This document shows positions 1 to 64,000 of a stretch of DNA of 64,000 bases, one piece after another. The translations under genes were made by a program, and so were the position numbers. The stretch covers positions 269 through 64,268 of the forward strand of contig JACRAM010000116.1 of assembly GCA_016213405.1 (NCBI GenBank), written 5' to 3'. This DNA comes from Bacteroidota bacterium (lineage in GTDB: Bacteria > Bacteroidota > Bacteroidia > Palsa-948). Position 1 is the first letter of the stretch. Every line of letters starts with the position of its first letter. Below the pieces are notes generated by a model. It saw only the letters and a list, made by a program, of their open reading frames with translations, ran no database searches and was not told the origin of the DNA.

Positions 1-308
1 CCAAAGGAGAGAGGAATTGCACCCGGAGGCACTTCGGTATCCTTAATATTGCCATGAACCGCTTCATACTTTGAGATATTATCTTTCAGCGCTTTCATCA
101 GGCGTTTTGCATGCTGCGGAGTAAGAATGATGCGCGCTTTCACTTTCGCCTTGGGCACGCCCGGCATCACCTTAATAAAATCAAGCGCAAACTCAGAGTG
201 GGAGTGAGTGATGATGGCAAGGTTAGAATAAATTCCTTCCGCCACTTCTTCGCTCAGTTCAATGTTGAGTGCGTTGGGTTGATTGGTTGGGTTTTCTTTG
301 TTGTCCAT
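1..308 (-). CDS. DUF3467-family small protein; its C-terminus runs off the window edge (partial)
   Basis: Minus-strand translation gives MDNKENPTNQPNALNIELSEEVAEGIYSNLAIITHSHSEFALDFIKVMPGVPKAKVKARIILTPQHAKRLMKALKDNI..., typical of the DUF3467 gene found downstream of rpoC in Bacteroidota. This frame is not in the ORF track because it is open to the window edge. Confidence 0.55.
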   Translation of the reverse strand, partial: MDNKENPTNQPNALNIELSEEVAEGIYSNLAIITHSHSEFALDFIKVMPGVPKAKVKARIILTPQHAKRLMKALKDNISKYEAVHGNIKDTEVPPGAIPLSF

Positions 309-321
309 ATTGAAAAATTTA

Positions 322-390
322 GGATTAAGGATTTTGGATTAAGGATTTTAAATCCTAAATCGTAATTCCTTAATCCTTAATCTCTTTTTT
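322..390. terminator. Palindromic hairpin between the rpoC stop and the DUF3467 start; candidate attenuator or terminator
   Basis: ggattaagg at 322-330 pairs with ccttaatcc at 369-377. An inner stem aggatt/aatcct sits at 343-357. tctctttttt follows on the plus strand and aaattttt on the minus strand. Confidence 0.35.
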
Positions 391-3300
391 ATGCTTCCTG
401 TTTCTCTGTTTCTGCGTTTTCTGTTTTCGATGCCATCAGCCGGTCGAATTCTTCTTTGGAGCCAACAATTATCTTTTCGTATTCGCGCAATCCGGTTCCT
501 GCCGGAATCAAATGCCCGACAATGACGTTCTCTTTCAAACCGGAGAGGTCGTCCATTCTTCCTGCAATGGTTGCTTCGGAAAGAACTTTTGTTGTTTCCT
601 GAAACGATGCCGCAGAAATGAAACTGTTTGTCTGCAGCGATGCGCGCGTGATACCTTGCAGTATCGGGCGTGCAGTTGCCAACACGCAGTCACGCGCTTC
701 CACCACTTTCGCATCCTTGCGTTTGAGCGCTGAAATTTCATCGCGTAAATTGCGTGCTGAAACTATCATTCCTGCTTTCATGGTTTGTGAATCGCCTCCT
801 TCGGTAATTATTTTTGCTCCGAACAAACGATCGTTTTCATCCATGAAGTCGGCTCGGTTTGCAAATTGCTTTGGAAGGAAGATGGTATCACCTGCATCAT
901 CAATTTCTACTTTGCGCATCATCTGCCTTACAATTACTTCAAAGTGCTTGTCATTTATTTTTACACCCTGAAGGCGGTAAACTTCCTGAACTTCGTTCAC
1001 CAGATATTCCTGAACGGCAGTAGGTCCTTTAATGGCGAGAATATCAGCCGGAGCAGTGGAACCGTCTGTCAGTTGCTCGCCTGCTTTCACGAAATCATTT
1101 TCCTGAACAAGAATATGCTTTGAAAGCTGAACAAGATACTTTTTGATTTCCCCTGTTTTTGCTTCCACCTGCACTTCGCGGTTACCGCGTTTTATCTTTC
1201 CGAAGGTTACAATTCCGTCAATCTCAGCAACAACAGCAGGGCTGCTGGGGTTACGCGCCTCAAACAATTCTGTTACGCGCGGCAGACCACCGGTAATGTC
1301 GCCCGACTTTCCTGTAGTGCGCGGAATCTTAACAAGGATTTGTCCTGATTCAATTGCATCGCCTGCGTTCACCGAAATGTGAGCGCTTACGGGGATGTTG
1401 TATGATTTCAGTACTTCACCTTTTTTGTCAGTTACCTTGATGGTTGGGTTTTTTGTTTTGTCTTTGGTTTCTGTAATTACTTTTTCGCGGAAGCCCGTTT
1501 GTTCGTCAAACTCTTCACGGAAAGTAATTCCTTCTTCAATGTTTTCAAATTCAACTTTGCCCGGGAATTCAGAAATGATAACTGCATTGTATGGATCCCA
1601 GTCGCAGATAACGGTTCCTTTCTTCACCTTGTCGCCATTCTCAACATAGAGTTGAGCGCCATAAGGAATGTATCCGGTTGTGAGGGCTATTTTTGTGTGT
1701 GGATCAACAATTCTAAGTTCAGCTGAACGCACAATCACCACTTTCACTTTTTTACCGTCTGAATTTTTTCTGTCAACGGTTCTTAATTCATCAATCTCAA
1801 CAAGACCATCGTATTTGGTTTCAATCTGTGAGGATGACATTACGCCCAGTCCGGCTACACCGCCCACGTGGAAGGTTCGGAGTGTTAACTGAGTGCCGGG
1901 TTCACCAATGGATTGTGCGGCAATAACGCCTACGGCTTCTCCCTTCTGAACCATTCTTCCGGAAGAAAGATTTCGTCCGTAACATTTTGCGCAAGCGCCT
2001 AATTTGGCTTCGCAGGTAAGCACGGAACGGATTTCAACAGATTCTATAGGGGAATTTTCAATTTCAGCAGCGTAATCTTCAGTGATTTCTTCACCGCCTT
2101 TGATAATGAGTTTTCCGGTGAGCGGATGAACTACATCTGCAAGTGTTACGCGCCCGAGTATGCGGTCATACAACGGCTCAACCACTTCTTCGTTCTTTTT
2201 CAAAGGAGTTGCCAAAAGACCGCGCAATGTTCCGCAATCTTCAACAGTGATTATAACATCCTGCGCAACGTCAACCAAACGCCTTGTGAGGTATCCTGCA
2301 TCGGCTGTTTTCAGGGCAGTGTCGGCCAATCCTTTACGTGCACCGTGCGTTGAAATAAAGTATTCATGAATGGAAAGCCCTTCACGGAAGTTGGAGATAA
2401 CGGGGTTCTCAATAATTTCTCCACCGCCACCGCTTGATTTGGAAGGACGCGCCATCAGTCCACGCATTCCGCTGAGCTGGCGAATCTGTTCTTTAGAACC
2501 TCTTGCGCCCGAATCCAGCATCATGTAAATGGAATTAAAGCCCTGCTTGTCGTTAGAGAGTTTATCCATTACTTTTTTAGTGAGCTTTGAATTGGTATGC
2601 GTCCAGATATCAATAACCTGATTGTAACGCTCGTTGTTGGTGATGAAACCCTGATTATAATTTTCCACCACTTCTGCCACTTCTTTATATGCTTCGGCAA
2701 TTAGTTTTGGTTTGTCTTCAGAAACCATCACGTCATCCATGTTAAATGACAATCCGCCTTTGAATGCGTGCAGGTATCCGAGTTCTTTGATGTCATCAAG
2801 GAACTTGGCGGCTTTCGCTGTTCCGGCAACTTTCAAAACATCTCCGATAATATCACGCAGTATTTTTTTTGTCATGATGTCATTCAGGAAGCCCACTTCT
2901 TTCGGAGCCACCTGGTTAAACATCACTCTTCCAACAGTGGTTTCAATGATTTGCGTTACGAATTGTCCTTTTTCATTTTTCGCGTTGTCAACTTTTACTT
3001 TTATGTAAGCGTGCAAATCAACTTTGCCTTCGTTATAGGCAATGATTACTTCTTCAGGAGAGTAGAAAATGATTCCTTCTCCTTTCACTTTATGCTCTTT
3101 GCTGTTCTTTCTTCCTTTTGTCATGTAATACAATCCAAGCACCATGTCCTGTGAAGGAACGGCTACTGGAGCGCCATTGGCAGGGTTCAGAATGTTGTGA
3201 GAAGCGAGCATGAGAATTTGCGCTTCAAGAACAGCCGCATGGCTGAGCGGAACGTGCACTGCCATTTGGTCACCGTCAAAGTCGGCATTGAAGGCTGTAC

Positions 3301-4696
3301 AAACCAGCGGATGCAATTGAATTGCTTTTCCTTCAATCAATTTTGGCTGGAATGCCTGAATGCCTAATCGGTGCAGGGTAGGAGCACGGTTGAGAAGAAC
3401 GGGATGTCCTTTCATCATGTTTTCCAGAATATCCCATACAATTCCTTCTTTTCTATCTACAATTTTCTTTGCTGACTTAACTGTTTTCACCACTCCGCGC
3501 TCTAACAATTTGCGGATGATAAACGGTTTGAATAATTCCGCAGCCATATCTTTTGGAAGCCCGCACTCATGCAATTTTAATTCAGGTCCTACCACGATAA
3601 CGGAACGACCGGAATAGTCAACGCGTTTTCCGAGTAAGTTCTGACGGAAGCGACCTTGTTTTCCTTTCAAAGAATCTGAAAGAGATTTCAGCGGGCGGTT
3701 TGCATCTGTTTTCACTGCGCTTGCCTTGCGTGAATTATCAAAGAGAGAGTCAACCGATTCCTGTAACATACGCTTCTCATTGCGCAGAATTACTTCAGGC
3801 GCTTTGATTTCCAAAAGGCGTTTCAAACGATTGTTGCGGATGATAACCCTGCGGTATAAATCATTCAAATCAGAAGTTGCAAAACGGCCGCCATCCAAAG
3901 GCACCAGCGGGCGAAGTTCCGGTGGAATAACAGGCAGCGTTTTAATCACTGTCCACTCCGGTTTATTTTCCACACGCTTGTTTGCCTGGCGGAATGCTTC
4001 CACTACCTGCAGTCGCTTGAGCGCTTCGTTTTTCTTCTGCTGCGAAAGTTCTGTGTTGGCGGTGTTGCGAAGTGTGTAGGATAGCGCATCAAGATCTAAA
4101 CGGTTCATCAAATCAATAATCGCTTCTCCTCCCATCTTGGCAACAAATTTATTCGGGTCTTTGTCATCAAGGTGCTGATTGTCTTTCGGAAGCGAGTCAA
4201 GAACCTTGATGTATTCTTCTTCGCTGAGGAAGTCGAGGTATTTTACGGTATCGCTTGCTGCCGCGCCCGCATTTATCACCACATAACGCTCGTAATAAAT
4301 AATCATCTCCAGTTTTTTAGTAGGAAGCCCAAGCAGCGCGCCAATTTTATTCGGAAGGGAGCGGAAATACCAGATATGAATGACAGGAACAACGAGGTTG
4401 ATATGCCCCATGCGTTCTCTGCGAACTTTTTTTTCTGTTACCTCCACACCGCAGCGGTCGCAAACAATTCCTTTATAGCGGATGCGCTTGTATTTTCCGC
4501 AGTGGCATTCCCAATCCTTTACAGGACCAAAAATGCGTTCGCAAAACAGACCATCGCGCTCGGGCTTGTAAGTTCGGTAGTTGATTGTTTCCGGCTTTGT
4601 TACTTCACCGTGGCTCCACTCCAGAATCAGTTCCGGAGAAGCCAAAGAAATGGTAACCTTGGTGAAGTTGCTTTTGGGTTTGCTGCTTTTTTGCAT
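389..4696 (-). CDS. rpoC: DNA-directed RNA polymerase subunit beta'
   Basis: 1435 aa with the RpoC zinc-finger [23 protein letters not shown] and the catalytic [14 protein letters not shown] motif. Confidence 0.97.
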
Positions 4697-4755
4697 ATAG
4701 GTTATGTCAGTTGTTCGTTGTTAGTTGATAGTTGTTCGTCATTAATTGTTGAACA

Positions 4756-4860
4756 GATGCCTCATCTAAAGGAGAAGATGCCTTATCTAAAGGACAAGAT
4801 GCCTCATCTAAAGGAGAAGATGCCTCATCTAAAGGACAAGATGTCACATCTTCTCCATCT
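4756..4860. repeat. Tandem 21-bp repeat in the rpoB-rpoC spacer, four units plus one degenerate unit
   Basis: Units gatgcctcatctaaaggagaa / gatgccttatctaaaggacaa / gatgcctcatctaaaggagaa / gatgcctcatctaaaggacaa / gatgtcacatcttctccatct. Confidence 0.9.
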
Positions 4861-4906
4861 ATTGCCTGAATTTCATATAAAAATGCCATATCTTAATTTT
4901 TAATCC

Positions 4907-7900
4907 TTAATCATGCAGCGCAAGGTTCAACCCTAATCCGCGCAACTCATGCATCAATACGTTGAATGATTCAGGAATTCCGGGAATAGGGAGGTTATCT
5001 CCTTTCACAATTGCTTCGTATGTTTTTGTTCTTCCCGACACATCATCTGATTTCACAGTGAGGATTTCCTGCAGGATGTGCGCAGCGCCAAATGCTTCGA
5101 GCGCCCACACTTCCATCTCACCAAACCGTTGCCCGCCAAACTGCGCCTTACCTCCCAATGGTTGTTGTGTGATAAGTGAATAAGGTCCGATAGAACGCGC
5201 GTGCATTTTGTCATCCACCATGTGATGGAGTTTGAGAATATAAATCACGCCAACGGTTGCGGGCTGGTCAAAACGAATGCCTGATTGCCCGTCATGCAAA
5301 TATGTTTTTCCATTGCGGGGCAATCCTGCCTGATCCGTGTAAGAATTTATTTCGTCAATAGAAGCTCCGTCAAAAATAGGCGTGGAGAACTTCATATCAA
5401 GTTTCTGCCCTGCCCATCCGAGCACGGTTTCGTAAATCTGCCCCAGATTCATACGCGAAGGCACGCCAAGCGGATTGAGCACCACATCAACAGGTGTTCC
5501 GTCTTCAAGGTAGGGCATATCTTCATCGCGCACAATTCTGGCAACAATGCCTTTATTACCGTGGCGCCCTGCCATTTTATCTCCTACTTTGAGTTTGCGC
5601 TTTTGTGTGATATAAACTTTTGCGAGCTGAATGATTCCGGCTGGTAATTCATCGCCCACCTGCACAGCAAATTTTCTGCGCTTGTGCTCGCCAAGGATTT
5701 CGTTGTACTTCACTCTGTAATTATGAAGAATCTCATATACCTGTTCATTCACTTCTTTGTTGGTTGTCCATTTATATGGATTAACTTCTGTGTAATCGTC
5801 AACCTTATTCAAAAGTTTTTCAGTGAACTTTGTTCCGCGGTCAATCAATTCTTCTTTCAGGTAATTGTAAACTCCCTGAGAAGATTTTCCTCCAACAAGT
5901 TTCATAAGTTTTCCTACCAGCATTAATTTCAACTCAGCAAACTTGTGGTTGAACTCCTTGTCAATCTTATCAAGCACATCTTTCTCGTCTGATTTCGCTT
6001 TTTTGTCTTTAACCAAACGGGAGAATAGTTTTGTTTCCATCACCATTCCGTAAGTGGACGAAGGCATTCTGAGTGAAGCGTCTTTCACATCTCCGGCTTT
6101 GTCGCCAAAGATGGCACGGAGAAGTTTTTCTTCGGGCGAAGGATCAGTTTCTCCCTTTGGAGTTATTTTTCCGATGAGGATATCGCCTTCTTTCACTTCG
6201 CAGCCCACGCGGATGATTCCGCGCTCGTCAAGATTTTTTGTGGCTTCTTCGCTCACGTTCGGAATATCAGAAGTGAGTTCTTCCATGCCGCGTTTTGTTT
6301 CGCGCACTTCCAGCGAATATTCATCCACATGAATGGAGGTGAAAATATCTTCGCGGACAATCCGTTCAGAAATTACAATGGCATCCTCAAAGTTATATCC
6401 TTTCCAGGGCATGAAAGCAACGGTGAGGTTTCTTCCGAGCGCAAGTTCTCCATCCTGGGTTCCGTAACCTTCGCTCAGTATTTGTCCTTTCTTCACCTTG
6501 TCTCCTAATCGGACAACAGGTCGGAGATTCACGCAAGTGCTTTGATTTGTTTTGCGGAACTTTATAATATTATATGTTCTGATATCGTCTTCGAAGCTCA
6601 ACAGTTTTTCATCTTCATCACGTGTATAACGAATGGTGACTTCTTTCGCGTCAACATATTCTACCACGCCATCATATTCTGCGGTGAGGATTGAGCGCGA
6701 GTCCATTGCAACTTTTCTTTCGAGTCCTGTTCCGATAATCGGTGCCTCAGGGCGGAGAAGCGGAACTGCCTGGCGCATCATGTTAGAACCCATCAGCGCG
6801 CGGTTGGCGTCATCGTGCTCAAGAAACGGAATGAGTGAGGCAGCAATAGAAGCAATCTGGTTGGGCGCAACGTCCATCAGATTCACTTTGTCAGGATCAA
6901 CAAGCGGATAGTTTCCTTCGAAACGGGTTTTTACTTTTCCTTCTTTGATTTTTCCTTTCTCGTCCATTTCGATCATGGACTGAGCAATTGCTTTTTCGTC
7001 TTCTTCTTCAGCAGTCAGATAAATAATCGGCTTGTTTAAATCAGCTCTTCCATCTGTAACTGTTCGGTATGGAGTTTCGATAAATCCAAGTTTGTTAATC
7101 TTCGCATAAACACAGAGAGAAGAAATCAAACCGATGTTCGGACCTTCTGGAGTTTCAATAGTGCAGAGGCGTCCATAGTGAGTATAGTGTACGTCACGAA
7201 CCTCGAAGCCCGCGCGCTCTCTTGACAGACCTCCCGGACCAAGAGCCGATAATCTGCGCTTGTGTGTAATCTCAGCCAGCGGATTTGTCTGATCCATGAA
7301 CTGAGAGAGCTGGTTTGTTCCGAAGAATGAATTGATAACTGACGAAAGTGTTTTCGCGTTAATCAAATCAATCGGTGTGAACACCTCGTTGTCGCGAACG
7401 TTCATCCGCTCGCGGATGGTACGCGCCATACGGGCAAGACCCACTCCAAACTGAGATGACAACTGCTCGCCAACTGTTCGTACTCGCCTGTTGCTCAGGT
7501 GGTCAATATCATCTACGTTTACTTTCAAATTGATAAGTTGAATCAAAAACTTGATGATTGCAACCATGTCTTCTTTTGTAAGCACGCGAACGGTTGGAGG
7601 AATTTCCAGATTCAATTTTTTGTTAAGGCGGTAACGACCTACTTCTCCTAAATCATAACGTTTGTCGGAGAAGAAGAGTCTTTCAATAACCGCTTTTGCT
7701 GTTTCTTCATCCGGTGGTTCTGCATTGCGGAGCAAGCGGTAAATATATTCTACCGCTTCTTTTTCAGAATTGGTCGGATCTTTCTGAAGCGTGTTGTAAA
7801 TAATAGTGTAATCGCTGAACTCTTTGTCTTCTTTATGAAGAATAATTGTTTTCACATTGGCGTTGATAATCGTTTCAATGTGCTCTTCAGAAATAATAGT

Positions 7901-8722
7901 TTCGCGCTCAATTAATATTTCGTTACGCTCAATGGAAACAACTTCACCGGTATCTTCATCCACAAAATCTTCAACCCATGTTTTCAGAACACGTGCGGCT
8001 AATTTTCGTCCAACCGCTTTTTTGAGAGAAGGTTTGTTGACTGTGATTTCATCTGCGAGATTAAAGAGTTCAAGAATCTGCTTATCGTTTTCAAATCCTA
8101 TCGCGCGAAGCATGGTGGTAACTGGGAGTTTTTTCTTTCTGTCAATGTACGCGTACATCACGTTATTAATGTCTGTGGCGAATTCAATCCACGCTCCTTT
8201 GAAAGGGATAACGCGGGCAGAGTAGAGGCGGCTTCCATTCGGGTGGCGGTTCTGTCCGAAGAAAACTCCGGGCGAACGATGAAGTTGTGATACAATAACA
8301 CGCTCAGCACCGTTGACAATGAAACTTCCTTTCGGAGTCATGTACGGAATGGTTCCTAGATACACATCCTGAATAACTGTTTTGAAGTCTTCGTGTTCAG
8401 GATCGGTGCACGAAAGGCGGAGGCGCGCTTTCAGCGGAACATTATAGGTTAAACCTCTTTCAAGACATTCATCAATGGAATATCTTGTTGGGTCCACATA
8501 GTAATCAAGAAACTCTAACACGAAATTATTTCGTGCATCGGAGATTGGAAAGTTTTCGGAGAAAACTTTGAAGAGCCCTTCGTTTTTCCTGTTTTCAGGA
8601 GTGGTATCCACTTGCATGAATTCCTTGAAGGACTTTACCTGGATTTCGAGAAAGTCAGGATAATCAATCTGATGTTTTGAGCTGGCGAAATTTATGCGGG
8701 GGTTTTTCTTTGGTGCTGCCAT
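4907..8722 (-). CDS. rpoB: DNA-directed RNA polymerase subunit beta
   Basis: 1271 aa with conserved RpoB blocks ([23 protein letters not shown] etc.). Confidence 0.97.
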
Positions 8723-8813
8723 AAAACGGATTTCAATTTACTGTTTACGGTTTTAAATTTGATTTTCTGAAGATAAAACCTCAGAAAAATAAATACAATA
8801 TAAACACAAATGC

Positions 8814-8838
8814 CCCGTCCCGATTTATCGGGACGGGG
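8814..8838 (-). terminator. rplL-rpoB intergenic hairpin (attenuator or partial terminator)
   Basis: Stem ccccgtcccga / tcgggacgggg, loop ttta. A T-rich tract follows on the minus strand. The rplL-rpoB attenuator position is conserved. Confidence 0.5.
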
Positions 8839-8859
8839 TTTGCAAATATCTATAAGAAC

Positions 8860-9222
8860 TTACTTAACTTCAACTTCTGCTCCTGCTTCGGTCAATTGTT
8901 TTTTCAATGACTCAGCATCTTCTTTCGAGATACCTTCTTTAAGAGGTTTTGGCGCAGCGTCAACAAGATCTTTTGCTTCTTTAAGTCCTAATCCTGTAAG
9001 TTCTTTTACAAGTTTTACAACTTGAAGTTTGGCTTGTCCTCCGCTTTTGAGAATAACATCAAAAGTTGTTTTTTCAGCAGCTACTGCTCCGGCAGCTACA
9101 GGTGCTGCAGCGGCAGCAGCAGGCTCAATACCATACTCGTCCTTAAGTATTTTCGCCAATTCATTTACGTCTTTTACAGTCAAGTTAACTAACTGTTCTG
9201 CAAGTTGCTTTAATTCGGCCAT
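8860..9222 (-). CDS. rplL: 50S ribosomal protein L7/L12
   Basis: 120 aa; alanine-rich hinge [15 protein letters not shown] and a C-terminal domain typical of L7/L12. Confidence 0.95.
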
Positions 9223-9268
9223 CGTGTGTGTGTATTATAGTTGATTTATTTATTGCTTTTCTTTCGTA

Positions 9269-9781
9269 TTAATTTTGAGCAGGAGCAGTTTCTTCTCCTG
9301 ATTTTTTATTGAGTAATCCGCCAATGATTGTTCTTATAGGAGACTGGAGCAATCCAATAATTTCTCCAATCATTTCATTCTTACTCTTGATGCCTGCAAG
9401 CGTTTCTAATTGGTTGTGTCCGATATAAACTGATTCTTCTACCCAAGCGGATTTAAGAGTTGGTTTATTTCCACCACCAATTCTAAACTCCTTCATAATC
9501 TTTGCAGGTGCATTTGCAACTGCAGAAAACATGATGGCAGTAGTTCCTTTCAATGTATCATGAAATGGTTCATAAATAGGATTGCCTGTTTTTTCCATGG
9601 CTTTGCTAAGAAGAGTATTCTTAACTACAAGAATCTTGACATCTTTTTCAAAACACATGCGTCTTAACTTGCTTGTCTTCTCCACAGTAAGTCCGGAAGT
9701 ATCTGTGAGATAGAAGTGCGTGTTCTCTTTCAACATAGTGGAGAGAGAATCTATCATCTTATTTTTTTCTTGTTTGTTCAT
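9269..9781 (-). CDS. rplJ: 50S ribosomal protein L10
   Basis: 170 aa; sits between rplA and rplL in the conserved operon; L10-like sequence. Confidence 0.9.
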   Translation of the reverse strand: MNKQEKNKMIDSLSTMLKENTHFYLTDTSGLTVEKTSKLRRMCFEKDVKILVVKNTLLSKAMEKTGNPIYEPFHDTLKGTTAIMFSAVANAPAKIMKEFRIGGGNKPTLKSAWVEESVYIGHNQLETLAGIKSKNEMIGEIIGLLQSPIRTIIGGLLNKKSGEETAPAQN

Positions 9782-9792
9782 CTTTAAAATTA

Positions 9793-10482
9793 TTAGCCGA
9801 CAATTTTCGAATCAATCTTAACGCCAGGGCTCATCGTGCTGGACATTACGATACTCCTTATATATGTTCCTTTGGAAGCAGCCGGTTTTAATTTTGCAAT
9901 TGTCTGAAGTAATTCGTTTGCGTTATCAGCAATTTTATCCGCATCAAACGAAACTTTTCCGATGGAAGCATGAACGATTCCCTGTTTGTCAGCTTTAAAA
10001 TCAATCTTGCCTGCTTTCACTTCTTTTACCGCTTTTCCAACTTCCATGGTCACTGTTCCTGATTTTGGGTTAGGCATGAGTCCGCGGGGTCCGAGAACTT
10101 TTCCAAGCGCACCTACTTTTCCCATTACAGCGGGTGTGCAAACAATTACGTCAATGTCTGTCCATCCGTTTTTTATTTTTTCTACATATTCATCCAGTCC
10201 AACGTGATCAGCGCCTGCTGCTTTTGCTTCCGCATCTTTATCAGGAGTGCAAAGAACAAGCACGCGAACTGATTTTCCGATACCGTGAGGCATTGCCACT
10301 GTTCCGCGAACGATCTGCCCTTTTGCGGTGTCAATGCCTAAACGAACGCTGATGTCAACAGAAGCATCAAACTTGGTAGTGGTTACTTCTTTAACGATAT
10401 TAGCCGCATCGCGAAGGTTATACACCTTTGTTGCATCAAACTTGTCGATAATCGCTTTTCTTTTTTTGGTCAACTTTGCCAT
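9793..10482 (-). CDS. rplA: 50S ribosomal protein L1 (start taken at the internal Met, MAKLTKKRK)
   Basis: L1 family sequence. The track ORF extends 10 codons further upstream and would overlap rplK; the internal ATG at 10482 matches canonical L1 N-termini. Confidence 0.9.
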
Positions 10483-10495
10483 TTTATTTTCAATT

Positions 10496-10927
10496 TTATT
10501 TCTTTCCTTCAACGTTGATTCCCATACTGCGCGCTTGTCCGGCTACCATGCTCATGGCAGATTCCAGCTTGAAACAATTCATGTCAACCATTTTATCTTC
10601 CGCAATTGCTTTGATCTGCGCTAAGGTAATGGTGCCCATCTTTTTTCTATTAGGTTCTCCGGAACCACTTTCAATTTTCATAGCCTCTTTTAACTGCGCT
10701 GCAACAGGAGGTCTTTTAAGGATGAACTCAAAAGTTTTATCTTTATAAACAGTAATAATCGCAGGGATCATTTTATTTCCCAGTTCTTTTGTGCGGGCAT
10801 TGAACTGCTTACAGAACTCCATGATGTTAACACCCTTCGCACCGAGCGCAGGACCGATGGGAGGCGCAGGGTTTGCAGATCCTGCTTTAATTACCAGTTT
10901 TACTAATGCGCCAACTTCTTTTGCCAT
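10496..10927 (-). CDS. rplK: 50S ribosomal protein L11
   Basis: 143 aa; [43 protein letters not shown] is canonical L11. Confidence 0.95.
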
Positions 10928-10942
10928 TGTTCAAAAAATAAA

Positions 10943-11536
10943 TTATTGTTTTTCTACTTGCATGTAACTGAGTTCAAGTGGAGTTTTACGTCCGAAAATC
11001 TTAACAGTTACTTTTAGTTTTTTCTTTTCTTCTATTACTTCTTCAATTGTTCCGGTGAATGTGTTGAACGGGCCGTCAATTATTTTTACCGTATCACCCA
11101 CATAAAACGGAATATTTATTTTTTCAGTTGTCTCAGCCAATTCATCCACTTTTCCGAGGATGCGGTTCACTTCCGAAAGGCGAAGCGGTGTGGCTTCCCC
11201 GTTTTTGCTTCCGAGAAAACCTAAAACACCAGGTACGTTTCTAATTGTATGCGGAACTTCTCCAGAAAGGGTTGCTTCTACCAGAATATATCCGGGAAAA
11301 AAATTTCTTTCTTTGCTTACCTTTTTTCCTGCGCGAATCTGAAATACTTTTTCTGTCGGAATCAAAACCTGAGAAACGAATTTGGTAAGTTTCATGCGCT
11401 TGATTTCCGCTTCAATGCTTTGCTTGATCTTTTTTTCCTTTCCGCTGATAGCGCGAACTACAAACCAACGCTTATCATCAGCAGGTTTAGGAGAATTTGT
11501 AATTTTCACTTCTTGATGTTCGGCAGTTGTTGTCAT
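10943..11536 (-). CDS. nusG: Transcription termination/antitermination factor NusG
   Basis: 197 aa; NGN domain and KOW motif VGDTVKIIDGPFNTFTGTIEEV. Confidence 0.93.
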   Translation of the reverse strand: MTTTAEHQEVKITNSPKPADDKRWFVVRAISGKEKKIKQSIEAEIKRMKLTKFVSQVLIPTEKVFQIRAGKKVSKERNFFPGYILVEATLSGEVPHTIRNVPGVLGFLGSKNGEATPLRLSEVNRILGKVDELAETTEKINIPFYVGDTVKIIDGPFNTFTGTIEEVIEEKKKLKVTVKIFGRKTPLELSYMQVEKQ

Positions 11537-11539
11537 TGA

Positions 11540-11734
11540 TTAACTAAAAAAATTATAAATCATTTCCATTATAAATTTAAAAGCAACATCCATCCCATAT
11601 ACAAGCAATGCAGTTATCAATGTTGCAATCATAACAATCACTGCACTGCCCTGAAGTTCTTTCCAAGCGGGCCAGGAAACTTTTGTAGCCAATTCGCTGT
11701 ACGTATCATTTATATATGCTTTTACTTTATTCAT
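11540..11734 (-). CDS. secE: Preprotein translocase subunit SecE
   Basis: About 64 aa with a single TM helix (AVIVMIATLITALLVYGMDVAF), in the conserved position upstream of nusG. Confidence 0.8.
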   Translation of the reverse strand: MNKVKAYINDTYSELATKVSWPAWKELQGSAVIVMIATLITALLVYGMDVAFKFIMEMIYNFFS

Positions 11735-11749
11735 CTTCCTTATTATATG

Positions 11750-11822
11750 CACAGGTGGAGAGGGTCGAACTCCCAGCCTGCGGTTTTGGAGACCGCTGCT
11801 CTACCAATTGAGCTACACCTGT
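11750..11822 (-). tRNA. tRNA-Trp (anticodon CCA)
   Basis: Manual fold: acceptor ACAGGTG/CACCTGT, D-arm GCTC-AATTGGTA-GAGC, anticodon loop CTCCAAA, T-arm GGGAG-TTCGACC-CTCTC. Resembles E. coli tRNA-Trp. Confidence 0.85.
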
Positions 11823-11903
11823 TTCTCAGTTGGGAGTCAGTAGTCAGGAGTTTGGAGAGGTGAGATATGAAGTTTCTCCCAACTCCTAACTCCATACTCC
11901 AAA

Positions 11904-13091
11904 CTATTTTATGATTTCAATTACTTGTCCGGCACCAACTGTTCTTCCGCCCTCGCGGATAGCAAAACGCAATCCTTTATCCATCGCAACGGGCTGAATC
12001 AATTCAACCTGAATAGTTACGTTGTCGCCAGGCATTACCATTTCGCGTCCTTCAGGAAGAGTACAGGTTCCTGTTACGTCAGTTGTTCGCATGTAAAACT
12101 GAGGACGGTAATTATTATGGAACGGAGTATGACGTCCGCCTTCTTCTTTTTTCAGAACATAAACTTCAGCTTTGAAAATAGTATGTGGAGTGATAGAGCC
12201 CGGCTTGGCAAGAACCATTCCTCTCCAAATATCTTTTTTATCTACACCGCGGAGAAGAAGTCCAGCGTTATCTCCGGCTTGTCCTGAATCAAGTTCTTTT
12301 CTGAACATTTCAACTCCGGTGATAACAGTTTTTACTTTTTCTGCACGCATTCCAACGATTTCGATTTCTTCGCCTACTTTGCAAACACCTTGTTCGATTC
12401 TGCCGGTAGCAACCGTTCCGCGACCAGTGATTGAAAAAATATCTTCAACAGGCATAAGGAATGGTTTGTCAATTATACGAACGGGCATAGGAATGTATGA
12501 GTCAACAGCATCCATGAGTTCCATAATTTTTGGAACCCATTTTGCATCTTTATTCATTGCTCCAAGAGCAGATCCCTTGATGATAGGTGTGTTTTTTCCA
12601 TCGTAACCATAGAAAGTGAGCAGATCACGGATTTCGCCTTCAACAAGTTCGATAAGATCCGGATCGTCAACCATATCAACTTTATTCATGAACACAACAA
12701 CTTGCGGAACACCCACCTGACGTGCAAGAAGAATATGTTCGCGGGTTTGTGGCATGGGTCCGTCAGTAGCTGCAACAACGAGAATCGCTCCGTCCATCTG
12801 CGCAGCTCCTGTAACCATGTTCTTAACATAGTCTGCGTGACCAGGGCAGTCAACGTGTGCATAGTGGCGTTTGTCAGTTGAGTATTCTACGTGCGCAGTG
12901 TTGATAGTGATACCGCGTTCTTTTTCTTCGGGAGCATTATCAATAGATGCAAAGTCGCGCACAGATGCAAGACCTTTATCTGCAAGCACCATAGTGATTG
13001 CGGCAGTGAGAGTAGTTTTTCCGTGGTCAACGTGACCGATTGTTCCGATGTTAACGTGTGGTTTGGAACGGTCGAATTTTTCTTTTGCCAT
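11904..13091 (-). CDS. tuf: Elongation factor Tu
   Basis: 395 aa; [22 protein letters not shown] motifs. Confidence 0.98.
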
Positions 13092-13277
13092 AGTGAAAAG
13101 TGTTTAAAATATTAAACGGTTAATTCTGAATTAATAAATATTTTTTTAAGGGGTGCGAATATAGATATTATTTTCTCACACCCAATCAAAAAATACAATA
13201 TTTTTTCCTGAAATTATCGGCTAAGGAAGGAAGCGTTCACGAGCCAAAATTCCGGAAGGATATAATCAACTTTACTG

Positions 13278-13350
13278 AGCCAATGACCAGGATCGAACTG
13301 GTGACCTCGTCCTTACCATGGACGTGCTCTACCAACTGAGCTACATTGGC
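13278..13350 (-). tRNA. tRNA-Thr (anticodon GGT)
   Basis: Acceptor GCCAATG/CATTGGC, anticodon loop with GGT, T-loop GTTCGATCC. Confidence 0.85.
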
Positions 13351-13440
13351 AATTAACTCAGTTAATAGTTAATGGTTAATGGTTAATCGGGAGAACAATT
13401 AACTACTAACAGATAACAATTAACTTTTCAAAAGAACGAG

Positions 13441-13513
13441 AGCGGAAGACGGGACTCGAACCCGCAACATTCAGCTTGGAAGGCTGAAGCTCTACCAATT
13501 GAGCTACTTCCGC
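13441..13513 (-). tRNA. tRNA-Gly (anticodon TCC)
   Basis: Acceptor GCGGAAG/CTTCCGC, anticodon arm TCAGC-CTTCCAA-GCTGA, T-loop GTTCGAGTC. Confidence 0.85.
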
Positions 13514-13523
13514 AGATTTTCTG

Positions 13524-13606
13524 TGGGGAGACAAGGATTTGAACCTTGGAACTCCGAAGAGGACAGATTTACAGTCTGTTGCCTTTGACCACTTGGCTAT
13601 CTCCCC
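13524..13606 (-). tRNA. tRNA-Tyr (anticodon GTA), long variable arm
   Basis: Acceptor GGGGAGA/TCTCCCC, anticodon loop ACTGTAAATC with GTA, variable arm CCTCTTCGGAG, discriminator A. Confidence 0.85.
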
Positions 13607-13685
13607 AACTTATGTTCCAAGTTGAAAGTTGAAAGTTTCAAGTTGACCAACATGGAACAACAAACAGAAAACAAAGAACAAAAAA

Positions 13686-13758
<73 letters not shown>

Positions 13759-13817
13759 CGTATTTCATAGGGAAAACAATCATTTTTTCTCCCTACATTT
13801 TACGCATCAAAATTTTA

Positions 13818-13843
13818 ATTTAACATACAATTTAACATACATT
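13818..13843. repeat. Arm-type repeat A (two tandem 12-mers, tttaacatacaa tttaacatacat) just inside the island's left end
   Basis: atttaacatacaatttaacatacatt matches atttgacatacaatttagcatacatt at 39672-39697 at 24 of 26 positions, in the same orientation. Confidence 0.6.
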
Positions 13844-14095
13844 CAAATTTATATTATGTCAAGTATTTTATAACAAAGAACGTTTTTAAAAACAAGGGTG
13901 CGAAAGTAGAAAAATATTTTATATGTGCGTTTGCAATCAAAAGGTAATTAATTTCTTTTCCGTCTTCTCATAATCTCCAAGATATGTTCACTGTTAGCAC
14001 CAATGCAAAAAGACAAACCTCATCCACAAACTGCAACTGCGGTTTCGCAGAAAGGTGGTGAAACAATTACTTGGGCATGAAATCGGCTAACCTTT

Positions 14096-15556
14096 TCATG
14101 CAGCATCCTGAATTACTTTTTCAATGCCAGAAAAAGTCACTTTATCTCCTTCAATCATAAAAGGTATGCGGATGCGGTCAATGTTTTCTGCAATCCAGAC
14201 ATCTTTCATTTTCCAATCTCTAAAATTGTCATTAGAGATGATGTAACATTTATCTGACTTAGCTTTTTTAATAAAAAACTCATCGGCTTCCGTGCGTGAA
14301 GGAGCTTCGTGAAAGATGATTTGCTTATCGGCTATCATCTTGCTTAAAATGGTTACATCGGCTGATTTTCTTTTCAGACCAGGGTCACCAATGATGATGA
14401 TGTCTTTAAATTGCTGGCGATGCAATTCATCCACTACTAACTTAAGGTTGCTGCAATGGGGCTTATCATCTGCATTTTGGTTTTCTCTTTGTCTGTAATT
14501 TTCGTAAGCCACATTATTGCCGTCCACATAAATTTTCTGATTTGAAATCCTCCACACCTCAAAATATTCTCCGTCCGAATCAAAAATTCCGTATTGCTTG
14601 ATTTCATTTCCTTGTGTTAAGAAAGAACGGATTTCATCTTCGGTGTTTAATTTTTTCGTGAACCAATCCGGGAAAGTGCGGGTACTGTCCTCTTTTGTGA
14701 TAAACTTAAATTCTTCTTCCTTTTGATTCAGAAGTTCTTTCAATTTTTTAAGCGAAAGTTTTTTGCCGTTCTCCGCGCTCTTTAAAGCAATCATCATTAC
14801 AACCTGGTCGGAACTGTACATTCCTTTTGCTGACTTTTTAAGACCGACATAATGGTCGTATTCGTATTTGCTATGTATTTTCAAATGCTTTGCTTCCTGA
14901 TACTCTTTAATCTGCTCGAAGCCCATCTTAACAGCGTTGATGTAGTCCTCCGCGTAAGTAAATCCTTTGAGTTTCGCTTCGTCATAAGTTATCCTATCTG
15001 AAAATCCTAAGAAGAACGCTTTATCAAAGTCCCCGAAATCTTTAAACCCTTTTGCTGTGGCAAACTCGCATATCTTTATTGGCGTATCGTAGTCGCTCAA
15101 AATAAAATCCTGCGGTATCAACCCCTTGTTCTTTTCGCAACGCTCTTTGAACTTCTCATAAGAATCAAGGAATCCGAGTTTCTGCGCTTTGGCGTAAAGT
15201 GTTTTGTCCACAACTCCTGTCTTTTTACAATCCTGATATTCCTTGTAAGCGCTGATACCCGCTTTATGTGCGTCATAAAAACTTTCTGCATCGGGAAAGT
15301 CAGCTTTAACAGCATCCTCATAGTCCTCAAGCGATTTGAAATTATTGCTGTCAATGCGGTAAAGGACTTGGCTTTCGAGAAACAGAAATTCGGTTGGATG
15401 TTTTCCCTCTGAACTATTCTTTTCAGTTCGCAGAACAAATTTGACTTCATACTCCTGAAGCATCTTGATAAACCCTTTGATGTCTTTTACTCGTAAAGAT
15501 TTGAAGTCAGGAGTATCTTCAATCTCCACATAGTTGTACCTGTTTGTGCGTGCCAT
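14096..15556 (-). CDS. 486-aa protein with N-terminal GF-containing repeats (roughly 30 aa each) and a C-terminal NYN/Zc3h12a-like (PIN-fold) ribonuclease domain
   Basis: The C-terminal block IYVDGNNVAY...IIIGDPGLKRKSADVTILS...YIISNDNFRDW resembles the NYN RNase signature (v.DGsNVa). The N-terminus has repeated motifs such as DAHKAGISAYKEY, AKAQKLGFLDSYEKF, ATAKGFKDFGDFDKAFFLGF, AKLKGFTYAEDYINAVKMGFEQIKEY. Confidence 0.5.
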   Translation of the reverse strand: MARTNRYNYVEIEDTPDFKSLRVKDIKGFIKMLQEYEVKFVLRTEKNSSEGKHPTEFLFLESQVLYRIDSNNFKSLEDYEDAVKADFPDAESFYDAHKAGISAYKEYQDCKKTGVVDKTLYAKAQKLGFLDSYEKFKERCEKNKGLIPQDFILSDYDTPIKICEFATAKGFKDFGDFDKAFFLGFSDRITYDEAKLKGFTYAEDYINAVKMGFEQIKEYQEAKHLKIHSKYEYDHYVGLKKSAKGMYSSDQVVMMIALKSAENGKKLSLKKLKELLNQKEEEFKFITKEDSTRTFPDWFTKKLNTEDEIRSFLTQGNEIKQYGIFDSDGEYFEVWRISNQKIYVDGNNVAYENYRQRENQNADDKPHCSNLKLVVDELHRQQFKDIIIIGDPGLKRKSADVTILSKMIADKQIIFHEAPSRTEADEFFIKKAKSDKCYIISNDNFRDWKMKDVWIAENIDRIRIPFMIEGDKVTFSGIEKVIQDAA

Positions 15557-15600
15557 AGTGATATTGTTTTTGGTTGATGTATTTTTAGTAACGGAATATT

Positions 15601-16681
15601 CTACGAATTATTTTCTGCTATTTTGCTTTCGTCTGTTTCTGGCAAGTTCATCTCAAAATAGAAAAACGGATATGTCATTTTCATATCAATGCGTCTTTTG
15701 AGTTGTTCTTTTATTTCGTTTGCAACATACGGAAAAATAATGTTAATTTTCTCATAATAGTTTACCAGATTTCCTGCCGATGTAATTCCCAGACATAGTT
15801 TTGTTCCTATGTTTTTTGGAAACTGATTTCTTGCCTGACTGATATACATGCTTTCCTCAATGGCTTTTTGGAGCTTGCGAATGTGCGGATTCAATTTATC
15901 AGCATATAATTTTTCAATGTGTGGGGAATTTTCAGCAGAGAAAGAAATCTTTGAAAGTTCATCTGAAAATTCCTTTATCTGCGCTTTGAATGGAAGAAGG
16001 ACAGGTTTCAAATTATCCCTTGTGTATGTTTCATCTGGTTGTATGTCAAGTCAGCAAGCGGAGGAAAGTTCCAAAGAGGAATTTTGATGAAATCCGTTTC
16101 CATGTTTTCACGTGAATCAACTTGTCTGAACGAAAATATTTTTTCAACCTTCGTATCGAAAAGAAAAATGGTTGAGTTTGCAGCTACATAATCGGCAATC
16201 GAATTTATATACGGGTCTTCTCCTTTTGTTTCTTCGGAATAAAACCATCCTTCCTGCGCTTCAAAACCACCTTCCTCAATAAACGGCATCACCTCGTACA
16301 TCTTTATTCCTTTCAGCGTATTTTCTGTGTATTCTTTTAGGTTACTTTTGAAAAGCCGGATAAGGTTTTTAAACTTCTGGATAGCCAAAAGGGTTCTTTT
16401 GTCTTTGCCTTTTATATGCTGGGCTTTTTTCATGACAGGAAAAAGTCCGTCTATTTGTTTGTGGAATTGAACTGCAAACTCATCATTTTTATAAGTTTCC
16501 TTGTGCGCTTAAATAATCAGTTCATCTGTCCACCCCTCAAGTCCTCTATAAGTTACAACGGTATGTGCAGTCATGGAAATATATTTTACCGCATCTGCAA
16601 TCAGCACAAGCGGGCGAACATAGAGCGGCTCCGTGTAGTAATGGATTTTTGTATCGTTCCGATTGAAGAAAACAATTTTCA
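15601..16681 (-). pseudogene. Degraded paralog of the adjacent 365-aa gene, in three frame-disrupted fragments (16512-16681, 16008-16433, 15601-16011)
   Basis: Fragment translations MKIVFFNRNDTKIHYYTEPLYVRPLVLIADAVKY, ...FEAQEGWFYSEETKGEDPYINSIADYV... and ...LNPHIRKLQKAIEESMYISQ...LCLGITSAGNLVNYYEKINIIFPYVANEIKEQL... align to the N-terminus, middle and C-terminus of the 16679-17776 protein. An in-frame stop, a roughly 90-aa deletion and a frameshift at 16008-16011 separate the fragments. Confidence 0.65.
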
Positions 16682-17776
16682 TTGGGAGGAAACTTTAGGC
16701 GGGAGTTTGTGATAGATGAACGGCATGGAGGATTTGATGTCAATATTCTTGCCGAGTTTTTCAATTATCGCTTCTGCAACAAAGGGTAAAATCACTTCTT
16801 CCTTTTCCAGCAAACGTATTTGATTCTCTACACTTGTAATGCCCATCAAAATTTTTATGCGCTGCTCTGCTCCGTATCTGCTTTTTTGCTGCTGAACATA
16901 AATGTTTTCGTCAATCTTCTTTTGAATTTTTTCAAGATGCGGAGTAATGTTTAAATTCAAAATCGCCTGAACTTGAGTTAGTGAGTTCTCAAACGGAACG
17001 GCAGCAAGTTCTTTTTGAATTTTTTTATAATCCTGATGAAACGATTCAACAATTGGTTTCAGTTCATTCCGAACATTTTTCAGTTGGTCGTAATTAAGGT
17101 CGTGCAGGTGTGGAAACTCAAACAGTGGTGTTGAAAAGAAAAACGACTCTGCTGTGATTTCTCCTCCGTCTAATCTTGTGAAAGGGACTAACTGCTCAAT
17201 CACGTCATCTAAAATCAAATTTTGGTCGTACTCAAAAAAACTATCTACTATTTCTTTTATCAGCGGATCTTCTCCAACTGTTTCTTCCTTGTATTCTTTA
17301 TTATTCACCAGCATAAATGGAAATATTTCAAATTCATCCATCCCATCTCCTCGCGATACTTCTTCCTTTCTTGTCTTTACTGATTGCTCAAAGAACTGTA
17401 GAAGCGGGATGAGTTTATGTTGCTCCATAATATTTTCTAACCACTTTAGTACATCAGCCGCAACTTGTTTCATCAGCCGTTCCATTTTCTGATGAGCTAC
17501 TATCTGTACTTTATTTTTATTCTTTGTATTTCTTACTTGCTTTAACTTATCGTGAAATTTCACCCATTCCCCATTCCGTTGCTTATTAATTGTCTCATAC
17601 ATAATGCAACAAAATATTTCGCCCAAGTCCTGTTTGCAATGCCACATAATCATATATTCTGATATAAAACTGCTAATGGATACTTGGTTGGTATACATCA
17701 TTGCAATACGCAAATACACCGGCTCAGCAAAAGCATCGGCTTTTGTATTTGCTCGGTTGTAGATAACTAAATCCAT
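16679..17776 (-). CDS. Hypothetical protein, 365 aa, no recognisable domain (start taken at MDLVIYNRANTK)
   Basis: Long ORF with coding-like composition. A paralogous degraded copy lies immediately downstream. Start chosen by alignment with the paralog's N-terminus. Confidence 0.6.
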   Translation of the reverse strand: MDLVIYNRANTKADAFAEPVYLRIAMMYTNQVSISSFISEYMIMWHCKQDLGEIFCCIMYETINKQRNGEWVKFHDKLKQVRNTKNKNKVQIVAHQKMERLMKQVAADVLKWLENIMEQHKLIPLLQFFEQSVKTRKEEVSRGDGMDEFEIFPFMLVNNKEYKEETVGEDPLIKEIVDSFFEYDQNLILDDVIEQLVPFTRLDGGEITAESFFFSTPLFEFPHLHDLNYDQLKNVRNELKPIVESFHQDYKKIQKELAAVPFENSLTQVQAILNLNITPHLEKIQKKIDENIYVQQQKSRYGAEQRIKILMGITSVENQIRLLEKEEVILPFVAEAIIEKLGKNIDIKSSMPFIYHKLPPKVSSQ

Positions 17777-17912
17777 TTGGCGGTTCTGATTTTTGCAGGT
17801 ATTTGTCTCTATGGGAAAAGAAAAACAAAGCTCATCCAAAATACCTTTGCATCAAACTTTGAAACAAATTCTCCAACTCCCATTCACTTTCTTTGTGTTT
17901 GAGTTAAAGGGG

Positions 17913-18641
17913 TTATTCAGGTGCGTAATATTTTTTCAGCCACTTCGGATAGTTTGGAGCAGTGAAAATATTTTTTCCATTTCTCAGCTCTGCCATCGTT
18001 TCAAAATTCGTTGAGTTATCAATCAGGTAAGCGCTGGCTGATGCCTTTGCCGTTTTGGAAAAAAGTTTCAGCGATCTGAAATACCGCTGCTCAATCTTTT
18101 TATCATCCACATCGTGTCCGCCTTGCTTTACCCTCAGTTTAACCCGTTCAATGTTTAAATGCCAGTCGTTTGTAAATACAAAATAACAATAGGTTTTATA
18201 TCCTTTCTTTCTTGCTTGTTCCAGTAATTTGAGTTTTGAAGGATGGGATAAAACCGTTTCATAGCAAAACGATTGTTTGCTTTCAATAAGTTTTTCCGAG
18301 AGATACGAAGCAATAAAAGAAGCGATGTATGAATTCAATTCACCTTTTCGGATGTTCATTTTCAAAACACCGCCTTGAATATTTATTTTTTTGAGAAAAG
18401 ATTTATCCTGTATTTTTTTGAGAATACCCGATTGCCGGATGTGTTTTTTGAAGTCCTCATCCGAAACTTTTACCCGATAGGCATTAAAATGAAACCGAAG
18501 CGATTCAGAAAGTTTTTGTTCAATCTCATCCGCGTTCACATATATTTCGGTGTGAATGTAGGATTTGCTGCGTAGAAAATTAAAGAGATGGGTTTTTCCT
18601 GAGCCGTTAGGACCGGCAAACATTCTAAAACGCGGCTGCAT
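17913..18641 (-). CDS. P-loop NTPase, zeta-toxin/AAA_33-like (putative toxin kinase)
   Basis: Walker A FAGPNGSGKTHL. The C-terminal motif RVKLRVKQGGHDVDDKKIEQRY resembles the zeta-toxin family R..R...GGH.V....I..RY block. About 240 aa and preceded by a small gene. Confidence 0.45.
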   Translation of the reverse strand: MQPRFRMFAGPNGSGKTHLFNFLRSKSYIHTEIYVNADEIEQKLSESLRFHFNAYRVKVSDEDFKKHIRQSGILKKIQDKSFLKKINIQGGVLKMNIRKGELNSYIASFIASYLSEKLIESKQSFCYETVLSHPSKLKLLEQARKKGYKTYCYFVFTNDWHLNIERVKLRVKQGGHDVDDKKIEQRYFRSLKLFSKTAKASASAYLIDNSTNFETMAELRNGKNIFTAPNYPKWLKKYYAPE

Positions 18642-18645
18642 GTTT

Positions 18646-18825
18646 TCAGGATGCTTTTTTGTACTGACGCGACCTGCGTAAAACTTTAACCTTCTTATTC
18701 GGATAAATCAATTTCACTTCTCCGTTTTCAGAAATGGCAATAGGAAGGTTTTTCCGTGATGCTTTCCGTCTTGCTGATTTTGCTGCGCCTTTCAGCAGCT
18801 TTTTGAATTTTTCGTTTTCGCTCAT
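18646..18825 (-). CDS. Small basic protein (59 aa), possible antitoxin partner of the zeta-like NTPase
   Basis: ORF MSENEKFKKLLKGAAKSARRKASRKNLPIAISENGEVKLIYPNKKVKVLRRSRQYKKAS. It is below the track's length cutoff. Its stop lies 4 nt before the start codon of the downstream NTPase. Confidence 0.35.
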   Translation of the reverse strand: MSENEKFKKLLKGAAKSARRKASRKNLPIAISENGEVKLIYPNKKVKVLRRSRQYKKAS

Positions 18826-18865
18826 TGTAGTTATTTTTTACTAAGACAAATTTACAACAATATTT

Positions 18866-20035
18866 TCATCCAAAATACCTCTGCATCAAACTCTGAAACA
18901 AATTCTCCAACTCTCTTTCACTTTCTCTTTGCTTCTCACGCAGTTTTTCTACGCGCTCCACCAGCGAGGCGAATTTTTGTTGGAGTGAAAGAGGTGGAAG
19001 AATAATTTTTAAACTTCTTAAGGATTCTGTATTAATATTAAAATTACCAGCAGTAGTTTTTGCTCTTCGTAACATTTCCCCTCTGTATGAAGCGTATGAA
19101 AAATGGAATTGTAAAAAAACTGGAAGTACGATTGACAAACTTTGTAATCGCGCTCTTATTAAGTAAGACGCATAAATAAATTCTTCTTCTTTGCTAAATA
19201 TTGCACATCTTCCAATATATTCTGGATTCCCATTTGACCTTACAAAGAGAATATCTCCATTTTTTAATTTTAATTTTTCAATTTCATTCGGTTCGGGTTT
19301 GCAATATTTCAAATCGTCTTCGTTAATACTTCCTCCGATAATGTTTGGAATTCGTAAAACTGGCAAGAACCCTTTTTGAAATTTTGTTGAGCACTGAAGC
19401 GAAGTTCCATATTTTAGTCCTTCCACTAATTCTCCAAATGTTTTTATGTCCCATTCTTTCTCATTCCTCACCGGGTCTCCAAACATTTCAAGAAAGGCAG
19501 ATTGAAGAAATTGTTCTGTGAGTTGGTTTGCTTGTTTGCGCTTTTGCCGCGCTGCATCGGCTTGCTCAAGGATGCTGGCGATTTTTTGTTGGGTTTTTAA
19601 ATCGGGAACAGGAATCTCAATTCGAGATAATCCATCTGTATTAATATTTTGTTGAACTCCGCCTTTCTTATTACTTAAAATTTGTTTCCAGTAAAAATTA
19701 GAATGGGTAAAAGCACCAAAATATTTCGGATAGATTTTCTTTGTATCAAATCTTAACCTGATAAGATATGAAGCGAAAACTTCTTTAGAATTTTTACCAA
19801 AATAAATATGGGCTTTCCCAACAGAACCACTTCTTGCAATAATACAATCTCCGTCTTGAAGCAAATATCGTGGAACTTCTTTTTCATTTATTAAAACTCC
19901 AGGGACTGTTGCATAATCAACTTTTCCATATTCATCAATATCAGTAACGCGAATAAACCCAACTCCGTTCCTTTCTGGAATTGCACTACCTGTAAATCCA
20001 TAACGGATTTCGGATACTAATTCTCCTAATTTCAT
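18866..20035 (-). CDS. hsdS: Type I restriction-modification specificity subunit HsdS (two target-recognition domains)
   Basis: 389 aa with duplicated TRD architecture and conserved HsdS inter-TRD helices (LSLQQKFASLVERVEKLREKQRESERELENLFQSLMQRYF). Contiguous with hsdM. Confidence 0.9.
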   Translation of the reverse strand: MKLGELVSEIRYGFTGSAIPERNGVGFIRVTDIDEYGKVDYATVPGVLINEKEVPRYLLQDGDCIIARSGSVGKAHIYFGKNSKEVFASYLIRLRFDTKKIYPKYFGAFTHSNFYWKQILSNKKGGVQQNINTDGLSRIEIPVPDLKTQQKIASILEQADAARQKRKQANQLTEQFLQSAFLEMFGDPVRNEKEWDIKTFGELVEGLKYGTSLQCSTKFQKGFLPVLRIPNIIGGSINEDDLKYCKPEPNEIEKLKLKNGDILFVRSNGNPEYIGRCAIFSKEEEFIYASYLIRARLQSLSIVLPVFLQFHFSYASYRGEMLRRAKTTAGNFNINTESLRSLKIILPPLSLQQKFASLVERVEKLREKQRESERELENLFQSLMQRYFG

Positions 20036-21544
20036 TTACAAACTTTTCTTTATTCCTTTCACATAATCTGCTATTTCTTCTTCCAGCATTAAAATCTTAT
20101 CCATAATCTTTTCCGGCTTTTCGTATTCAACCACTTCATGCTTCACTTCCTTGTAGCGGGAAATGCTGAGGTCGTATTTATTTTTTCTGATTTCATCCTC
20201 TTTCACCAGCACCACATTCTTTCCTGTTTTGCGTTCAGGATATTTTTTCAGGATGTCAGAAATATCGTTTTCTGAAATCTTCTGGCGCTTATCGTCCAAT
20301 GAAAAACCATCAGCACTCATATCGTAAAACCAAACTTTGTCGGTTATTCCGCCCTTGGTGAAAATCAAAACTGCGGTACTTACTCCTGCATACGGTTTGA
20401 AAACGCCCGATGGCATGGAAATAATTCCTTCTAATTTGCATTTATCCACAAGTATTTGCCTCACTCCCTGATGCGCGTTGCTTGTGCCGAACAAAACGCC
20501 ATCGGGAACAATCACCACAGCGCGTCCGCCTGTTACCAGCAAGTCATAGATCAGTTCCACAAAAAGAAGTTCGGTCTTACTGGTTTTTGTGCTGAACCGT
20601 TCGTTCACATCGCTTTCATCAATGCTTCCCTTGAAAGGAGGGTTGGCGAGAATCACATCGTAACATTGTTTTTCTGAAAATTGTTTGGAGAGCGCATCGG
20701 CATATTTGAAATTTGGATTATCCACACCGTGAAGCATCAGGTTCATCGCACCCATACGCACCATCGTGGCATCAAAGTCAAATCCGGTAAGCGCACGGCT
20801 CTTTAGGAACTCATGCAATTTCGGGTTAGTGATCTTATCACCTATCAGATTATGCGCCTTGCCTTCTTCATCGTAAGTGAGAATATCGGGTGATGTGTTG
20901 CTCTCCAAAATATGTTCGTAAGCTGAGACCAGGAATCCGGCAGTACCCGCAGCAGGATCGCATATACGCTCGCCTATCTTCGGGTCAATGAGTTTGGTCA
21001 TCATGCGGATGATGTGACGCGGGGTGCGGAACTGCCCGTTTTTTCCGGCAGTAGAAAGTTGTCCGAGCAGGTATTCGTAGAGGTCGCCCTGCACATCAAT
21101 ATTCTGCTCGCTGATGTGCATGTCGTCAATAATCTTGACAGCTTCCTGCAAGAGCGATGCTTTGGGTATGCTGAACATGGCATCTTCCATGTGCTGAGTG
21201 AAGGAACTGGTTTCACTTCCGAGATTGCGTAGGAACTCAAACACGGTGTCGCGCACATGCCGGAGCATTTCATCGCCCGGCAACTGGCTCCAGTAACTCC
21301 AACGGCATTTTTCTTTGTCAATTTTTCTTCCTCCAACATCCATTTTTCCGATGAACACGGATTTGAAATCGGTCTTCCTTCGCTTGGCAGCAGCAGCGCG
21401 CGCATTGTCCATATCTTCCAGCCGTTTAAGGAAAATCAAATAACTCATCTGCTCTATGGCAGTAAGCGGATTGCTGATACCTCCGCTCCAGAAACGGTTC
21501 CAGAGGGCATCTACTTGGGATTTGAGGGCGGGGTTGGTGAGCAT
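20036..21544 (-). CDS. hsdM: Type I restriction-modification N6-adenine DNA methyltransferase HsdM
   Basis: 502 aa; HsdM N-terminal domain; SAM-binding DPAAGTAGFL; catalytic NPPF in ILANPPFKGS. Confidence 0.93.
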   Translation of the reverse strand: MLTNPALKSQVDALWNRFWSGGISNPLTAIEQMSYLIFLKRLEDMDNARAAAAKRRKTDFKSVFIGKMDVGGRKIDKEKCRWSYWSQLPGDEMLRHVRDTVFEFLRNLGSETSSFTQHMEDAMFSIPKASLLQEAVKIIDDMHISEQNIDVQGDLYEYLLGQLSTAGKNGQFRTPRHIIRMMTKLIDPKIGERICDPAAGTAGFLVSAYEHILESNTSPDILTYDEEGKAHNLIGDKITNPKLHEFLKSRALTGFDFDATMVRMGAMNLMLHGVDNPNFKYADALSKQFSEKQCYDVILANPPFKGSIDESDVNERFSTKTSKTELLFVELIYDLLVTGGRAVVIVPDGVLFGTSNAHQGVRQILVDKCKLEGIISMPSGVFKPYAGVSTAVLIFTKGGITDKVWFYDMSADGFSLDDKRQKISENDISDILKKYPERKTGKNVVLVKEDEIRKNKYDLSISRYKEVKHEVVEYEKPEKIMDKILMLEEEIADYVKGIKKSL

Positions 21545-21545
21545 A

Positions 21546-24500
21546 TTATCTGGTCAATGGGATTTTCTTAAAATCACCTTCATCTAAAAAGGCGAATTTT
21601 CTTTCAAATAACCCTGCAAGTTTCTTGTTTGCCGTAGCAAAAATAATCTGACGATTCTCATTAATAACAATCTCTCTTAAATAATCCAAAAACGAAAGAA
21701 TATTCATGTCATCCGTATAAGTTACCGGATCATCAAACAGTAGGATATTTGGAGCTTTGTTAATTTTTTTGTTCAGTGATAAAAATATTGAAAGGGCTAA
21801 TGCAGATCTTTGACCAGAACTAATTTTTGTTATTGGTCTATCTGTTTCACCACTAAGCAAATTTAAATACACTTTACCGTCTCTAAAAACAACGTCTTTA
21901 AATTCATAAGGAGAATGAATATTTGAAAATACATCCTGAATCTCTGAAAGATTTTTAGCAATAAAATCAGTCAATACTTTTTCCTCCGAATCTTTTTCCA
22001 AGATTTCTCCGATTACATCTAATGCATTCTTTAATCTTATAGTTTTAGGAATTAATCCTTCATTGGCTTTTAACGCTACTGATTTTATTTGTTCAGCTAA
22101 TTTATATTGAGTTAAAAGAGCTTGGTCATTTTTTATATTTAAAAGTAATGAAGAAATATTTTGAATTTTTAAACTAATTTCCATTATTTTTTCTTCAGGA
22201 GTCAATTCCAAATACTGCTTTATCTCGTTAAAACACTTTATAGCAAACTCAATAATTGACTTTCTTTCACTAAGGTGTAAATGGAATTCTGAATAATTAG
22301 GTCTGCTTTCAAGTGTGGTAACATAGCTCTTTAGTTTTTCATTCAGAGATTCAATCTTAGAAGTTAATATGGCAATCTCCTCATTTATTTTATTTGCATC
22401 ATTTTCAAGTAGTATTTTATAATTGCTTTGCAGAGTAATATCTTCAGGAATAAATTTCATTTCTGGAAATATCTCCGTGATCCTATTTTTTAATTGCTTG
22501 AAACTATCTTCATTGACCCCGTCATTACTCATTACGGCTTTAAGATTAACTAAATTGTCATAATCATTTTTACATTTTTCAAGATTCTCTATATCGCTAT
22601 TTATGTTTTTCATTATTATTTTTAATGAATCAGCCCCCCTGTTCGCTTTATATTGAAAGGCGGTAATTTTTTCAATCAGCAATACCTGATTTAATAAATA
22701 TTCTGTCGATATTATTATCTGAGTAGTGTTAGTTAAACTTTGATTTAATTTTTCCAATTTCATTGAATCTGCAAGTTCTGAAACCGCTCTATTAATTCTT
22801 TGAAACAATTCATCATGTGAAGCAAAATGTGTCTCGCATAAAGGGCAATCTGTTAATTCATTATCATGATGAAGATAATCCCTACCTTTTGCTTTAATCT
22901 CAACAATAATATTCTGAATAAAATTCAATTTCTCCTTTGAAGAAATTATTTCCAATTCTATCTTAGCTTTATCCTCCTTGCACTTATTTAATTCGTTTAA
23001 ATAATTCGCTTTATACTCTTGAAGTGTTCTCGCTTCATTTTCAAAAATGGATTTATCAATTTTTACTAATTGTTCAATTATCGCATTAAGAGTATTTATT
23101 TGTTTTGCGCGTTCATCTATCTTTACCCTAAGACCATCTACTTTAAAATATTCAGGATGAGCAAAATATTTTTCACTTTCAAGTAGTAACTGGTATTTTA
23201 AATCAATAGGCGCTTTTGTTTCAATTATTTTATTTTTCTCCTTAAGCATAATCTCAAAACTATTAAAAGCAGCGGAAAACTCTTGCTCTAAGAGCTCGAT
23301 CCTTTCTTTTTCTACAATCCAATCCTTCAAACAAACCAATTTGTATGCTGGAAGGAGTTGTAGCAGGCTATTAAGTAAATTTTGCACTTCAACAATTTCC
23401 TTTTCAATTTCTGAAATATTTAATAGTGAAAATTTGGGAATCTCCTTATTCCATTTATAGTCTTTACAAACAGTAACAAATGTTTTGTAAGATTCTTCAA
23501 TATTGAGATTTTGTTTTTCCTCGTTTATAGTTTTTTCTGCATTTTGTATTTGGAGTTTATTGTTTTCAATCTGAGCAAAATAATCCCTATGTATAGGATT
23601 AAGCCGATCTTTGAACCCATTTAATCTTCCCTTTATTCTGCCAAATTCAGAACCAAGAGCAATTCTTGAAAGATATTTTATTATGGCATTGCTGTCTGTA
23701 TTATTTTGAAAATTAAATGCTGCATCAGAATAATAGAAATTGTATCTACCAAAAGACTCCTGAAGCTGGTTGCCTCTTGAATAGTCATTTTCATACCAAA
23801 GCAAATCCCTTTCCCGATATTTAGCATTATCGCTCGGAGAATACTCGTCTTCAACTCGTTCCAGATTGTAAAATCCTCTAATGCTTCCCGCAGTTTCATT
23901 ATATGCAGGATTTCTAATGGATTTACCACACAACAACATTTCAATGGCTTCCAACAGCGAGGTCTTTCCAACACCATTTACACCATCTATCAAATTAACT
24001 TTTCCAAAAACATAGTTTCTTTCGCCAATTGGGTATTGCCGGTAGTTGTCGGTTAGCTTTATCTCATTTATATAGTTTAAATGTAATCCCTGTGAGTTTT
24101 GTTTTTCTGGCTGAACATATTCTTCCTCCTTTAAAACCTTTTCATTCACGAATCTATCGATGGCTTCTGTATACGGTTCGGCATTATATACTTCATTTAA
24201 ATCTACTGAATTAAGTTTCTTTACCCAATCAACAACAATATTTTTCTGAACTTCCTTTTCTGTTTTTTTATACTCGAAAAATTTCTTGAATTCCTCCGGC
24301 TTAAATAAATACTTCCTTGTTAAAATATCATTTTGCTCGATTATTTTTTTAGAAACAGGGTCATATGCATCTCGTAAAAATATTAAATAGTAGTTCCATT
24401 GTAAATAACTTGGATTATTATAATAATCGGAAACTAAATATTTTTCTTGATACTCGTTTAAATCCTTAGGGAGTGTTTCATCGTAATCAAAATAGAAAAC

Positions 24501-24614
24501 TGCTGCTGTTTTTTTGTCTGGCTGATATTCCGCCTTAAGTATCTTATGATGTGGCACTTCAATTATGTTTTTGAATTTATTGCCAATAATATTCTCAACT
24601 ATATCTTTATTCAT
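21546..24614 (-). CDS. SMC/Rad50(SbcC)-like ABC ATPase with a coiled coil and a CxxC zinc hook, plus an unknown N-terminal domain of about 200 aa. Embedded in the Type I R-M operon
   Basis: Walker A GVNGVGKTSLLEAIEMLLCG. Long E/K/L-rich coiled-coil regions flank DCPLCETHF (a Rad50/RloC-type hook). C-terminal ABC signature SSGQRSALALSIF, Walker B ILLFDDP, then a D-loop. Start taken at the internal Met (MNKDIVENIIG), 4 nt after the upstream gene. Confidence 0.7.
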   Translation of the reverse strand: MNKDIVENIIGNKFKNIIEVPHHKILKAEYQPDKKTAAVFYFDYDETLPKDLNEYQEKYLVSDYYNNPSYLQWNYYLIFLRDAYDPVSKKIIEQNDILTRKYLFKPEEFKKFFEYKKTEKEVQKNIVVDWVKKLNSVDLNEVYNAEPYTEAIDRFVNEKVLKEEEYVQPEKQNSQGLHLNYINEIKLTDNYRQYPIGERNYVFGKVNLIDGVNGVGKTSLLEAIEMLLCGKSIRNPAYNETAGSIRGFYNLERVEDEYSPSDNAKYRERDLLWYENDYSRGNQLQESFGRYNFYYSDAAFNFQNNTDSNAIIKYLSRIALGSEFGRIKGRLNGFKDRLNPIHRDYFAQIENNKLQIQNAEKTINEEKQNLNIEESYKTFVTVCKDYKWNKEIPKFSLLNISEIEKEIVEVQNLLNSLLQLLPAYKLVCLKDWIVEKERIELLEQEFSAAFNSFEIMLKEKNKIIETKAPIDLKYQLLLESEKYFAHPEYFKVDGLRVKIDERAKQINTLNAIIEQLVKIDKSIFENEARTLQEYKANYLNELNKCKEDKAKIELEIISSKEKLNFIQNIIVEIKAKGRDYLHHDNELTDCPLCETHFASHDELFQRINRAVSELADSMKLEKLNQSLTNTTQIIISTEYLLNQVLLIEKITAFQYKANRGADSLKIIMKNINSDIENLEKCKNDYDNLVNLKAVMSNDGVNEDSFKQLKNRITEIFPEMKFIPEDITLQSNYKILLENDANKINEEIAILTSKIESLNEKLKSYVTTLESRPNYSEFHLHLSERKSIIEFAIKCFNEIKQYLELTPEEKIMEISLKIQNISSLLLNIKNDQALLTQYKLAEQIKSVALKANEGLIPKTIRLKNALDVIGEILEKDSEEKVLTDFIAKNLSEIQDVFSNIHSPYEFKDVVFRDGKVYLNLLSGETDRPITKISSGQRSALALSIFLSLNKKINKAPNILLFDDPVTYTDDMNILSFLDYLREIVINENRQIIFATANKKLAGLFERKFAFLDEGDFKKIPLTR

Positions 24615-24618
24615 GATA

Positions 24619-26331
24619 TTATCCTTCTTTATTAATTGAATTTGTCGAATAGGCTGATGTGTCCGAAATAGATGGGTAATGTGAGCTAACACACGAAAAT
24701 GTGTTCTCGGTCATTGAAGTCTTTCGCCATACAACAATGCGAGAAAGTGATGGGTCTTGAAAAATATTTTTAATATCACTTAAAGCCTTATTTGCATACC
24801 CTTCACTTTTTTCACCTATATATGCTACGGTTGCTTTATCAATACCACAAATTAGATTATGTAAGTATGTAGGTGTGGCTTCAAACTTTACTTCATCAAT
24901 GAGTTTGCCTTTGAATGTATTAAGAATGGGAGGAAAATCATCTCCCCTGTTGATAAGATGCGTATTTAAATACTCGATAGCCTTTAGCTGATTTAATCTT
25001 TCACTTTCGCCTTCTTCGTCTTCAATAAACGTTGCTCGTTTAATTATCCAGTTCTCGTCCTCTTCAAAAGAATATAAATTGATTATTAAGTGCCATTTGC
25101 TTCCGATTGAATCTATCTTTCCATTACATAAATTAATTAGCCTTTCCTTGTCCACAAAACAAACATTGCTGTCTCTCAAGTAGGCAGAAGTACAACTTTG
25201 TCTATTCAGTAATTCAGTAAATCCATCATTTACAGACTCAATGGGGATAATATCTAAATTATTCCAACCGAATAGTTTTCGTACCTCTGGTTCCGTTTTT
25301 CTTAATTGGGCATTTGGCAAGCCACTTAGTATTGGTTTTTGGCATTGAATCAAATAGATTAATTCTTTTGAGCTCAGATAGAGTGAGTGTTTTTCATTTT
25401 TATTATTTAAATAATACAGACCTTTTGCATGATTATTAATGAATTTAGCATCGGAGTTAAAATCTATATGGTGGGTTTTAATGTGAATTCCGCTTCTGCT
25501 GAATTTCGCTATCAAAGGAGATAGAGCCAAAGTCGTTCCTTTCGCCCAATTTAAACATATCAAATCCTTTAATGAATAGTCTAATATTTTTTCTCTAAAT
25601 CGTTTGAATTCTGGGCTATTTGGTTTCGGATTAAGCTGTGGATTTAAGATAATATATGGATTATCTCTCCACTTATTCTCAAGTAAGCTATCTATATTTA
25701 CATGGGTCGAAAAATTCATAGCTTCCGAGCATATTAGAGAGAAGAGATAAATAGAATTTTCATTATTTCTTAAAACATAAATTTCATTTCCTTTTATGTA
25801 ATTATTTTTCTCCAAGTCATTTGTCCAAACACCCATGTGCTCAGTTTTAAATTGAATCAATACAAATAATTTATTATCGCATTTAAAAAGATAACATAAA
25901 GGGTCGAAGAAATTTCCATTTGCTGTTAGTAATGTTTCATCAAAATAGATGACAACTTCATCGCTTGTGTGTGTGCTTTTGAAACTCCTAAGCAAATCCT
26001 TGTTTATTGATTCGCATCCTATAGCGAATAATTTTCTGCTTGCAGGATGAAGCGTAGGTGTTGAAATAAGTTCAGATAGGACTGACCATGGGCAAGAATA
26101 TTCTGGTGTCATAGCAACAGAAACATCATTATCCTTAGCTAATTTAAAAAAGGCTTTAAATTTATTTTGTACTTCTGTTTGATTTGAATTTTGGAAACAT
26201 TGAGCAGTTGCCGTAAAATCTCCTTTATGTTGGTATAGTAGAATAGAATAGGGCGTTGTGCTATACTCTAATGCTTCTAAGTCTAAGTTATTAACTCCAA
26301 TATTTAGTCTATCTATAAATTTGAAGATCAT
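24619..26331 (-). CDS. Hypothetical 570-aa protein with no recognisable domain. Translationally coupled between hsdR and the SMC-like ATPase
   Basis: Long ORF. Its start overlaps the hsdR stop (ATGA) and its stop lies 4 nt before the ATPase start. No nuclease, phosphoesterase or P-loop motif was identified by eye. Confidence 0.6.
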   Translation of the reverse strand: MIFKFIDRLNIGVNNLDLEALEYSTTPYSILLYQHKGDFTATAQCFQNSNQTEVQNKFKAFFKLAKDNDVSVAMTPEYSCPWSVLSELISTPTLHPASRKLFAIGCESINKDLLRSFKSTHTSDEVVIYFDETLLTANGNFFDPLCYLFKCDNKLFVLIQFKTEHMGVWTNDLEKNNYIKGNEIYVLRNNENSIYLFSLICSEAMNFSTHVNIDSLLENKWRDNPYIILNPQLNPKPNSPEFKRFREKILDYSLKDLICLNWAKGTTLALSPLIAKFSRSGIHIKTHHIDFNSDAKFINNHAKGLYYLNNKNEKHSLYLSSKELIYLIQCQKPILSGLPNAQLRKTEPEVRKLFGWNNLDIIPIESVNDGFTELLNRQSCTSAYLRDSNVCFVDKERLINLCNGKIDSIGSKWHLIINLYSFEEDENWIIKRATFIEDEEGESERLNQLKAIEYLNTHLINRGDDFPPILNTFKGKLIDEVKFEATPTYLHNLICGIDKATVAYIGEKSEGYANKALSDIKNIFQDPSLSRIVVWRKTSMTENTFSCVSSHYPSISDTSAYSTNSINKEG

Positions 26332-29099
26332 TAGGCTACCAATTTCCTTGTTAACTCAACAAGTTGTTTTATTTCTTCTTCTGTAAATAATTTTTCCACC
26401 GCATTCATTCCAAAATTTGTAAATGGTGCTTCATATAGATCAGCTTCTTCCAGTTTCCGTTTCTGATAAAACACAGTTTGCACAGTTCGCAAAAAGCGGG
26501 TTTGGTCGGCATTGTAATTATGTTCCAGTATAAACGCATCAAACGCCTTGCGTACAATCTGCTCGTAGCTCGGCAAGGTTTCTAATTTCAGCACATGCTT
26601 TAAAAAGTCAACCAAACTTCCAACGCGCACACCAAACGCTTTCAGCATGTTGTCTTCGTTCAAAGTAATTTCATCCGTTCCAAGTTCAATTTCCAGAGTG
26701 CTTTCCAAAGAAATTAAATCATCTAATGTAACGGCTTCACCTTTTTTCAGTTTTTGTATCGCAGTATTTTTGCTTGCCAAATGCTCAATCTTTTCTTCCA
26801 CTTTCTTTTTGTATTCCTCCACCATCATTTTCTGTCCTTCCTTTCCTCCTTGTTTTACAATCACCCACTTGCGGGAATCAATCACATCATCCAAACCAAG
26901 TTCAACAATCAGAGAAGGTTTCTCACGCTTGTATTTCATCAGAGGGGAAAGGGCGGTCTTTGCTTCATCAATGTTTTTCAGTTGGGGCTGGGTCCAAAAC
27001 TTTGTGGAGAGAACGGCTTCACGGTAAGTAATTTTTTCCTGCACTTGCGGTAAATTCGGTGGAAGCAAATCCACATCTTCACGAATGGAGTTGATGAGCG
27101 TGGCAGTATCTTTCTTTTGCAGCATGTAAAGCCCGCAGCGTTCCATCTTGCTGGTAAAAAATGCTTCCGCCATATTCACATCGGGGACAAAACGCAGGAG
27201 CGGAGCCGCTTTCATTCTCATCAGTTCAATTTTTTGAGGCGTAAGGAATTTCCAGAAATCATCTTCCCATGTTTCGCGCACATCTTTGATGTTTTTTTTC
27301 ACAGTGAAAGAGTCAAGTGGAATCCGGGCAATGTAGGCACGGCACTCTTTCACGATGCGTTGAAAGTCCTCTCCGCTCTGGTCGCCAATTAAAATTTCCA
27401 ACTTGCTCAGTCGCGTATTGAAAATGGAAACAAGAATCGGAATCTGCTTTATGCCGTTCTCATCTTTGGGCATCATGTTGAAATGCTCAAAGTTTTCCCA
27501 GAAGTCAACAATGAGAAAATTATCTTTTTTATTTTCAGGAAGCCATTCTAAATGCTTACACGCTTCCAAACTCCTTGTTCCGCGCCCGATCATCTGCCAG
27601 AATTTTATCTGCGAGCCAACAGGTTTCATAAATGCAAGGTTCATCACTTCGGGAACATCCACACCCGTATCGAGCATATCTACTGAGATCGCAATGCGGG
27701 GCATATCCTGTTTCTTGAATTTTGCCAGTAAATCACTTGCGCGCTCCACACCGGATGTAATCACACGCGCAAGCTGCCCTTTGTGTTCGGGATACATTTC
27801 ATTGAAGGTTTCTTCCAAACGGATGGCGTGTTTCTGAGTAATAGCAAATATGATGGTCTTTGCAGGAAGCTGTCCTCCGGCATCCTTGTGGCAAACATCC
27901 ATGAATTCTTCCCACTGCCGGACAAGGGTATCCTTATTCGTTACCTTTTTTTCCAAATCTGTCCCTTCAAAGTTGATGTCTTCGGGATTGATGCCTCGTT
28001 CTTTCAGCGATTCCTGATCTGCTTCGGATAAATCCACTCCTTTTATTCCCTTCCGCTGAAATTTTGTTTGAGCGGAATACACATTGTAATCGGCAAGGTA
28101 TCCTTCCTTAACTGCATCATCATATTTATAAAGATAAGTTGGTGCAGTTCCATCACACTCAAAAAACCGGAAAGTATCTCGGTCAAGAAAATGCGCGGGG
28201 GTTGCCGTTAAGCCAATTTGAACCGCATCAAAGTAGGCAAGTACATCGGTGTATTTATTGTAAATGCTTCTATGGCACTCATCGGAAACAATCAAATCAA
28301 ATTCGGCAGGATTAAATTTTTCATAGCATAACTCCAGCGTTTGCAATGTGCTTACATACACGCGGGTGGTTTTATCAATATTGAAAGTGCGGATGCGGGT
28401 CCTTGCTTCGTTTGGCAAATGAACTTTGAAACCATCGGTCAATGCCTGGTCAACCAAACTGTCTCTGTCAGCAAGAAATAAAACTTTTTGCGCCTGCCGT
28501 GCTTGCAGGAAAACATCTATCAGAGCCATTATTGTTCTTGTCTTTCCGGTTCCGGTTGCCATCACGAGCAATGCCTTTCGCTTTTTTCTTTTTTCAACGG
28601 CTTCGGAAATCCTTCTGATAGCTTCAATTTGGTAGGAACGATTAACAATATTGTCCTTGATCTTTATTTCGTTGAGCGGAAGTTTGTTTTGTTTGAGGTG
28701 AAGTAGTCGTTCAAGATTCTCTTTAGAAAAAAATCCGGCAACTAATCTTTCAGGATATTGTTCCGTGTCCCAGAAAAATATTTCTTCCCCATTCGCCATG
28801 AAAGCAAAAGGGCGGAAGGATTGTTTTTTGGCGATTTCGGTTACATAACGAAGCACTTGCTCTTTGCCTACTCTTGCATCGCGCCTTGTTTTCTTGGCTT
28901 CAATTACTGCCAATACTTCACCGTTGCTCCTGAATAAACAATAATCAGTAATCCCGCTTTGCGGAGAAGCATCGTAACCTTCAACCGGAATTTCAAAGCC
29001 AACCGATGTGCGGTCAGCCAGGTTCCATCCCGCCTTGACCAGATCAGGGTCAATGAGGTTGTAACGGGTTTGGGATTCGTTGAAGGTGGAAATACTCAT
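26331..29099 (-). CDS. hsdR: Type I restriction enzyme R subunit HsdR
   Basis: 922 aa. N-terminal PD-(D/E)xK nuclease (YCLFRSNGEVLAVIEAKK). SF2 helicase Walker A LVMATGTGKT, DEAH-type box IVSDECHRS, and helicase C-terminal motifs. Confidence 0.93.
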   Translation of the reverse strand: MSISTFNESQTRYNLIDPDLVKAGWNLADRTSVGFEIPVEGYDASPQSGITDYCLFRSNGEVLAVIEAKKTRRDARVGKEQVLRYVTEIAKKQSFRPFAFMANGEEIFFWDTEQYPERLVAGFFSKENLERLLHLKQNKLPLNEIKIKDNIVNRSYQIEAIRRISEAVEKRKKRKALLVMATGTGKTRTIMALIDVFLQARQAQKVLFLADRDSLVDQALTDGFKVHLPNEARTRIRTFNIDKTTRVYVSTLQTLELCYEKFNPAEFDLIVSDECHRSIYNKYTDVLAYFDAVQIGLTATPAHFLDRDTFRFFECDGTAPTYLYKYDDAVKEGYLADYNVYSAQTKFQRKGIKGVDLSEADQESLKERGINPEDINFEGTDLEKKVTNKDTLVRQWEEFMDVCHKDAGGQLPAKTIIFAITQKHAIRLEETFNEMYPEHKGQLARVITSGVERASDLLAKFKKQDMPRIAISVDMLDTGVDVPEVMNLAFMKPVGSQIKFWQMIGRGTRSLEACKHLEWLPENKKDNFLIVDFWENFEHFNMMPKDENGIKQIPILVSIFNTRLSKLEILIGDQSGEDFQRIVKECRAYIARIPLDSFTVKKNIKDVRETWEDDFWKFLTPQKIELMRMKAAPLLRFVPDVNMAEAFFTSKMERCGLYMLQKKDTATLINSIREDVDLLPPNLPQVQEKITYREAVLSTKFWTQPQLKNIDEAKTALSPLMKYKREKPSLIVELGLDDVIDSRKWVIVKQGGKEGQKMMVEEYKKKVEEKIEHLASKNTAIQKLKKGEAVTLDDLISLESTLEIELGTDEITLNEDNMLKAFGVRVGSLVDFLKHVLKLETLPSYEQIVRKAFDAFILEHNYNADQTRFLRTVQTVFYQKRKLEEADLYEAPFTNFGMNAVEKLFTEEEIKQLVELTRKLVA

Positions 29100-29368
29100 C
29101 TTTAAAAAACATCTACATTTGTTACCATGAGGTGTTATTCAATAATCAAACAAAAACAAAAATAGCAATAATGATTTAAGAAAGTCAGTGTAAATAAAAT
29201 ATTGCGTTAGGATAATTCTCGCTTAGGAAACCACGAATTTTCAAGTTACACGAGGATAAATTCAAACGCTCACGTTAAGCGTGGGCTTTGGTTTGTCTGT
29301 GTAACGAGTGCTTCGTGGTACTCCTAAGCGGATGGGCTGAATGTCCCACGCTTTTAATTTTTATACAA

Positions 29369-29875
29369 ATGAAAAACACGAACAACAAAACCAATGAACA
29401 AATTCTGGATGAACTTTATTCGTCCGGTCAAAAAGAAATTCGGCTGGATTGGCTGGAAGAAAAAGGATTTAACATATCGGTAATACAAAGTGAAACAACC
29501 TATGGAAGTTCCGTTTTACTTTCATCTACCAGATTTGAAAATCAAATCATCGGTGATTACGAATTAATTTTTTTGAATGAGAAAAGCACTCAATTAACAG
29601 TTTACTTCAGAATCGAAAAGATAAATTATTGGAGTGATTACAAAGAATTAGTTCAGCAGGCAAGAAAATTAATAAATAGAAAACTTGTAATAGTCAATAC
29701 TCTTTGGGCATACAAGTTTGATAGTGATATTTCTGATCCAGAAGGCGCTGCTCATTATGAGGAAGAAAAAATAAAAGTAGAAAAAGAAATTAAAGAATTG
29801 ATTTCAAAAATTGATGAGTTATCCAATGCTTTCAGTACTTCAATAGAATACATCAAACGAGAATTGCTCAAATGA
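29369..29875 (+). CDS. Hypothetical protein (168 aa), divergent from hsdR
   Basis: ORF with start at MKNTNNKTNEQ; the longer track ORF begins with an implausible Cys-rich extension. No domain recognised. Confidence 0.45.
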   Translation: MKNTNNKTNEQILDELYSSGQKEIRLDWLEEKGFNISVIQSETTYGSSVLLSSTRFENQIIGDYELIFLNEKSTQLTVYFRIEKINYWSDYKELVQQARKLINRKLVIVNTLWAYKFDSDISDPEGAAHYEEEKIKVEKEIKELISKIDELSNAFSTSIEYIKRELLK

Positions 29876-30305
29876 AAACCGACAGAAAGAAGAAGAACAA
29901 AGTATTGCGGTTAATCAGACATTACTGGAAATGCTTTTGCTACATGGTTTTCATTCCTGATTATAGTAATCAGAAGAAAAGGTGAAATATTTTTTTTATA
30001 CGTTTGTATTGACAATAGTTCGGTAGTTTTTTAGAAAATAAACTCATAGTTAGGATTTTTAACCAGTCGCAATCGTATCCCAACTACTATTTTACGTTAT
30101 TTAACGAGTTCGCAACGATGCAATAACGATTTTTAGCGTTTCTTACAAGTGCGGATCGGCTTTGCAATGAACATGGAGCGTTGTATAAACGATGTTTTTG
30201 CGTTCTGCATTGGTGTTGTAGCGGTGTTGTGCTTGTTCAATCAGGATGTTTTATGTAAAAATTTAGAAAACTCCGCAAGATGTGTGTTCTGGAGAAATGA
30301 CATAA

Positions 30306-30959
30306 TTATTTTCTTAAACTTTCTCCAGTGAGTATTAGTTCATTGAACATCTCTTTAAATCTATCCTCAATGCGAGCTCCATATTCCTGTTCGATCAATT
30401 TCACATTAAAGTTGCTCGTAATGTAAGTCATCGAACCATTGTCCGTAAATTCTCTATATCGTCTTGTCATAATATCTTTCATTACATTTCTGGTTGTGCC
30501 GTAATGAAGTGCCTGCCTATTTTCATCTCCTATGTCATCAAAGAAAATATTTCCTTTGTAATAATTACTCAAACATTTCGCACCAGATGTTTCGTAATCT
30601 GCAACTATTTCATCGCAATTAAACATTCTGAATCCTTTGCCAGACAACAGTAAACGATTAGAAGCGAGGGCTCGGAATATTTTCAGAGCCAATGTTTTGC
30701 CTGTTCCCTTTCCCCCATGAATAAAAAGTCCCTTTCCTAAATCGCCTTTGAATTTATCATCATTGAAGAAATAATAAATGAGTTGTGTGTATAGATTTAA
30801 CCTTTCTTCTTCTAATATAAATTTCTTTTCACCAGAACTGATCGGCATAAACTTTTGTCCTAAATACAAAATTGCTTCCATGACTTCATTAAAGTTGTAA
30901 CGAACCTGCTTAATGGTTACGGGTTGATGGTTTATTATATTAAGCAGGTCTAAATTCAT
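30306..30959 (-). CDS. P-loop ATPase, DnaC/IstB-like (putative helicase loader or replication ATPase of the element)
   Basis: Walker A FIHGGKGTGKTLAL and Walker B IFFDDIGDE. 217 aa. Overlaps the upstream DUF1376 gene by 4 nt. Confidence 0.5.
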   Translation of the reverse strand: MNLDLLNIINHQPVTIKQVRYNFNEVMEAILYLGQKFMPISSGEKKFILEEERLNLYTQLIYYFFNDDKFKGDLGKGLFIHGGKGTGKTLALKIFRALASNRLLLSGKGFRMFNCDEIVADYETSGAKCLSNYYKGNIFFDDIGDENRQALHYGTTRNVMKDIMTRRYREFTDNGSMTYITSNFNVKLIEQEYGARIEDRFKEMFNELILTGESLRK

Positions 30960-31666
30960 CGTGAAGTATGGTCAATTTTATCTATGTCTATTTTACAGGG
31001 TTTTTGTTTCACATTATTTTGAAAATTATTTTTTTCCCAAGTGCGAACTGAGGCGTGCCAGTCCTTCATTTTGTTTTTCCCTACCATCCAGCCGTTAGAT
31101 TCATAATGATCCATCCATGCCTGAGCATCTACCTGATTATTTCGTTCTTTGCAATACGCCATAATTTCTTCTAAGGTTGGCTTTTGGAATGTTCCCCCTG
31201 CACCCTCTTTTAAATCTTTTATATTGTCTTTTTCAATTTCATGGTCATTGTCAATGTTTGCCTGAGCAAATTTTTTTTTAAAAGAAGATTTTTTTCCACC
31301 TTTAGAACCTGCTGCCGTTCTGACCTTTCGCAGATACTCGTCTCGAATCATCCGGCTGGAAAATATGTATCCGTCTGTATCAATTTTCACCACTTTTTTT
31401 TCTAAAAGTTCATTTAAAAGCGATGAGATTTCTTCCGGACCCCCACTCATCATGCGTGTCAGCGTCAAACAGATTTCAGATTTTGCTTGCACTTTTGGTT
31501 GAGCGGTTGCTTCAATTTTGCTCAAGCAAAATTTTCCGTAATCTTCCGAATCGTGCATCACGCAGAGTAAGTTAATCCACAACCCTTGTGCCGCCAGAGA
31601 ACAACTACTGAGTTTTGTATCACTAAGCCAGTCGCCAGTATAGAATAAGATTGCCGGACGTTTCAT
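30956..31666 (-). CDS. DUF1376 (YdaU-like) replication-associated protein
   Basis: The N-terminus ILFYTGDWLSDTKLSSCSLAAQGLWINLL matches the DUF1376 signature F/Y-x-x-D-W/Y-x-x-D-T-x-x-L-S...G-x-Y/W-x-x-L-L. A C-terminal Trp-rich segment follows. Confidence 0.55.
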   Translation of the reverse strand: MKRPAILFYTGDWLSDTKLSSCSLAAQGLWINLLCVMHDSEDYGKFCLSKIEATAQPKVQAKSEICLTLTRMMSGGPEEISSLLNELLEKKVVKIDTDGYIFSSRMIRDEYLRKVRTAAGSKGGKKSSFKKKFAQANIDNDHEIEKDNIKDLKEGAGGTFQKPTLEEIMAYCKERNNQVDAQAWMDHYESNGWMVGKNKMKDWHASVRTWEKNNFQNNVKQKPCKIDIDKIDHTSR

Positions 31667-31709
31667 TGGGCTGACGTTGGATTAAAGTATAAAGTGCTGC
31701 CAGTTTGCA

Positions 31710-31928
31710 TTAATCTTCGTTCTCGTCCTCACTTTCTTCAATAAGGTCGTCAAGGAGGTCTTCCAGTGCATCCACATCACCGCTTTCGTTTTTGTCGTAT
31801 TCGACCTCGATAATGACTTCTCCATCTTCGTTTGAGCCGATGATGGAATTGTTTAAGTTTCGGTTTACCAATTCTTCGGCAAACTCTACCATCACTTCGG
31901 ATGGCACATTGAATTCTACTTTTCGCAT
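31710..31928 (-). CDS. Small acidic hypothetical protein (72 aa)
   Basis: ORF in the operon between the excisionase and the DUF1376 gene, with a highly acidic C-terminus (DLLDDLIEESEDENED). Confidence 0.4.
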   Translation of the reverse strand: MRKVEFNVPSEVMVEFAEELVNRNLNNSIIGSNEDGEVIIEVEYDKNESGDVDALEDLLDDLIEESEDENED

Positions 31929-31967
31929 GTTGATTTGTTTTAGTTGATGTTTATATTATTGATTTAT

Positions 31968-32303
31968 TTATTTTTTTATTTGAGCTTCTTTCGCTTCCTC
32001 TTTAATTTGCTTACGAGTTTTTTGTTCGCCTTCGTTTAGCCAGGATAGCAGGGCAGCCCGACTGAAATAAATTTTTTTAACTCCTTTCCGCTTAATGTGA
32101 GGTATGGTCTTATCATGAATTTTGCCATATATGCCGTCTATACTAATGCCAAGCAAGTGGCTTGCACCTTTTATGTCGAGCAGGTCGGGGTCGTGGTGGT
32201 TGCTCGTTTCTTTTGGGGAATGCTTGAGGTCAAGAAGTAGATTCTCAATGCGGTTCAGCCGTCTATCTAAGACAGCGAAGGGATTGTCAATGATAGTATC
32301 CAT
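31968..32303 (-). CDS. xis: Excisionase / helix-turn-helix DNA-binding protein (AlpA/MerR-like HTH_17)
   Basis: LLDIKGASHLLGISIDGIYGKIHDKTIPHIKRKGVKKIYFSRAALLSWL is the typical HTH_17 excisionase pattern. Located in the integrative element. Confidence 0.6.
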   Translation of the reverse strand: MDTIIDNPFAVLDRRLNRIENLLLDLKHSPKETSNHHDPDLLDIKGASHLLGISIDGIYGKIHDKTIPHIKRKGVKKIYFSRAALLSWLNEGEQKTRKQIKEEAKEAQIKK

Positions 32304-32345
32304 AGTTTTGCTCTTTTATTTGAGCCAAAACTAAGGCAGGATGTT

Positions 32346-32395
32346 TTTGTTTTTTTTGCAAACCTTTTGCGTTTTTTGCAAACTTTTTGCTACAA
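32346..32395. promoter_or_regulatory. Direct repeats of TTTTGCAAAC upstream of the xis operon (candidate operator or promoter)
   Basis: ttttgcaaac occurs at 32356-32365 and 32376-32385, with ttttgc half-sites interleaved, 40-90 bp upstream of the xis start. Confidence 0.35.
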
Positions 32396-32497
32396 AAATT
32401 TTTAATCAGAAGAATTCCCCGACTCTTTGGGTCGTGGCAGAATGTGTAAATTTATATGGTAAGTAAGCATAGGGCAACTGTATTTGTATTTCTGATA

Positions 32498-32517
32498 CCT
32501 CGACCCTTGGGTCGAGG
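32498..32517 (-). terminator. Hairpin immediately downstream of the 331-aa gene
   Basis: Stem cctcgacc / ggtcgagg. There is no strong U-tract. Confidence 0.3.
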
Positions 32518-32521
32518 AGTT

Positions 32522-33517
32522 TCATTTGGAAGGGCTATTCAAAGGCAGAAGTAATGAAGTAATACGGAGTTTATCGGTTTTTATTTTTGCTTCATCTCCG
32601 CGCCTGTTTTTATTTTTTATAATATTTATTTGAGCATTTAATGATGCTCTTACTCCAATGTCGCCTAACTCATTTTTTAATGCTTCATATAATTCGGTTT
32701 GATTTATATTTTCAATTTTATCCGACAGTAAGGATTCACCATTAACACTCAATTCATTTAAAGCAAAAATTAAGTAAGCAAGGTTTTTGGGAGAGGCATT
32801 TGAATAATTTTTTATTATGAATGAAAATAAATTTCTATTTCTATTCAGAAAATCTAAAAGAGTTCTTTGTAATCCATCTCGCTTATTATCTATTCTTTCA
32901 GGTGATTCTTTTATTGCAGGTGCTTTTTTAAGTTTAGTTGACGAGGATTGTGTTTTATTTTTTACTTCAATCCATTCCATAACTGTTTCTGCTTTGTGAG
33001 AAGGAATTATTTTCCCCGCATGTTCTCGCACATTCACCCTAAGTGTATGCAGAAATTCTTTCTTGTTCGGATATGTGGAATATTGATGGGCAAGGATTTT
33101 TTTAACCGAATCATCACTGAAATTATTCAAGCAAATTGTTAGGAAAAGAAAATATGTTTGATGAGAATAGGGAATAATTTTTTTATTGTTATCGAAGAAG
33201 AAAATTCTATCTGTACGAGCATAACAAAAATCCATCTGGTTAATTAGTTGGTGCAGTTTTAAATTGCCAATTCCAGTTGAAAGGTCTATATTTTTTATCT
33301 CCTCGTCTGAAAGAATACGCCTTAAAGCATCTTTATCGTCTATACTTTTAAATATACCCTTTGCTTCCATTACATAAGTCAGAATATTGCGATAGTTTTG
33401 AAAAATACCTTCTCCAAATTTATCTTTTATTCTTAGTAAAGCGCAATAGCAGTGGTGGTAAGTAATATTTTCAATACTGTATGTTTTCTCCTTATGTGTT
33501 TTTTTGTCCTGCTTCAT
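32522..33517 (-). CDS. Hypothetical protein (331 aa), no recognisable domain
   Basis: Long ORF inside the island with no motif recognised. Confidence 0.5.
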   Translation of the reverse strand: MKQDKKTHKEKTYSIENITYHHCYCALLRIKDKFGEGIFQNYRNILTYVMEAKGIFKSIDDKDALRRILSDEEIKNIDLSTGIGNLKLHQLINQMDFCYARTDRIFFFDNNKKIIPYSHQTYFLFLTICLNNFSDDSVKKILAHQYSTYPNKKEFLHTLRVNVREHAGKIIPSHKAETVMEWIEVKNKTQSSSTKLKKAPAIKESPERIDNKRDGLQRTLLDFLNRNRNLFSFIIKNYSNASPKNLAYLIFALNELSVNGESLLSDKIENINQTELYEALKNELGDIGVRASLNAQINIIKNKNRRGDEAKIKTDKLRITSLLLPLNSPSK

Positions 33518-33584
33518 TTTGAAAATCGAAATTGCATAATATTTTTGTAAATTCTTTTTTATCTTAATTCCTAAACAAATGCTA

Positions 33585-33656
33585 TTATTTTTCTCCTCCT
33601 CGAGTTGCTTGTTCCACTATTTCCGCCCACTTGCGTTTTTCTTTAATCTCAGGTGA
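33585..33656 (-). pseudogene. Remnant of a tyrosine-integrase 3' end (last ~23 codons)
   Basis: Minus-strand translation SPEIKEKRKWAEIVEQATRGGEK* parallels the C-terminus of the integrase at 38351 (FEIKEKRKWAAVVEQAIRGDN*). A 26-nt stretch, cccacttgcgtttttctttaat(c/t)tc, is shared between the two sites. Confidence 0.6.
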
Positions 33657-33728
33657 ACGTACGGACTTCAAAAAATATTGTTCGCTGAAGGGTCACGAAA
33701 CTATAGTATAAAAAAATATTCAGAATCA

Positions 33729-36716
33729 TTAAGAATGTATGATGAGGTCGGAACTGCCGATTTGCTTGCTTTGTTCAAAAATTTTACTCATAAAGTTCCG
33801 TATCGGCTCTGCAAGTTGCTCCTTGCTTTGCATAAACTTAATCCCGTTTTGAATAAATATTTTTCTAAGCAATTTAGTTTCCGAAACCGATATGCCCCTC
33901 ATTGCAAAATGTCTTTCCGCGATGGCGATGGCTTGCTGTCCGACTGCTTTTTTGAATTCAGCACAATCGTTCTGGATTTCTTTATTGAATATCACGCCCA
34001 ACGCCCTTGACAAAAGCACGCCCGAATATCTGCCCGTCCTGCCGAGAAGAATCAAATCTTCCTGAGTGAACCGAAATTCGGTTGATAAACTAACATCCTC
34101 TGTTTCTCTTATTCTCTCGATAAAAAATAATAATTCTTTTTCGTCTTCTGGAATCGGCTTTCGGTTTTTTGGCGGAACGATGGACAGGTATATGTGTGAA
34201 ATTTTTTTAGGAAAGATAAACGAAAAGTCATTCAGAAAATTAGTTAGCCCTTCTTTGACTAAATCGCTGACCGTCCCCCAACTCAACTGCTCATTGCCAT
34301 TCACAAAAGTTATGCCCGTAGTTCTGCTTAAAGAATCAATAAAAATATTTCCACTTTGATTATAGAAATGCAGTTTGGTTTTTCTTTCAAATATTCCGTT
34401 CAGGATGAAGCGGAATCTCTCCCGTTGAATTCCCCCTACATCTTCCGCCAGTTGTATTGTCGAATCCAGTTTTTTCAAGGTGAATTTCTCGTACCTTTTT
34501 GTGGGAGGTAAGCCGATTAGTTCTCCGCGCTTTTTAACAATAATGATATTTTGGTGAAATAAAATATAATCTGCATCATTAAAAAAATCTTGAGCAACTT
34601 CTCCCTCGAACAAAAAATACAGAACATTCAGTACATTTATGCACCCGATATTTGATAAATTTCCCCCAGTCATTATCTCATACAAAGGGTGGCTGTTCTT
34701 CGATGTTAATATATCCTGTCTTTCGCAGAATTCACATAACTCCTTGTTGGTTCTCAATAAATCTTTCCATTCTTCAGAATATTTATCCAACGCTTTTGCT
34801 TCTTCATCTACTTCTTTATTCAATTCTCTGAGACGAGATAAAATCAAATCTAATTTTGTTACATCAAGTTCTTCATAACTGATTTCATATTTTTTCCCTT
34901 CAGGAAAATATTCCATAGTTAGAAACTTTTCTCCCTTTTTGACTTTTATCAAGTCCTCATAGCCAACTGGAACAACAGTAACATTATCAGAATTTAATTT
35001 TATGATGATGTGCCTGATGATTTCCTTTCTCTTGCCCTCTATGTAGACAGTCGTCATTTTACTGGGATAAAACTTCGGGCTATACTGCTCAAGGATGTAT
35101 TTAATTTCGGCAATCTTATTCTTCTTTTTTTCTTCTTTCCGACTTCCTGTAAACATTTGAACTTTGGGATAAAGAGATTTAAGCCACCTGTCAGATAATT
35201 GCTGATAAAATAATTTTTCATCGAAATCCTTTTCAATGATGTGCCAGTATTGGCTTTCTTTTAGGAATTTTACATATGAAGGGAGGATGTCGGCTAATCG
35301 TGGCTGTTCTATGTTTCGTGTCTTGAATTTTTCTAAATCTAAAATGCTAAGACATTCGCTGTATAGGAATGATGTCATATTTTTGAAAATCAGATTTCTC
35401 CTGATTCTATTTATGAGCAATACCAAATTGAAAAAACTATGTGTTTCTACACTTTTAATGCTAAAAGATTTATGTATTTCCAATTCATCATGAATTTTAT
35501 TGATATTCAAGAGCCCTCTTTTTTTCACCGCGATGTTTACTTCTGCTTCTACTTTTATGTTCCTAAGTTTGAATTCGCGTTCCAGAAAATCGCAAATCTT
35601 CTGTGATGGGATATGGGAATAATTTCGGATGGTATCACCGTTGATTTCTTTCCCTTCCTTTATTAGTTTCCAAATTACATCTACAATTTTTTCTTGGGAG
35701 ATTACTCCTTTTAACTGTCGCGTAAATGTTTGTCGGGTTTTTCTGACCGCATTCCTTATAGCACTTTTTTCCGCCTGTTCTTCCTGAAATTTTCTAAGTT
35801 CTTCAATTTCATATTTGCTTTGTATTTCGCATCCTCTCAGGAACTCGCAAACCTCCTCATGTATTTCATACGGAATAATTTTTCGGATGCTGTCATACTC
35901 AATTCCCTTTTCTTCTATCAATGCTATCGCAATTATTTCTTTGGTTTGTTCTTCCGAAAGCTTTGGGAAAATTGTATTCAGCACAATGGTTAATACCACC
36001 TCATTTTCATCCTTTTCGTTGCATTTTTTTTCTTCCCAATGCCTGACAAATTCTTTGCAAAATTCCGACTGAACTTCGTATGTTCTGAAGTTGGAAATTC
36101 TCTGATAATATTTTTTCTCTCTGTTGCAGAAGCAGGCGACCGCATCGTCTAAAATCAACTGGGGCTTCTTCGAGCTGATGAAATGTTTTATTCGTGTGTA
36201 AAAAGAATAATGAAAGGAGTGTATTTCTTTTCGGAAATCTTTTTCAAACTGTTTTATATTATTTACAATCCTTTTTGCGTAGATGGATGACTTTTCACTC
36301 TCTAATTTGATGTCTGGAAATAATTGTTGTTTTAGTAAATCGGTTATCTTCTCACGATATGCTATTTTTTTTACTCCTATTGCATTGTTAATCCGATTAG
36401 ATGTCCTGATTAAAATCCCATCCAGTTCAAATTCTGGAACGAACCTAAAATCTGCATTTGGCGGTATCTCGTCAATCAAACTGAATGCAAAAAAGAATTC
36501 AGGTGAAACGGGCAAGTCTGAATTTGTATGCTTCCCGATAATCGCTTTTGCTTTTTCAATATTTATTTCCTGCTCAAGATGTTTTTCAAGATTTTCCCTG
36601 TTGAGCCGAACCGCTTCTTCAACCCCAGAAGACAGGTAATCAAAAAATTCCTGTTTTACCGATGCCTGCAATGCCGTTGTTGATTTCATCTGCTTAATAT
36701 TTTTCGATAACGTCAA
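33729..36716 (-). CDS. Hypothetical large protein (995 aa), no recognisable domain
   Basis: Long ORF overlapping the upstream 421-aa gene by 23 nt. No P-loop, nuclease or polymerase motif found by eye. Confidence 0.6.
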   Translation of the reverse strand: MTLSKNIKQMKSTTALQASVKQEFFDYLSSGVEEAVRLNRENLEKHLEQEINIEKAKAIIGKHTNSDLPVSPEFFFAFSLIDEIPPNADFRFVPEFELDGILIRTSNRINNAIGVKKIAYREKITDLLKQQLFPDIKLESEKSSIYAKRIVNNIKQFEKDFRKEIHSFHYSFYTRIKHFISSKKPQLILDDAVACFCNREKKYYQRISNFRTYEVQSEFCKEFVRHWEEKKCNEKDENEVVLTIVLNTIFPKLSEEQTKEIIAIALIEEKGIEYDSIRKIIPYEIHEEVCEFLRGCEIQSKYEIEELRKFQEEQAEKSAIRNAVRKTRQTFTRQLKGVISQEKIVDVIWKLIKEGKEINGDTIRNYSHIPSQKICDFLEREFKLRNIKVEAEVNIAVKKRGLLNINKIHDELEIHKSFSIKSVETHSFFNLVLLINRIRRNLIFKNMTSFLYSECLSILDLEKFKTRNIEQPRLADILPSYVKFLKESQYWHIIEKDFDEKLFYQQLSDRWLKSLYPKVQMFTGSRKEEKKKNKIAEIKYILEQYSPKFYPSKMTTVYIEGKRKEIIRHIIIKLNSDNVTVVPVGYEDLIKVKKGEKFLTMEYFPEGKKYEISYEELDVTKLDLILSRLRELNKEVDEEAKALDKYSEEWKDLLRTNKELCEFCERQDILTSKNSHPLYEIMTGGNLSNIGCINVLNVLYFLFEGEVAQDFFNDADYILFHQNIIIVKKRGELIGLPPTKRYEKFTLKKLDSTIQLAEDVGGIQRERFRFILNGIFERKTKLHFYNQSGNIFIDSLSRTTGITFVNGNEQLSWGTVSDLVKEGLTNFLNDFSFIFPKKISHIYLSIVPPKNRKPIPEDEKELLFFIERIRETEDVSLSTEFRFTQEDLILLGRTGRYSGVLLSRALGVIFNKEIQNDCAEFKKAVGQQAIAIAERHFAMRGISVSETKLLRKIFIQNGIKFMQSKEQLAEPIRNFMSKIFEQSKQIGSSDLIIHS

Positions 36717-37959
36717 AAAAATTGCCGACTATATTTTTATGTCTGTCTAATCGCTTTAGTGTTTTTTGCCGTATGATAGGTCTGTCGGATTTTTCAAACG
36801 AAAAGTACTGGGTGAGATACTGTTTAAGGTTCGGCAGTGAAATGCCGTTTTTATATATGGGCATTATCGTTTTTTCCGATTCAAAATTAAAATAGATTGA
36901 GTTGATTATTTCGCAGGCGGTAACAACATAACTCTTGGATTGCAAATTATATCTTTTTGTAGTTATCGGAGAATCGTCAAAAGTGTGGTATATCTCCAGC
37001 ATAGCGAGTTCGGTATTTTTTTCTGGTCTGTTCAACTCTTTTTCAAAAAAATTTCTTTCATCTGGACTCACAGCAAAAATCATTTCCAGCGACTTTGTGT
37101 ATTCATCAATTATTCTTATCAGTAGCATCTGCTGTTTTATGCTTAACGGCTTGCCGCCTGAAATAAACTGATATAAAATGTTTTTTAATACCCTCAAATC
37201 ATCTTTTATTTTATTAAACGTAGAGCCGAAAAAATCTTCCGCTCTGCGGTTTTCCATTTTGAGTTTGACCATCAGTTCCGCATGGCTCTGGATAAGAGAT
37301 TCAAATTTTGCAGAAAAAGTGTCGGTTAATCTGCCTTTTCTTTTCGGATACATTTCTTTTTGCGCTTTCAACAGCATGAGCAGGAAATCTATCGGCTTGT
37401 CCTTGTAGTCGAACATCCTCGCCCTGAAATCAATGTTGAACCTGAACAGGTCTTTTTTTGCAAAAAGTATCTGCTGGCTTATATAACCGAGCCACTCCAT
37501 TGTGGGCGCATAATTTTCTCCCTTGACATCAGCGTTCTGCATCCTCTTTTCAATTTCTTTCATCTTAGGAAATTTGTCAAACAGCGGAACTCTGAACACA
37601 AGGGAGAAATATGGCTTTATTATTTTCCAAATCTCATCTCTTGTCATTTTTTGCGCGACATCGGAATATTTTTGAAGTTCCCGAAGTTCTTGCTGCGTTA
37701 TGTTTTCAAAATTTATTTTTGCTTTGTTTTCAGAGATATACCGCTCCGAAAGGTTTGAAATTATTTCTTCGTCTTCCTTTGTAAGCCCACCTTCAATCTT
37801 TATGTCGCTTATAGTCGGGAGTCGGGGCAGGTCAATCGGCTTGCGTATCGCCAAAAATTTTTCTTGTTGTTTAATAGCCAGAGTGAGTTCTTTGCCGTTT
37901 GTATCTGCGGAATATTGCACGCGATCTTCGGCTGTAATTATGAGGTCTATGTTTTCCAT
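36694..37959 (-). CDS. Hypothetical protein (421 aa), no recognisable domain
   Basis: Long ORF directly downstream of the integrase, co-oriented with and overlapping the 995-aa gene. Confidence 0.55.
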   Translation of the reverse strand: MENIDLIITAEDRVQYSADTNGKELTLAIKQQEKFLAIRKPIDLPRLPTISDIKIEGGLTKEDEEIISNLSERYISENKAKINFENITQQELRELQKYSDVAQKMTRDEIWKIIKPYFSLVFRVPLFDKFPKMKEIEKRMQNADVKGENYAPTMEWLGYISQQILFAKKDLFRFNIDFRARMFDYKDKPIDFLLMLLKAQKEMYPKRKGRLTDTFSAKFESLIQSHAELMVKLKMENRRAEDFFGSTFNKIKDDLRVLKNILYQFISGGKPLSIKQQMLLIRIIDEYTKSLEMIFAVSPDERNFFEKELNRPEKNTELAMLEIYHTFDDSPITTKRYNLQSKSYVVTACEIINSIYFNFESEKTIMPIYKNGISLPNLKQYLTQYFSFEKSDRPIIRQKTLKRLDRHKNIVGNFFDVIEKY

Positions 37960-38350
37960 TTTAACTTTATGTCCAGAAACACGCTTTCATATTTTTTTCA
38001 GATTTTTATTTTTAACTCAACTTTGCATCATTGTATTTGGAAAATAAAAACGTACTATTAAGGGTTAGTTGTGTTGAAAAACCCGTTTTCCGTGTCTGTA
38101 ATTTATTTACCTGCATATTTATTTTTTGATACTCGTTTTTGTAATTGAATGAGGTTTATTTTTATTTGACTTTGTAATTTCAAACTGCCAATAGAAGTTG
38201 AAGAAGTCATTGAAAGGAATAATATTAAAATCTGATTTAAATATTATTCCACATTCGCTTTACGAATAAATTTTGATTTTATTAATCCAACTGTCTTTGA
38301 TTTATTTTCTCTTTTTTCATTATAAAAAACTGCATTAATATCTAAGCAAT

Positions 38351-39625
38351 TTAGTTGTCGCCTCTTATCGCCTGTTCTACTACTGCTGCCCACTTGCGTT
38401 TTTCTTTAATTTCAAAATCGGCTAAATAACTTTCAGTGGTTTGTAAATTTGAATGTCCGAGCGATTCAGAAATAAACGCTGTACTTGCACCTCTGTATTT
38501 TAAGATAGTTGCAAACGAATGTCGCGCTGTGTAGGAAGTGATTCCGTTTTTTATTCCAACTGCTTTGCCGATTCTATCAGCGTATTTGTTTATCAGTTTT
38601 ATTGTTTGGTGTGTCTTTTCAAGTTCCTGCTCCGCAGTCATTCCGCTTTTCAGAATGGGGAAAATATATTCTTCGGGCAATGCCGGTTTATCTCCCCATC
38701 GGTCAATAATTCGTCCCAATGCCTGTGAAATGACAACTTTCACGGCTCGCGGTTTCTTTCTTAATTTTCTTTTTGTTTTCTGTCTGTGGAAAACGATAAC
38801 ATCATCCTGTATGTTTTCGTATTTCAGTTTTGCAAAATCAGTAACATTTATTCCATTGCAAAGGAATAGGAATAACCAATAATCGCGGTAACGCTGTTCA
38901 CTCGTTCCGTCTATGGTAGGATAAGAGGCAATTAAACCAATTTCATTTTCTGATATTGCTTTTTTAACATTGCTTCCGGCAGGTATTTCGTATTTATGGT
39001 CGTTCCTGTTTCGGCTGAAAGGGTACAATTCATTTTTTATCAGCCCCTCTCTTATTGCTTCATTAAAGCAGGTACGGATATTCCGCAAATAAACTCCGAT
39101 GGTAGAGAGAGTATTTTTATTTTCTAACATCCATTTTTCATACTTATTCAGAAGATCTAAATTCACTTTTTCAAAAAATAAAATATTTTTTCCTGTGAAT
39201 TTTTTAAATGAATTGAGGGAACACTCATATAGTTTTGCCGTTCCGATTCTGTTTTCACTTTTTAATCTGTCAGCAGAATTTTTCAGCGCGGTAAATAAAT
39301 CTTGGTCGTCTCCGTGTCCACCGAAAAATCTTTTCTCAAAACCTTCAAAGGAAAAAACAGACAGCTCTTTTATTGTATCAATGGCAGCCGATTCAAGTTC
39401 GTTCAGGTAAACTGCTATTTCCTTATTTTCCCCTCGCGGTTTTTTTCCAGTTACGGATTCAAACTCGTCCTCAAGCATAGTAATTTTTTTTCCATGCTTA
39501 TCGCGCAAAGAAAAATAACGCTGCACCCTACTATGAGTTACCCGGAGTTTCACTGGATACCTTCCGTCTTTTAACGGAAAGCGGGTTTCTAAAATTACTG
39601 CGGTGGTAGTGGTGGTGTTTTGCAT
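38351..39625 (-). CDS. int: Tyrosine site-specific integrase (Bacteroidota phage-integrase type with N-terminal arm-binding and SAM-like domains)
   Basis: Catalytic C-terminal domain with ARHSFATILKYRG (H-x-x-R) and the nucleophile region LGHSNLQTTESYLA. Adjacent to the attR repeat. Confidence 0.9.
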   Translation of the reverse strand: MQNTTTTTAVILETRFPLKDGRYPVKLRVTHSRVQRYFSLRDKHGKKITMLEDEFESVTGKKPRGENKEIAVYLNELESAAIDTIKELSVFSFEGFEKRFFGGHGDDQDLFTALKNSADRLKSENRIGTAKLYECSLNSFKKFTGKNILFFEKVNLDLLNKYEKWMLENKNTLSTIGVYLRNIRTCFNEAIREGLIKNELYPFSRNRNDHKYEIPAGSNVKKAISENEIGLIASYPTIDGTSEQRYRDYWLFLFLCNGINVTDFAKLKYENIQDDVIVFHRQKTKRKLRKKPRAVKVVISQALGRIIDRWGDKPALPEEYIFPILKSGMTAEQELEKTHQTIKLINKYADRIGKAVGIKNGITSYTARHSFATILKYRGASTAFISESLGHSNLQTTESYLADFEIKEKRKWAAVVEQAIRGDN

Positions 39626-39671
39626 AGTGATTTGTTTTGAGTAATGCTATCTGCCTAAAGTCAATTCCCAA

Positions 39672-39697
39672 ATTTGACATACAATTTAGCATACATT
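39672..39697. repeat. Arm-type repeat B near the integrase end of the island
   Basis: atttgacatacaatttagcatacatt matches repeat A at 13818-13843 at 24 of 26 positions. Confidence 0.6.
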
Positions 39698-39817
39698 AGA
39701 CCCCTAAATTAGCATAAAATGACAAAACATAACAAAAATCTTTTCAACAGATTTTAGTAGGTTTCTCCTATGAAAAAGATATTAAAAAGGTAGTAAAACA
39801 AAAATGGAGGGAATTTT

Positions 39818-39855
<38 letters not shown>

Positions 39856-40002
39856 CGCTAAAATTCAAAAATCAAAAAAACGATTGCCCGACCGACCGAA
39901 TAAACGGCCATTCGGGCGGGCAAAAGTAGAAAACATTTCTTACCTCAAGCAGGTTGAAAAAAATATTTAGAATAAAGTACTATGGTTTGTTTGCCAGATG
40001 AA

Positions 40003-40326
40003 CTATGCAGATTCTCTCCTTCGAGCTAAACTTCTGCGGGATTTCTCCTTGCGTTTTTTTAATTGCTGCTTTAATGCATCGGTGCATTCATCGGTAGCTT
40101 CTTCAAATGTTACACACTGGCGTTTTACAAATAGGTCATTGCCCGGAACATGTAGTTTTATTTCCACCACTTTGTTTTCAGCATTATCGGATTTGTCAAC
40201 TTTCAGGTACACCTCGCTTCCGATAATTGCATCGAAGAAGTGGCTGAGTTTTTCTACTTTTTTATTGATAAGAATAAGAAGTTTTGCGTCTGCATCAAAA
40301 TGGATGGAGTGGATTTGAATATTCAT
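40003..40326 (-). CDS. hpf: Ribosome hibernation promoting factor (HPF/RaiA family)
   Basis: 107 aa; MNIQIHSIHFDADAKLL...VEIKLHVPGNDLFVKRQCVTFEEA is typical of the YfiA/HPF fold. Confidence 0.85.
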   Translation of the reverse strand: MNIQIHSIHFDADAKLLILINKKVEKLSHFFDAIIGSEVYLKVDKSDNAENKVVEIKLHVPGNDLFVKRQCVTFEEATDECTDALKQQLKKRKEKSRRSLARRRESA

Positions 40327-40345
40327 AAGTATTAAGTTTAAATGA

Positions 40346-41248
40346 TTATGCTTTAGGATGTGCTTTCGAATATACAGATTTTAGTTTCTCAATGGTGTTA
40401 TGCGTGTAAATTTGTGTAGCGGCAAGGTTTGCATGACCAAGTAGTTCTTTGATTGCGTTCAGGTTTGCTCCGTTGTTTAACAGATGTGTTGCAAAGGTAT
40501 GCCTTAGAACATGCGGACTTTTTTTTGATAGTGTTGTTACTTTGGTTAATGAATCCTTTACGGTTTTATATACGCACGAAGGGTTGATTTGGTTTCCTTT
40601 TTTTGTTACAAAAAGGAAATTATTTTTTGTCACAACGGTTTTATTCTTTTCAAGAAGATATTCTTTGATTAGTGCTTTTAATCCTGAAGTAACAGGAATC
40701 ATACGCTCCTTATTTCTTTTTCCAAGCACCTTTAATGTACTATTATTGAAGTTGATGTCAATTTCTTTCAGGTTTATCAGTTCAGCGCGTCTCATGCCGG
40801 TGGAGTAGAGCATTTCTATTATTAAAAAGTTGCGTTTTCCTTCAAAGTTGTTTTTAAACATTATATCTTCAATAAAATTATTCATTTTGCTTTCTTCCAC
40901 AAAAACGGGTAATCGTTTTGGGATTTTTGGCGACTGTATTTTATGCATCGGGTTTGTGTCCAAAATTTTTTCACGAAGAAGGAACCTGTAATACGATTTC
41001 AGTGTGCTTATCTTTCGATTGACCGAGCGGGCGGATATTTTATTTTCCATCAGCGATACCACCCATGAGCGGATGACGGAATGATTCACTTCCTTTATAT
41101 CATCCAGTTGGTAAACATTTTTCAGATAGAGGTAAAACTGATCAAGGTCGGTGGAGTAGGAGAGAGCGGTGTGTGGAGACATCCGCTTTTCAAACTTCAG
41201 AAAATTGATGAACGATTTTTTATTCACTGGCTGATAATTATATGACAA
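40346..41248 (-). CDS. XerC/XerD-like tyrosine recombinase (core genome, between rpsU and hpf)
   Basis: 300 aa; RHTFATHLLNNGANL and LGHANLAATQIYTH catalytic motifs. Confidence 0.85.
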   Translation of the reverse strand: MSYNYQPVNKKSFINFLKFEKRMSPHTALSYSTDLDQFYLYLKNVYQLDDIKEVNHSVIRSWVVSLMENKISARSVNRKISTLKSYYRFLLREKILDTNPMHKIQSPKIPKRLPVFVEESKMNNFIEDIMFKNNFEGKRNFLIIEMLYSTGMRRAELINLKEIDINFNNSTLKVLGKRNKERMIPVTSGLKALIKEYLLEKNKTVVTKNNFLFVTKKGNQINPSCVYKTVKDSLTKVTTLSKKSPHVLRHTFATHLLNNGANLNAIKELLGHANLAATQIYTHNTIEKLKSVYSKAHPKA

Positions 41249-41319
41249 ACGTAGTCATAAAAAAAATATTGCGGACTGAACCTGAATTCAATCCGCAATC
41301 AATATAGGTAACGACAAGA

Positions 41320-41511
41320 TTATTCTTCCGCTTCTATTAGGCGCTGCTTGTGTTTTGCGCGTTTGATAGTTTCTCTACGAGCGATTGACGGCTTGGTGAA
41401 AACCTGCCGTTTGCGGAGTTCACGGAGTGTACCTGTTTTTTCAAACTTCTTCTTGAGTTTCTTCAGCGCTTTTTCAACGCCTTCTCCTTCTTTCACCTGA
41501 ACAATTAGCAT
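41320..41511 (-). CDS. rpsU: 30S ribosomal protein S21
   Basis: 63 aa; MLIVQVKEGEGVEKALKKLKKKFEKTGTLRELRKRQVFTKPS. Confidence 0.93.
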   Translation of the reverse strand: MLIVQVKEGEGVEKALKKLKKKFEKTGTLRELRKRQVFTKPSIARRETIKRAKHKQRLIEAEE

Positions 41512-41571
41512 TTTATTATTCTGTTTTATTAATTGGATCGCGAATATATGAATTTATTTAATTACAGCGGT

Positions 41572-42687
41572 TCATTCTTTTTTTATCAAATCCATACCGC
41601 ACATTTTGCATTTGCCCGGCTCTTGACTAATACTTCCTTCGCATTTCATAGGGCATTCGTAGTAAGATTCACCGCTTTTTGGGATAACGCTTTTAGTAGT
41701 AAAAAATCTATAAGACAATCCAACTGTAAACTGTGTTTGGGCGGCAAGTTGTGTGCCATTTACATATTCATATAGTGGAATTTCAGTTAAGGCGAAAACA
41801 GTAAATGATTTATAACTAAAACTCACCTGCGGGCAAAAAATAATTTTCTTACTTCCTGTGAAAGATGTGTCAACATTGTAAGATGCAAGAAGGTCAACAT
41901 TCTTTGCGGGTTTCAATTTTCCTATATGTTCTCCTTTTACCATCAATGTCACGCCAAGTTTTTTGAAAAAAGTTTTTCCTGCATATAATCCTAAGCTGGC
42001 ATAGTCGCCAAATTTTTCTCCCAGGGAATTATATCCTTTTTTAATATATAGTGTGTTTGCAAAAAGCCGGAAATTATGCAGAGGAAATCCTCTGAAGAAA
42101 AAAGCGTAGAAAATAAAATCCTGAGACCCGTTTGTCGGTTGAACCAATGGAGGCATGGTAGTATAATGCGCAATCATTTTAGTGGAATCGAACCATGTTA
42201 ATATGGAATCATTGTGTTTGCCGAGGGGAATTTTATATCCTAATCCTAGTGTAAGTTCTACACGTTTTCTTTCATCTGTCCGGTTAAGAACATCGTAGCG
42301 GGGAAATAGTATTAAGTCAGCAATTCCGGATGAGCGAATAGTGTCAAGAGTTGTATTAATAGTATCAAGCCCTATCTGTGTTTTGTTTAGAAAATATCCC
42401 GCCTCAACTGACAGAGTGAAATCTTTCGTAATTCCATAGGCGATTTTTGAATAAATATATTTACTGTTATAGTGATTGAACAATCTTGTTGTGTCCTTAT
42501 CTCTCGTAAGAAATTTATTGCTGTTGATGTATTGAAAGTTAGAAGCGATTTCCATTTGTCTGTCGAGCAGAACTCCAGCGGATACGCCACCCGCAATAGG
42601 GCTTCCGCTTCCTCCGGAACAGCAACCCTGAGAAAAAACTTTAGTTGAGAAAAATAAAATAAAGAAAAGAAAAACTATCTGGCGCAT
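41572..42687 (-). CDS. Secreted putative outer-membrane beta-barrel protein with a C-terminal heavy-metal-binding domain (HMBD)
   Basis: Signal peptide. Alternating amphipathic segments consistent with a beta-barrel. The C-terminal YYECPMKCEGSISQEPGKCKMCGMDL matches the HMBD motif Y-x-C-P-M-x...P-G-x-C-x-x-C-G-M-x-L. Confidence 0.5.
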   Translation of the reverse strand: MRQIVFLFFILFFSTKVFSQGCCSGGSGSPIAGGVSAGVLLDRQMEIASNFQYINSNKFLTRDKDTTRLFNHYNSKYIYSKIAYGITKDFTLSVEAGYFLNKTQIGLDTINTTLDTIRSSGIADLILFPRYDVLNRTDERKRVELTLGLGYKIPLGKHNDSILTWFDSTKMIAHYTTMPPLVQPTNGSQDFIFYAFFFRGFPLHNFRLFANTLYIKKGYNSLGEKFGDYASLGLYAGKTFFKKLGVTLMVKGEHIGKLKPAKNVDLLASYNVDTSFTGSKKIIFCPQVSFSYKSFTVFALTEIPLYEYVNGTQLAAQTQFTVGLSYRFFTTKSVIPKSGESYYECPMKCEGSISQEPGKCKMCGMDLIKKE

Positions 42688-42750
42688 AGAATTTAAAAAA
42701 GAACCTGCATTTTTTTATACAGGTTCTGTTTGAGGATGGATAAAAATAAA

Positions 42751-43530
42751 TTAGTGTGAAACAGAAAGTGTAATGGTTTGTTCAGTTCTGTTTGCGATGA
42801 GTTTCACAAAATAAATTCCATTAGTAATATCGGTGCAATCTATAGTAATCTTATGCACGCCAGCGCTTTGGTTTCCGGAAGAAACAGATTTTAATTTTTC
42901 TCCCACAAGGTTGAAGAGTTCAGCTTTTACATCGGATGAAGATTGAAGCGAATAAGAAATTTCTGTGGAATTGCCTGTAGGATTTGGAAATACATTAAAA
43001 GAAGAAATATTTCCTGCTTCAGAAATTCCAGTTGATGCATTTAACGCATTGGTAATGGCAGTCTGTAAAGCAGAAGATGAAACAGTGCCATTCACATTAT
43101 AAAAAATAGTATGGTTTGGTCCGCCAAGCACAACTGTTTTTGGCATTCCTGATGTGCCGTAATCGGTCATTTTAATTGGAGTGCCGCTATTTCCAAAAGC
43201 TGCATCCGTTGTTATGCCGTTTGTACTTGCCCAACCTGTAAGAGTGCTGCAAGAAGTATTTCCTACATCATCTACTAAATAAAATTTAACTCTTCCGGGA
43301 TAAGATGATGCAAAACTTTGTACAGCTGCAGCATCGGCTGAGGCAGGAGGAATGCAGGTTGCACAGGGCATCACCCAGCACATGACAATTACTTTTCCCG
43401 CATCCAGCTCAGAAAAAAGAGTGTGAGAAACACTATTGCAGTCATTGCAGGTGAAATTAGTGGCGGTGGTTTGTGCGGCTAAAGTTGCTCCGATAAAAAG
43501 CGCGGAACAAAAGAGTAAAAGTTTTTTCAT
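42751..43530 (-). CDS. T9SS-secreted thioredoxin-like (TlpA-like, CxxC) protein
   Basis: Signal peptide. GKVIVMCWVMPCATC resembles the TlpA/ResA GKvvlvnFWatWCppC motif. The C-terminal approx. 80 aa are a T9SS sorting domain (FPNPTGNSTEISYSL...GIYFVKL). Confidence 0.5.
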   Translation of the reverse strand: MKKLLLFCSALFIGATLAAQTTATNFTCNDCNSVSHTLFSELDAGKVIVMCWVMPCATCIPPASADAAAVQSFASSYPGRVKFYLVDDVGNTSCSTLTGWASTNGITTDAAFGNSGTPIKMTDYGTSGMPKTVVLGGPNHTIFYNVNGTVSSSALQTAITNALNASTGISEAGNISSFNVFPNPTGNSTEISYSLQSSSDVKAELFNLVGEKLKSVSSGNQSAGVHKITIDCTDITNGIYFVKLIANRTEQTITLSVSH

Positions 43531-43692
43531 TGAAATTATTTTTATGAATGAAGTTTTAATACTGTTGCCAAATGTAGTGAAGAAATGTTGCTAGGCAAAC
43601 ATAATGCAGTAAATAATTTGCAACTTCCTAAAATCATACTTTTTTACAAAATTACTAATATCCAAACATATCTTTATCTGCTAATTTTTTTC

Positions 43693-43831
43693 GGGTGTAC
43701 GACAAAAATCCGCTTTATAAAAATAAATCTTTCGTGGGCTTTCGTGTTTTAGTGTTTTTGTGGCAAAAAACCACTTGCCACTAAGACACAAAGGCACTAA
43801 AAATCACAAAACGGAAATTTGTCGTACGCCC
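43693..43831. repeat. About 140-bp intergenic element bounded by 14-bp inverted repeats (candidate MITE or structured RNA)
   Basis: gggtgtacgacaaa at 43693-43706 pairs with tttgtcgtacgccc at 43818-43831 (one mismatch). The interior is GT-rich then CA-rich with partial self-complementarity and a gtgg-caaaaaa-ccac hairpin. A T-run follows on the plus strand. Confidence 0.4.
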
Positions 43832-43839
43832 ATTTTTTT

Positions 43840-46017
43840 CTATAATGTCAGTTTTATCCCGCCATTCACAACAAATCCATCTACTGGCGCGTAGATGTCT
43901 CTAAAAACAGGATTTGTGATTGTTCCGGTATAAATGGTATCAAACTTTGTCTGCCGTGTGTCAATGAAATTTTCAAAGTTCACGAAGAGTGAAAAATGTT
44001 TCCATAATTTTTCTGCCATTAATCCGCAAATCCAATATTCATTTCCTGTTGCTCCGTCATTTAATTTTTGCGGACTGAAATAATATGCTTCCAAACCAAT
44101 TTTTAATTTGCCTTCTATTTCATACATCAGAACATTATTCAACCGATGTTGCGCAACCAATGGAAATGTCGTTTCGTTTCCGTTGTAATGCTGCTTTACA
44201 TCAGCTAATGTGTAGCCAATAAAAAGTTTGAAACCTCCATAAGCGAGTTTGATGTTTGTTTCAACTCCTTTTGTATCAATGAAGCCTTTGGGTTGCTGAA
44301 ATTCATACGAGCCGGATGAATCACGAACAAGAACCAACGGATTTTTTACTTGTGTATAAAAGAACAATGTGTTAATCGTCAGAAATAATTTTTCTGAAAG
44401 TGTTGTTTTATAATTAATGTCAAAATTTCCTCCTATGGATTGTTCAGCTTTTGTTTTTGACACATCAATTGGTAATACATTTCTGAATTGTATGCGTTCC
44501 GCGTCTTCTGTGAAAACCGTTGGTGTTTTGTATCCCAAACCACCACCTAGCCGCGCAGTAAGTTTTTGATGGAATTTAACAAGCGCAGATATTCTCGGCA
44601 ATGCAAAAAATCCATATTCGTTTTGATAATCTCCACGGAAACCGGTTTCAAGAGTTACTTTTTCTGTCGCGTCAAAGGAGTTTTGAATAAATGCGCCAAA
44701 GGTGGTATAGTCGTAGTCAACTGCTTTCGATGTGTCAAATTTGTTTTGTGAAAACTTGCCTGTCCATATATTTAATCCGGTTACCCATTCTGATTTTTCT
44801 TCTTTGTGATTATAATTTGCTTCGCTGAAGGAAGAAATCTGAATGCCGGAAAATTTGTAATTCGGAATCTCAATTCCTCTATCGTAATAACTCACGCTGT
44901 TCTTAAAAGAAAGTTTTGATCTGTCATTTGCTTTGTGATCAAGTCCTAATTGTGTGCTGAAGCGATTGGTTTTATTCTTTTCAAAATAAGAATGTATGCT
45001 GTCGCCTTTTCCTTCAATGAATTTTATGTCGCCACCAATGCGGTTTTCTGTTGTGCTGTTGAAGCCAATATTCATAGTTGTTTTATCATTGAAATAAAAA
45101 AATAATTTTGGATTTATTGTGTAGCGATTAAATTTGGGAATAGCAGTCAAGCCAATGTTCGCGGGATCGTAAGGTGTTCCCAAATTATAGGAAGCAAAAA
45201 TTGTTGTGCCAATTTTTTTAAATTTCTGAGAATAAAATCCGCTTGCGTCTAAACCCAATGCAGATGTTCCGTTCAACATAAAATCTAATTCTCTTTTTTC
45301 CTTTGGTGTTTTAGAAATAAGATTTACCAAACCGGCAATGGCACCTTCTCCGTAAAGTGTGGATGATGCACCTTTAATTACTTCTACCTGTTTCAAATCA
45401 AGCGGAACAATTTGCAACAAACTTAATCCGCCCGAAAATCCTGAATACAATGGGAAACCATCTTTCAATATCTGCGTGTATTTTCCGTCAAGTCCTTGAA
45501 TGCGGATGCTTGAGTTATAACTTGTCGCTGATGTTTGTTGGGTTTGAATGCCCGTGCTTTCATTTAACATCATTCGGATGTCGCCAGGTTTCATATTTCC
45601 TTTTTCGCCTAACTCTTCTCCGGAAATTGCTTCTACTCTTGTGGGAATATCAGCAATGGTTCTGCTGCTACGGGTTGTTGTAACAATTACTTCATCTATT
45701 TCTTCTGCTGATGAAACTAATAAAATTTCAAATGTTTCAGTTTGTTGCATAGGAAAATTAAAAGTGTCTGTCAGCTGTTGATAACCGACAAAACTGAAAA
45801 CGATAATTTGTTTTCCGTCCAGAATATTTTTTATTTCAATTATTCCATTTACATCAGCACTTGCACTGTTGTGAGTTCCCTGGACAAGTGCAGTTGCTCC
45901 CGCTAATAATTCTTTTGTTTCAGCATTTTTTAGTATTGCCTTGAATGTGTTTTGACTATAAGAACCAGAAATAAGAAGAGATGATAGTGACAGTAAAAAC
46001 AATTTCAACTTAACCAT
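43840..46017 (-). CDS. TonB-dependent receptor with an N-terminal carboxypeptidase-regulatory-like domain
   Basis: Signal peptide after MVKLKLFL, a CarbopepD_reg-like segment, a plug domain (VTTTRSSRTIADIPTRVEAISGEEL), a large beta-barrel, and C-terminal ...GIKLTL. Confidence 0.88.
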   Translation of the reverse strand: MVKLKLFLLSLSSLLISGSYSQNTFKAILKNAETKELLAGATALVQGTHNSASADVNGIIEIKNILDGKQIIVFSFVGYQQLTDTFNFPMQQTETFEILLVSSAEEIDEVIVTTTRSSRTIADIPTRVEAISGEELGEKGNMKPGDIRMMLNESTGIQTQQTSATSYNSSIRIQGLDGKYTQILKDGFPLYSGFSGGLSLLQIVPLDLKQVEVIKGASSTLYGEGAIAGLVNLISKTPKEKRELDFMLNGTSALGLDASGFYSQKFKKIGTTIFASYNLGTPYDPANIGLTAIPKFNRYTINPKLFFYFNDKTTMNIGFNSTTENRIGGDIKFIEGKGDSIHSYFEKNKTNRFSTQLGLDHKANDRSKLSFKNSVSYYDRGIEIPNYKFSGIQISSFSEANYNHKEEKSEWVTGLNIWTGKFSQNKFDTSKAVDYDYTTFGAFIQNSFDATEKVTLETGFRGDYQNEYGFFALPRISALVKFHQKLTARLGGGLGYKTPTVFTEDAERIQFRNVLPIDVSKTKAEQSIGGNFDINYKTTLSEKLFLTINTLFFYTQVKNPLVLVRDSSGSYEFQQPKGFIDTKGVETNIKLAYGGFKLFIGYTLADVKQHYNGNETTFPLVAQHRLNNVLMYEIEGKLKIGLEAYYFSPQKLNDGATGNEYWICGLMAEKLWKHFSLFVNFENFIDTRQTKFDTIYTGTITNPVFRDIYAPVDGFVVNGGIKLTL

Positions 46018-46108
46018 AGAGATTGCATTATTTGAATTAGAAAATATGTTCGCCAAAGGGGCAAACCTATCCTTTGGAGGATGCAATCTCAGCATAACCA
46101 TGCATTAT

Positions 46109-47434
46109 TTACCGTGCAATGATAAGTTTTTGAACTGAACTTGTTGAATGCTCAGCATTAATTTGTAGAAAATAAATTCCTTGCCCCAACTCTGAAGGGA
46201 TAGTAATATTTATTTTCTTACTTTCTTTTTGGTGGGGACTTTCTTCATACACTTTTTCTCCCATGGTGTTGTAGATTTCAATGTTTGAAATCTGAAATCC
46301 GAAATCCGAAATCTGAAACTTTCCTGAATTTGGATTAGGATAAACTGTAAACAGTAAATCAGAAACCGTAGGCTCATTTACTCCAACCGCTTTTTCCCAT
46401 TTTGCAATGTAGTTGACGATGTTTGTATCTGCTTGGGTGAAGAATCCTCCTGCATAAATTTCACCGTTGTAAGTTCCCAGTACACGCACAGTATTGTTCA
46501 TTCCGCCAGCCATCGCAGACCAGTTGGTTCCATTCCAAACAGCAACATAATTAGCAGGATTTCCTCCTGCGTTTGTAAACCATCCGCCTGCATATAAATT
46601 TCCTGAAAAAGAAAGCAAAGCAATTACTGAATTGTTTGTTCCGCTTCCAACAGAAGTCCAATTGATTCCATCCCATACAGCAATATTGCTGACGGGGTTT
46701 GCGCCTGCCAGCGAGAATGTGCCGCCAGCATATAATTTCCCGTTATAAACTTCAAGTGAATATACGGAACCATTCGTTCCTCCGCCAACAGTTGACCAAG
46801 TGGTTCCATTCCACTTGGCAATATAACTTGCAGCCATTCCATCTGCTGTATCAAACTGCCCACCTACATAAAGTTCACTATTGTAAACTGCCATAGCATT
46901 TACCACATTATTTGTTCCGCTGAGAACAGAATCGAACAGCGTGCCATTGAATTGTGCGATGTTGTTCACTGTAATTCCTCCGGCAGTAGCGAAGCCACCG
47001 CCAATGTAAAGTTCTCCATTGTAAACAGTAAGGTTTTTTACATTGCAGTTACCGGTAGTAAATCCTATCGAATCCCAACTGGTGCCGTTCCATCTGGAAA
47101 AAAATTTTCTAATCTTGTTTCCTGCATTCGTAAATGAGCCGCCTGCGTAAAGTTGATTGTTATACATAGCAAGCGCACTCACATAACCGTTAGATAATCC
47201 TGTTCCTATTGTATCCCAAGTTGTTCCGTTCCATTGTGCGATACGGCTGCAAGGCGAGCCATTGGCTGTATCAAACTGCCCGCCTGCATATAAGCGATTA
47301 TTTAATGGATCGCCTGCAAGAGAAAACACAGCAAAATCAAAACCATTGCCAACGGGCTGCCATGTTTGAGCGCACACATTAAAAGTTTCTACCACCTGTA
47401 TAAATCCAAAAATTGCAATTAGAAAAGGTTTCAT
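46109..47434 (-). CDS. T9SS-secreted protein with about nine tandem 45-50-aa repeats (probably beta-propeller-like)
   Basis: Signal peptide. Repeats of the form LYAGGxFxxAGGxxxNxIAxWNGTxWxxVGxGxNxxVxAL. C-terminal T9SS sorting domain. Confidence 0.7.
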   Translation of the reverse strand: MKPFLIAIFGFIQVVETFNVCAQTWQPVGNGFDFAVFSLAGDPLNNRLYAGGQFDTANGSPCSRIAQWNGTTWDTIGTGLSNGYVSALAMYNNQLYAGGSFTNAGNKIRKFFSRWNGTSWDSIGFTTGNCNVKNLTVYNGELYIGGGFATAGGITVNNIAQFNGTLFDSVLSGTNNVVNAMAVYNSELYVGGQFDTADGMAASYIAKWNGTTWSTVGGGTNGSVYSLEVYNGKLYAGGTFSLAGANPVSNIAVWDGINWTSVGSGTNNSVIALLSFSGNLYAGGWFTNAGGNPANYVAVWNGTNWSAMAGGMNNTVRVLGTYNGEIYAGGFFTQADTNIVNYIAKWEKAVGVNEPTVSDLLFTVYPNPNSGKFQISDFGFQISNIEIYNTMGEKVYEESPHQKESKKINITIPSELGQGIYFLQINAEHSTSSVQKLIIAR

Positions 47435-47448
47435 GTAAATATTTTTTA

Positions 47449-48498
47449 CTATTGCTTAATGAATTTGCTCCCGAAATTTCCCTTGTCTGTCATGATTTGA
47501 ATGAAATAGATTCCCGCGTTTAACTTTGATATTTCTATCTTATTGCTTTCTATTTTTCCGATACTGACTAAAAACCCCATGCTGTTAAATATCTTATATG
47601 AAACAGGAGTAAATAAGGATTTTTTCTCAATAAAAAGAAAATCAGTTGCCGGATTAGGATAAATTGAAAATGAGTTTTCGTATTTGATTTCATTTACAAA
47701 AGCAAAGACCGTTGTTTTCCATATACTGTCTGCCCATTGCGGATTATCAATATATGGATTTCTGTTATTTTGAAAAAGGTAATAAATGGAATCATTTCTG
47801 GCAATCTCTTTAGCGCTCACAGAATCCTGATGATGCCATTGCAATAAAACATTTACCTGCCAGGGCAATATATCAGATTTGTTGGTTGCGCCTGATGAAG
47901 ACCATCCTGCATCTTCAGAATAGTAACGTGTGCTCATATAAAAATAAGTTCTTGCTAAATCTCCTTTATATTCGTCTATTGGTTCAAAAACGGTAAGACT
48001 GTATCCTGTGTCAGAGCAAGATCCTAATTTGCTGCCATTTAAACTTGTCCAACTTGCAATGCCAACATCGCCATAAGGATAATTGTTGCGTTGCCCGTTT
48101 ACTTTTCCATCAGTAGGATAAACTTGAAACAAATCGGAGACAGGTCCGTTTACAGAATTAAACCAGCTTTGCGGCCAGCTATGCTCACGGTTATAACAAT
48201 CGCCTTCATTGCTATAGCTTCCGCATTGATCAGTACCAAAAGTAAATTCGTAGGGTGGTGTGCCAGAAGGAACATCGCTGTATATATCCCATACTTTTCC
48301 ATTTGGCATTTTATCTGTTTTCGTATAGACATTCCATAATGAATTATAAGAAATCACAGAATGATTCTTTATAATATTATGTAAAGCAATTTTTAAATTA
48401 TTGCCTGTTAATCCCTGTGCTGAATTGTAATATCCCGGAGGAATCTGTGCGAAACAAAAACTACATGTAATAATACACAGAAGCGGAAGAAGTTTCAT
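47449..48498 (-). CDS. Secreted endonuclease I family (EndA/NucM/Vvn-like) nuclease with a T9SS C-terminal sorting domain
   Basis: CYNREHSWPQSWFN matches the endonuclease I active-site region. Signal peptide MKLLPLLCIITCSFCFAQ. C-terminal T9SS sorting domain. Confidence 0.7.
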   Translation of the reverse strand: MKLLPLLCIITCSFCFAQIPPGYYNSAQGLTGNNLKIALHNIIKNHSVISYNSLWNVYTKTDKMPNGKVWDIYSDVPSGTPPYEFTFGTDQCGSYSNEGDCYNREHSWPQSWFNSVNGPVSDLFQVYPTDGKVNGQRNNYPYGDVGIASWTSLNGSKLGSCSDTGYSLTVFEPIDEYKGDLARTYFYMSTRYYSEDAGWSSSGATNKSDILPWQVNVLLQWHHQDSVSAKEIARNDSIYYLFQNNRNPYIDNPQWADSIWKTTVFAFVNEIKYENSFSIYPNPATDFLFIEKKSLFTPVSYKIFNSMGFLVSIGKIESNKIEISKLNAGIYFIQIMTDKGNFGSKFIKQ

Positions 48499-48545
48499 TA
48501 TTTTTATTATTTTATTAAATTCCCCAACCATTTTCTAAAACGTAG

Positions 48546-49352
48546 TTAGGTCAGGCTGTTTGCCATTAACTCAGCCACATCCATTACTTTAACTTCCTGC
48601 TCTTTATTGAAATGCTTTACTCCATCCGTTATCATCGTCATACAAAACGGACAAGCAGTGGCAATTACATTTGGAGAATGTGAAAGCGCTTCTTCGGTGC
48701 GTTCAATATTCACATCCTTGTTTCCTTTCTCTGCATCCTTGAACATCTGTGCTCCGCCTGCTCCGCAGCAGAAACCGTTTTCTTTAGAGCGTTTCATTTC
48801 TTCAAGGTTCACTTCAAGATTTTTTATCACCGCACGGGGCGCTTCATACACATCGTTGGCTCTGCCAAGATAACAGGCATCGTGATAAATAATAGCCCCA
48901 CCCCGACCCTCTCCATTGGGGAGGGAGGAAGAATCTTTCTTTATTTTCAATCTGCCGCTATCAATAAGTTGTTGAATGAGTTGCGTGTGATGAATCACTT
49001 CGTAATTTCCTCCCAGCGATGGATATTCATTCTTCAGCGTATTAAAACAATGCGGGCATCCCGTAACAATTTTTTTTACGGAATAATTATTCATCACTGT
49101 GATGTTATTCATTGCCTGCAGCTGGAAAAGAAATTCATTGCCGGCACGTTTTGCAGGATCGCCTGAGCAAGATTCTTCTGTTCCGAGCACAGCAAACTTC
49201 ATCCCTACATGATTTAATATTTTTACAATGGCACGTGTTATTTTTTTTGCCCTGTCATCAAAAGAGCCAGCGCAGCCAACCCAAAAAAGAATTTCGGGCT
49301 GTTCGCCAAACGCTGTGTACTCTGCCATTGTTTTTACTTTCAGTTCGCTCAT
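48546..49352 (-). CDS. CCG-domain (Fe-S)-binding oxidoreductase subunit (LutA/GlcF/HdrD C-terminal-like)
   Basis: Two cysteine-rich CCG-type motifs (GCAGSFDD...CSGDP and CYLGRAN...FCCGAGGAQM) plus CPHC/CPFC. Confidence 0.65.
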   Translation of the reverse strand: MSELKVKTMAEYTAFGEQPEILFWVGCAGSFDDRAKKITRAIVKILNHVGMKFAVLGTEESCSGDPAKRAGNEFLFQLQAMNNITVMNNYSVKKIVTGCPHCFNTLKNEYPSLGGNYEVIHHTQLIQQLIDSGRLKIKKDSSSLPNGEGRGGAIIYHDACYLGRANDVYEAPRAVIKNLEVNLEEMKRSKENGFCCGAGGAQMFKDAEKGNKDVNIERTEEALSHSPNVIATACPFCMTMITDGVKHFNKEQEVKVMDVAELMANSLT

Positions 49353-49771
49353 TCTTCAAAGACTTGTATTGTTGCATTTTTATTTTTCAACTCGGTAAAC
49401 TTACCATTGTATTTTGTTGCGCGAACGATATGATTGTCTATCCAATGGTAATTTCCTCCTCTGGGCTTTCCCATCAGCAATCCGTGATATTTGAATCCGC
49501 ATTTTTTCAGCCAGCGTTCAGTAACTTCTCTGTGTGTTTCTGTGCGTGAAGTGAAAAATGTAATGATGTGTCCTTCATTAAACCACTGATTAACTTTTAT
49601 TAGTGCATCCGGATAAACTTCTGCATCTTCCATTCTTTCGGGTTCTTCATTAGGAATATCTTCTCCAACCGTTCCGTCTATATCAACCAGAAAGTTTTTT
49701 ACGTGCGAAGGAAGAATAGGAGAAATCTTTTTTCCATTTTTTTCAGCTTGTATGAGTTTAAATTCTGTCAT
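49349..49771 (-). CDS. HAD-superfamily phosphatase-like protein
   Basis: Motif I LVDIDGTV, FFTSRTE (motif II), and a lysine-containing GKPRGG segment. Overlaps the downstream CCG gene by 4 nt. Confidence 0.45.
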   Translation of the reverse strand: MTEFKLIQAEKNGKKISPILPSHVKNFLVDIDGTVGEDIPNEEPERMEDAEVYPDALIKVNQWFNEGHIITFFTSRTETHREVTERWLKKCGFKYHGLLMGKPRGGNYHWIDNHIVRATKYNGKFTELKNKNATIQVFEE

Positions 49772-49779
49772 GTGATTAT

Positions 49780-51174
49780 TTAATTTTCGTTCGCCCAGTT
49801 TAATCTGTCTGAAGGAGAATATTGCCATGGTGCACCGTTGTTTTCAATATTGGTGAATGTCATATTGAGCGCTTGAGGCGCTGCGCTTTGTTCCATCACT
49901 AAAAATCTGCGGATGTCAATAATAATGCTGAGCGGGTCAATGTTTACAGGACATTCCTGCACGCATGCATTGCAAGAAGTGCAAGCCCAGAGTTCTTCGG
50001 CTGAAATATAATTTCCGAAGAGAGATTTTCCGTCATCTGCAAATTTTTTATTTTTGTCAATATTTCTTCCCACTTCTTCCAATCTATCTCGTGTATCCAT
50101 CATTATTTTTCTTGGCGATAAAAGTTTTCCTGTTTGATTTGCAGGGCAGGCAGATGTGCATCGTCCGCATTCAGTGCAGGTGTAAGCATCGAGCAATTGC
50201 TTCCATGATAAATCAAAAATATCTTTAGCGCCAAATCTCATCGGTTGATCAGAATTTACAGGAGGCGGAGTGAAGGAAGGATCAAGCATCGCTTTCACTT
50301 CATTGGTCACACTTTGAAGATTTGTGAGCTGACCTTTTGGATTAAGATTTGAATAAAATACATTCGGAAAAGAAAGTACGATGTGAAAATGTTTTGAGAT
50401 GATGATGTAATTCAGAAATCCTAAAATGCCAAAGATGTGAAGCCACCAGCAGGAGCGTTCGATCAGTATTAAAGAGTTTTCTTGCATTCCGGATAATAGA
50501 GGAGCGATGAAACTGCTGATGGGAAAGTTTCCTGCAGAAAAATAATGTTCGCTGTACATCTGCTGAAGCGTTTGATCGGCAGCATTCATCAGGAATAAAG
50601 CGCTCATTAAAATAATTTCAGAACATAAAATCAGATTGGCATCTGTTCGGGGCCATCCATTCAGATCTTTCATGGCGAATCGTTTGAGCCGTAATATATT
50701 TCTGCGAATGAGAAAAACTGCACAGCCAAAAGTAACAAGAAATGCAAGCACTTCAAAAAATGCAATAAGGAAATCGTACAGATGGAATCCATTAAAGTTC
50801 AGGAAAGAAAGAAAACGGTGCGTTCCGAAACTGCCGTCAATAATCATTTCTACCACTTCAATATTTATCAGAACAAAACCAACATAGACCAGCAGATGAA
50901 GCAGTGCAGGAATCGGGCGCTGAAACATTTTTTTCTGACCGATTGCAACGAGCAACATGATTTTCCATCGCTCGTATTTTCTGTCGCTTCGGTCACTATC
51001 TTTCCCCAAAAAAATATTTCTTCGTATTTTTCTTGCGTTAAAAATAAATAAACTCACTCCTGCAATCAGCAACAGGAGAAATATGGTATTAGAAATTGCC
51101 AATGGGAAATTATTTTTTCTTTTTCTTTCCTTTATCCCTTCCGAAGACAGAGAAATATCTTTTCGGATGCTCAT
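49780..51174 (-). CDS. Membrane-anchored 4Fe-4S dicluster ferredoxin-type protein (HdrE/HdrD- or GlpC-like N-terminal module)
   Basis: About five N-terminal TM helices, then two 4Fe-4S motifs CTECGRCTSACP and CTSCNACVQECP. Confidence 0.65.
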   Translation of the reverse strand: MSIRKDISLSSEGIKERKRKNNFPLAISNTIFLLLLIAGVSLFIFNARKIRRNIFLGKDSDRSDRKYERWKIMLLVAIGQKKMFQRPIPALLHLLVYVGFVLINIEVVEMIIDGSFGTHRFLSFLNFNGFHLYDFLIAFFEVLAFLVTFGCAVFLIRRNILRLKRFAMKDLNGWPRTDANLILCSEIILMSALFLMNAADQTLQQMYSEHYFSAGNFPISSFIAPLLSGMQENSLILIERSCWWLHIFGILGFLNYIIISKHFHIVLSFPNVFYSNLNPKGQLTNLQSVTNEVKAMLDPSFTPPPVNSDQPMRFGAKDIFDLSWKQLLDAYTCTECGRCTSACPANQTGKLLSPRKIMMDTRDRLEEVGRNIDKNKKFADDGKSLFGNYISAEELWACTSCNACVQECPVNIDPLSIIIDIRRFLVMEQSAAPQALNMTFTNIENNGAPWQYSPSDRLNWANEN

Positions 51175-52081
51175 CCATATCCTTCAGCAAACTATCCAGA
51201 CTGCCAGACGCGGAGGTTAAATTTTTGTATAGCTTATCATCATGCACCAGCATTCCTGCCGAACCCTCCCCTTTATTAATTTTTTCCATAACACCTGAAA
51301 CCTGGCTCAGTGCCTTGTTGGCATTCTCGATGGTGCGTGAAATATTTGCTTTCGCAAGTGTGTCGCTGATGGCGGAAAAGTTTTTTATCGCTGTGGAAAT
51401 ATTGTCATTGTTCGCAGCAAGGTTGGAAGAAATGGATTCAACTTTCGAAAATATAATTGAAAGTTTATACCGCTCGGAAGCAATCATCGTATCCAGGCGC
51501 ATGGCAGTTCGGTCAAATGTTTCGAGAGCGTGCTTGATGCTTTCAAAACTTTTGTTCAGATTTTCCCGTGTGCCTTTATCAAGAACTGCCTGAACAACAA
51601 GCATGATAGAATCAATAGAAGCAATTAATTTTTCCGCTTTGTCTTTTAAAGGTTTAATTGTTGCATTTACTGATTCCTGAAGCGATGGGTCAATTTCTGA
51701 CAAGAGCGTATCTCCATCTTTTACATAGCCATTACTTTTTCCGAGAACCAGTTCAATTGCTTTTGCACCTAATAAATCTGAACTAACAATTTTTGCAACT
51801 GTTCCTTTTGTGATGTGAAGTTTCTGGTCGGAGATTGCCATCGTTACAAGAAGCCGCCCGGTTGTATCCAGCAGTTCAATCTTTTTTATTCTTCCCACTT
51901 TGAATCCGTTCACCTGAACGGGATTTGATTCAACAATTCCGCTCACCTGAGGATAAATTGCGTAGTAAATATCGCGACTGGAAAAAACATCTTTCCCTTT
52001 CAGAAAATTAAATCCGTAAACAAAAATGGCAAGGGAAATGACAACAAGGATACCTGTTTTTATTTCTTTGGAGATTTTCAT
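51110..52081 (-). CDS. mlaD: MCE/MlaD-family protein
   Basis: N-terminal TM helix, then the MCE domain (VNGFKVGRIKKIEL...). Start taken at MKISKEIKTGILVV; the track ORF is extended upstream through a Cys-rich segment. Confidence 0.75.
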   Translation of the reverse strand: MKISKEIKTGILVVISLAIFVYGFNFLKGKDVFSSRDIYYAIYPQVSGIVESNPVQVNGFKVGRIKKIELLDTTGRLLVTMAISDQKLHITKGTVAKIVSSDLLGAKAIELVLGKSNGYVKDGDTLLSEIDPSLQESVNATIKPLKDKAEKLIASIDSIMLVVQAVLDKGTRENLNKSFESIKHALETFDRTAMRLDTMIASERYKLSIIFSKVESISSNLAANNDNISTAIKNFSAISDTLAKANISRTIENANKALSQVSGVMEKINKGEGSAGMLVHDDKLYKNLTSASGSLDSLLKDMDEHPKRYFSVFGRDKGKKKKK

Positions 52082-52243
52082 ACTACTGAAAACGCAATGC
52101 TTAGAATTTAGTTCACAAATATACAAAGAAAAAAATGAGCGGAATTCACTAATACGGATTTTGTAAACTGGCTGTTGAAATGGTAATTGACAGCAGTTCA
52201 CCAATTATAAAAAGCATAACTTAGCATAGAAAATTATTGTTTA

Positions 52244-53047
52244 ATGATTTCAGAAAAGAATCCTAAACTTCTTCAGAAAGAGCTAAGAAAAAAAATTCTC
52301 GATTTGCATTTTTCTGCAAATGCAGGACATATTGGTTGTTCTCTGAGTTGCATAGATATATTAATTGCCACATTGGTTCTTCAAAAGAAAGAAGATGATA
52401 TTTTTATTTTGTCGAAAGGACACGCAGCTTCAGCCTTATATGTTTGTTTGAATCATCTTGGTGAAATTTCAAATGAACAATTAAAAACTTTTTATAAAAA
52501 TGGCACTGCACTTCCTGCGCATCCTGCTCCGCAAAAATTTAAAAGCATTCCATTTGGTATTGGTTCGCTGGGACATGGATTTTCATTGGGAGCAGGTGTT
52601 GCAAAAGCAAAAAAAATATCTGAAGAAACTGGATTTGTATTTGTCGTAATGTCAGATGGGGAAACAAATGAAGGAACAACCTGGGAGGCAGGACATTTTG
52701 CGCGTCAACATAAGCTGGATAATCTTTTACTTTTTGTGGATAAAAATAAATTGCAGGGCTTTGGAGAAACTAAAGATGTTCTCGGAGATACATGCAAAGA
52801 AGAAAGCTGGACAGCTCTTGGTTTTGATGTTTATACTGTTGATGGACATAACATTGAAGAGATAATAAATAAGATGGAGATTATTAAACAATCAAAAAAT
52901 GACAGTCCTAAAATCATCATTGCGGAAACTATAAAAGGGAAGGGAGTTTCATTTATGGAAAATAAATTAGATTGGCATTATTTGCCTATGTCAGCAGAAT
53001 TATATCAAAGAGCATTAAAAGAGATTTTGGAAAAATATTCCTTATAA
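52244..53047 (+). CDS. Transketolase, N-terminal (TPP/PP-binding) subunit
   Basis: ANAGHIGCSLSCIDIL, GSLGHGFSLGAGVA and DGETNEGTTWEA are transketolase N-terminal motifs. 267 aa, so a split enzyme. Confidence 0.85.
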   Translation: MISEKNPKLLQKELRKKILDLHFSANAGHIGCSLSCIDILIATLVLQKKEDDIFILSKGHAASALYVCLNHLGEISNEQLKTFYKNGTALPAHPAPQKFKSIPFGIGSLGHGFSLGAGVAKAKKISEETGFVFVVMSDGETNEGTTWEAGHFARQHKLDNLLLFVDKNKLQGFGETKDVLGDTCKEESWTALGFDVYTVDGHNIEEIINKMEIIKQSKNDSPKIIIAETIKGKGVSFMENKLDWHYLPMSAELYQRALKEILEKYSL

Positions 53048-53178
53048 TTTTTATAAATGTTGCTCTGTCGTGCAATGAAAAATGAGTGACATCTTGCACC
53101 TTTGCAGATTTTTATGTATAATTTTGTCCAAGCCAGATGTTCTAATTGATGCTTAAACACTCATTGGTATAAACCCTC

Positions 53179-54816
53179 ATGAATATACTACAAAGAAATA
53201 AAAAAAATGTTATTATTTTTTTGCTCCTGCTTTTTATTTCCATCCTTGCTTATAGAAATGTTTTTGGCATATTAATTTCTACAGATTTTTATCCTATGCT
53301 ATACTTTTTTGAAAAGTATGGGCTTGATGCAATATCAAATAATTTTTATGAACCAGGGATACAGCATTTTTTTGTACATCTTGTATTTTTTTTTCTATAT
53401 CATATTTTTGGAATCAGCAACACAGGATGGATTGGGTTTTTTGTTCTAGTTCATTGCTTAAATGCATTCTTGCTCTATAAAATCACAAATGAATTATGCA
53501 ATATTTTTTTGGTTGTTAAAAAAACGTTGTTGTCATTTTTCGCCTCCTTGATTTTTTTATTGTCTCCTTATCAAGTCGAAGCCGTGCTTTGGTCGTTTGC
53601 TTATCCCTTTGCTGTTTTCCTGATGTTGCTTGGATTGCTTTTAACCATTTATTATTTAAAAGAAAATAAAATTTATTTTCTAGTCGCAGTACAAATTTGT
53701 TTTGCTTTAGCGCTATTGTCGTTTGAATCTACAATAATACTTCCTGTTATCTGTTTCCTTTTTTATTTTCTTTTTAAAAATACACCTTACAGGATTAATT
53801 CCTTTTATAACTATATTTTCATAGTAATCTTCCCTCAGATAATAATTATTTTTCTTTATTTTTCCATGTCCAAATTATATACTGGAGATTGGATCGGGCA
53901 CTATGGTGCGGCTGTTCATTTGAAATTTTCACCTATTCTTATCGCTACTAATCTGATAAAATATTTTGTAAAATTTTTTTTATTCTATCGTTTTTTGCCT
54001 TTAGAAAGGCAAAGTATTATCCACGATTACCTTCATATTAATATACATAATACTTTTACTGTTTTGATATTAATTATTTTTTGTGCATTTATTTTTTCAA
54101 TATTTTTTTGGAGAATAATCAAACAAAGAGATTCACTGGGAAAACTTATAGTATTTACTTTTTTTACTTTCATCATCTCTTTGATTCCGGTAATAAATTT
54201 AGATACTACTTTTATAGGCGCAATTGCTTCGGATAGATATGGATATCTGCCTTCGGTATTTTTTTATTCTTTTTTCTCTTTCAGTATTTATTATTTGTTA
54301 AAAAGATTTTGGATTATCATTTTAACGGGTTTGTCAGCACTTTGTTTCACCCTGCTTTCAAATATATTGTGTGTTTGGATTGATGCCAGCAATTATTCTA
54401 AAAACCTGATTAAGAATTTTGAGCCGTGGTTGTCAAAAACAAATATTTATATGCTCAATATGCCTGATAATTATAATTGGGTATTTACTTTCAGTGGCGG
54501 TTTTAAGGAAGCAATCTATTTTAAGTATCACAAAGAAATCCCCCCGTTAAATATTATATCTGCCTATTGCATGACCAGCGTCAGTGACTCTATATTGATT
54601 GACAGAATTGATTCAAATACCCTTTTTGTTTCATCTCATAATGCTCAAAGAGCATTTTTGTTTGGCGGCAGATGGCTGCAGTCATTTAAAGCTAAAATGT
54701 ATGATGTGGATATTAATGAAGCTTCTTCTTCTTTTACCATAAGGTTTAATAAATTACCTGACGATGCAACTATTTTGTATGTTGCCGGTGATAAGTGGAG
54801 GGAACTAAAACTCTAA
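53179..54816 (+). CDS. Polytopic membrane protein (about 12 TM), putative GT-C-type glycosyltransferase
   Basis: Highly hydrophobic 545-aa protein. Its context next to a polyprenyl-P-sugar synthase suggests a lipid-linked-donor glycosyltransferase. Confidence 0.4.
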   Translation: MNILQRNKKNVIIFLLLLFISILAYRNVFGILISTDFYPMLYFFEKYGLDAISNNFYEPGIQHFFVHLVFFFLYHIFGISNTGWIGFFVLVHCLNAFLLYKITNELCNIFLVVKKTLLSFFASLIFLLSPYQVEAVLWSFAYPFAVFLMLLGLLLTIYYLKENKIYFLVAVQICFALALLSFESTIILPVICFLFYFLFKNTPYRINSFYNYIFIVIFPQIIIIFLYFSMSKLYTGDWIGHYGAAVHLKFSPILIATNLIKYFVKFFLFYRFLPLERQSIIHDYLHINIHNTFTVLILIIFCAFIFSIFFWRIIKQRDSLGKLIVFTFFTFIISLIPVINLDTTFIGAIASDRYGYLPSVFFYSFFSFSIYYLLKRFWIIILTGLSALCFTLLSNILCVWIDASNYSKNLIKNFEPWLSKTNIYMLNMPDNYNWVFTFSGGFKEAIYFKYHKEIPPLNIISAYCMTSVSDSILIDRIDSNTLFVSSHNAQRAFLFGGRWLQSFKAKMYDVDINEASSSFTIRFNKLPDDATILYVAGDKWRELKL

Positions 54817-54822
54817 ATAATT

Positions 54823-56799
54823 ATGAAATTAGACAAACAAATTAATAATGCTGGTGTTCAAAATACACTTGCATTTTTTCTATTTGCTGTCAGTGTTAGT
54901 TCCTCTGTTTCTTGTTTGCTATATTTATTGTTTTATCATTACTCATCCTATTTTTGGTCATTTAATGAAAAAATCCCTTACTCAGAAGCACTTCCATATA
55001 TTCGATTACATTTCAAGGAGCATGATGGTATTGAAGGATACGTTCTTTATGTTATGATGTTTGTGAATATTATTATTTCGTTTTTATCAGTCAGCTTTTT
55101 TTTATACTTGAAAAATAAATTTGTTAAATCAATTCTGATTCTATTATTGATATTTATTTCTTCCTTTTTTTTTATTAAAATAGGTTTTTATCCACCCATG
55201 AGTGCTACATCAAACAGTGCATTTATTTTATTAATAGTTCCTATTCTTGTTTGCCTGCTTTTCTTCATTGCTTTGAAAATATTCGAACGGATGTCCACAT
55301 TATTTAATTGCATCTTTATTGTTCTTCTTATTCCTATTTGTTTCATTGCAATTTCTCCTATAGTTGTTTATGATTATTCATTTCTGTTCTTTCCAGCTAT
55401 TAGAATATTGAATGGATTTGGTATTTCTGAAATATATTTCAGGTATGATGTATTATTATCACTTATTGCTTTTCTCTGGATGAAATTACATATTAATATA
55501 AATTACTTTCAAATAGTTGGACAGGTTTCCTATTTCCTTTTTTTTATAGGACTTTTTTTCTTTTCGAAGTCTCTTTTTATAAATAAAAAATTATCTGTTT
55601 CCTTGCTTGTGTTGGTAGTGATTATTAAATATTTCGCTTTAGGAAGTGATCCAATATCAGTTTTTGAAATAACCCCATTAAGGTTAGACTTATGGATACT
55701 CATTCTTTTTTTTATTTATGAAAAAGGTGTTTATCATTGGACCGTTGGGTTTATAACAGGTCTCCTCGTGCTTCTTCATAAAAACTTTGGGATAATATAT
55801 CTCGCTTCATACATTGAGTTATGCGGAATTCTTTTTTTAGCAGACATTTTAAAAAAACCATTTATGAGTACGAATTTTTATGCATTAATGAAAATAATAG
55901 TTAAAAAACATTTTATTTTAAATAGTAAAAACTTTTTAATATTAGTTGCATTTGCGCTTTTTTCAATTTATTTATTTAACGGATTAATTTTGGGGAGTGC
56001 CCTTGATTTTCAAAAAATTGGAATCGGATTTCTTCCTATTGCGCCAAATTCTTTCTATTGGTATTTTCCAATAATTTCAAGTATGACAGTTTTGTTTTTA
56101 TATAAAAACAAACCTCTGCTATCGGAGAGGTATTTTTCTACATCTCTTTTTATTGTCTTGCTGGCAATAGGAAATTCAATGTATTTTTTTGGAAGAAGCC
56201 ACGAGAATAATATAATAAACATATCTGGTATTTTACTTTTGAATTTATTTTTGCTGTTTGATCTTTTGAACATAAGTGCAAAACATTTTTTTATCGACTC
56301 CCTTGTGAGAAAAGAACGAGATAGTCAAAAAATATCTAACAATAGAATGCGTAGATTAATGATTCCTAATATATCAGTTTGCTTGCCTGTAATAATGATT
56401 CTTCTTTCTTCATTCTATTATTCCAATGCAATACTAACAGAGTTAAAAGACAAAGCACATTATTTAAAAGAGATGAAATTTATTCAACCCATAAATGGGA
56501 TTCCTTCGTGTAATGATTTTGCTGTAATAAAAAAAATAACCAACAATAGTTTAAAGGTTTATTTTCTTGAATATGATAATTTTGTTTATTACTATTATGG
56601 AAACTATACGCCTATCGGGTATTATAATCCATCTGGTGCCTGGATTTTCAAAAAAGATTTTGTGGCTTTTCTCCAGAACCTTCTGAAAAATAATTATTAC
56701 CTTGTAATTTCGAATCCGCTGGATGCTTCAGAACTACTACCATATTTAAAGTATACTAGAACAATCACTGAGAATAAATACACAGCGATAAAATTGTAG
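54823..56799 (+). CDS. Polytopic membrane protein (658 aa), paralog of the next gene; putative GT-C-type glycosyltransferase
   Basis: Shares with the 680-aa neighbour the motifs DGIEGYVLYVMMF, HENNIINISGILLLNLFLLFDL and YYYYGNYTPIGYYNP. Confidence 0.4.
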   Translation: MKLDKQINNAGVQNTLAFFLFAVSVSSSVSCLLYLLFYHYSSYFWSFNEKIPYSEALPYIRLHFKEHDGIEGYVLYVMMFVNIIISFLSVSFFLYLKNKFVKSILILLLIFISSFFFIKIGFYPPMSATSNSAFILLIVPILVCLLFFIALKIFERMSTLFNCIFIVLLIPICFIAISPIVVYDYSFLFFPAIRILNGFGISEIYFRYDVLLSLIAFLWMKLHININYFQIVGQVSYFLFFIGLFFFSKSLFINKKLSVSLLVLVVIIKYFALGSDPISVFEITPLRLDLWILILFFIYEKGVYHWTVGFITGLLVLLHKNFGIIYLASYIELCGILFLADILKKPFMSTNFYALMKIIVKKHFILNSKNFLILVAFALFSIYLFNGLILGSALDFQKIGIGFLPIAPNSFYWYFPIISSMTVLFLYKNKPLLSERYFSTSLFIVLLAIGNSMYFFGRSHENNIINISGILLLNLFLLFDLLNISAKHFFIDSLVRKERDSQKISNNRMRRLMIPNISVCLPVIMILLSSFYYSNAILTELKDKAHYLKEMKFIQPINGIPSCNDFAVIKKITNNSLKVYFLEYDNFVYYYYGNYTPIGYYNPSGAWIFKKDFVAFLQNLLKNNYYLVISNPLDASELLPYLKYTRTITENKYTAIKL

Positions 56800-56910
56800 G
56801 GAATTAATATTCCAATACGGCTGCAAAATTAGATTTGTCTATTGCAGACGAAGAATATCAAAAAGTGCTAATTTCTTTCAGAAAAATATTCGTAATAACA
56901 CATCTAAATT

Positions 56911-58953
56911 TTGATTGATTTCTCCAAGATATTGCCTCTGTTTTCAATCTTGATTCTATCAGGTTATTTTTTTTTAAAGAAGAAAAATTTTTCTGACCCT
57001 TTATCATTTCATGGATTTAATAGATTTTCCACAGCTGAACTAATAGTTATTTGCTCTTCAGTTACTGCTATCCTATACTTTCTGTTTAATAAATACTCTA
57101 CTTTTTTTTGGTCATTCCATCAAAAAATCCCAAGTACAGATGTAATGCCTTTTTGGCGTGATTCAATTAATCAATATGACGGCATTGAAGGATATGTGTT
57201 ATATATTCTGATGTTTTTGAATATCATCTTTGCGTTCGTTTTTATTCACATAATTTCATATTTGAAAAATAATTTTCAAAGAACTATTCTGTTTTCTGTA
57301 TTAATTCTTATAACTTCTTTTTTATATCTGAGCGTGGGTTTTAATCCACCCCTAAATGAACCATCTGAAAAAATTAACATTGCAGTTGGTGTTCCCTTAG
57401 TTACTTCTTTGATATTATTTATTTCATTATGGATTTATGGAAAAAGCTCCCAAACATTTAATTTCATTTTTATTATTTGCCTAATACCAGTTTGTTTTGT
57501 TGCAATCAGTCCAATAAGTATTTGGGATTATTCACTTATACTTTCCCCATCTCTTCGGATGCTGAATGGAGCCCGCCTTTCTGACATATATTGTCCTTAT
57601 GATTTATTTTTATCTTTTATTGGAGTTTTATGGATGAAATTAAAATTTGACATTAATTATCTTCAAATTCTGGCGCAGGCATCTTTTTTTATTTTTTTCA
57701 TAAGCACATTTTTCTTCTTCAAAAAATTATTCATTAATAAAACACTTTCTGTTTTTCTTTTGCTTCTTTATGTAATTATCAAGTATTACGTAATTTGTCA
57801 TGATCCATCAATTTTATTGGCAGTTACCCCATTGCGATTAGATTTATGGATAATTATTTTAGTGCTTCTTTTTTGGAAAGGAGTTTATCATTGGGCGGTT
57901 GGATGTGCCCTTGGTTTATTAATATTAATTCACAGAAATTTTGGAATTATTTATTTGTTCTCCTATATTGAACTTTGTGCAATTCTATTTTTTATAGATA
58001 TATGGGGAATATTTTTGATAAAGAAAAATGTTTTATTAAGTATTAATGAAACAATAAAAAAACATTTTTTTTCTAATATCATTAATATTTTGATAATACT
58101 TGGATTTGCATCTTATACCGCTTATTTGCTAAATGGACTATCTCCGAAAAGTGCGCTCTTATTTCAAAAAACAGGAATAGGTATGCTGCCTATTTCAATT
58201 AATTCTTTTTATTGGTTTTTCCCAATTATTTCAAGTATGTCAGCTTGTTTGTTATTTAAACAAAAAAATAAATTGTCGAAACAATATTTTTCTTCATCAC
58301 TTTTTATAATTCTGCTTGCAATAGGTAATTCACTTTATTTTTTTGGAAGAAGCCATGAAAATAACATTATCAATATTTCAGGAATTCTGCTTTTGAATTT
58401 ATTTTTGCTTTTTGATTTGCCCGTACAAAATGAAAAAAAATATGCATTTATGTTTGGATGGGGTATAAAATTTAATTTGATTTTTGGAATCAAAACTTTT
58501 TTATTGCCATTTATCCTTCTTTTGCTTTCTTCTTCTTATTATTCAGACAGGATAATTTGGAGAATAAAAGATCAGGCGCATAATATTAAGCAGTGGACAA
58601 TTATTCCGCATTTTAGCGGTGTTCCTGCTGAGAAGGACTTTTTTGCAATAAAAAAGATTTCCAATAATAGTTCACTGGTTTATTTCTTAGATTATCAAAA
58701 TGATTTTGTTTATTATTATTACGGAAATTATGCTCCAGTTGGCTACTTCAATCCCTGCTCCTCTTGGCTTTTAAAAAAAGATTTTATAATTTTTATAAAT
58801 AATCTTTTAGCAAATGGATATTATGTTGTTACAACTAATTCAGAAGACATTTCTGAATTATTGCCATATTTAGACTTTAATAAAAAACAAGAAGATGGCG
58901 TATACACTTCTTATAAGAAAGATAAAATTCCTGCTTTTGAGTTAATTCACTAA
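56911..58953 (+). CDS. Polytopic membrane protein (680 aa), tandem paralog of the previous gene
   Basis: Same conserved blocks as the 658-aa protein (DGIEGYVLYILMF, FFGRSHENNIINISGILLLNLFLLFDL, YYYYGNYAPVGYFNP). Confidence 0.4.
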   Translation: MIDFSKILPLFSILILSGYFFLKKKNFSDPLSFHGFNRFSTAELIVICSSVTAILYFLFNKYSTFFWSFHQKIPSTDVMPFWRDSINQYDGIEGYVLYILMFLNIIFAFVFIHIISYLKNNFQRTILFSVLILITSFLYLSVGFNPPLNEPSEKINIAVGVPLVTSLILFISLWIYGKSSQTFNFIFIICLIPVCFVAISPISIWDYSLILSPSLRMLNGARLSDIYCPYDLFLSFIGVLWMKLKFDINYLQILAQASFFIFFISTFFFFKKLFINKTLSVFLLLLYVIIKYYVICHDPSILLAVTPLRLDLWIIILVLLFWKGVYHWAVGCALGLLILIHRNFGIIYLFSYIELCAILFFIDIWGIFLIKKNVLLSINETIKKHFFSNIINILIILGFASYTAYLLNGLSPKSALLFQKTGIGMLPISINSFYWFFPIISSMSACLLFKQKNKLSKQYFSSSLFIILLAIGNSLYFFGRSHENNIINISGILLLNLFLLFDLPVQNEKKYAFMFGWGIKFNLIFGIKTFLLPFILLLLSSSYYSDRIIWRIKDQAHNIKQWTIIPHFSGVPAEKDFFAIKKISNNSSLVYFLDYQNDFVYYYYGNYAPVGYFNPCSSWLLKKDFIIFINNLLANGYYVVTTNSEDISELLPYLDFNKKQEDGVYTSYKKDKIPAFELIH

Positions 58954-58956
58954 CAT

Positions 58957-60951
58957 GTGATAATGGCTGCATCAAATAATGTCATTGAAGAAAAGATTAA
59001 TTTCCTGAAAGGACCCATTTTTATTTTTGGTTCCAGCGGATTTATTGGCGCTAATCTATTAGATGTGATCTTAAAATACCGAAAGGATTGCTATGCAATC
59101 ACTCATGATGTGAGACACGCATGGCGTCTTAAGCTTCTGAATATTCCTCCTGAAAATATTTTATATTGTGATTTACTTATTAAAAATTCTGTTATTGAAC
59201 TTTTAGAAAGAAATAAGCCGCAAACTATTTTTAATCTTGCAGCGTACGGTAGCTATTCAAAAGAGAACGAAGTCGGCTTGATTTATGAAACTAACCTGAT
59301 TGGAACATTAAATATCTTACAGCATCTCGGGCAGATTGCTGCCTATGTTCATGCAGGAAGTAGTTCAGAATACGGATTGAATTCTGAAAGCCCTTTTGAG
59401 AATGATGAGATGATCCCCAACAGCCATTATGCAGTTTCAAAAGTTTCAACTGGATATTTATTAAAACATTACGGCAAAATTCATCAGTTGCCGGTTGTCA
59501 ATTTGAGATTGTATTCTGTGTATGGACCATGGGAAGAACCAGATCGATTTATTCCACAACTCATAGAAAATGCAAAGCAAAAAAAACTGCCCGTTTTGGT
59601 TTCTCCTTACATAAGCCGGGATTTTTTATTCATTGATGATTGTATTGTTGCTTTTATAAATGCAGCTTACTATATGAATTCCTCTTTATATGGGGAGTCG
59701 ATTAATATAGGTACGGGAAAAAAAAATACTATCAAAGAAACTGTAGATTATGTGATTGAATTATTTGGGCTGAACATTCAGGCGAATTGGGGAAGTATGC
59801 CTGATAGGAAATGGGATTTGAAAAACTGGTACGGCAATTATGAGAAAGCAAATCGCTTACTATTCTGGCATCCAACAGTTGAATTAAAAGAAGGATTGTT
59901 AAAAACGAGCCAGTGGCAGGATTCGCAAAATTATTCTTCAACAATACTTCCGGCATTTCAAGAACCGAAACAGGTTAATAAAATTTCCTGCGTGATTGCC
60001 TGCTATAAAGATGAACCGGCAATCACTATTATGTATGAGCGGCTTAAAAAGGTATTTTCAGAACTGAAAATCAGGTATGAAATAATTTTTGTCAACGATG
60101 CTTCTCCAGACAATTCCCAGCAAGTGTTATCGGAAATTTGTAATAACGATTCAGATGTTGTTGCAATTACTCATTCCAGAAATTTTGGTTCTCAATCAGC
60201 ATTTTTAAGCGGAATGGAAATATCAACCGGTGATGCAGTAGTTCTTATGGATGGCGATTTGCAAGACCCGCCTGAAATTATTCCCCGCATGTATGAAAAA
60301 TGGATTGCTGGCAATGAAGTAGTGTATGGAAGGCGTGTAAAAAGAGAAGCATCGGCATTCATGAACGCATCTTATAAATTATTTTATAAAATTTTCAGTC
60401 GCTTATCTTATGTAGATATTCCATCAGATGCCGGAGATTTTTCAATGATAGACAGGAAGGTAGTAAATGAGTTGCTGAAACTTCCGGAGAAAGATCAATT
60501 CCTGCGCGGGCTCAGAGCATGGGTTGGATTCTCGCAAACGGGAGTTGACTATGTTCGACCAGAAAGAATGTTTGGTAAAAGCACTAACAATTGGAGAAAA
60601 AATATTTGGTGGGCAAAAAAAGCAATGTTCTCTTTCAGTTTCATCCCGCTTGAAATTTTAAGTTATATGGGATTTATTTTAACAGGGATTTCTTTTTTGG
60701 CGCTTATTGCTCAGATAATAATTAGATTTCTTTATCCTGACATACCTCATGGAGTAACTACAATTATTGTTCTGATATTATTTTTTGGCGGAGTGCAGCT
60801 TTTAGCCATATCTATATTGGGAGAATATCTATCCAAGGTTTTTGAAGAAACGAAAGGACGCCCAAAGTTCATCAGAAGATCAGTCATTTACAAAGGGAAA
60901 AAATTGGAAACCCCTTCTGAAATTCAAAGTTTAGTTAATGTGGTGAAGTAA
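58957..60951 (+). CDS. Fusion protein: NAD-dependent epimerase/dehydratase (SDR) domain plus GT2 polyprenyl-phosphate glycosyltransferase (ArnC/DPM1/GtrB-like) with C-terminal TM helices
   Basis: N-terminal Rossmann FGSSGFIGANL and YAVSK. C-terminal GT2 region with ISCVIACYKDE, FVNDASPDNS and MDGDLQDPPE, followed by two TM helices. Confidence 0.75.
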   Translation: MIMAASNNVIEEKINFLKGPIFIFGSSGFIGANLLDVILKYRKDCYAITHDVRHAWRLKLLNIPPENILYCDLLIKNSVIELLERNKPQTIFNLAAYGSYSKENEVGLIYETNLIGTLNILQHLGQIAAYVHAGSSSEYGLNSESPFENDEMIPNSHYAVSKVSTGYLLKHYGKIHQLPVVNLRLYSVYGPWEEPDRFIPQLIENAKQKKLPVLVSPYISRDFLFIDDCIVAFINAAYYMNSSLYGESINIGTGKKNTIKETVDYVIELFGLNIQANWGSMPDRKWDLKNWYGNYEKANRLLFWHPTVELKEGLLKTSQWQDSQNYSSTILPAFQEPKQVNKISCVIACYKDEPAITIMYERLKKVFSELKIRYEIIFVNDASPDNSQQVLSEICNNDSDVVAITHSRNFGSQSAFLSGMEISTGDAVVLMDGDLQDPPEIIPRMYEKWIAGNEVVYGRRVKREASAFMNASYKLFYKIFSRLSYVDIPSDAGDFSMIDRKVVNELLKLPEKDQFLRGLRAWVGFSQTGVDYVRPERMFGKSTNNWRKNIWWAKKAMFSFSFIPLEILSYMGFILTGISFLALIAQIIIRFLYPDIPHGVTTIIVLILFFGGVQLLAISILGEYLSKVFEETKGRPKFIRRSVIYKGKKLETPSEIQSLVNVVK

Positions 60952-60972
60952 ACAGCACAACCTGAAAAATTC

Positions 60973-61872
60973 ATGACTACCTATATTGAAAAAATATGTT
61001 TGTTATGTGGGAATAATAAAAATGTAAAAATAAAATTTGAACAAAACTTTAAAACGGAAAATATAAACTCGAAAACATTTTCTGCACGAAGAGTTTCTGA
61101 GCATTACCATTACCGTATTCTTGAATGCAGTGTATGCGGTTTAGTATTTTCTTCCCCCATTCTTCCATTTGATGAAATAAGCAAGCTGTATAAAGAAAGC
61201 CGTCAAACCTACGATGAAGAAACAAATGATATTGCATATTCATATATGTTATATATAAATCAAAACAGCAATTTATTTAAACGTGGCAGAGTTTTGGAAG
61301 TAGGATGCGGCAATGGTTTTTTTCTGAATTCGTTAAAAAAAAATGGATTCAAAGAAGTGCATGGCGTTGAACCATCTGAGGAAGCGGTTGCAAAAGCTGG
61401 AGAATTTCGCTCATTGATTTTAAATAGTATGATAGAAACTGAAAATTACCCGGAAAACTATTTTGATTTAATTTGTTGTTTTCAAACTCTTGATCATTTA
61501 GCGAACCCATTTGAGATGCTGAAAAGATTTTATCGTTTGCTTTTGCCTGGAGGCATGGTTTATATCATTGTTCACAATCAAAAAGGAATGCAGGCAAAAG
61601 TTTTTGGAGAAAAATCTCCTATATATGATGTTGAGCACATTTATCTTTTCAATAAAAATACTTTATCGCATCTTTGTATGTTGGCTGGATTTCAGGTTGT
61701 GAAAATATTTAGTATTAAAAATATTTATTCATTATCTTATTGGATTAAAATGACTCCGCTTCCATTCAAAACGATTTTGTCTAAACTTGTTTCTTTAATC
61801 GGAATGGCAAATTTTAAAGTCGGAATTCATCCCGGAAACATTGGAATATTCATTCAAAAACCAGAACTGTAA
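60973..61872 (+). CDS. Class I SAM-dependent methyltransferase with an N-terminal zinc ribbon
   Basis: CLLCGN...CSVCG zinc ribbon. SAM-binding motif VLEVGCGNGFF. Methyltransf_23-like. Confidence 0.7.
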   Translation: MTTYIEKICLLCGNNKNVKIKFEQNFKTENINSKTFSARRVSEHYHYRILECSVCGLVFSSPILPFDEISKLYKESRQTYDEETNDIAYSYMLYINQNSNLFKRGRVLEVGCGNGFFLNSLKKNGFKEVHGVEPSEEAVAKAGEFRSLILNSMIETENYPENYFDLICCFQTLDHLANPFEMLKRFYRLLLPGGMVYIIVHNQKGMQAKVFGEKSPIYDVEHIYLFNKNTLSHLCMLAGFQVVKIFSIKNIYSLSYWIKMTPLPFKTILSKLVSLIGMANFKVGIHPGNIGIFIQKPEL

Positions 61873-61884
61873 TAAATTTATTTA

Positions 61885-62793
61885 GTGAGAAAAGAGTTTT
61901 CAGCTGCAATCGAGAAAATTTCTGCTAAAGATGAATCTATCATTTTCATTACTGGCGATTTGGGTTATAATGCTTTTGAGTGTCTTCAACAATCATTAGG
62001 CAACCGCTTTATTAACGCTGGCGTTGCTGAACAGAACATGGTTAGCGTGGCTGCGGGAATGGCATCTCATGGCTATAAAGTTTTTTGCTACAGTATTGCT
62101 CCATTTATTGTTTACCGCTGCTTGGAACAGTTTCGAAATGATGTTTGCATGCACAATCTTCCTGTCTTTTTAGTTGGCAATGGCGGTGGATACGGTTATG
62201 GAATAATGGGTCCTACTCATCACGCACTTGAAGACATTGGATGTATGAGCAGTATGCAAAACGTGAAATGCTGGGTGCCTTCATTTAATGATGAAGTTGA
62301 AATTGTTCTAAAAAAAATAATAACAGAAAAAAAACCAACTTATTTAAGATTAAATAATAGCCAGAACGCACCTGCCGGTTTTTCTTCAGCGAACTGTATT
62401 AATTCTGTTATAAAATCATCTAACCCCAAAGCAACTATTATTTCTACGGGCCCGGTAATTAATAATGTGATTAAATCTTTAGCAAATAAAAATATATCAG
62501 GCAAGTGTAACCTGTTTTCTGCATCCTATTTTCCTCTTGAATTGTCAGATGAATTTATTCTGTCCGTAAACTCAACCAACAACTTACTTGTCGTGGAAGA
62601 GCATGTTTCTGCAGGAGGTTTAGCGCAACAGCTATCATTGAAACTGCTGGAGAACAGACTGAAGATTAATAAATTTGTTTCATTGCATGCAAGAGGATAT
62701 CCGAATGGTTTATTTGGAGATCAGCATTATCATCAGGAACAGTCGGGGATAGATGCTGATAATATTTCGAAAGTGTTAACAGAAATGTTTTGA
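61885..62793 (+). CDS. Transketolase, C-terminal (pyrimidine-binding) subunit
   Basis: GVAEQNMVSVAAGMASHG and GPTHHALEDIGCM are typical of the transketolase Pyr/C-terminal half. 302 aa. Confidence 0.85.
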   Translation: MRKEFSAAIEKISAKDESIIFITGDLGYNAFECLQQSLGNRFINAGVAEQNMVSVAAGMASHGYKVFCYSIAPFIVYRCLEQFRNDVCMHNLPVFLVGNGGGYGYGIMGPTHHALEDIGCMSSMQNVKCWVPSFNDEVEIVLKKIITEKKPTYLRLNNSQNAPAGFSSANCINSVIKSSNPKATIISTGPVINNVIKSLANKNISGKCNLFSASYFPLELSDEFILSVNSTNNLLVVEEHVSAGGLAQQLSLKLLENRLKINKFVSLHARGYPNGLFGDQHYHQEQSGIDADNISKVLTEMF

Positions 62794-62799
62794 GAAAAA

Positions 62800-64000
62800 T
62801 TATCGGACTAAAGAAACATTTCCTTTTTTCAAAAAAACCTTTCCTGAACTATATGCACCTTCAATGTAGTAAGTATAAACAGCTGAGATTTCTTTTTTCC
62901 CATTAAATGTTCCATCCCAGCTTTTTGAAACATCAATTGTTTCAAAAACTTTTTCTCCCCAGCGGTTGTAAATGATAAGCGAAAAGGTTTTCACACATTT
63001 TGTTCCCAATGGCAGAAGAATATCGTTTTCGTTATCTTCATTAGGAGAAAAAGCATTGGGAAGATACATTTCTTCTGTACAATCAACTGTCTTTACTGTA
63101 ACTGTATCACATGAAGAATCTGAACAGCCATTTGAATCAATAACTGTTACGCAATAAACGGATGTGATAGGAGGCGAAACGATAATAGAGGATGTGGTTT
63201 CTCCATTGCTCCATGAATAAATTGTTCCCCCGCTTGCGCTTAGCGTGGTGGTGCTTCCTGCAGTGATGGTTACGTTTGTTCCGGCATTAGCTATTGGATT
63301 TGGATTAACAATTATTGAAGCCGAAGCACTGTCTGCACAACTGCCAATTGAAACTACTACTGAATAAGTGCCGGAATTATTTACGACAATAGAAGATGTA
63401 GTTGCTCCGGTACTCCAACTATAATTTCCCCCACCTGATGCGCAAAGTGTTGTCATTTGACCCTGACAAAAATTTGTAATGCCGGAAATACTTGTTGTGG
63501 GAGCAGGGAAAACTGAAACTGTATCTGAAGTTGAACTTGTGCATCCGTTGGCACTTGTAACAGTTACAGAATAACTGGTGGTTGAAGAAGGTGAAACGGT
63601 AATCATTGCTCCTGTTGTGCCGTTATTCCATTGATAAATTCCTCCACCCGATGCAGAGAGGGTTGTATTATCACCGATGCAAAGCGTATTGTTTCCGGAG
63701 ATGGTTGTAGCCGGATTAGGATAAACGGTTACACTTACAGAATTTGTTCCCGTGCACCCCTTGGTATTTGAAACTAAAACGGAATAAGAAGAAGTTGACG
63801 AAGGATTTAAAACAACTGACGTGGCAGTGCTTCCATTGCTCCATAGATAAGTTGTTCCGCCAGAAACTGTAAGTGTTGTTGAATCGTCAGAACAAATAGA
63901 AGTGTTGCCTGATATGAAAACTAAAGGAGATGGATTAACCAATACGGTAATTTTTGCAGTATCAGTTCCACATGCATTTGTTTCAATCACAGTGTAGGAA
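62800..64000 (-). CDS. C-terminal part of a large cell-surface adhesin (SprB/Ig-like repeats plus a CHU_C/T9SS type-B sorting domain). Its N-terminus lies beyond the window
   Basis: Repeats of the ...SGGT.YxWSNG.T... type. The C-terminal gliding-motility-associated domain is YLPNAFSPNEDNENDIL...FSLIIYNRWGEKVFE. Confidence 0.7.
   Translation of the reverse strand, partial: SYTVIETNACGTDTAKITVLVNPSPLVFISGNTSICSDDSTTLTVSGGTTYLWSNGSTATSVVLNPSSTSSYSVLVSNTKGCTGTNSVSVTVYPNPATTISGNNTLCIGDNTTLSASGGGIYQWNNGTTGAMITVSPSSTTSYSVTVTSANGCTSSTSDTVSVFPAPTTSISGITNFCQGQMTTLCASGGGNYSWSTGATTSSIVVNNSGTYSVVVSIGSCADSASASIIVNPNPIANAGTNVTITAGSTTTLSASGGTIYSWSNGETTSSIIVSPPITSVYCVTVIDSNGCSDSSCDTVTVKTVDCTEEMYLPNAFSPNEDNENDILLPLGTKCVKTFSLIIYNRWGEKVFETIDVSKSWDGTFNGKKEISAVYTYYIEGAYSSGKVFLKKGNVSLVR

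Follow-up and report, generated by a model that had tools for sequence, protein, structure and literature searches.

The window, i.e. the whole stretch of 64,000 nucleotides that was analysed, carries a gene for a probable metal-dependent, cytoplasmic endoribonuclease, called here the repeat-NYN protein. The protein has four parts, in the order alpha/beta domain, solenoid of ~11 repeats, small middle domain and NYN nuclease, and its catalytic residues are intact. In most of its relatives, the gene is not a lone unit. Among 48 species-level loci from GTDB for which 1.2 kb or more of upstream sequence was available, 38 have it directly after a same-strand array of one to five paralogous genes for a ~350-aa partner. 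The original prediction of a standalone protein therefore does not hold for most of the family, where the NYN gene ends an operon.

Domain architecture of the repeat-NYN protein

The predicted open reading frame was confirmed to the nucleotide. In NCBI, the same protein carries the locus tag HY841_13775 and the label "hypothetical protein". The following features of the window are referred to below:

14096..15556, minus strand: repeat-NYN gene, 486 aa (open reading frame list and exact public match, MBI4931826.1)
15341..15508, minus strand: small alpha/beta N-terminal domain, aa 17-72 (AlphaFold2 secondary structure)
14813..15334, minus strand: ~11 tandem 14-residue repeats, aa 75-248 (autocorrelation, AlphaFold2 helices)
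14549..14812, minus strand: middle domain of 88 aa, aa 249-336 (AlphaFold2 secondary structure)
14099..14548, minus strand: Zc3h12a-type NYN (PIN-like) nuclease domain, aa 337-486 (Pfam, Foldseek, HMM alignment)
15601..16682, minus strand: decayed partner gene, copy 2 (three pieces matching the partner profile)
16679..17776, minus strand: intact partner gene, copy 1, 365 aa (P0033, HY841_13795; 100% match to P0033)

The NYN-type PIN-fold signature originally read at the C-terminus was borne out by profile searches, structural matches and an intact acidic site. All quoted motifs were found, IYVDGNNVAY at aa 342-351, IIIGDPGLKRKSAD at aa 387-400 and YIISNDNFRDW at aa 438-448. The Pfam family RNase_Zc3h12a (PF11977) matched aa 340-474 with E=6.6e-15 and 55.6 bits, against a cut-off of 23. 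It also matched all 30 members of the family alignment, which was built from full-length homologues of the repeat-NYN protein. The AlphaFold2 model had pLDDT values of 80-94 across most of the domain. Its best Foldseek matches were the nuclease domains of ZC3H12B/C, MCPIP1 and KHNYN, with E values of 4e-8 to 8e-7 for 6sjd, 7ndk and 3v33. When 8wzc is included, the range is 4e-8 to 3e-6, with an rmsd of 2.5-4 Å over ~140-150 columns. Target TM scores against the Zc3h12/KHNYN nuclease structures were 0.64-0.73.

In the 30-homologue alignment, D345, N348, D391, D425, N442 and D443 were invariant, and position 447 was D or E in every member. D345, D425, D443 and D/E447 align to D141, D226, D244 and D248 of MCPIP1 (HMM alignment, ZC3H12C), and N348 aligns to MCPIP1 N144. 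The catalytic aspartates of MCPIP1 are D141, D225, D226, D244 and D248 (PMC5499597). Four of these five positions are retained in the repeat-NYN family, and the D225 position is an invariant Ala. Compared with MCPIP1, the family has an extra invariant Asp, D391, which is a plausible replacement for the fifth acidic position.

Zc3h12a/Regnase-1 (MCPIP1), ZC3H12B/C and KHNYN/N4BP1 share with the repeat-NYN protein the Pfam family PF11977 (above the gathering threshold) and the PIN-like fold. Their catalytic motifs D-G-S/N-N-V-A, x-D-E-F and S-N-D-x-[FY]-R-D are likewise retained in the repeat-NYN protein. Unlike these eukaryotic nucleases, it is bacterial and operon-encoded, it is unrelated to them in its N-terminal 336 aa, and it has no CCCH zinc finger, KH or ubiquitin-binding domain. 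The CCCH finger that follows the nuclease in Regnase is absent; the protein ends at aa 486, directly behind the NYN domain, and has neither a zinc-finger match in Pfam nor an invariant Cys or His. It is a member of the bacterial RNase_Zc3h12a branch, which has been listed with function unknown (PMC5499597). In the searchable literature, we found neither the architecture with 14-residue repeats nor the linked array of partner genes described.

The repeats proposed for the N-terminal part are real, but they are shorter and more confined than the ~30-aa units thought to fill the first 330 aa. BLOSUM62 autocorrelation over aa 71-250 peaked at lag 14 (z=7.2, compared with 1000 shuffles), with harmonics at lags 28 and 42 (z=3.6 and 3.2). 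A period of ~30 aa was rejected (z=0.4 at lag 30). Eight of the ~11 units are canonical 14-mers, x-x-[DE]-Y-x-x-A-x-K-x-G-F-x-x. Each unit forms one helix of 8-9 residues in the AlphaFold model, with helices beginning at aa 76, 90, 104, 118 and at aa 174, 188, 202, 216, 230. The same unit was also found in unrelated secreted, membrane-anchored and Asgard RING-finger proteins. Pfam gave no match to the repeat, either in the repeat-NYN protein or in these other carriers, in agreement with the first impression of an unrecognised repeat type. Within the repeat-NYN protein, conservation is highest in the repeats (0.66-0.69), which speaks against a variable sensor. The suggested sensor function is thus doubtful, and the fast-evolving part of the system is the partner.

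The N-terminal domain (strands 19-22, 56-61 and 64-69, helix 26-35 in the AlphaFold2 model) is the least conserved domain, with a majority-residue frequency of 0.49. Weak matches to Tli3 and pyocin AP41 in the N-terminal region were below threshold and were judged to be due to chance. The middle domain had no Pfam or PDB sequence match. The modelled order of its elements, helix-strand-helix ... helix-strand-strand (AlphaFold2), would fit a winged-helix-like fold. Homologues of the N-terminal module without NYN exist on their own, so the function of this module may be unrelated to RNA cleavage. These NYN-less forms were the sole other type among the family variants inspected, and none had a different effector. 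Effector swapping was therefore rejected, as the NYN domain was retained in every variant that had a reduced repeat number or a longer chain.

An operon with diverging partner genes

Two partner copies precede the repeat-NYN gene in the window. The ATG of copy 2, at 16682, overlaps the stop codon of copy 1 (ATGA). The three pieces of copy 2 match positions 1-57, 60-219 and 218-347 of the partner profile. Inspection showed that its reading frame is broken by a stop codon at 16509-16511 and shifts near 16011-16050. The intact copy 1 matched partner copies from elsewhere with BLASTP E values of 1e-14 to 1e-31.

The number of partner copies per locus varies, with one in 23 loci, two in seven, three in five and five in three. 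The gap between partner stop and NYN start had a median of 16 nt, with overlaps to -7. Same-strand linkage to a partner was seen in 79% of the loci, across NYN identities of 28-76%. The NYN gene also follows the partner(s) in both sufficiently long metagenome contigs recovered by the partner profile. Ten of the 48 loci, the whole clade P0015-P0020 among them, are partner-less and keep every catalytic residue, which indicates that the partner is not strictly required.

The partners diverge quickly. Where the NYN proteins are 70% identical, the best partner pair reaches 42%, and where they are 48% identical, it reaches 24%; at 31% NYN identity, most partners were unalignable. Paralogues within one locus were 22-54% identical to each other. 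The partner evolves much faster than the RNase, and its divergence, together with the decayed copy in the window, forms an arms-race-like signature.

A word-indexed search yielded eight partner homologues. The partners share a basic K-x-K(-H-K) motif that is almost invariant, a conserved Arg and a C-terminal [RK]-K-x-[IL]-x-[IVL]-D tail, and they have no recognisable enzymatic motif. The family had no match in Pfam, PADLOC, a PDB sequence profile search, or Foldseek searches against PDB and BFVD; in PADLOC-DB v2, only scattered single-member matches at E ~0.01 appeared. The AlphaFold model of the partner was moderately confident (pLDDT 73). A relationship to AcrIIC4 was rejected, because the profile match (E ~0.01) covered 80 residues of helix and was judged to be due to chance. 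A gene of ~478 aa found upstream in three loci (L001, L008, L018) was considered as an alternative partner and dismissed, since its lipobox and GFSGG motif mark it as a lipoprotein serine hydrolase. A promoter and terminator scan performed no better than on shuffled sequence, and an Rfam search for a non-coding RNA of the module returned four tRNAs and nothing else.

Distribution and genomic surroundings

The family is sporadic and restricted to Bacteroidota, with 55 loci among 185,579 species genomes. Two MAGs have two modules each (L045 with L063, L026 with L062). Cultured carriers are Flavobacterium sp. SM2513, Flavobacterium sp. RSB2_4_14 and Parapedobacter flavus CGMCC 1.10938. Searches for mobile carriage found no relatives in IMG/VR, among INPHARED phages or among PLSDB plasmids. 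Flanking genes vary from locus to locus. Synteny is stable in some sub-clades, e.g. where PEPCK adjoins the module (L037, L038, L057), and this suggests long-term vertical retention.

The defence island of the original prediction exists in the window, where the upstream flank has a type I R-M operon, an embedded LmuB-like (Lamassu-like) ATPase and a Zeta-like kinase. It is not a general feature of the family, as the flanks elsewhere are mostly metabolic. The two nearest genes per side, surveyed at 46 loci, covered 183 Pfam families, mostly metabolic or housekeeping. Among the 146 flank proteins of 46 loci, 13 PADLOC families were matched, a raw count without a random-gene baseline. Defence or TA genes were present within 10 kb in 4 of the 12 Pfam-labelled contexts. 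Neighbours included an MmeI-type R-M system (L005), SIR2_2 with DUF87 (L003), and HEPN_AbiV with PemK (L008). The NYN protein itself had no match in PADLOC-DB v2 at E<=1. Another bacterial NYN protein beside defence genes is HEC-09, a MARF1-like candidate embedded in Hachiman (bioRxiv 10.1101/2024.01.29.577857). It differs from the repeat-NYN protein in its NYN subfamily and N-terminal domain and in having no partner array, and it did not protect against the phages used in that study (bioRxiv 10.1101/2024.01.29.577857).

In the window, the repeat-NYN gene abuts a tRNA-tuf cluster. Elsewhere this was not recurrent: a tRNA was found within 10 kb in 3 of 52 loci, none of them adjacent, and the adjacency was rejected as a clue to function or integration. 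The homologues are thus not consistently located in rRNA or tRNA contexts. With this survey and the significant NYN match, the idea of an immunity RNase is not refuted, and a defence role of the repeat-NYN protein is unproven.

Possible roles of the module

We tentatively favour a reading in which the RNase is an effector gated or directed by the diversifying partners, the two forming an RNA-targeting conflict module; we hold it with somewhat less than even confidence. The repeat-NYN gene is the conserved terminal gene of a chromosomal operon restricted to Bacteroidota. The partner paralogues would be interchangeable regulatory or specificity subunits, which would interact physically with the RNase and either restrain it or aim it at particular RNAs. 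The repeat array would form a rigid solenoid and, together with the middle domain, a conserved and fixed platform for a conserved ligand. This ligand could be a surface common to the partners, some feature of RNA, or the protein's own nuclease domain. The logic of the proposed module would be similar to that of adaptor-guided eukaryotic NYN nucleases. KHNYN, for example, needs ZAP, and the repeat-NYN protein may likewise depend on a separate partner. The module may serve in phage defence or in addiction. A more far-reaching version, which we consider possible and rather doubtful, is a previously unrecognised RNA-targeting immune module of Bacteroidota. Here, the NYN nuclease would be armed or aimed by one to five rapidly diversifying adaptors, each responding to its own invader cue, with the solenoid of 14-residue repeats as their common docking platform, as a bacterial counterpart of ZAP-KHNYN.

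An accessory enzyme of RNA processing or turnover is also conceivable, although we lean against it. Its repeats and middle domain would recognise a structured cellular RNA, much as PPR repeats serve the NYN nuclease of protein-only RNase P (PRORP), and the choice of substrate would lie with the partners, as RNA-binding adaptors or chaperones. This reading draws on the likeness to PRORP, which likewise runs from helical repeats through a connecting domain to a C-terminal NYN-type metallonuclease and has a similar length of ~470-490 aa. PRORP was among the structural matches (E 1e-5 to 1e-3), and 3 of the 30 members had a weak Pfam PRORP match. The strong conservation of the repeats would fit a conserved cellular ligand, and the mostly housekeeping or metabolic flanks, the basic motif and conserved Arg of the partners, and the tRNA-tuf cluster beside the window gene are in line with it. 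However, PRORP has 35-residue PPR hairpins, whereas the repeat-NYN protein has 14-residue single helices and matched neither PPR nor any other known RNA-binding Pfam domain. The 30-homologue alignment has no invariant Cys/His for a zinc site like that of the central PRORP domain, and the full-length superposition on PRORP is meaningless (rmsd ~22 Å). PRORP acts in tRNA 5' maturation, and tRNAs are not a recurrent context of the repeat-NYN loci. A core function would not be expected to be distributed nearly so sporadically, RNA binding is implausible for the secreted and membrane proteins that have the same repeat unit, and housekeeping adaptors do not usually diverge fast or change in copy number. 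A toxin-antitoxin or immunity pair, with the RNase as a growth-arresting toxin and the partners as duplicated, diversified protein antitoxins, is unlikely in our view. PIN-like nucleases are well known as TA toxins (PMC5499597). The gene order resembles that of type II systems, as the non-enzymatic, fast-evolving partner is encoded upstream and closely coupled in translation, but type II systems with a PIN-like toxin have an obligatory small DNA-binding antitoxin. The partner is ~350 aa long, has no Pfam match and no DNA-binding domain, and is missing next to a catalytically intact RNase in 10 of 48 loci. Plasmid or phage carriage was not found in the databases searched, and we know of no precedent for arrays of up to five antitoxins per toxin.

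The standalone abortive-infection RNase of the original prediction, with repeats that would detect infection themselves and partner genes that would play no part, now seems very unlikely. It would suit the partner-less clade with its intact catalytic residues and the defence island of the window locus, but not the tight linkage to same-strand partner arrays in 79% of loci, the conserved rather than variable repeats, or the lack of a general defence context. We give hardly any credence to an exported polymorphic toxin, delivered to neighbouring cells (e.g. by T6SS or T9SS) and neutralised by the paralogue array as immunity genes. A C-terminal nuclease placed after repeats and beside diversified paralogues does recall such toxins, and 4 of the 30 members had a weak Pfam match to the T6SS immunity family Tli3, but this match was below threshold and lies inside the RNase protein itself. 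The protein has no signal peptide, and Pfam detected no Por_Secre_tail, PAAR, Rhs or VgrG-type trafficking domain. Secretion-system genes occurred in 0 of the 12 annotated contexts, and T6SS/T9SS cargo genes were likewise absent there. Immunity genes are usually found downstream of the toxin gene, whereas the paralogue array precedes the nuclease gene.

Regnase-1, KHNYN and N4BP1 are central antiviral and immune-regulatory RNases in eukaryotes. The repeat-NYN family offers a concrete handle on bacterial Zc3h12a-type nucleases, with a fixed four-domain RNase, a linked partner and cultured hosts. It also exposes two unannotated modules, the 14-residue single-helix repeat, which secreted bacterial proteins have in common with Asgard RING-finger proteins, and the ~350-aa partner without a detectable structural match. 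If the adaptor-guided model is true, the list of immune mechanisms common to bacteria and eukaryotes would grow; if it is false, the family would still be a new architecture of a well-known nuclease.

The NYN protein and its repeats

The 486-aa product of the gene is identical to NCBI MBI4931826.1 (HY841_13775), annotated as "hypothetical protein" on a 187-kb contig from a Bacteroidetes MAG. Residues 340-474 matched the Pfam family RNase_Zc3h12a (PF11977, E=6.6e-15), and all NYN motifs quoted in the original prediction were found in the ORF. The NYN-type nuclease domain proposed there was thereby confirmed, and its assignment from sequence is robust. NCBIfam and PADLOC gave no matches for the protein. 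An AlphaFold2 model, built on an alignment of 30 full-length homologues (mean pLDDT 85.4, pTM 0.61), showed four parts, listed here below the gene.

14096..15556, minus strand: NYN protein gene (ORF, 486 aa)
aa 17-72: small alpha/beta domain
aa 75-248: repeat region, eleven short helices, one per repeat
aa 249-336: mixed domain
aa 337-486: NYN domain

The closest PDB neighbours of the model, as determined by Foldseek, were the nuclease domains of ZC3H12B/C, MCPIP1/Regnase-1 and KHNYN (E 4e-8 to 4e-6), followed by PRORP (E 1e-5 to 1e-3). Active-site residues were mapped by profile alignment to ZC3H12C and compared with the MCPIP1 residue list of PMC5499597. D345, N348, D425, D443 and D/E447 corresponded to MCPIP1 D141, N144, D226, D244 and D248, respectively. 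The position of MCPIP1 D225 is an invariant Ala in the family, and the 30-sequence alignment has an additional invariant Asp, D391. Because four of the five MCPIP1 acidic positions are matched and D391 is invariant, the site looks catalytically competent. The element order of the mixed domain would be compatible with a winged helix.

The existence of repeats was predicted correctly, but not their period of ~30 aa. Over aa 71-250, BLOSUM62 autocorrelation had its maximum at lag 14 (z=7.2), with harmonics at lags 28 and 42 and no signal at lag 30. About 11 in-register units were recognized (aa 75-248), eight of them canonical 14-mers, x-x-[DE]-Y-x-x-A-x-K-x-G-F-x-x. In the model, repeat helices begin every 14 residues, at 76, 90, 104 and 118, then at 174, 188, 202, 216 and 230. 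Conservation was highest in the repeats (0.66, up to 0.69 over aa 155-246), followed by the NYN domain (0.64), the middle domain (0.61) and the N-terminal domain (0.49).

The same 14-residue unit, not covered by Pfam in the NYN family or in other carriers, recurs in unrelated proteins (P0109, P0121, P0080, P0139, P0097 and P0123), where it builds arrays that are long and regular. Some are secreted, with a signal peptide in both sequences read and an SH3_3 domain in one; others are membrane-anchored, with P/Q/G-rich tails. Some carriers from Asgard archaea (Candidatus Kariarchaeaceae, the source of P0109 and P0121) have RING-finger C-termini. Since such different proteins carry these arrays, the repeat seems to be a general-purpose scaffold, not one specialised for binding RNA.

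Family members and their distribution

A word-indexed search retrieved 32 proteins from Bacteroidota MAGs, nearly all ~480 aa long, with identities down to 36%. Exhaustive phmmer with aa 1-335 gave 171 cluster representatives (E<=1e-3), mostly of 450-480 aa. Among GTDB species genomes, 55 loci were detected, distributed over Bacteroidales, Chitinophagaceae, Flavobacterium, Sphingobacteriales and Cytophagales. Some carriers are in culture, among them Flavobacterium sp. SM2513, Flavobacterium sp. RSB2_4_14 and Parapedobacter flavus. Searches of IMG/VR, phage genomes and plasmids yielded no relatives. One locus (L054, contig DYRY01000068.1), with an unusually long NYN ORF of ~639 codons stop to stop, is labelled as an Anaeromyxobacter dehalogenans MAG, probably a binning error; all other family members are from Bacteroidota.

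The NYN domain was kept in variants with fewer repeats or a longer chain. About ten cluster representatives of 365-407 aa lack it and consist only of the N-terminal domain, repeats and middle domain. One of them, P0104 (locus L069, 3570-4766), lies away from the contig ends, and its vicinity contains neither NYN nor partner genes. The N-terminal module can therefore be regarded as a unit of its own.

A partner-gene array upstream of the RNase

In the first contexts, tandem same-strand genes for ~350-aa proteins without Pfam match were located upstream of the NYN gene, five in locus L005 and two in L003. They were homologous to each other and to the window ORF 16679..17839 (BLASTP E 1e-14 to 1e-31). 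All loci were then scored for this partner family with an iterated profile, the denominator being the 48 GTDB loci with >=1.2 kb of upstream sequence. An adjacent array was present in 38 of them, with one copy in 23 loci, two in 7, three in 5 and five in 3. The gap between the last partner stop and the NYN start had a median of 16 nt, and overlaps occurred. For most of the family, this linkage contradicts the prediction of a standalone gene. In metagenomes, partner-profile matches had NYN downstream wherever the contig was long enough. The window has two copies:

16679..17776, minus strand: partner copy 1, intact (P0033, 365 aa; within ORF 16679..17839; profile/BLASTP match)
15601-16682, minus strand: partner copy 2, decayed (in-frame stop at 16509-16511, frameshift near 16011-16050)

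The start codon of copy 2 and the stop codon of copy 1 overlap as ATGA. Judging by the numbering of HY841_13775 (NYN) and HY841_13795 (partner), three NCBI locus tags apparently span the pieces of copy 2.

Partners diverged much faster than the RNase. The best partner pair was 42% identical at 70% NYN identity and 24% at 48%; at 31% NYN identity, the majority of partners could not be aligned. Paralogues within a locus were 22-54% identical. The partners had no consistent Pfam or PADLOC match and no significant PDB sequence relative, and Foldseek of a predicted model (pLDDT 73, pTM 0.69) against PDB and BFVD gave no significant match. A basic K-x-K motif is nearly invariant, as are one Pro, one Arg and one Gly, and there is no obvious catalytic set. 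In the Chitinophagia and Flavobacteriia clades, all copies of an array share the C-terminal tail [RK]-K-x-[IL]-x-[IVL]-D (L049 7590-9979, L053 1534-9895, L055 2057-4397, L051 and L063). This tail, which is missing from the window's clade, might serve for docking or processing.

Two genomes have two separate NYN loci each. A Bacteroidales MAG has two partners at both L026 and L062. A Catalimonadaceae MAG has partners at L063, one copy being also downstream of the NYN gene, and none detected at L045.

No adjacent partner was detectable in 10 of the 48 loci, including the clade P0015-P0020; most genomes with the family are MAGs, and absence was counted at the locus only. An upstream gene for a ~478-aa protein in three of the partner-less loci (L001, L008 and L018) was considered as a substitute partner, and it encodes an unrelated lipoprotein hydrolase. 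NYN proteins of partner-less loci retain every catalytic residue, and for this reason the partner cannot be an obligatory antitoxin.

Genomic neighbourhood and possible function

Downstream, the gene is flanked by a housekeeping cluster of tRNA-Thr/Tyr/Gly/Thr, tuf and tRNA-Trp; the ORFs beyond were read as nusG, rplKAJL and rpoBC from gene order and sizes only. On the upstream side lies a genuine defence island:

17913-18641, minus strand: Zeta-toxin-like P-loop kinase, 242 aa (Pfam Zeta_toxin, E=2e-9)
18866-29099: type I R-M operon (HsdS, HsdM, HsdR, in this order after the kinase)
21546-26331, minus strand: Lamassu-like pair embedded between hsdM and hsdR (PADLOC LmuB)

No antitoxin ORF is obvious for the kinase gene, which lies between hsdS and the partner gene, and PADLOC gave no match for it. 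The Lamassu-like pair comprises an LmuB-type SMC ATPase (1048 aa, PADLOC LmuB E=7.6e-32) and, overlapping and upstream of it, a 570-aa protein without Pfam or PADLOC match, possibly an effector of the LmuA type that escaped recognition. At 52001-60000, the window is markedly AT-rich (GC 0.28-0.31, compared to 0.36-0.45 elsewhere).

The predicted defence island holds for the window's upstream flank (type I R-M, LmuB-like), but does not seem to extend to the family in general. Flanks varied between loci, with defence or TA genes within 10 kb in 4 of 12 Pfam-labelled contexts; the others were metabolic or housekeeping. Among the two nearest ORFs per side of 46 loci, 183 Pfam families were found, most commonly aminopeptidase P, PEPCK and MsrB, and only 13 PADLOC families matched at E<=1e-10 (a raw count without baseline). 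Most of these neighbours are metabolic or housekeeping genes. tRNA adjacency was not recurrent across loci, and Rfam detected no RNA besides tRNAs at 13000-19000. PEPCK (phosphoenolpyruvate carboxykinase) lies directly downstream of NYN in the Chitinophagaceae loci L037, L038 and L057. In a Bacteroidota MAG encoding P0003, an NYN protein with 74% identity to that of the window, it precedes the array by ~4.5 kb (L070, 245-1840). This recurrence points to local synteny and to vertical retention within some clades.

Bacterial RNase_Zc3h12a members are given as being of unknown function (PMC5499597). HEC-09, the sole NYN candidate from a defence screen that our literature search turned up, is of another subfamily and protected against none of the phages tested in that screen. 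Our literature search found no description of the repeat-NYN architecture or the partner operon.

On sequence grounds, it is established that the NYN RNase is catalytically plausible and has a new accessory architecture. It is also established that it is usually in an operon with a rapidly diversifying partner of variable copy number. The main rival to a role in conflict is an accessory RNA-processing enzyme with a PRORP-like logic, supported by the strong conservation of the repeats and by flanks that are mostly housekeeping; we consider this rather unlikely. A toxin-antitoxin pair, at odds with the existence of a partner-less clade, is less probable still. The standalone abortive-infection RNase of the original prediction is difficult to reconcile with the linkage to the partner array, and we strongly doubt it. 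An exported toxin, for which a trafficking signal was lacking, is very improbable.

An arms race is indicated by the sporadic distribution, the variable location, the expansion and decay of paralogues, and the rate difference between partner and RNase. Our tentative preference, held with less than even confidence, is an RNA-targeting conflict module of two components, whose partner proteins would gate the NYN RNase or direct it against RNA.

Follow-up and report, generated by a model that had tools for sequence, protein, structure and literature searches.

A probable two-gene Lamassu/ABC-3C cassette with a predicted nitrilase-fold effector, embedded in a Type I restriction-modification operon

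The DNA analysed here (the window, 64,000 nucleotides from a Bacteroidota bacterium) carries a run of five tightly packed genes on the minus strand: hsdR (26331-29099), a gene for a 570-residue protein designated ORF570 (24619-26331), a gene for a 1022-residue ABC ATPase (21546-24614), hsdM (20036-21544) and hsdS (18866-20035). Inspection of the open reading frames and of their junctions bore out this arrangement, which a sequence-only reading of the same DNA had described. The TAA of hsdR and the ATG of ORF570 overlap by one base (TAATG), the ATPase ATG follows the ORF570 stop after a gap of 4 bases, the hsdM ATG follows the ATPase stop after a gap of one, and hsdM and hsdS abut. The ATPase start is placed at the ATG at 24614; the mechanically called frame runs on to a GTG at 24692. 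Strong family matches support the identification of the three hsd genes as a Type I restriction-modification (R-M) set. HsdR, encoded by the first gene of the operon, is an EcoAI/EcoEI-like restriction subunit that matches ResIII (1.4e-37), EcoEI_R_C (1.5e-20) and HSDR_N in Pfam, REase_I in PADLOC (2.7e-145) and restrict_EcoAI in NCBIfam (1.3e-79). The methyltransferase HsdM matches N6_Mtase (3.3e-63) and HsdM_N in Pfam and MTase_I in PADLOC (9.1e-171), while the specificity subunit HsdS matches Specificity_I (PADLOC, 1.2e-96) and Methylase_S (Pfam, 6.2e-29), the latter in two stretches, as for two target-recognition domains.

The operon sits on an island of about 26 kb integrated at a tRNA-Thr(tgt) gene (13686-13759, minus strand). 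A 38-bp sequence that forms the 5' half of this gene (13722-13759) is repeated exactly, in direct orientation, at 39818-39855, and the two copies are putative att sites. At the right end of the island lies a gene for a tyrosine recombinase, an integrase (38351-39625, minus strand), whose matches in the PDB include a XerC-like protein (9e-9) and IntI4 (2.5e-8). Within the operon, the inserted ORF570-ATPase pair has a GC content of 0.30-0.33, against 0.43-0.46 in hsdR and hsdM, and in 42 of 49 loci the pair is poorer in GC than the flanking DNA. Both proteins have full-length homologues in the hundreds and are thus the products of real genes rather than of chance reading frames. We infer that the pair is co-transcribed with hsdRMS; a promoter/terminator scan based on the sigma-70 consensus, which may not fit a Bacteroidota host, carried no information, with 43 sites found and 42 expected.

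The ATPase is built like Rad50 and SbcC. Its AF2 model (pLDDT 85) shows a head, a long coiled coil, a hook, a returning coiled coil and a head, along with a separate N-terminal domain, and the chain ends, at residue ~1019, in the C-lobe of the ABC fold. Every motif named in the sequence-only reading was found on translation: Walker A GVNGVGKT (23961-23984), a single zinc hook, CPLC, at the coiled-coil apex (residues 590-593; 22836-22847), the ABC signature SSGQR (21807-21821) and Walker B LLFDD (21729-21743), all on the minus strand. All 49 homologues compared keep C590, P591 and C593, and the model places the hook between the coiled-coil arms; in Walker B, F960 is near-invariant, D961 is invariant and D962 belongs to the family consensus. 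The CxxC zinc hook occurs just once in the protein and Walker B has the form hhhhDD; these are the features that Haudiquet et al. (2025; 10.1101/2025.04.02.646746) ascribe to long Lamassu. Its size is also comparable: once the fused N-terminal domain is subtracted, the ATPase comes to ~830 residues versus ~800 reported for long LmuB.

Database matches point in the same direction. The best PADLOC matches of the window ATPase are the LmuB models PDLC03865 (6.8e-32) and PDLC03859 (2.9e-27), followed by PDLC03868 and PDLC03861; these four rank ahead of mad3, and the E-values for JetC, DndD, PtuA and AriA are all 2.7e-4 or higher. The LmuB matches are modest in strength (~100 bits) and partial in coverage. 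For two distant plasmid homologues, too, the three best PADLOC matches are LmuB models. Among solved structures, the nearest in sequence is Rad50 (3.8e-11), versus 2.1e-4 for LmuB (9hqu_A, from a short Lamassu, a marginal similarity); SMC proteins are matched as well. This closeness to Rad50, together with the partial coverage by the LmuB models, could be taken to mean that the pair forms an independent two-gene family of Rad50-like immune systems, resembling Lamassu by convergence or through very deep ancestry. However, long LmuB itself is reported to be closest to SbcC/Rad50, and in our searches no other ABC/SMC defence model scores as well as those of LmuB.

The N-terminal domain of the ATPase weighs further on this question. 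It is an alpha/beta domain spanning residues 1-165 (24120-24614, minus strand; boundaries from the AF2 model), with conserved LQWNYYL and RKF motifs, and is followed by a low-confidence linker at residues 168-174. Although it had been left unassigned, all five homologues tested match Pfam MComp1 (PF20289) at residues ~57-114 (E 3.5e-7 to 1.4e-5), and the same match is precomputed for homologues at three loci (L043, L048 and L049); the window copy itself does not match this Pfam family. MComp1 is the middle component of ABC-3C systems, from which the domain was defined and which were reportedly described by Krishnan et al. in 2020. Because the N-terminal domain of homologues matches MComp1, the domain is probably middle component 1, the equivalent of LmuC, fused to LmuB. 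With just 4 nucleotides between ORF570 and the ATPase, the locus has no separate gene for such a component. Searching for the domain on its own yielded short proteins only, several of them evidently truncated ATPases; one candidate, P0390, was rejected, as its locus looks like a frameshift-fragmented ATPase gene. The presence in homologues of a domain derived from ABC-3C systems speaks against an independent origin of the pair.

ORF570 itself gave no sequence match in Pfam, PADLOC, NCBIfam or the PDB. It belongs to a family of ~190-300 clusters with a fixed architecture, and the AF2 model (pLDDT 90) divides it into two domains. The N-terminal one (residues ~1-335; 25327-26331, minus strand) was found by two methods to have the fold of the nitrilase (C-N hydrolase) superfamily, and it shows the four-layer alpha-beta-beta-alpha sandwich. 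Four candidate catalytic residues, all on the minus strand, are invariant across 50 members of the family: Glu77 (in PEY, 26098-26106), Lys162 (in QFK, 25846-25854), Glu174 (25810-25812) and Cys201 (in ICSE, 25723-25734). The PEY, QFK and ICS motifs are retained in relatives at 26-30% identity. In the model, E77 and K162 lie at strand ends and C201 at a strand-helix junction; the Glu-Lys-Cys spacings are 85 and 39 residues, as compared to 71 and 33 in PH0642. When hhalign compared the family profile with three real nitrilases, whose sequences were recovered from PDB alignments, the probability was 0.9% and the helix-strand-PE segment alone aligned; this match, which was not significant, pairs E77 with E42, a catalytic residue of PH0642. 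Pfam CN_hydrolase (PF00795) is unmatched in the 50 family members, and PDB searches with the protein (phmmer) and the profile (hmmsearch) returned nothing relevant. Since these sequence-level searches found no significant link, the assignment is based on the fold and the conserved residues: as modelled, the domain is a member of the nitrilase superfamily whose relationship to it is visible at the fold level only. The earlier view that ORF570 lacks any recognisable motif thus holds for matches to sequence families, but overlooks a conserved Glu-Lys-Glu-Cys set of putative nitrilase type.

The C-terminal domain of ORF570 (residues ~338-570; 24622-25320, minus strand) consists in the AF2 model of helices, an acidic loop (EDEEGESE, residues 437-444; 25000-25023, minus strand) and a beta-sheet, a composition that resembles the description of the C-terminal domain of long LmuA. 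By analogy, it is presumed to serve in docking and oligomerisation. A profile of this domain matches 305 clusters, and the best 150 of the 305 all carry the same N-terminal domain. Matches of ~410 residues are N-terminally truncated copies that begin at the QFK motif, and one protein (P0377) is a read-through of an ORF570 homologue into the ATPase. A modular effector of the LmuA type lacks support here because, in the best 150 of 305 matches, the C-terminal domain occurs on no other effector domain. Comparison with known effectors gave a mixed picture. The PADLOC LmuA model PDLC03850 is weakly matched by 4 of 50 ORF570 relatives (best E 2.7e-6); PADLOC LmuA models were not matched by the window protein or by 8 further relatives, no PDLC03850 match occurs among ten chosen relatives and partners, and the ABC-3C C-terminal domain families of Pfam are unmatched in the 50 family members. 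These properties bring us back to the possibility of an independent Rad50-like family. The lack of significant similarity of ORF570 and its C-terminal domain to the LmuA and ABC-3C models, and the confinement of that domain to one architecture, lend it some weight; so does the 2025 Lamassu census (10.1101/2025.04.02.646746), whose accessible text mentions no amidase or nitrilase among the effectors described. Yet a C-N hydrolase is named among the Lamassu effector (LmuA) types in a 2023 review, so that effectors of this kind had already been attributed to Lamassu/ABC-3C, and the LmuA model does reach 4 of the 50 effectors. With the LmuB ranking and MComp1 also on the opposite side, we regard an independent family as unlikely.

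The more likely interpretation, in our opinion, is that ORF570 and the ATPase make up a self-contained two-gene member of the Lamassu/ABC-3C group, a cassette nested within the Type I R-M operon of the tRNA-Thr island. The parallels with long Lamassu go beyond the Rad50/SbcC-like ATPase with its one CxxC hook and hhhhDD Walker B. In both, the effector gene lies directly upstream and encodes an N-terminal enzymatic domain, a middle-component domain is present, and the genes are found in defence islands. The differences are that long Lamassu comprises three genes, LmuA-LmuC-LmuB, whereas the pair comprises two, the middle component probably being built into the ATPase at its N-terminus, and that ORF570 lacks a PADLOC LmuA match (found weakly in 4 of 50 relatives) or a match to the Pfam C-terminal domain families. 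Type I Lamassu likewise has no separate middle component, in contrast to the other Lamassu, which encode one between lmuA and lmuB. The pair is best considered a divergent, unstudied variant of a known system and not a new kind of system. The suggestion that it might be a previously undescribed module fails because LmuB models are the top matches of the ATPase, MComp1 is found in homologues, LmuA is weakly matched and C-N hydrolase effectors are already catalogued; recognition as Lamassu was what the sequence-only reading itself had named as grounds for abandoning that suggestion, and this recognition has largely come about. Its proposed division of labour, with the ATPase as sensor and ORF570 as effector, matches the way in which a known abortive-infection family is built; the family, though, is not new.

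The two genes travel together. In all 38 loci with a full-length or near-full-length ORF570 homologue, the ATPase gene lies directly downstream on the same strand, and this adjacency extends to distant copies, including those on plasmids or in archaea. The pair is mobile and patchily distributed, occurring in Bacteroidota, Firmicutes, Proteobacteria and Archaea; it is found in defence islands, where its neighbours are R-M, NACHT, AbiJ, TIR/HEPN and integrase genes. No homologue was found in phage genomes. At least five loci have the pair nested in a Type I R-M operon, namely the window and L002 on the one hand and L027, L028 and L031 on the other, and between them these represent two unrelated R-M families, with the pair at two distinct junctions. 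The idea that an accessory defence cassette has been inserted among the hsd genes is well served by this independent recurrence. An intrinsic association with R-M is not, since Type I R-M is missing from most of the ~48 loci examined.

ABC-type ATPases encoded between hsd genes are familiar from PrrC and RloC, and in RloC a zinc-hook coiled coil is present as well. Each of these, however, is one polypeptide that carries its anticodon nuclease at the C-terminus, whereas the pair has a separate effector gene and lies mostly outside R-M loci. The window ATPase ends in the ABC C-lobe, without an anticodon-nuclease domain, and its PADLOC matches include no PrrC or RloC model; identity with either protein can be dismissed, as the sequence-only reading had anticipated. 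One could still envision the pair operating as they do, as a guard of restriction: the Type I R-M complex would keep it inactive until a phage anti-restriction function intervenes or, alternatively, DNA ends generated by restriction would serve as the trigger. That the genes of the pair are tightly coupled in translation to hsdR and hsdM invites such a view, as do the recurrence of Type I nesting in two unrelated R-M families and at two junctions, the frequent adjacency of the pair to Type II, III and IIG R-M genes, and the reported ability of Lamassu to sense DNA ends. It is at odds with the missing nuclease domain and with the absence of Type I R-M within 10 kb at most loci, several of which have no R-M gene at all among the called neighbours; plasmid copies have no hsd genes annotated within 7 kb. 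Moreover, it is a general phenomenon that R-M operons host unrelated defence systems nested within them. A guard function thus appears improbable.

The order of the genes, with a partner preceding a zinc-hook coiled-coil ATPase, also recalls SbcCD/Mre11-Rad50, the proposed evolutionary source of Lamassu. But the partner in SbcCD is a metallophosphoesterase and ORF570 has the nitrilase fold and a Cys-Glu-Lys set; it does not qualify as a calcineurin-like metallophosphoesterase, in agreement with the initial impression that it is not of the SbcD type, and identity with SbcCD was rejected. We disfavour as highly improbable a DNA-repair or housekeeping complex of the SbcCD kind in which ORF570 replaces the SbcD nuclease.

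If the pair is a Lamassu relative, a mechanistic template is available in short Lamassu, DdmABC or LmuACB, from V. cholerae, Salmonella and Bacillus (solved structures 9hqu, 9hqx, 9uxh). In these systems a monomeric LmuA effector is sequestered on a dimer of LmuB, DNA ends are sensed, and the effector is released and activated through oligomerisation driven by its C-terminal domain. Short Lamassu also has features of its own, including Cap4 nuclease effectors, an LmuB of ~600 residues with variable or absent zinc hooks and a non-DD Walker B, and a separate LmuC (MC3). By analogy with the solved complexes, the ATPase would dimerise through its zinc hook, and its heads, together with the fused middle-component domain, would hold one ORF570 protein by the C-terminal domain, so that it stays an inactive monomer. 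Binding of foreign DNA ends or replication intermediates to the ATPase would release the effector, which would then oligomerise. Enzymes with the nitrilase fold require assembly into dimers or higher oligomers for activity. Once active, the effector might hydrolyse an essential metabolite or protein group bearing an amide or a nitrile, and growth of the infected cell would stop. A precedent for an effector of this type is offered by DRT1, a UG/Abi class 3 reverse transcriptase-nitrilase fusion in which a nitrilase domain with a catalytic tetrad was recently shown to act as an oligomerisation-dependent abortive-infection effector (Neville et al., NSMB 2026, PMC13275509). ORF570 would share with DRT1 the use of a nitrilase-superfamily domain as effector. 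In DRT1, the sensor or regulator is a protein-primed reverse transcriptase on the same polypeptide; in the pair, this part would fall to a separate SMC-like ATPase.

A bolder scheme would combine several of these elements. The pair might represent an uncatalogued branch of Rad50-like immunity in which DNA ends made by restriction arm the sensor, so that failed restriction gives way to abortive infection through destruction of an essential amide-bearing molecule by the oligomerised nitrilase-fold effector. As part of the same scheme, the repeated, independent nesting of the pair by Type I, II, III and IIG restriction genes would reflect this relay. Taken as a whole, this combination seems to us quite unlikely.

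Seen as a divergent Lamassu, the locus adds a predicted architecture to the family: two genes, one for a sensor that includes the middle component and one for an effector of the nitrilase fold. The picture of how SMC-like immune sensors function would stay unchanged. The effector escapes current HMM tools (the copies of Pfam, NCBIfam and PADLOC v2.0.0 searched), and because these tools miss it, loci of this kind may go unannotated or be labelled incomplete. A second, independently regulated nitrilase-fold effector would provide a further system in which to find the substrate of nitrilase effectors, and ORF570 would also allow the generality of activation by oligomerisation to be tested. Finally, the locus is a clean case of a defence system nested in an R-M operon, and the independent insertions of the pair at different hsd junctions support "guilt by embedding" as an approach to the discovery of such systems.

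Five minus-strand ORFs lie where the sequence-only reading had placed them, and their junctions are as tight as it claimed. The hsdR stop shares one base (TAATG) with the start of ORF570, a 570-aa product. The 1022-aa SMC/Rad50-like ATPase begins at an ATG (24614) four bases past the ORF570 stop, the hsdM ATG comes after a single base beyond the ATPase stop, and hsdM and hsdS abut. HsdR, HsdM and HsdS are unambiguously an EcoAI/EcoEI-like Type I system. The two genes set between hsdR (26331-29099) and hsdM-hsdS, namely those for ORF570 (24619-26331) and the ATPase (21546-24614), have a GC content of 30-33%, versus 43-46% for hsdR and hsdM, and this sets them apart as a cassette of separate origin. 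Identical named database entries, from a Bacteroidetes metagenome-assembled genome, annotate both products as hypothetical proteins.

The motifs quoted earlier for the ATPase (GVNGVGKT, CPLC, SSGQR and LLFDD) are all found in its translation. Its top four PADLOC matches are all to LmuB, the SMC-like subunit of Lamassu, including PDLC03865 (6.8e-32, residues 340-1007) and PDLC03859 (2.9e-27); the JetC, DndD, PtuA and AriA models match at 2.7e-4 or weaker. Genes, junctions and motifs had been correctly described, and the interpretation is supported in part: the pair is a predicted divergent variant of the Lamassu/ABC-3C family and not a new kind of system. It had been said not to look like PrrC or RloC, and no model of either is among the PADLOC matches of the ATPase. 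The top three matches are LmuB models also for two homologues at a great distance, one encoded on a Polaromonas IncP plasmid and the other on a haloarchaeal megaplasmid. Across an alignment of 49 homologues the Walker A residues, C590-P591-x-C593 and the S-G-Q signature are invariant; F-D-D-P is conserved as well, with F960 near-invariant, D961 invariant and D962 in the family consensus. In the census by Haudiquet et al. (10.1101/2025.04.02.646746), what defines long Lamassu is that it has just one CxxC hook and that its Walker B reads hhhhDD, and its LmuB is given as ~800 aa; the ATPase has both motifs and, minus its N-terminal extension, measures ~830 aa. Its AlphaFold model (pLDDT 85) begins with a separate alpha/beta domain (residues 1-165), which a disordered linker (168-174) joins to a Rad50-type head; next comes a long antiparallel coiled coil that carries CPLC at its apex, and last the C-terminal head lobe. 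When the PDB was searched by structure and by sequence, it returned Rad50, SMC5/6, MukB, JetC and Lamassu LmuB (9hqx, 9hqu, 9uxh), matches that are consistent with the LmuB assignment and do not discriminate among these families.

The two genes travel together. In species-representative genomes with a full-length or near-full-length ORF570 homologue, the next gene downstream, read in the same direction, encodes an ATPase homologue at 38 of 38 loci, at a distance of ~0-160 nt where the match extends to the ATPase start. The same pairing is seen on two plasmids and when the search begins from ATPase homologues at only 26-28% identity. Hosts include many Bacteroidota, Desulfosporosinus, Syntrophomonas, Leptospira, Melioribacter, Comamonadaceae and a halophilic archaeon, and a Hodarchaeota MAG carries an ATPase homologue. 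The GC content of the pair is below that of its flanks at 42 of 49 loci; a search of phage genomes found no copy of the pair.

The sequence of ORF570 has no match in Pfam, PADLOC, NCBIfam or the PDB. Fifty relatives scanned singly matched nothing in these databases either, except for four that weakly matched one PADLOC model of LmuA, the Lamassu effector (PDLC03850, best E 2.7e-6); neither the window ORF570 nor eight other relatives matched the PADLOC LmuA models. In PHROGs, all that ORF570 resembles is a function-unknown family, and that weakly (E 0.0024). The family consists of well conserved proteins of ~570-600 aa, and an AlphaFold model made from 50 sequences has a pLDDT of 90 and a pTM of 0.90. 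All 19 PDB matches of this model below E=1e-3 in Foldseek are nitrilase-superfamily enzymes, among them formamidase AmiF, CJ1056C, N-carbamoylputrescine amidohydrolase and the NAD synthetase glutaminase domain. The earlier statement that ORF570 lacks any recognizable motif does not hold: E77 (PEY), K162 (QFK), E174 and C201 (ICSE) are among 31 residues invariant in 50 sequences, and we take them as a candidate for the nitrilase Glu-Lys-(Glu)-Cys catalytic set. In the model the conserved set sits at two strand ends and a strand-to-helix elbow, which is where nitrilase-superfamily enzymes have theirs, and the motifs are retained even in relatives at 26-30% identity. No significant similarity emerged from a profile-profile comparison with three genuine nitrilase sequences; the sole local alignment, likewise not significant, places E77 on the catalytic Glu42 of PH0642. 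At the level of the modeled fold, the N-terminal ~335 residues of ORF570 are a divergent C-N hydrolase, and this domain is probably catalytically active.

The model folds residues ~338-553 into a bundle of helices and a small beta-sheet, with an acidic loop (EDEEGESE, 437-444), features that recall the C-terminal domain of long LmuA as it has been published. A profile of this C-terminal domain gave 305 clusters from 1.84 billion representative proteins. The overall architecture is identical in the best 150 of the 305, which argues that the domain is family-specific, and the effector swapping typical of LmuA was not found in that set. Those shorter matches for which the sequence was inspected are truncations beginning at the QFK motif. 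A 2023 review, in a passage citing Millman 2022 and Krishnan 2020, names "C-N hydrolase" among LmuA effector domains. The Lamassu passages of the 2025 census (10.1101/2025.04.02.646746) list Cap4, Mrr, protease, Sir2, FMO, HNH, SMEK and lipase, and contain neither "amidase" nor "nitrilase".

ABC-3C is the older name of three-gene Lamassu, and LmuC is its middle component. Pfam PF20289, MComp1 ("ABC-three component system Middle Component 1"), matched residues ~57-114 in five of five ATPase homologues tested, with E-values (3.5e-7 to 1.4e-5) near the gathering threshold, and the annotation is precomputed at three further loci. For the window copy, similarity to MComp1 stays below significance. 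The most economical reading is that the domain is an LmuC-equivalent fused to LmuB, which would account for there being neither space for nor trace of a third gene. Given the status of the window copy, and since a search for genuine stand-alone copies of the domain found none, this fusion is one that we can only infer. Some database entries that give either protein in a "short" or "fused" form look like artefacts: at L055 (4247-9117) frameshifts seem to have broken the ATPase gene into parts of 219, 233 and 593 aa, and in the database protein P0377 the effector reads through into the ATPase N-domain.

At a majority of loci no Type I genes lie near the pair, which argues that it is autonomous. 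R-M families are the commonest Pfam matches among 119 flanking ORFs from the genome loci. The order hsdR, pair, hsdM-hsdS of the window recurs at L001/L002, where the Hsd proteins are 72-80% identical to those of the window and the pair merely 39-50%. At L027 and L028 a Type I family unrelated to the window's has the order hsdM-(rhuM)-hsdS, pair, (DUF4062 gene)-hsdR, and at L031 hsdS is directly upstream of the pair. Type III mod/res genes adjoin the pair at L042; at L016 and L017 its neighbours are DNA methylase or helicase genes for which no R-M type was assigned. At L047 (5341-13328) and L019 (15849-16685) the pair has on one side a complete HinfI-like Type II R-M (methylase plus 278-aa REase) and on the other a 132-aa piece of a second, divergent HinfI-like gene, which looks like a further insertion into an R-M locus. 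In one clade (L050, the same locus as L007, 4915-14109; L044/L045, 9815-16101) an MmeI-like helicase/N6-methyltransferase pair flanks it on one side and a DUF2130 gene on the other, with spacers of 3-20 nt; at L044 the upstream methyltransferase is reduced to a 55-aa remnant. Other defence neighbours are a NACHT protein, AbiJ with an SMC-like ATPase, and a TIR/HEPN island. This neighbourhood fits the published pattern of defence genes embedded in R-M loci ("guilt-by-embedding") and supports a defence role, which is not to say that the pair depends functionally on R-M. At L002, the closest related locus and on the same contig as L001, a gene for a 1021-aa nSTAND NTPase lies between ATPase and hsdM, flanked by a ~125-bp near-identical copy of the hsdM 5' end (14802-14927 vs 18045 onward); the duplication points to a cassette that recombination inserted where hsdM begins.

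In the window, an exact 38-bp direct repeat of the tRNA-Thr(tgt) 5' half (13722-13759 and 39818-39855) with sharp boundaries, and a minus-strand tyrosine recombinase gene (38351-39625) next to its right copy, mark out an integrative island of ~26 kb, on which the R-M operon lies together with the nested pair. Two other minus-strand genes of the island code for a 486-aa protein that ends in a NYN (Zc3h12a-like) RNase domain (14096-15556) and, just downstream of hsdS, a 242-aa Zeta-toxin-like protein (17913-18641); they are possibly further defence or toxin genes. A two-gene minus-strand cassette 1.2 kb upstream of hsdR (30306-30959, 30956-31666) encodes proteins of 217 and 236 aa with no Pfam matches; in two other genomes, homologues of the 217-aa protein lie directly downstream of the pair, in convergent orientation, at L010 (14851-15408) and L038 (14853-15410). 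A 995-aa minus-strand ORF of the island (33729-36716) has no Pfam match and no PDB sequence match. Further along, positions 52000-60000 are very AT-rich (GC 0.28-0.31) and hold four consecutive plus-strand ORFs of ~545-680 aa.

How might the pair work? In solved short Lamassu complexes, one LmuA monomer is held on an LmuB dimer with LmuC; the complex senses DNA ends or phage replication origins and then frees LmuA, which becomes active by oligomerising via its CTD. As far as is known, nitrilase enzymes are active solely as dimers or larger assemblies. There is also a precedent in DRT1, whose nitrilase domain is an abortive-infection effector with activity set by oligomeric state (PMC13275509). 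Taken together, these inspire a scheme in which, beyond the constant co-occurrence of the two genes, we infer each step. We propose that monomeric ORF570 would be sequestered on the ATPase, that foreign DNA would trigger its release, and that the freed protein would oligomerise and hydrolyse an essential amide-bearing molecule. As a Lamassu variant, the pair is of note for its predicted nitrilase-fold effector, for a middle component that is putatively fused to the ATPase, and because it has come to be nested in R-M operons more than once and independently.

Follow-up and report, generated by a model that had tools for sequence, protein, structure and literature searches.

A putative lipid-linked glycosylation operon with a split transketolase-like enzyme in a Bacteroidota bacterium

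Seven genes found in a 64,000-nt stretch of contig JACRAM010000116.1 (the window) most likely make up an operon that glycosylates acceptors beyond the cytoplasmic membrane from a lipid-linked sugar, and by analogy with a route proposed in Streptomyces this donor sugar is probably C-branched or extended through the action of a transketolase-like enzyme on a keto sugar. What is new here is the TktN-TktC-SDR-GT2 set, a tightly conserved core recurring in many bacterial phyla. All seven same-strand open reading frames announced by the original prediction for positions 52244-62793 are present exactly where it placed them (Table 1). The proposal is built on gene content, folds, motif conservation and conserved linkage, all directly observed. 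Taken as a whole, as a Gtr/Pgf-type lipid-linked glycosylation with a transketolase-modified donor sugar, it is considered slightly better than evenly balanced; its first part alone, a lipid-linked GT-C system of the Gtr/Pgf type, can be held with high confidence, and the chance that the transketolase forms a C-C bond on the sugar, which is argued by analogy, falls somewhat short of even.

Table 1. Features of the operon (coordinates are positions in the 64,000-nt window; all seven genes lie on the + strand)
Feature	Position	Strand	Description
TktN	52244..53047	+	ThDP/diphosphate-binding (PP) half of split transketolase-like enzyme; Transketolase_N E 1e-27
M545 (545 aa)	53179..54816	+	GT-C fold membrane glycosyltransferase, predicted; C-terminal beta-rich domain; distantly PMT_2-like
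M658 (658 aa)	54823..56799	+	GT-C fold membrane glycosyltransferase, predicted; compact family
M680 (680 aa)	56911..58953	+	Tandem paralog of M658; same GT-C family by sequence
SDR domain of SDR-GT2 fusion	58957..59961	+	N-terminal extended-SDR; 4-epimerase-type triad context; domain boundary approximate
GT2 domain of SDR-GT2 fusion	59962..60951	+	Predicted C-terminal GtrB/ArnC-type polyprenyl-phosphate glycosyltransferase
Methyltransferase	60973..61872	+	SAM-dependent; N-terminal CxxC...CxxC zinc ribbon; Methyltransf_23 E 1.5e-25
TktC	61885..62793	+	Pyr + C-terminal half of split transketolase-like enzyme; altered substrate pocket; Transket_pyr E 7e-28

The expected linkage of the split transketolase was found to be conserved, and it is strong to SDR-GT2 whether the loci are seeded with GT-C or with transketolase sequences. 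Among 19 well-flanked loci seeded with TktC, TktN occurred in 17, the SDR in 17 and the GT2 in 16, directly adjacent; transketolase, SDR and GT2 genes lay within 10 kb in 15 of the 26 well-flanked M658-seeded loci, and a large polytopic protein stood beside the core in 25 of 30 long transketolase-seeded loci. The transketolase genes are the tightest-linked partners of SDR-GT2 in every sampled lineage, usually overlapping or abutting. TktN and TktC are adjacent to each other in most related loci and flank the SDR-GT2 gene in about 17 of 80 transketolase-seeded ones, also in Runella and Larkinella; the bracketing stressed by the original prediction is seen here, but two gene orders recur among these loci, and bracketing, being one of them, does not define the locus. 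The hosts of such loci comprise Bacteroidota, Victivallaceae, Omnitrophota, Gallionellaceae, Desulfuromonadales, Syntrophales, Elusimicrobia, Planctomycetales and Acidobacteriota. Genes near related cores encode a GtrA flippase (8 loci), YfhO and PMT_2 GT-Cs, and acyltransferases. It can be said that the conserved unit is TktN-TktC-SDR-GT2 and that its GT-C partner (M658 family, PMT_2, YfhO or others) is interchangeable. No kinase, phosphomutase or nucleotidyltransferase belongs to the conserved core, and a flippase gene is absent from the window and from most cassettes.

Both transketolase halves were confirmed by Pfam matches, TktC having a weak Transketolase_C match besides Transket_pyr, and TktN having lesser matches to DXP_synthase_N (E 5e-13) and E1_dh (E 1e-6). 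Compared with the split transketolase of Carboxydothermus, TktN reaches 180 bits to its N chain (6yak) and TktC 79 bits to 6yaj. When aligned to the Carboxydothermus and human enzymes, TktN keeps the His residues in GH, KGH, HP and WH, which we take to be H26, H66, H100 and H261 of E. coli transketolase and which presumably contact the donor C1 hydroxyl; its DG...N ThDP/Mg motif is also kept, as SDGETNEG (canonical GDG). In the alignment of TktC to human TKT the cofactor Glu and the equivalents of R318, presumably one of the phosphate-contacting residues, and of H428 are all conserved. At the position of human H416 every cassette copy compared has Gly, S345 is replaced, D424 has become Met, Asn or Leu in most copies, and R474, variable among them, is Asn in the window copy; several of these replaced residues are assumed by us to bind the sugar phosphate or its C2 hydroxyl. 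Judged from these alignments, the enzyme has kept its cofactor and catalytic residues and appears to have lost the sugar-phosphate pocket. With Gly in place of the sugar-phosphate His, the Ser exchanged and the Asp usually so too, it is not a pentose-phosphate enzyme, and the earlier suggestion that it may serve a rearranged sugar precursor is better founded now because this pocket seems lost. One cassette subgroup has lost the transketolase C-terminal domain altogether.

The predicted fusion of a sugar-nucleotide enzyme to a glycosyltransferase was confirmed (Epimerase E 3e-39, Glycos_transf_2 E 5e-27, motif DGDLQDPPE present). The nearest solved relatives of the SDR domain are UDP-sugar 4-epimerases and dTDP-glucose 4,6-dehydratase. 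Its GSSSEYG aligns to TSSVYG of UDP-GlcA 4-epimerase, and neither the Asp-Glu pair of dehydratases nor the decarboxylase residues appear in the alignment; GxxGxxG, G(S/T)SSEYG with its Glu, and YxxxK occur without exception in 77 cassette copies. The SDR looks like a 4-epimerase-type enzyme by motif, so that of the original label "epimerase/dehydratase" the former half stands and the latter does not. The GT2 domain matches GtrB sll0501 with 236 bits (residues 27-325 of 341) and ArnC with 127 bits, and among NCBIfam models PgfS is the best (232 bits), followed by ArnC (153 bits against a cut-off of 529), both scores being below the equivalog cut-offs. DGD(L/G)QD is essentially invariant in this domain across cassettes. 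These similarities assign it, as a prediction, to the GtrB-type polyprenyl-phosphate glycosyltransferases, and according to the GtrB alignment it should contain membrane-anchoring helices.

The methyltransferase, rightly called a zinc-ribbon enzyme, has its CxxC...CxxC at C9/C12/C52/C55; among 40 family members 38-39 share C9, C12 and C52, and 24 share C55. Of 34 transketolase-containing loci, 30 have at least one methyltransferase gene, these genes belonging to three unrelated families. Methylation is not obligatory, as the Cytophagales cassettes are devoid of a methyltransferase. One of the alternative families has at its C-terminus a hydrophobic stretch resembling a membrane span.

The three membrane proteins had been described as giant, which is an overstatement because 545-680 aa is an ordinary size for GT-C enzymes; their expected assignment to this class rather than to other families was borne out by Foldseek searches with the M658 and M545 models. 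M658 and M680 are indeed tandem paralogs (52% identity over 637 aa, BLASTP E = 0), and their family is matched by no Pfam or NCBIfam model. The YYYYGNY(A/T)P(I/V)GY block considered distinctive of the pair is real, but it characterises the family as a whole: in 56 aligned sequences Y595 is invariant and Y591, G593, G599 and P603 are conserved in at least 90%. D68-G-x-E71 after TM1 is invariant in the same alignment, as are D184, D209, R287 and GRSHEN. The AF2 model of M658 (pLDDT 90.9, pTM 0.92) has PglB (3.5e-5), ArnT (4.9e-4) and AftA (8e-4), all GT-C, as its sole significant PDB matches, followed by DPY19 and ALG3. On the basis of this model M658 is predicted to be a GT-C fold membrane glycosyltransferase, and M680 is placed in the same family by its sequence. 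The family numbers 448 representative clusters among 1.84 billion, and more than one of its ORFs was seen in 11 of 77 related loci, some of which may be fragments of one gene. Some M658 homologs are paired with plain GtrB-like enzymes in the absence of a transketolase. M545 is unrelated to M658 and M680 by BLAST and profile comparison and has no Pfam or NCBIfam match, its distant relatives carrying PF13231 PMT_2. The top 34 PDB matches of its AF2 model (pLDDT 90.8) are all GT-C (ALG12, AglB, PglB, STT3, ALG9, ArnT, PMT), and D36, just past TM1, is conserved in at least 90% of its family; the modelled fold again indicates a GT-C membrane glycosyltransferase. Homologs of M545 in other loci are not linked to cassettes; this protein, normally located elsewhere, is recruited into the window operon and may for that reason use a different donor.

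For the sequence of reactions, the branching step, the nucleotide sugar and the acceptor we propose the following. TktN, TktC, the SDR, the GT2 and the methyltransferase would make a modified sugar at the cytoplasmic face and load it onto undecaprenyl phosphate. The SDR would oxidise a hydroxyl of a UDP-sugar, probably at C4, to a ketone, to which the split ThDP enzyme would add a two-carbon hydroxyacetyl unit, so that the sugar becomes C-branched or lengthened. The methyltransferase would then cap a hydroxyl, and the SDR may use its own NADH to reduce the branch ketone, whereby the cycle would be redox-neutral. The lipid-linked sugar would be flipped by a flippase encoded outside the operon, and M545, M658 and M680 would move it from the lipid carrier onto periplasmic or surface acceptors. 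Epimerases normally hold their 4-keto intermediate bound, so with an epimerase-type SDR the access of the transketolase to the keto sugar is in question, which counts against branching. Precedents exist for several parts of the scheme. [quoted passage not shown]

It is rather unlikely that the locus is a plain Pgf/Gtr system whose SDR is, like PgfE, a UDP-sugar 4-epimerase feeding Gal, GalNAc or GalA to the GT2, with TktN/TktC and the methyltransferase having other substrates or being metabolic neighbours. The SDR motif fits 4-epimerases best and is without dehydratase and decarboxylase residues, PgfS is the top NCBIfam match of the GT2, and an epimerase, a GT-A and two GT-Cs are exactly the Pgf composition. 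However, the transketolase genes are the closest partners of SDR-GT2 in all lineages sampled, a methyltransferase from any of the three families is kept in 30/34 loci, and a bystander role for the transketolase-like enzyme is hard to sustain because the residues needed for housekeeping substrates are lost. Unlikely too, though slightly less so, is another ThDP chemistry, in which pyruvate or a 2-keto acid would provide an acetyl or hydroxyethyl branch as with YerE or AviB1/B2-type enzymes, or a variant in which SDR, transketolase and methyltransferase act after the loading of undecaprenyl phosphate, in the manner of DprE1/DprE2, which act on decaprenyl-phosphoribose. In antibiotic pathways C2-branched sugars are formed by two-subunit ThDP enzymes of the E1 type, and the DXP_synthase_N and E1_dh matches of TktN point the same way; nevertheless by score the enzyme stands nearer to genuine transketolases than to either DXS or E1, and the His residues taken as donor C1 hydroxyl contacts are kept. 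As for the post-loading variant, an SDR fused to a membrane-bound GT2 would sit beside the lipid-linked product, and the seemingly membrane-spanning segment of one alternative methyltransferase family agrees with it, yet the sequence favours neither soluble nor lipid-linked substrates.

Very unlikely is the supply of an unusual free sugar phosphate (heptulose, octulose) by the transketolase-like enzyme, with the GT2 using it after activation elsewhere. Sugar phosphates of higher carbon number are products of trans-ketol and trans-aldol enzymes in other pathways, and the presumed phosphate contact R318 is conserved; against this, the core contains none of the kinase, phosphomutase or nucleotidyltransferase genes, and several presumed binders of the sugar phosphate or C2 hydroxyl are replaced. 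It is hardly to be expected that the membrane proteins are GT-C-like transporters, polymerases or ligases instead of glycosyltransferases. In Foldseek the TM-scores stay modest (0.33-0.48), solved GT-Cs share 8-13% identity with these proteins and M658 has no Pfam match, but all significant structural matches are GT-C, transporter matches have a probability <0.1, conserved acidic residues occupy the place of the GT-C catalytic Asp/Glu after TM1, a donor synthase of the GtrB type is encoded in linkage with them, and recognised GT-Cs (PMT_2, YfhO) adjoin the core likewise in other cassettes.

Compared with housekeeping transketolases (Carboxydothermus 6yak/6yaj, human TKT), the window enzyme shares domain order, split point, cofactor motifs and catalytic His, whereas cassette copies have Gly for the phosphate-binding His, a replaced Ser, Met/Asn/Leu for Asp in most cases and a variable Arg, and one subgroup is without the C-terminal domain. 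The miharamycin and amipurimycin clusters of Streptomyces, in which a two-gene transketolase accompanies an oxidoreductase, are likened to it by gene layout and by the proposed transfer of hydroxyacetyl to a ketone (PMC12247030); those are nucleoside pathways of secondary metabolism, all 13 predicted examples coming from Streptomycetes, whereas here the context is lipid-carrier glycosylation spread over many lineages. The original prediction compared the locus to ArnC/ArnT or to mycobacterial DPA and Emb/Aft; the idea of a lipid-linked GT-C system stands, but the nearest analogue is Gtr/Pgf and not DPA/Emb. In the ArnA/ArnC/ArnT route an SDR likewise works via a 4-keto UDP-sugar, an ArnC-type GT2 loads undecaprenyl phosphate and a GT-C transfers in the periplasm, and the window GT2 resembles ArnC and ArnT is among the Foldseek matches. 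In contrast to that route, aminotransferase, formyltransferase, deformylase and ArnE/F are absent here, the SDR is without the decarboxylase Glu position, the GT2 scores far below the ArnC cut-off, and a ThDP enzyme replaces amino-group chemistry. The closest worked-out analogue, ahead of mycobacterial DPA/Emb, is the three-component Gtr/Pgf system, consisting of a GtrA flippase, a GtrB/PgfS GT-A and a GT-C (GtrC, YfhO, PgfM1/M2), with the epimerase PgfE in Streptococcus mutans (PMC12041528). The window differs from it in its SDR being fused to the GT2, in a diverged split transketolase as a tightly linked partner and a usually present methyltransferase, in a main GT-C family (M658/M680) without Pfam or NCBIfam model, in the lack of a flippase gene, and in sampled cassette hosts that are Bacteroidota, Proteobacteria and other non-Firmicute lineages. 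Common to both are the GtrB-type polyprenyl-phosphate glycosyltransferase, an epimerase-family SDR and at least two co-encoded GT-Cs, and GtrA and YfhO are present in loci related to the window operon.

The operon most likely encodes a lipid-linked extracytoplasmic glycosylation system of a known kind, whose donor-synthesis core is new and widely conserved, and it includes a GT-C family for which there is no Pfam or NCBIfam model. The original prediction, which had read the locus as lipid-linked glycosylation with GT-C enzymes, is supported, and it can be sharpened to a core made up of the two halves of a split transketolase-like enzyme (TktN and TktC) and a fusion of an extended SDR with a GtrB/ArnC-type polyprenyl-phosphate glycosyltransferase (SDR-GT2). 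The seven ORFs which had been called are all in place on the forward strand with intergenic gaps of 3-132 nt, and Pfam and NCBIfam searches bear out the transketolase halves, the epimerase-GT2 fusion and the methyltransferase. The genes belong to a Bacteroidetes MAG, with locus tags HY841_13945-13955.

Coordinates of the operon genes, their surroundings and selected features of related loci (L-numbers)
Feature	Sequence	Position	Strand	Domains or remarks
TktN	window	52244-53047	+	Transketolase_N
Membrane proteins M545, M658, M680 (545, 658 and 680 aa)	window		+	
SDR-GT2 fusion	window	58957-60951	+	Epimerase + Glycos_transf_2
Zinc-ribbon methyltransferase	window	60973-61872	+	Methyltransf_23
TktC	window	61885-62793	+	Transket_pyr + weak Transketolase_C
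Three type IX secretion cargo proteins	window	46109-48531 and 62800-63990	-	flank the operon
ORFs of 1435 and 1271 aa, then several small ORFs and a 395-aa ORF	window	389-13091	-	
TktC	L096	9001-9882		no TktN, SDR or GT2 detected within 9-kb flanks
TktC	L155	9001-9870		no TktN, SDR or GT2 detected within 9-kb flanks
Short TktC (example)	L032	3964-4467		
Neighbourhood of M545 homolog	L161	10001-18059		
Neighbourhood of M545 homolog	L162	6203-14261		
Neighbourhood of M545 homolog	P0132			
130-aa ORF, Runella slithyformis	L078	7578-7970		between TktN and SDR-GT2; absent in Larkinella

The linkage of TktN, TktC and SDR-GT2 recurs across many lineages. When 185,579 species genomes were scanned for the family of the membrane protein M658, 77 loci emerged, the neighbours of which were typed by tblastn and ORF clustering. 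Beside the GT-C gene these loci carry TktN (31), TktC (29, and 7 more short forms with the Pyr domain only) and also a methyltransferase; the SDR-GT2 fusion is found in 28 of the 77, and others have separate SDR and GT2 genes. They span Bacteroidota, Victivallaceae, Omnitrophota, Gallionellaceae, Desulfuromonadales, Syntrophales, Elusimicrobia, Planctomycetales and Acidobacteriota, and where at least 8 kb was available on both sides the core is complete in 15 of 26. In the reverse test diverged TktC served as the seed on metagenome contigs, and 19 of the loci obtained are flanked by 4 kb or more on each side; TktN and SDR are each present in 17 of them and GT2 in 16, and an M658 homolog in only one. 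Two metagenome loci, L096 and L155, break the linkage, since their cassette-type TktC has no detectable TktN, SDR or GT2 beside it. A large polytopic protein adjoins the core in 25 of 30 long loci, and the proteins found there are of PMT_2, YfhO, TPR-bearing and unannotated families. Because the core recurs beside such varied polytopic proteins, the conserved unit is taken to be TktN-TktC-SDR-GT2 with a modular GT-C partner. In the cultured Runella slithyformis and Larkinella soli the genes follow the order PMT_2, TktN, SDR-GT2, TktC, an unannotated polytopic protein and an acyltransferase; the Runella slithyformis DSM 19594 cassette is in CP002859.1, within 4,571,286-4,592,230. Bracketing by the transketolase halves is seen in these two hosts and in the transketolase-seeded scan, and the idea that it is unique to the window was rejected.

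In four loci (L003, L043, L047, L070) the M658-family gene adjoins a plain GtrB-like GT2, 30-35% identical to the GT2 of the window, and a GtrA flippase, and transketolase genes are absent. Because of these loci the M658 family is not considered to be restricted to a transketolase-derived donor.

When TktN is aligned to reference enzymes all conserved histidines (the GH, KGH, HP and WH positions) are found to be kept, and the DG...N motif for ThDP and Mg is present as SDGETNEG. In TktC the cofactor Glu (in AEQN) is invariant, and the equivalents of human transketolase R318 and H428 are kept. The cofactor motif, the cofactor-activating Glu and the catalytic His of transketolase (EC 2.2.1.1) are retained. 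Human S345, H416, D424 and R474, which are taken, as in known transketolase structures, to be sugar-phosphate-binding residues, fare otherwise, as the alignments directly show: H416 has become Gly in every cassette TktC with sequence there, in all lineages sampled, the S345 position is never Ser, the D424 position is Met, Asn or Leu in most copies, and the R474 position is variable (Asn in the window copy). Both halves in the window reach no NCBIfam transketolase cut-off. Judged from its sequence, this is a ThDP enzyme with the housekeeping substrate pocket lost. TktC is only about 167 aa long in L015, L021, L032, L049, L050 and L060. Such short forms consist of the Pyr domain, without the C-terminal one, and occur in cassettes of Omnitrophota, Elusimicrobia and Planctomycetales type, with the order SDR-MT-TktN-TktC-GT2-GT-C (MT being the methyltransferase) and with SDR and GT2 unfused.

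The GT2 domain matches GtrB (sll0501) with 236 bits, aligned to residues 27-325 of 341, and ArnC with 127 bits; PF00535 is reached at E 5e-27, and DGD(L/G)QD is conserved in the 77 copies. It is of the GtrB/ArnC/DPM1 type, a GT-A domain with DxD and then C-terminal membrane helices, which by the GtrB alignment the protein should include. It falls below the NCBIfam equivalog cut-offs of PgfS (232 vs 500) and ArnC (153 vs 529). As to the SDR, the motifs GxxGxxG, G-S-S-S-E-Y-G and YxxxK are all invariant in the 77 cassette copies, the second of them aligning with TSSVYG of UDP-glucuronate 4-epimerase, and an invariant Glu directly precedes Tyr-Gly. Among extended SDRs, a 4,6-dehydratase needs Asp-Glu after Thr and a decarboxylase needs Thr-Ser-Glu. 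The Asp-Glu pair of 4,6-dehydratases is absent, and on motif grounds both of these functions were set aside as less likely. The domain also stays below the GalE and RmlB cut-offs of NCBIfam.

It had been suggested that the membrane proteins are GT-C enzymes, and Foldseek comparison of the M658 and M545 models supports this. AlphaFold2 models were built on family alignments with high confidence (M658: pLDDT 90.9, pTM 0.92; M545: pLDDT 90.8, pTM 0.92). In the PDB the M658 model matches PglB, ArnT, AftA, DPY19 and ALG3, with no other significant match, and the best 34 matches of M545 are all GT-C, including ALG12, AglB, PglB, STT3, ALG9, ArnT, Pmt4, AftD and AftB. According to these models both proteins carry the GT-C fold common to PglB, ArnT, PMT, ALG and Aft enzymes. 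M658 and M680 are tandem paralogs, as predicted, with 52% identity across 637 aa, and through this identity M680 is placed in the same superfamily. The tyrosine-rich block which had been pointed out is real, a hallmark of the C-terminal soluble domain that is kept across the whole M658 family. The M658 motif D68-G-I-E71 closes the loop that follows helix 15-45, and all 56 sequences share D68 and E71; other invariant residues (D184, D209, R287, H460, E461) lie in further loops. Helices 2 and 3 are joined by a short KNK linker compatible with a cytoplasmic turn, which would place the D68/E71 loop outside. M545 has D36 after TM1 (helix 2-24), a residue kept in at least 90% of its family. The conserved acidic residues of both proteins are in the predicted first extracytoplasmic loop after TM1, with a putative catalytic role. 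A polyprenyl-phosphate-linked donor is predicted for the GT-C proteins, the evidence being the conserved linkage to a GtrB-type synthase.

M658, M680 and M545 have no Pfam or NCBIfam match at E 0.01, and in 120 M658 homologs no Pfam domain covers the membrane region, so that M658 and M680 fall outside the profiles of described GT-C families (PMT/PMT_2, ArnT, YfhO etc.). The M658 family forms a compact group with sharp limits: of 1.84 billion representative clusters 448 belong to it at E <= 1e-3, and at E <= 1e-30 the number is 285. Many members are extended by a TPR domain at the N-terminus and by a LamG domain at the C-terminus. By sequence, M545 and M680 had no match in the PDB, the GT-C relationship being seen by fold comparison only. 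M545 is unrelated to M658 by BLAST and profile-profile comparison, and the latter method found no relationship of the 540-aa unannotated Runella partner to either. Because only 3 of 48 M545 family members reach PMT_2, that relationship is remote. M545 was also considered as a member of the conserved system and rejected, since three homologs (52%, 39% and 29% identity) are found in unrelated contexts. The M545 homologs of L161, L162 and P0132 occupy another conserved neighbourhood, with a CDP-alcohol phosphatidyltransferase and an unannotated protein of about 370 aa on either side, then a Peptidase_C25 (gingipain-like) protein of about 1700 aa, and a few kb upstream an NTP-transferase, an epimerase, a polyprenyl synthase and an MMPL transporter. 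It may be a separate glycosylation system.

The GC content of the three GT-C genes (window 53000-59000) is 0.26-0.30, compared with 0.32-0.36 for the soluble-enzyme genes of the operon and 0.36-0.41 for the flanks. This markedly lower value could reflect the composition of membrane proteins or a later acquisition of these genes, M545 being foreign to the cassette and M658/M680 a tandem duplication. Scanning for promoters and terminators gave chance-level results, and the scan does not cover Bacteroidota promoters. Of the three type IX cargo proteins beside the operon, two carry Por_Secre_tail, one of them a beta-propeller protein and the other an Endonuclease I, and the third is a Ser/Thr-rich Ig_7-repeat protein that carries CHU_C. 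By their layout the ORFs near the start of the window resemble a rpoC-rpoB-ribosomal protein-nusG-tuf region, so the window may be core chromosome.

No GtrA homolog was found within the 64-kb window, nor YfhO or other system components elsewhere in it; a GtrA flippase is present in 8 of the 77 related loci. The 130-aa ORF of Runella slithyformis was considered as a flippase and rejected as a coiled-coil protein.

In the proposed mechanism the SDR would supply a keto sugar, on which the transketolase-like enzyme would form a C-C bond, and a methyltransferase would often cap the product. The GT2 (GT-A) would load the sugar on undecaprenyl phosphate, a flippase would turn it over, and the GT-C proteins would transfer it outside. 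It can be speculated that the cycle is redox-neutral, the NADH of the SDR reducing the new branch ketone. The C-C bond step is inferred from the lost housekeeping pocket, the SDR-GT2 linkage and two precedents. For miharamycin and amipurimycin it has been proposed that an oxidoreductase makes a keto sugar, onto which a split-gene transketolase moves hydroxyacetyl. This proposal, unproven in vitro (PMC12247030), is the one precedent on record for a ThDP enzyme paired in this way; in an Actinoplanes polysaccharide cluster MT-TktN-TktC adjoins keto-sugar aminotransferases (PMC13390465). A literature search for a split transketolase linked to GtrB/GT-C systems found no described case.

With a likelihood that we place somewhat below even, a widespread undescribed route is proposed, in which a dedicated split transketolase, together with a fused SDR/GtrB, attaches a unit of two carbons to a keto sugar, giving a C-branched or chain-extended sugar on undecaprenyl phosphate, which interchangeable GT-Cs, a new family included, install on envelope targets. 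The presence of several GT-C paralogs within a locus, together with the TPR/LamG fusions, may point to more than one acceptor, whether protein or glycan. If true, the proposed route would be without precedent in lipid-carrier glycosylation, and beyond the secondary metabolism of Streptomyces it would be the first case of transketolase-dependent sugar branching. A C-C-bond-forming ThDP enzyme in such systems would mean new sugar chemistry for bacterial envelopes. Biocatalysis would gain many ketone-accepting transketolases of wide phylogenetic range; the only candidates at present are 13 predicted, uncharacterised sequences, all from Streptomycetes (PMC12247030). The hypothesis lends itself to direct testing, since the core is present in culturable hosts such as Runella slithyformis and Larkinella soli.

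Lipid-linked periplasmic glycosylation by the Gtr, Arn, Pgf and PMT systems shapes serotype, antibiotic resistance and protein stability, and to our knowledge the donor in characterised systems is always an ordinary or simply modified sugar. The scheme of GT-A loading and outside GT-C transfer has been validated for streptococcal PgfS, PgfE and PgfM1/M2 (PMC12041528). The parts in the window fit the Gtr/Pgf order of GT-A loading, flippase and outside GT-C transfer. No GtrA-type flippase is encoded beside the GT-A and GT-C genes. The element added to this scheme is a ThDP enzyme tied to the SDR-GT2 gene.
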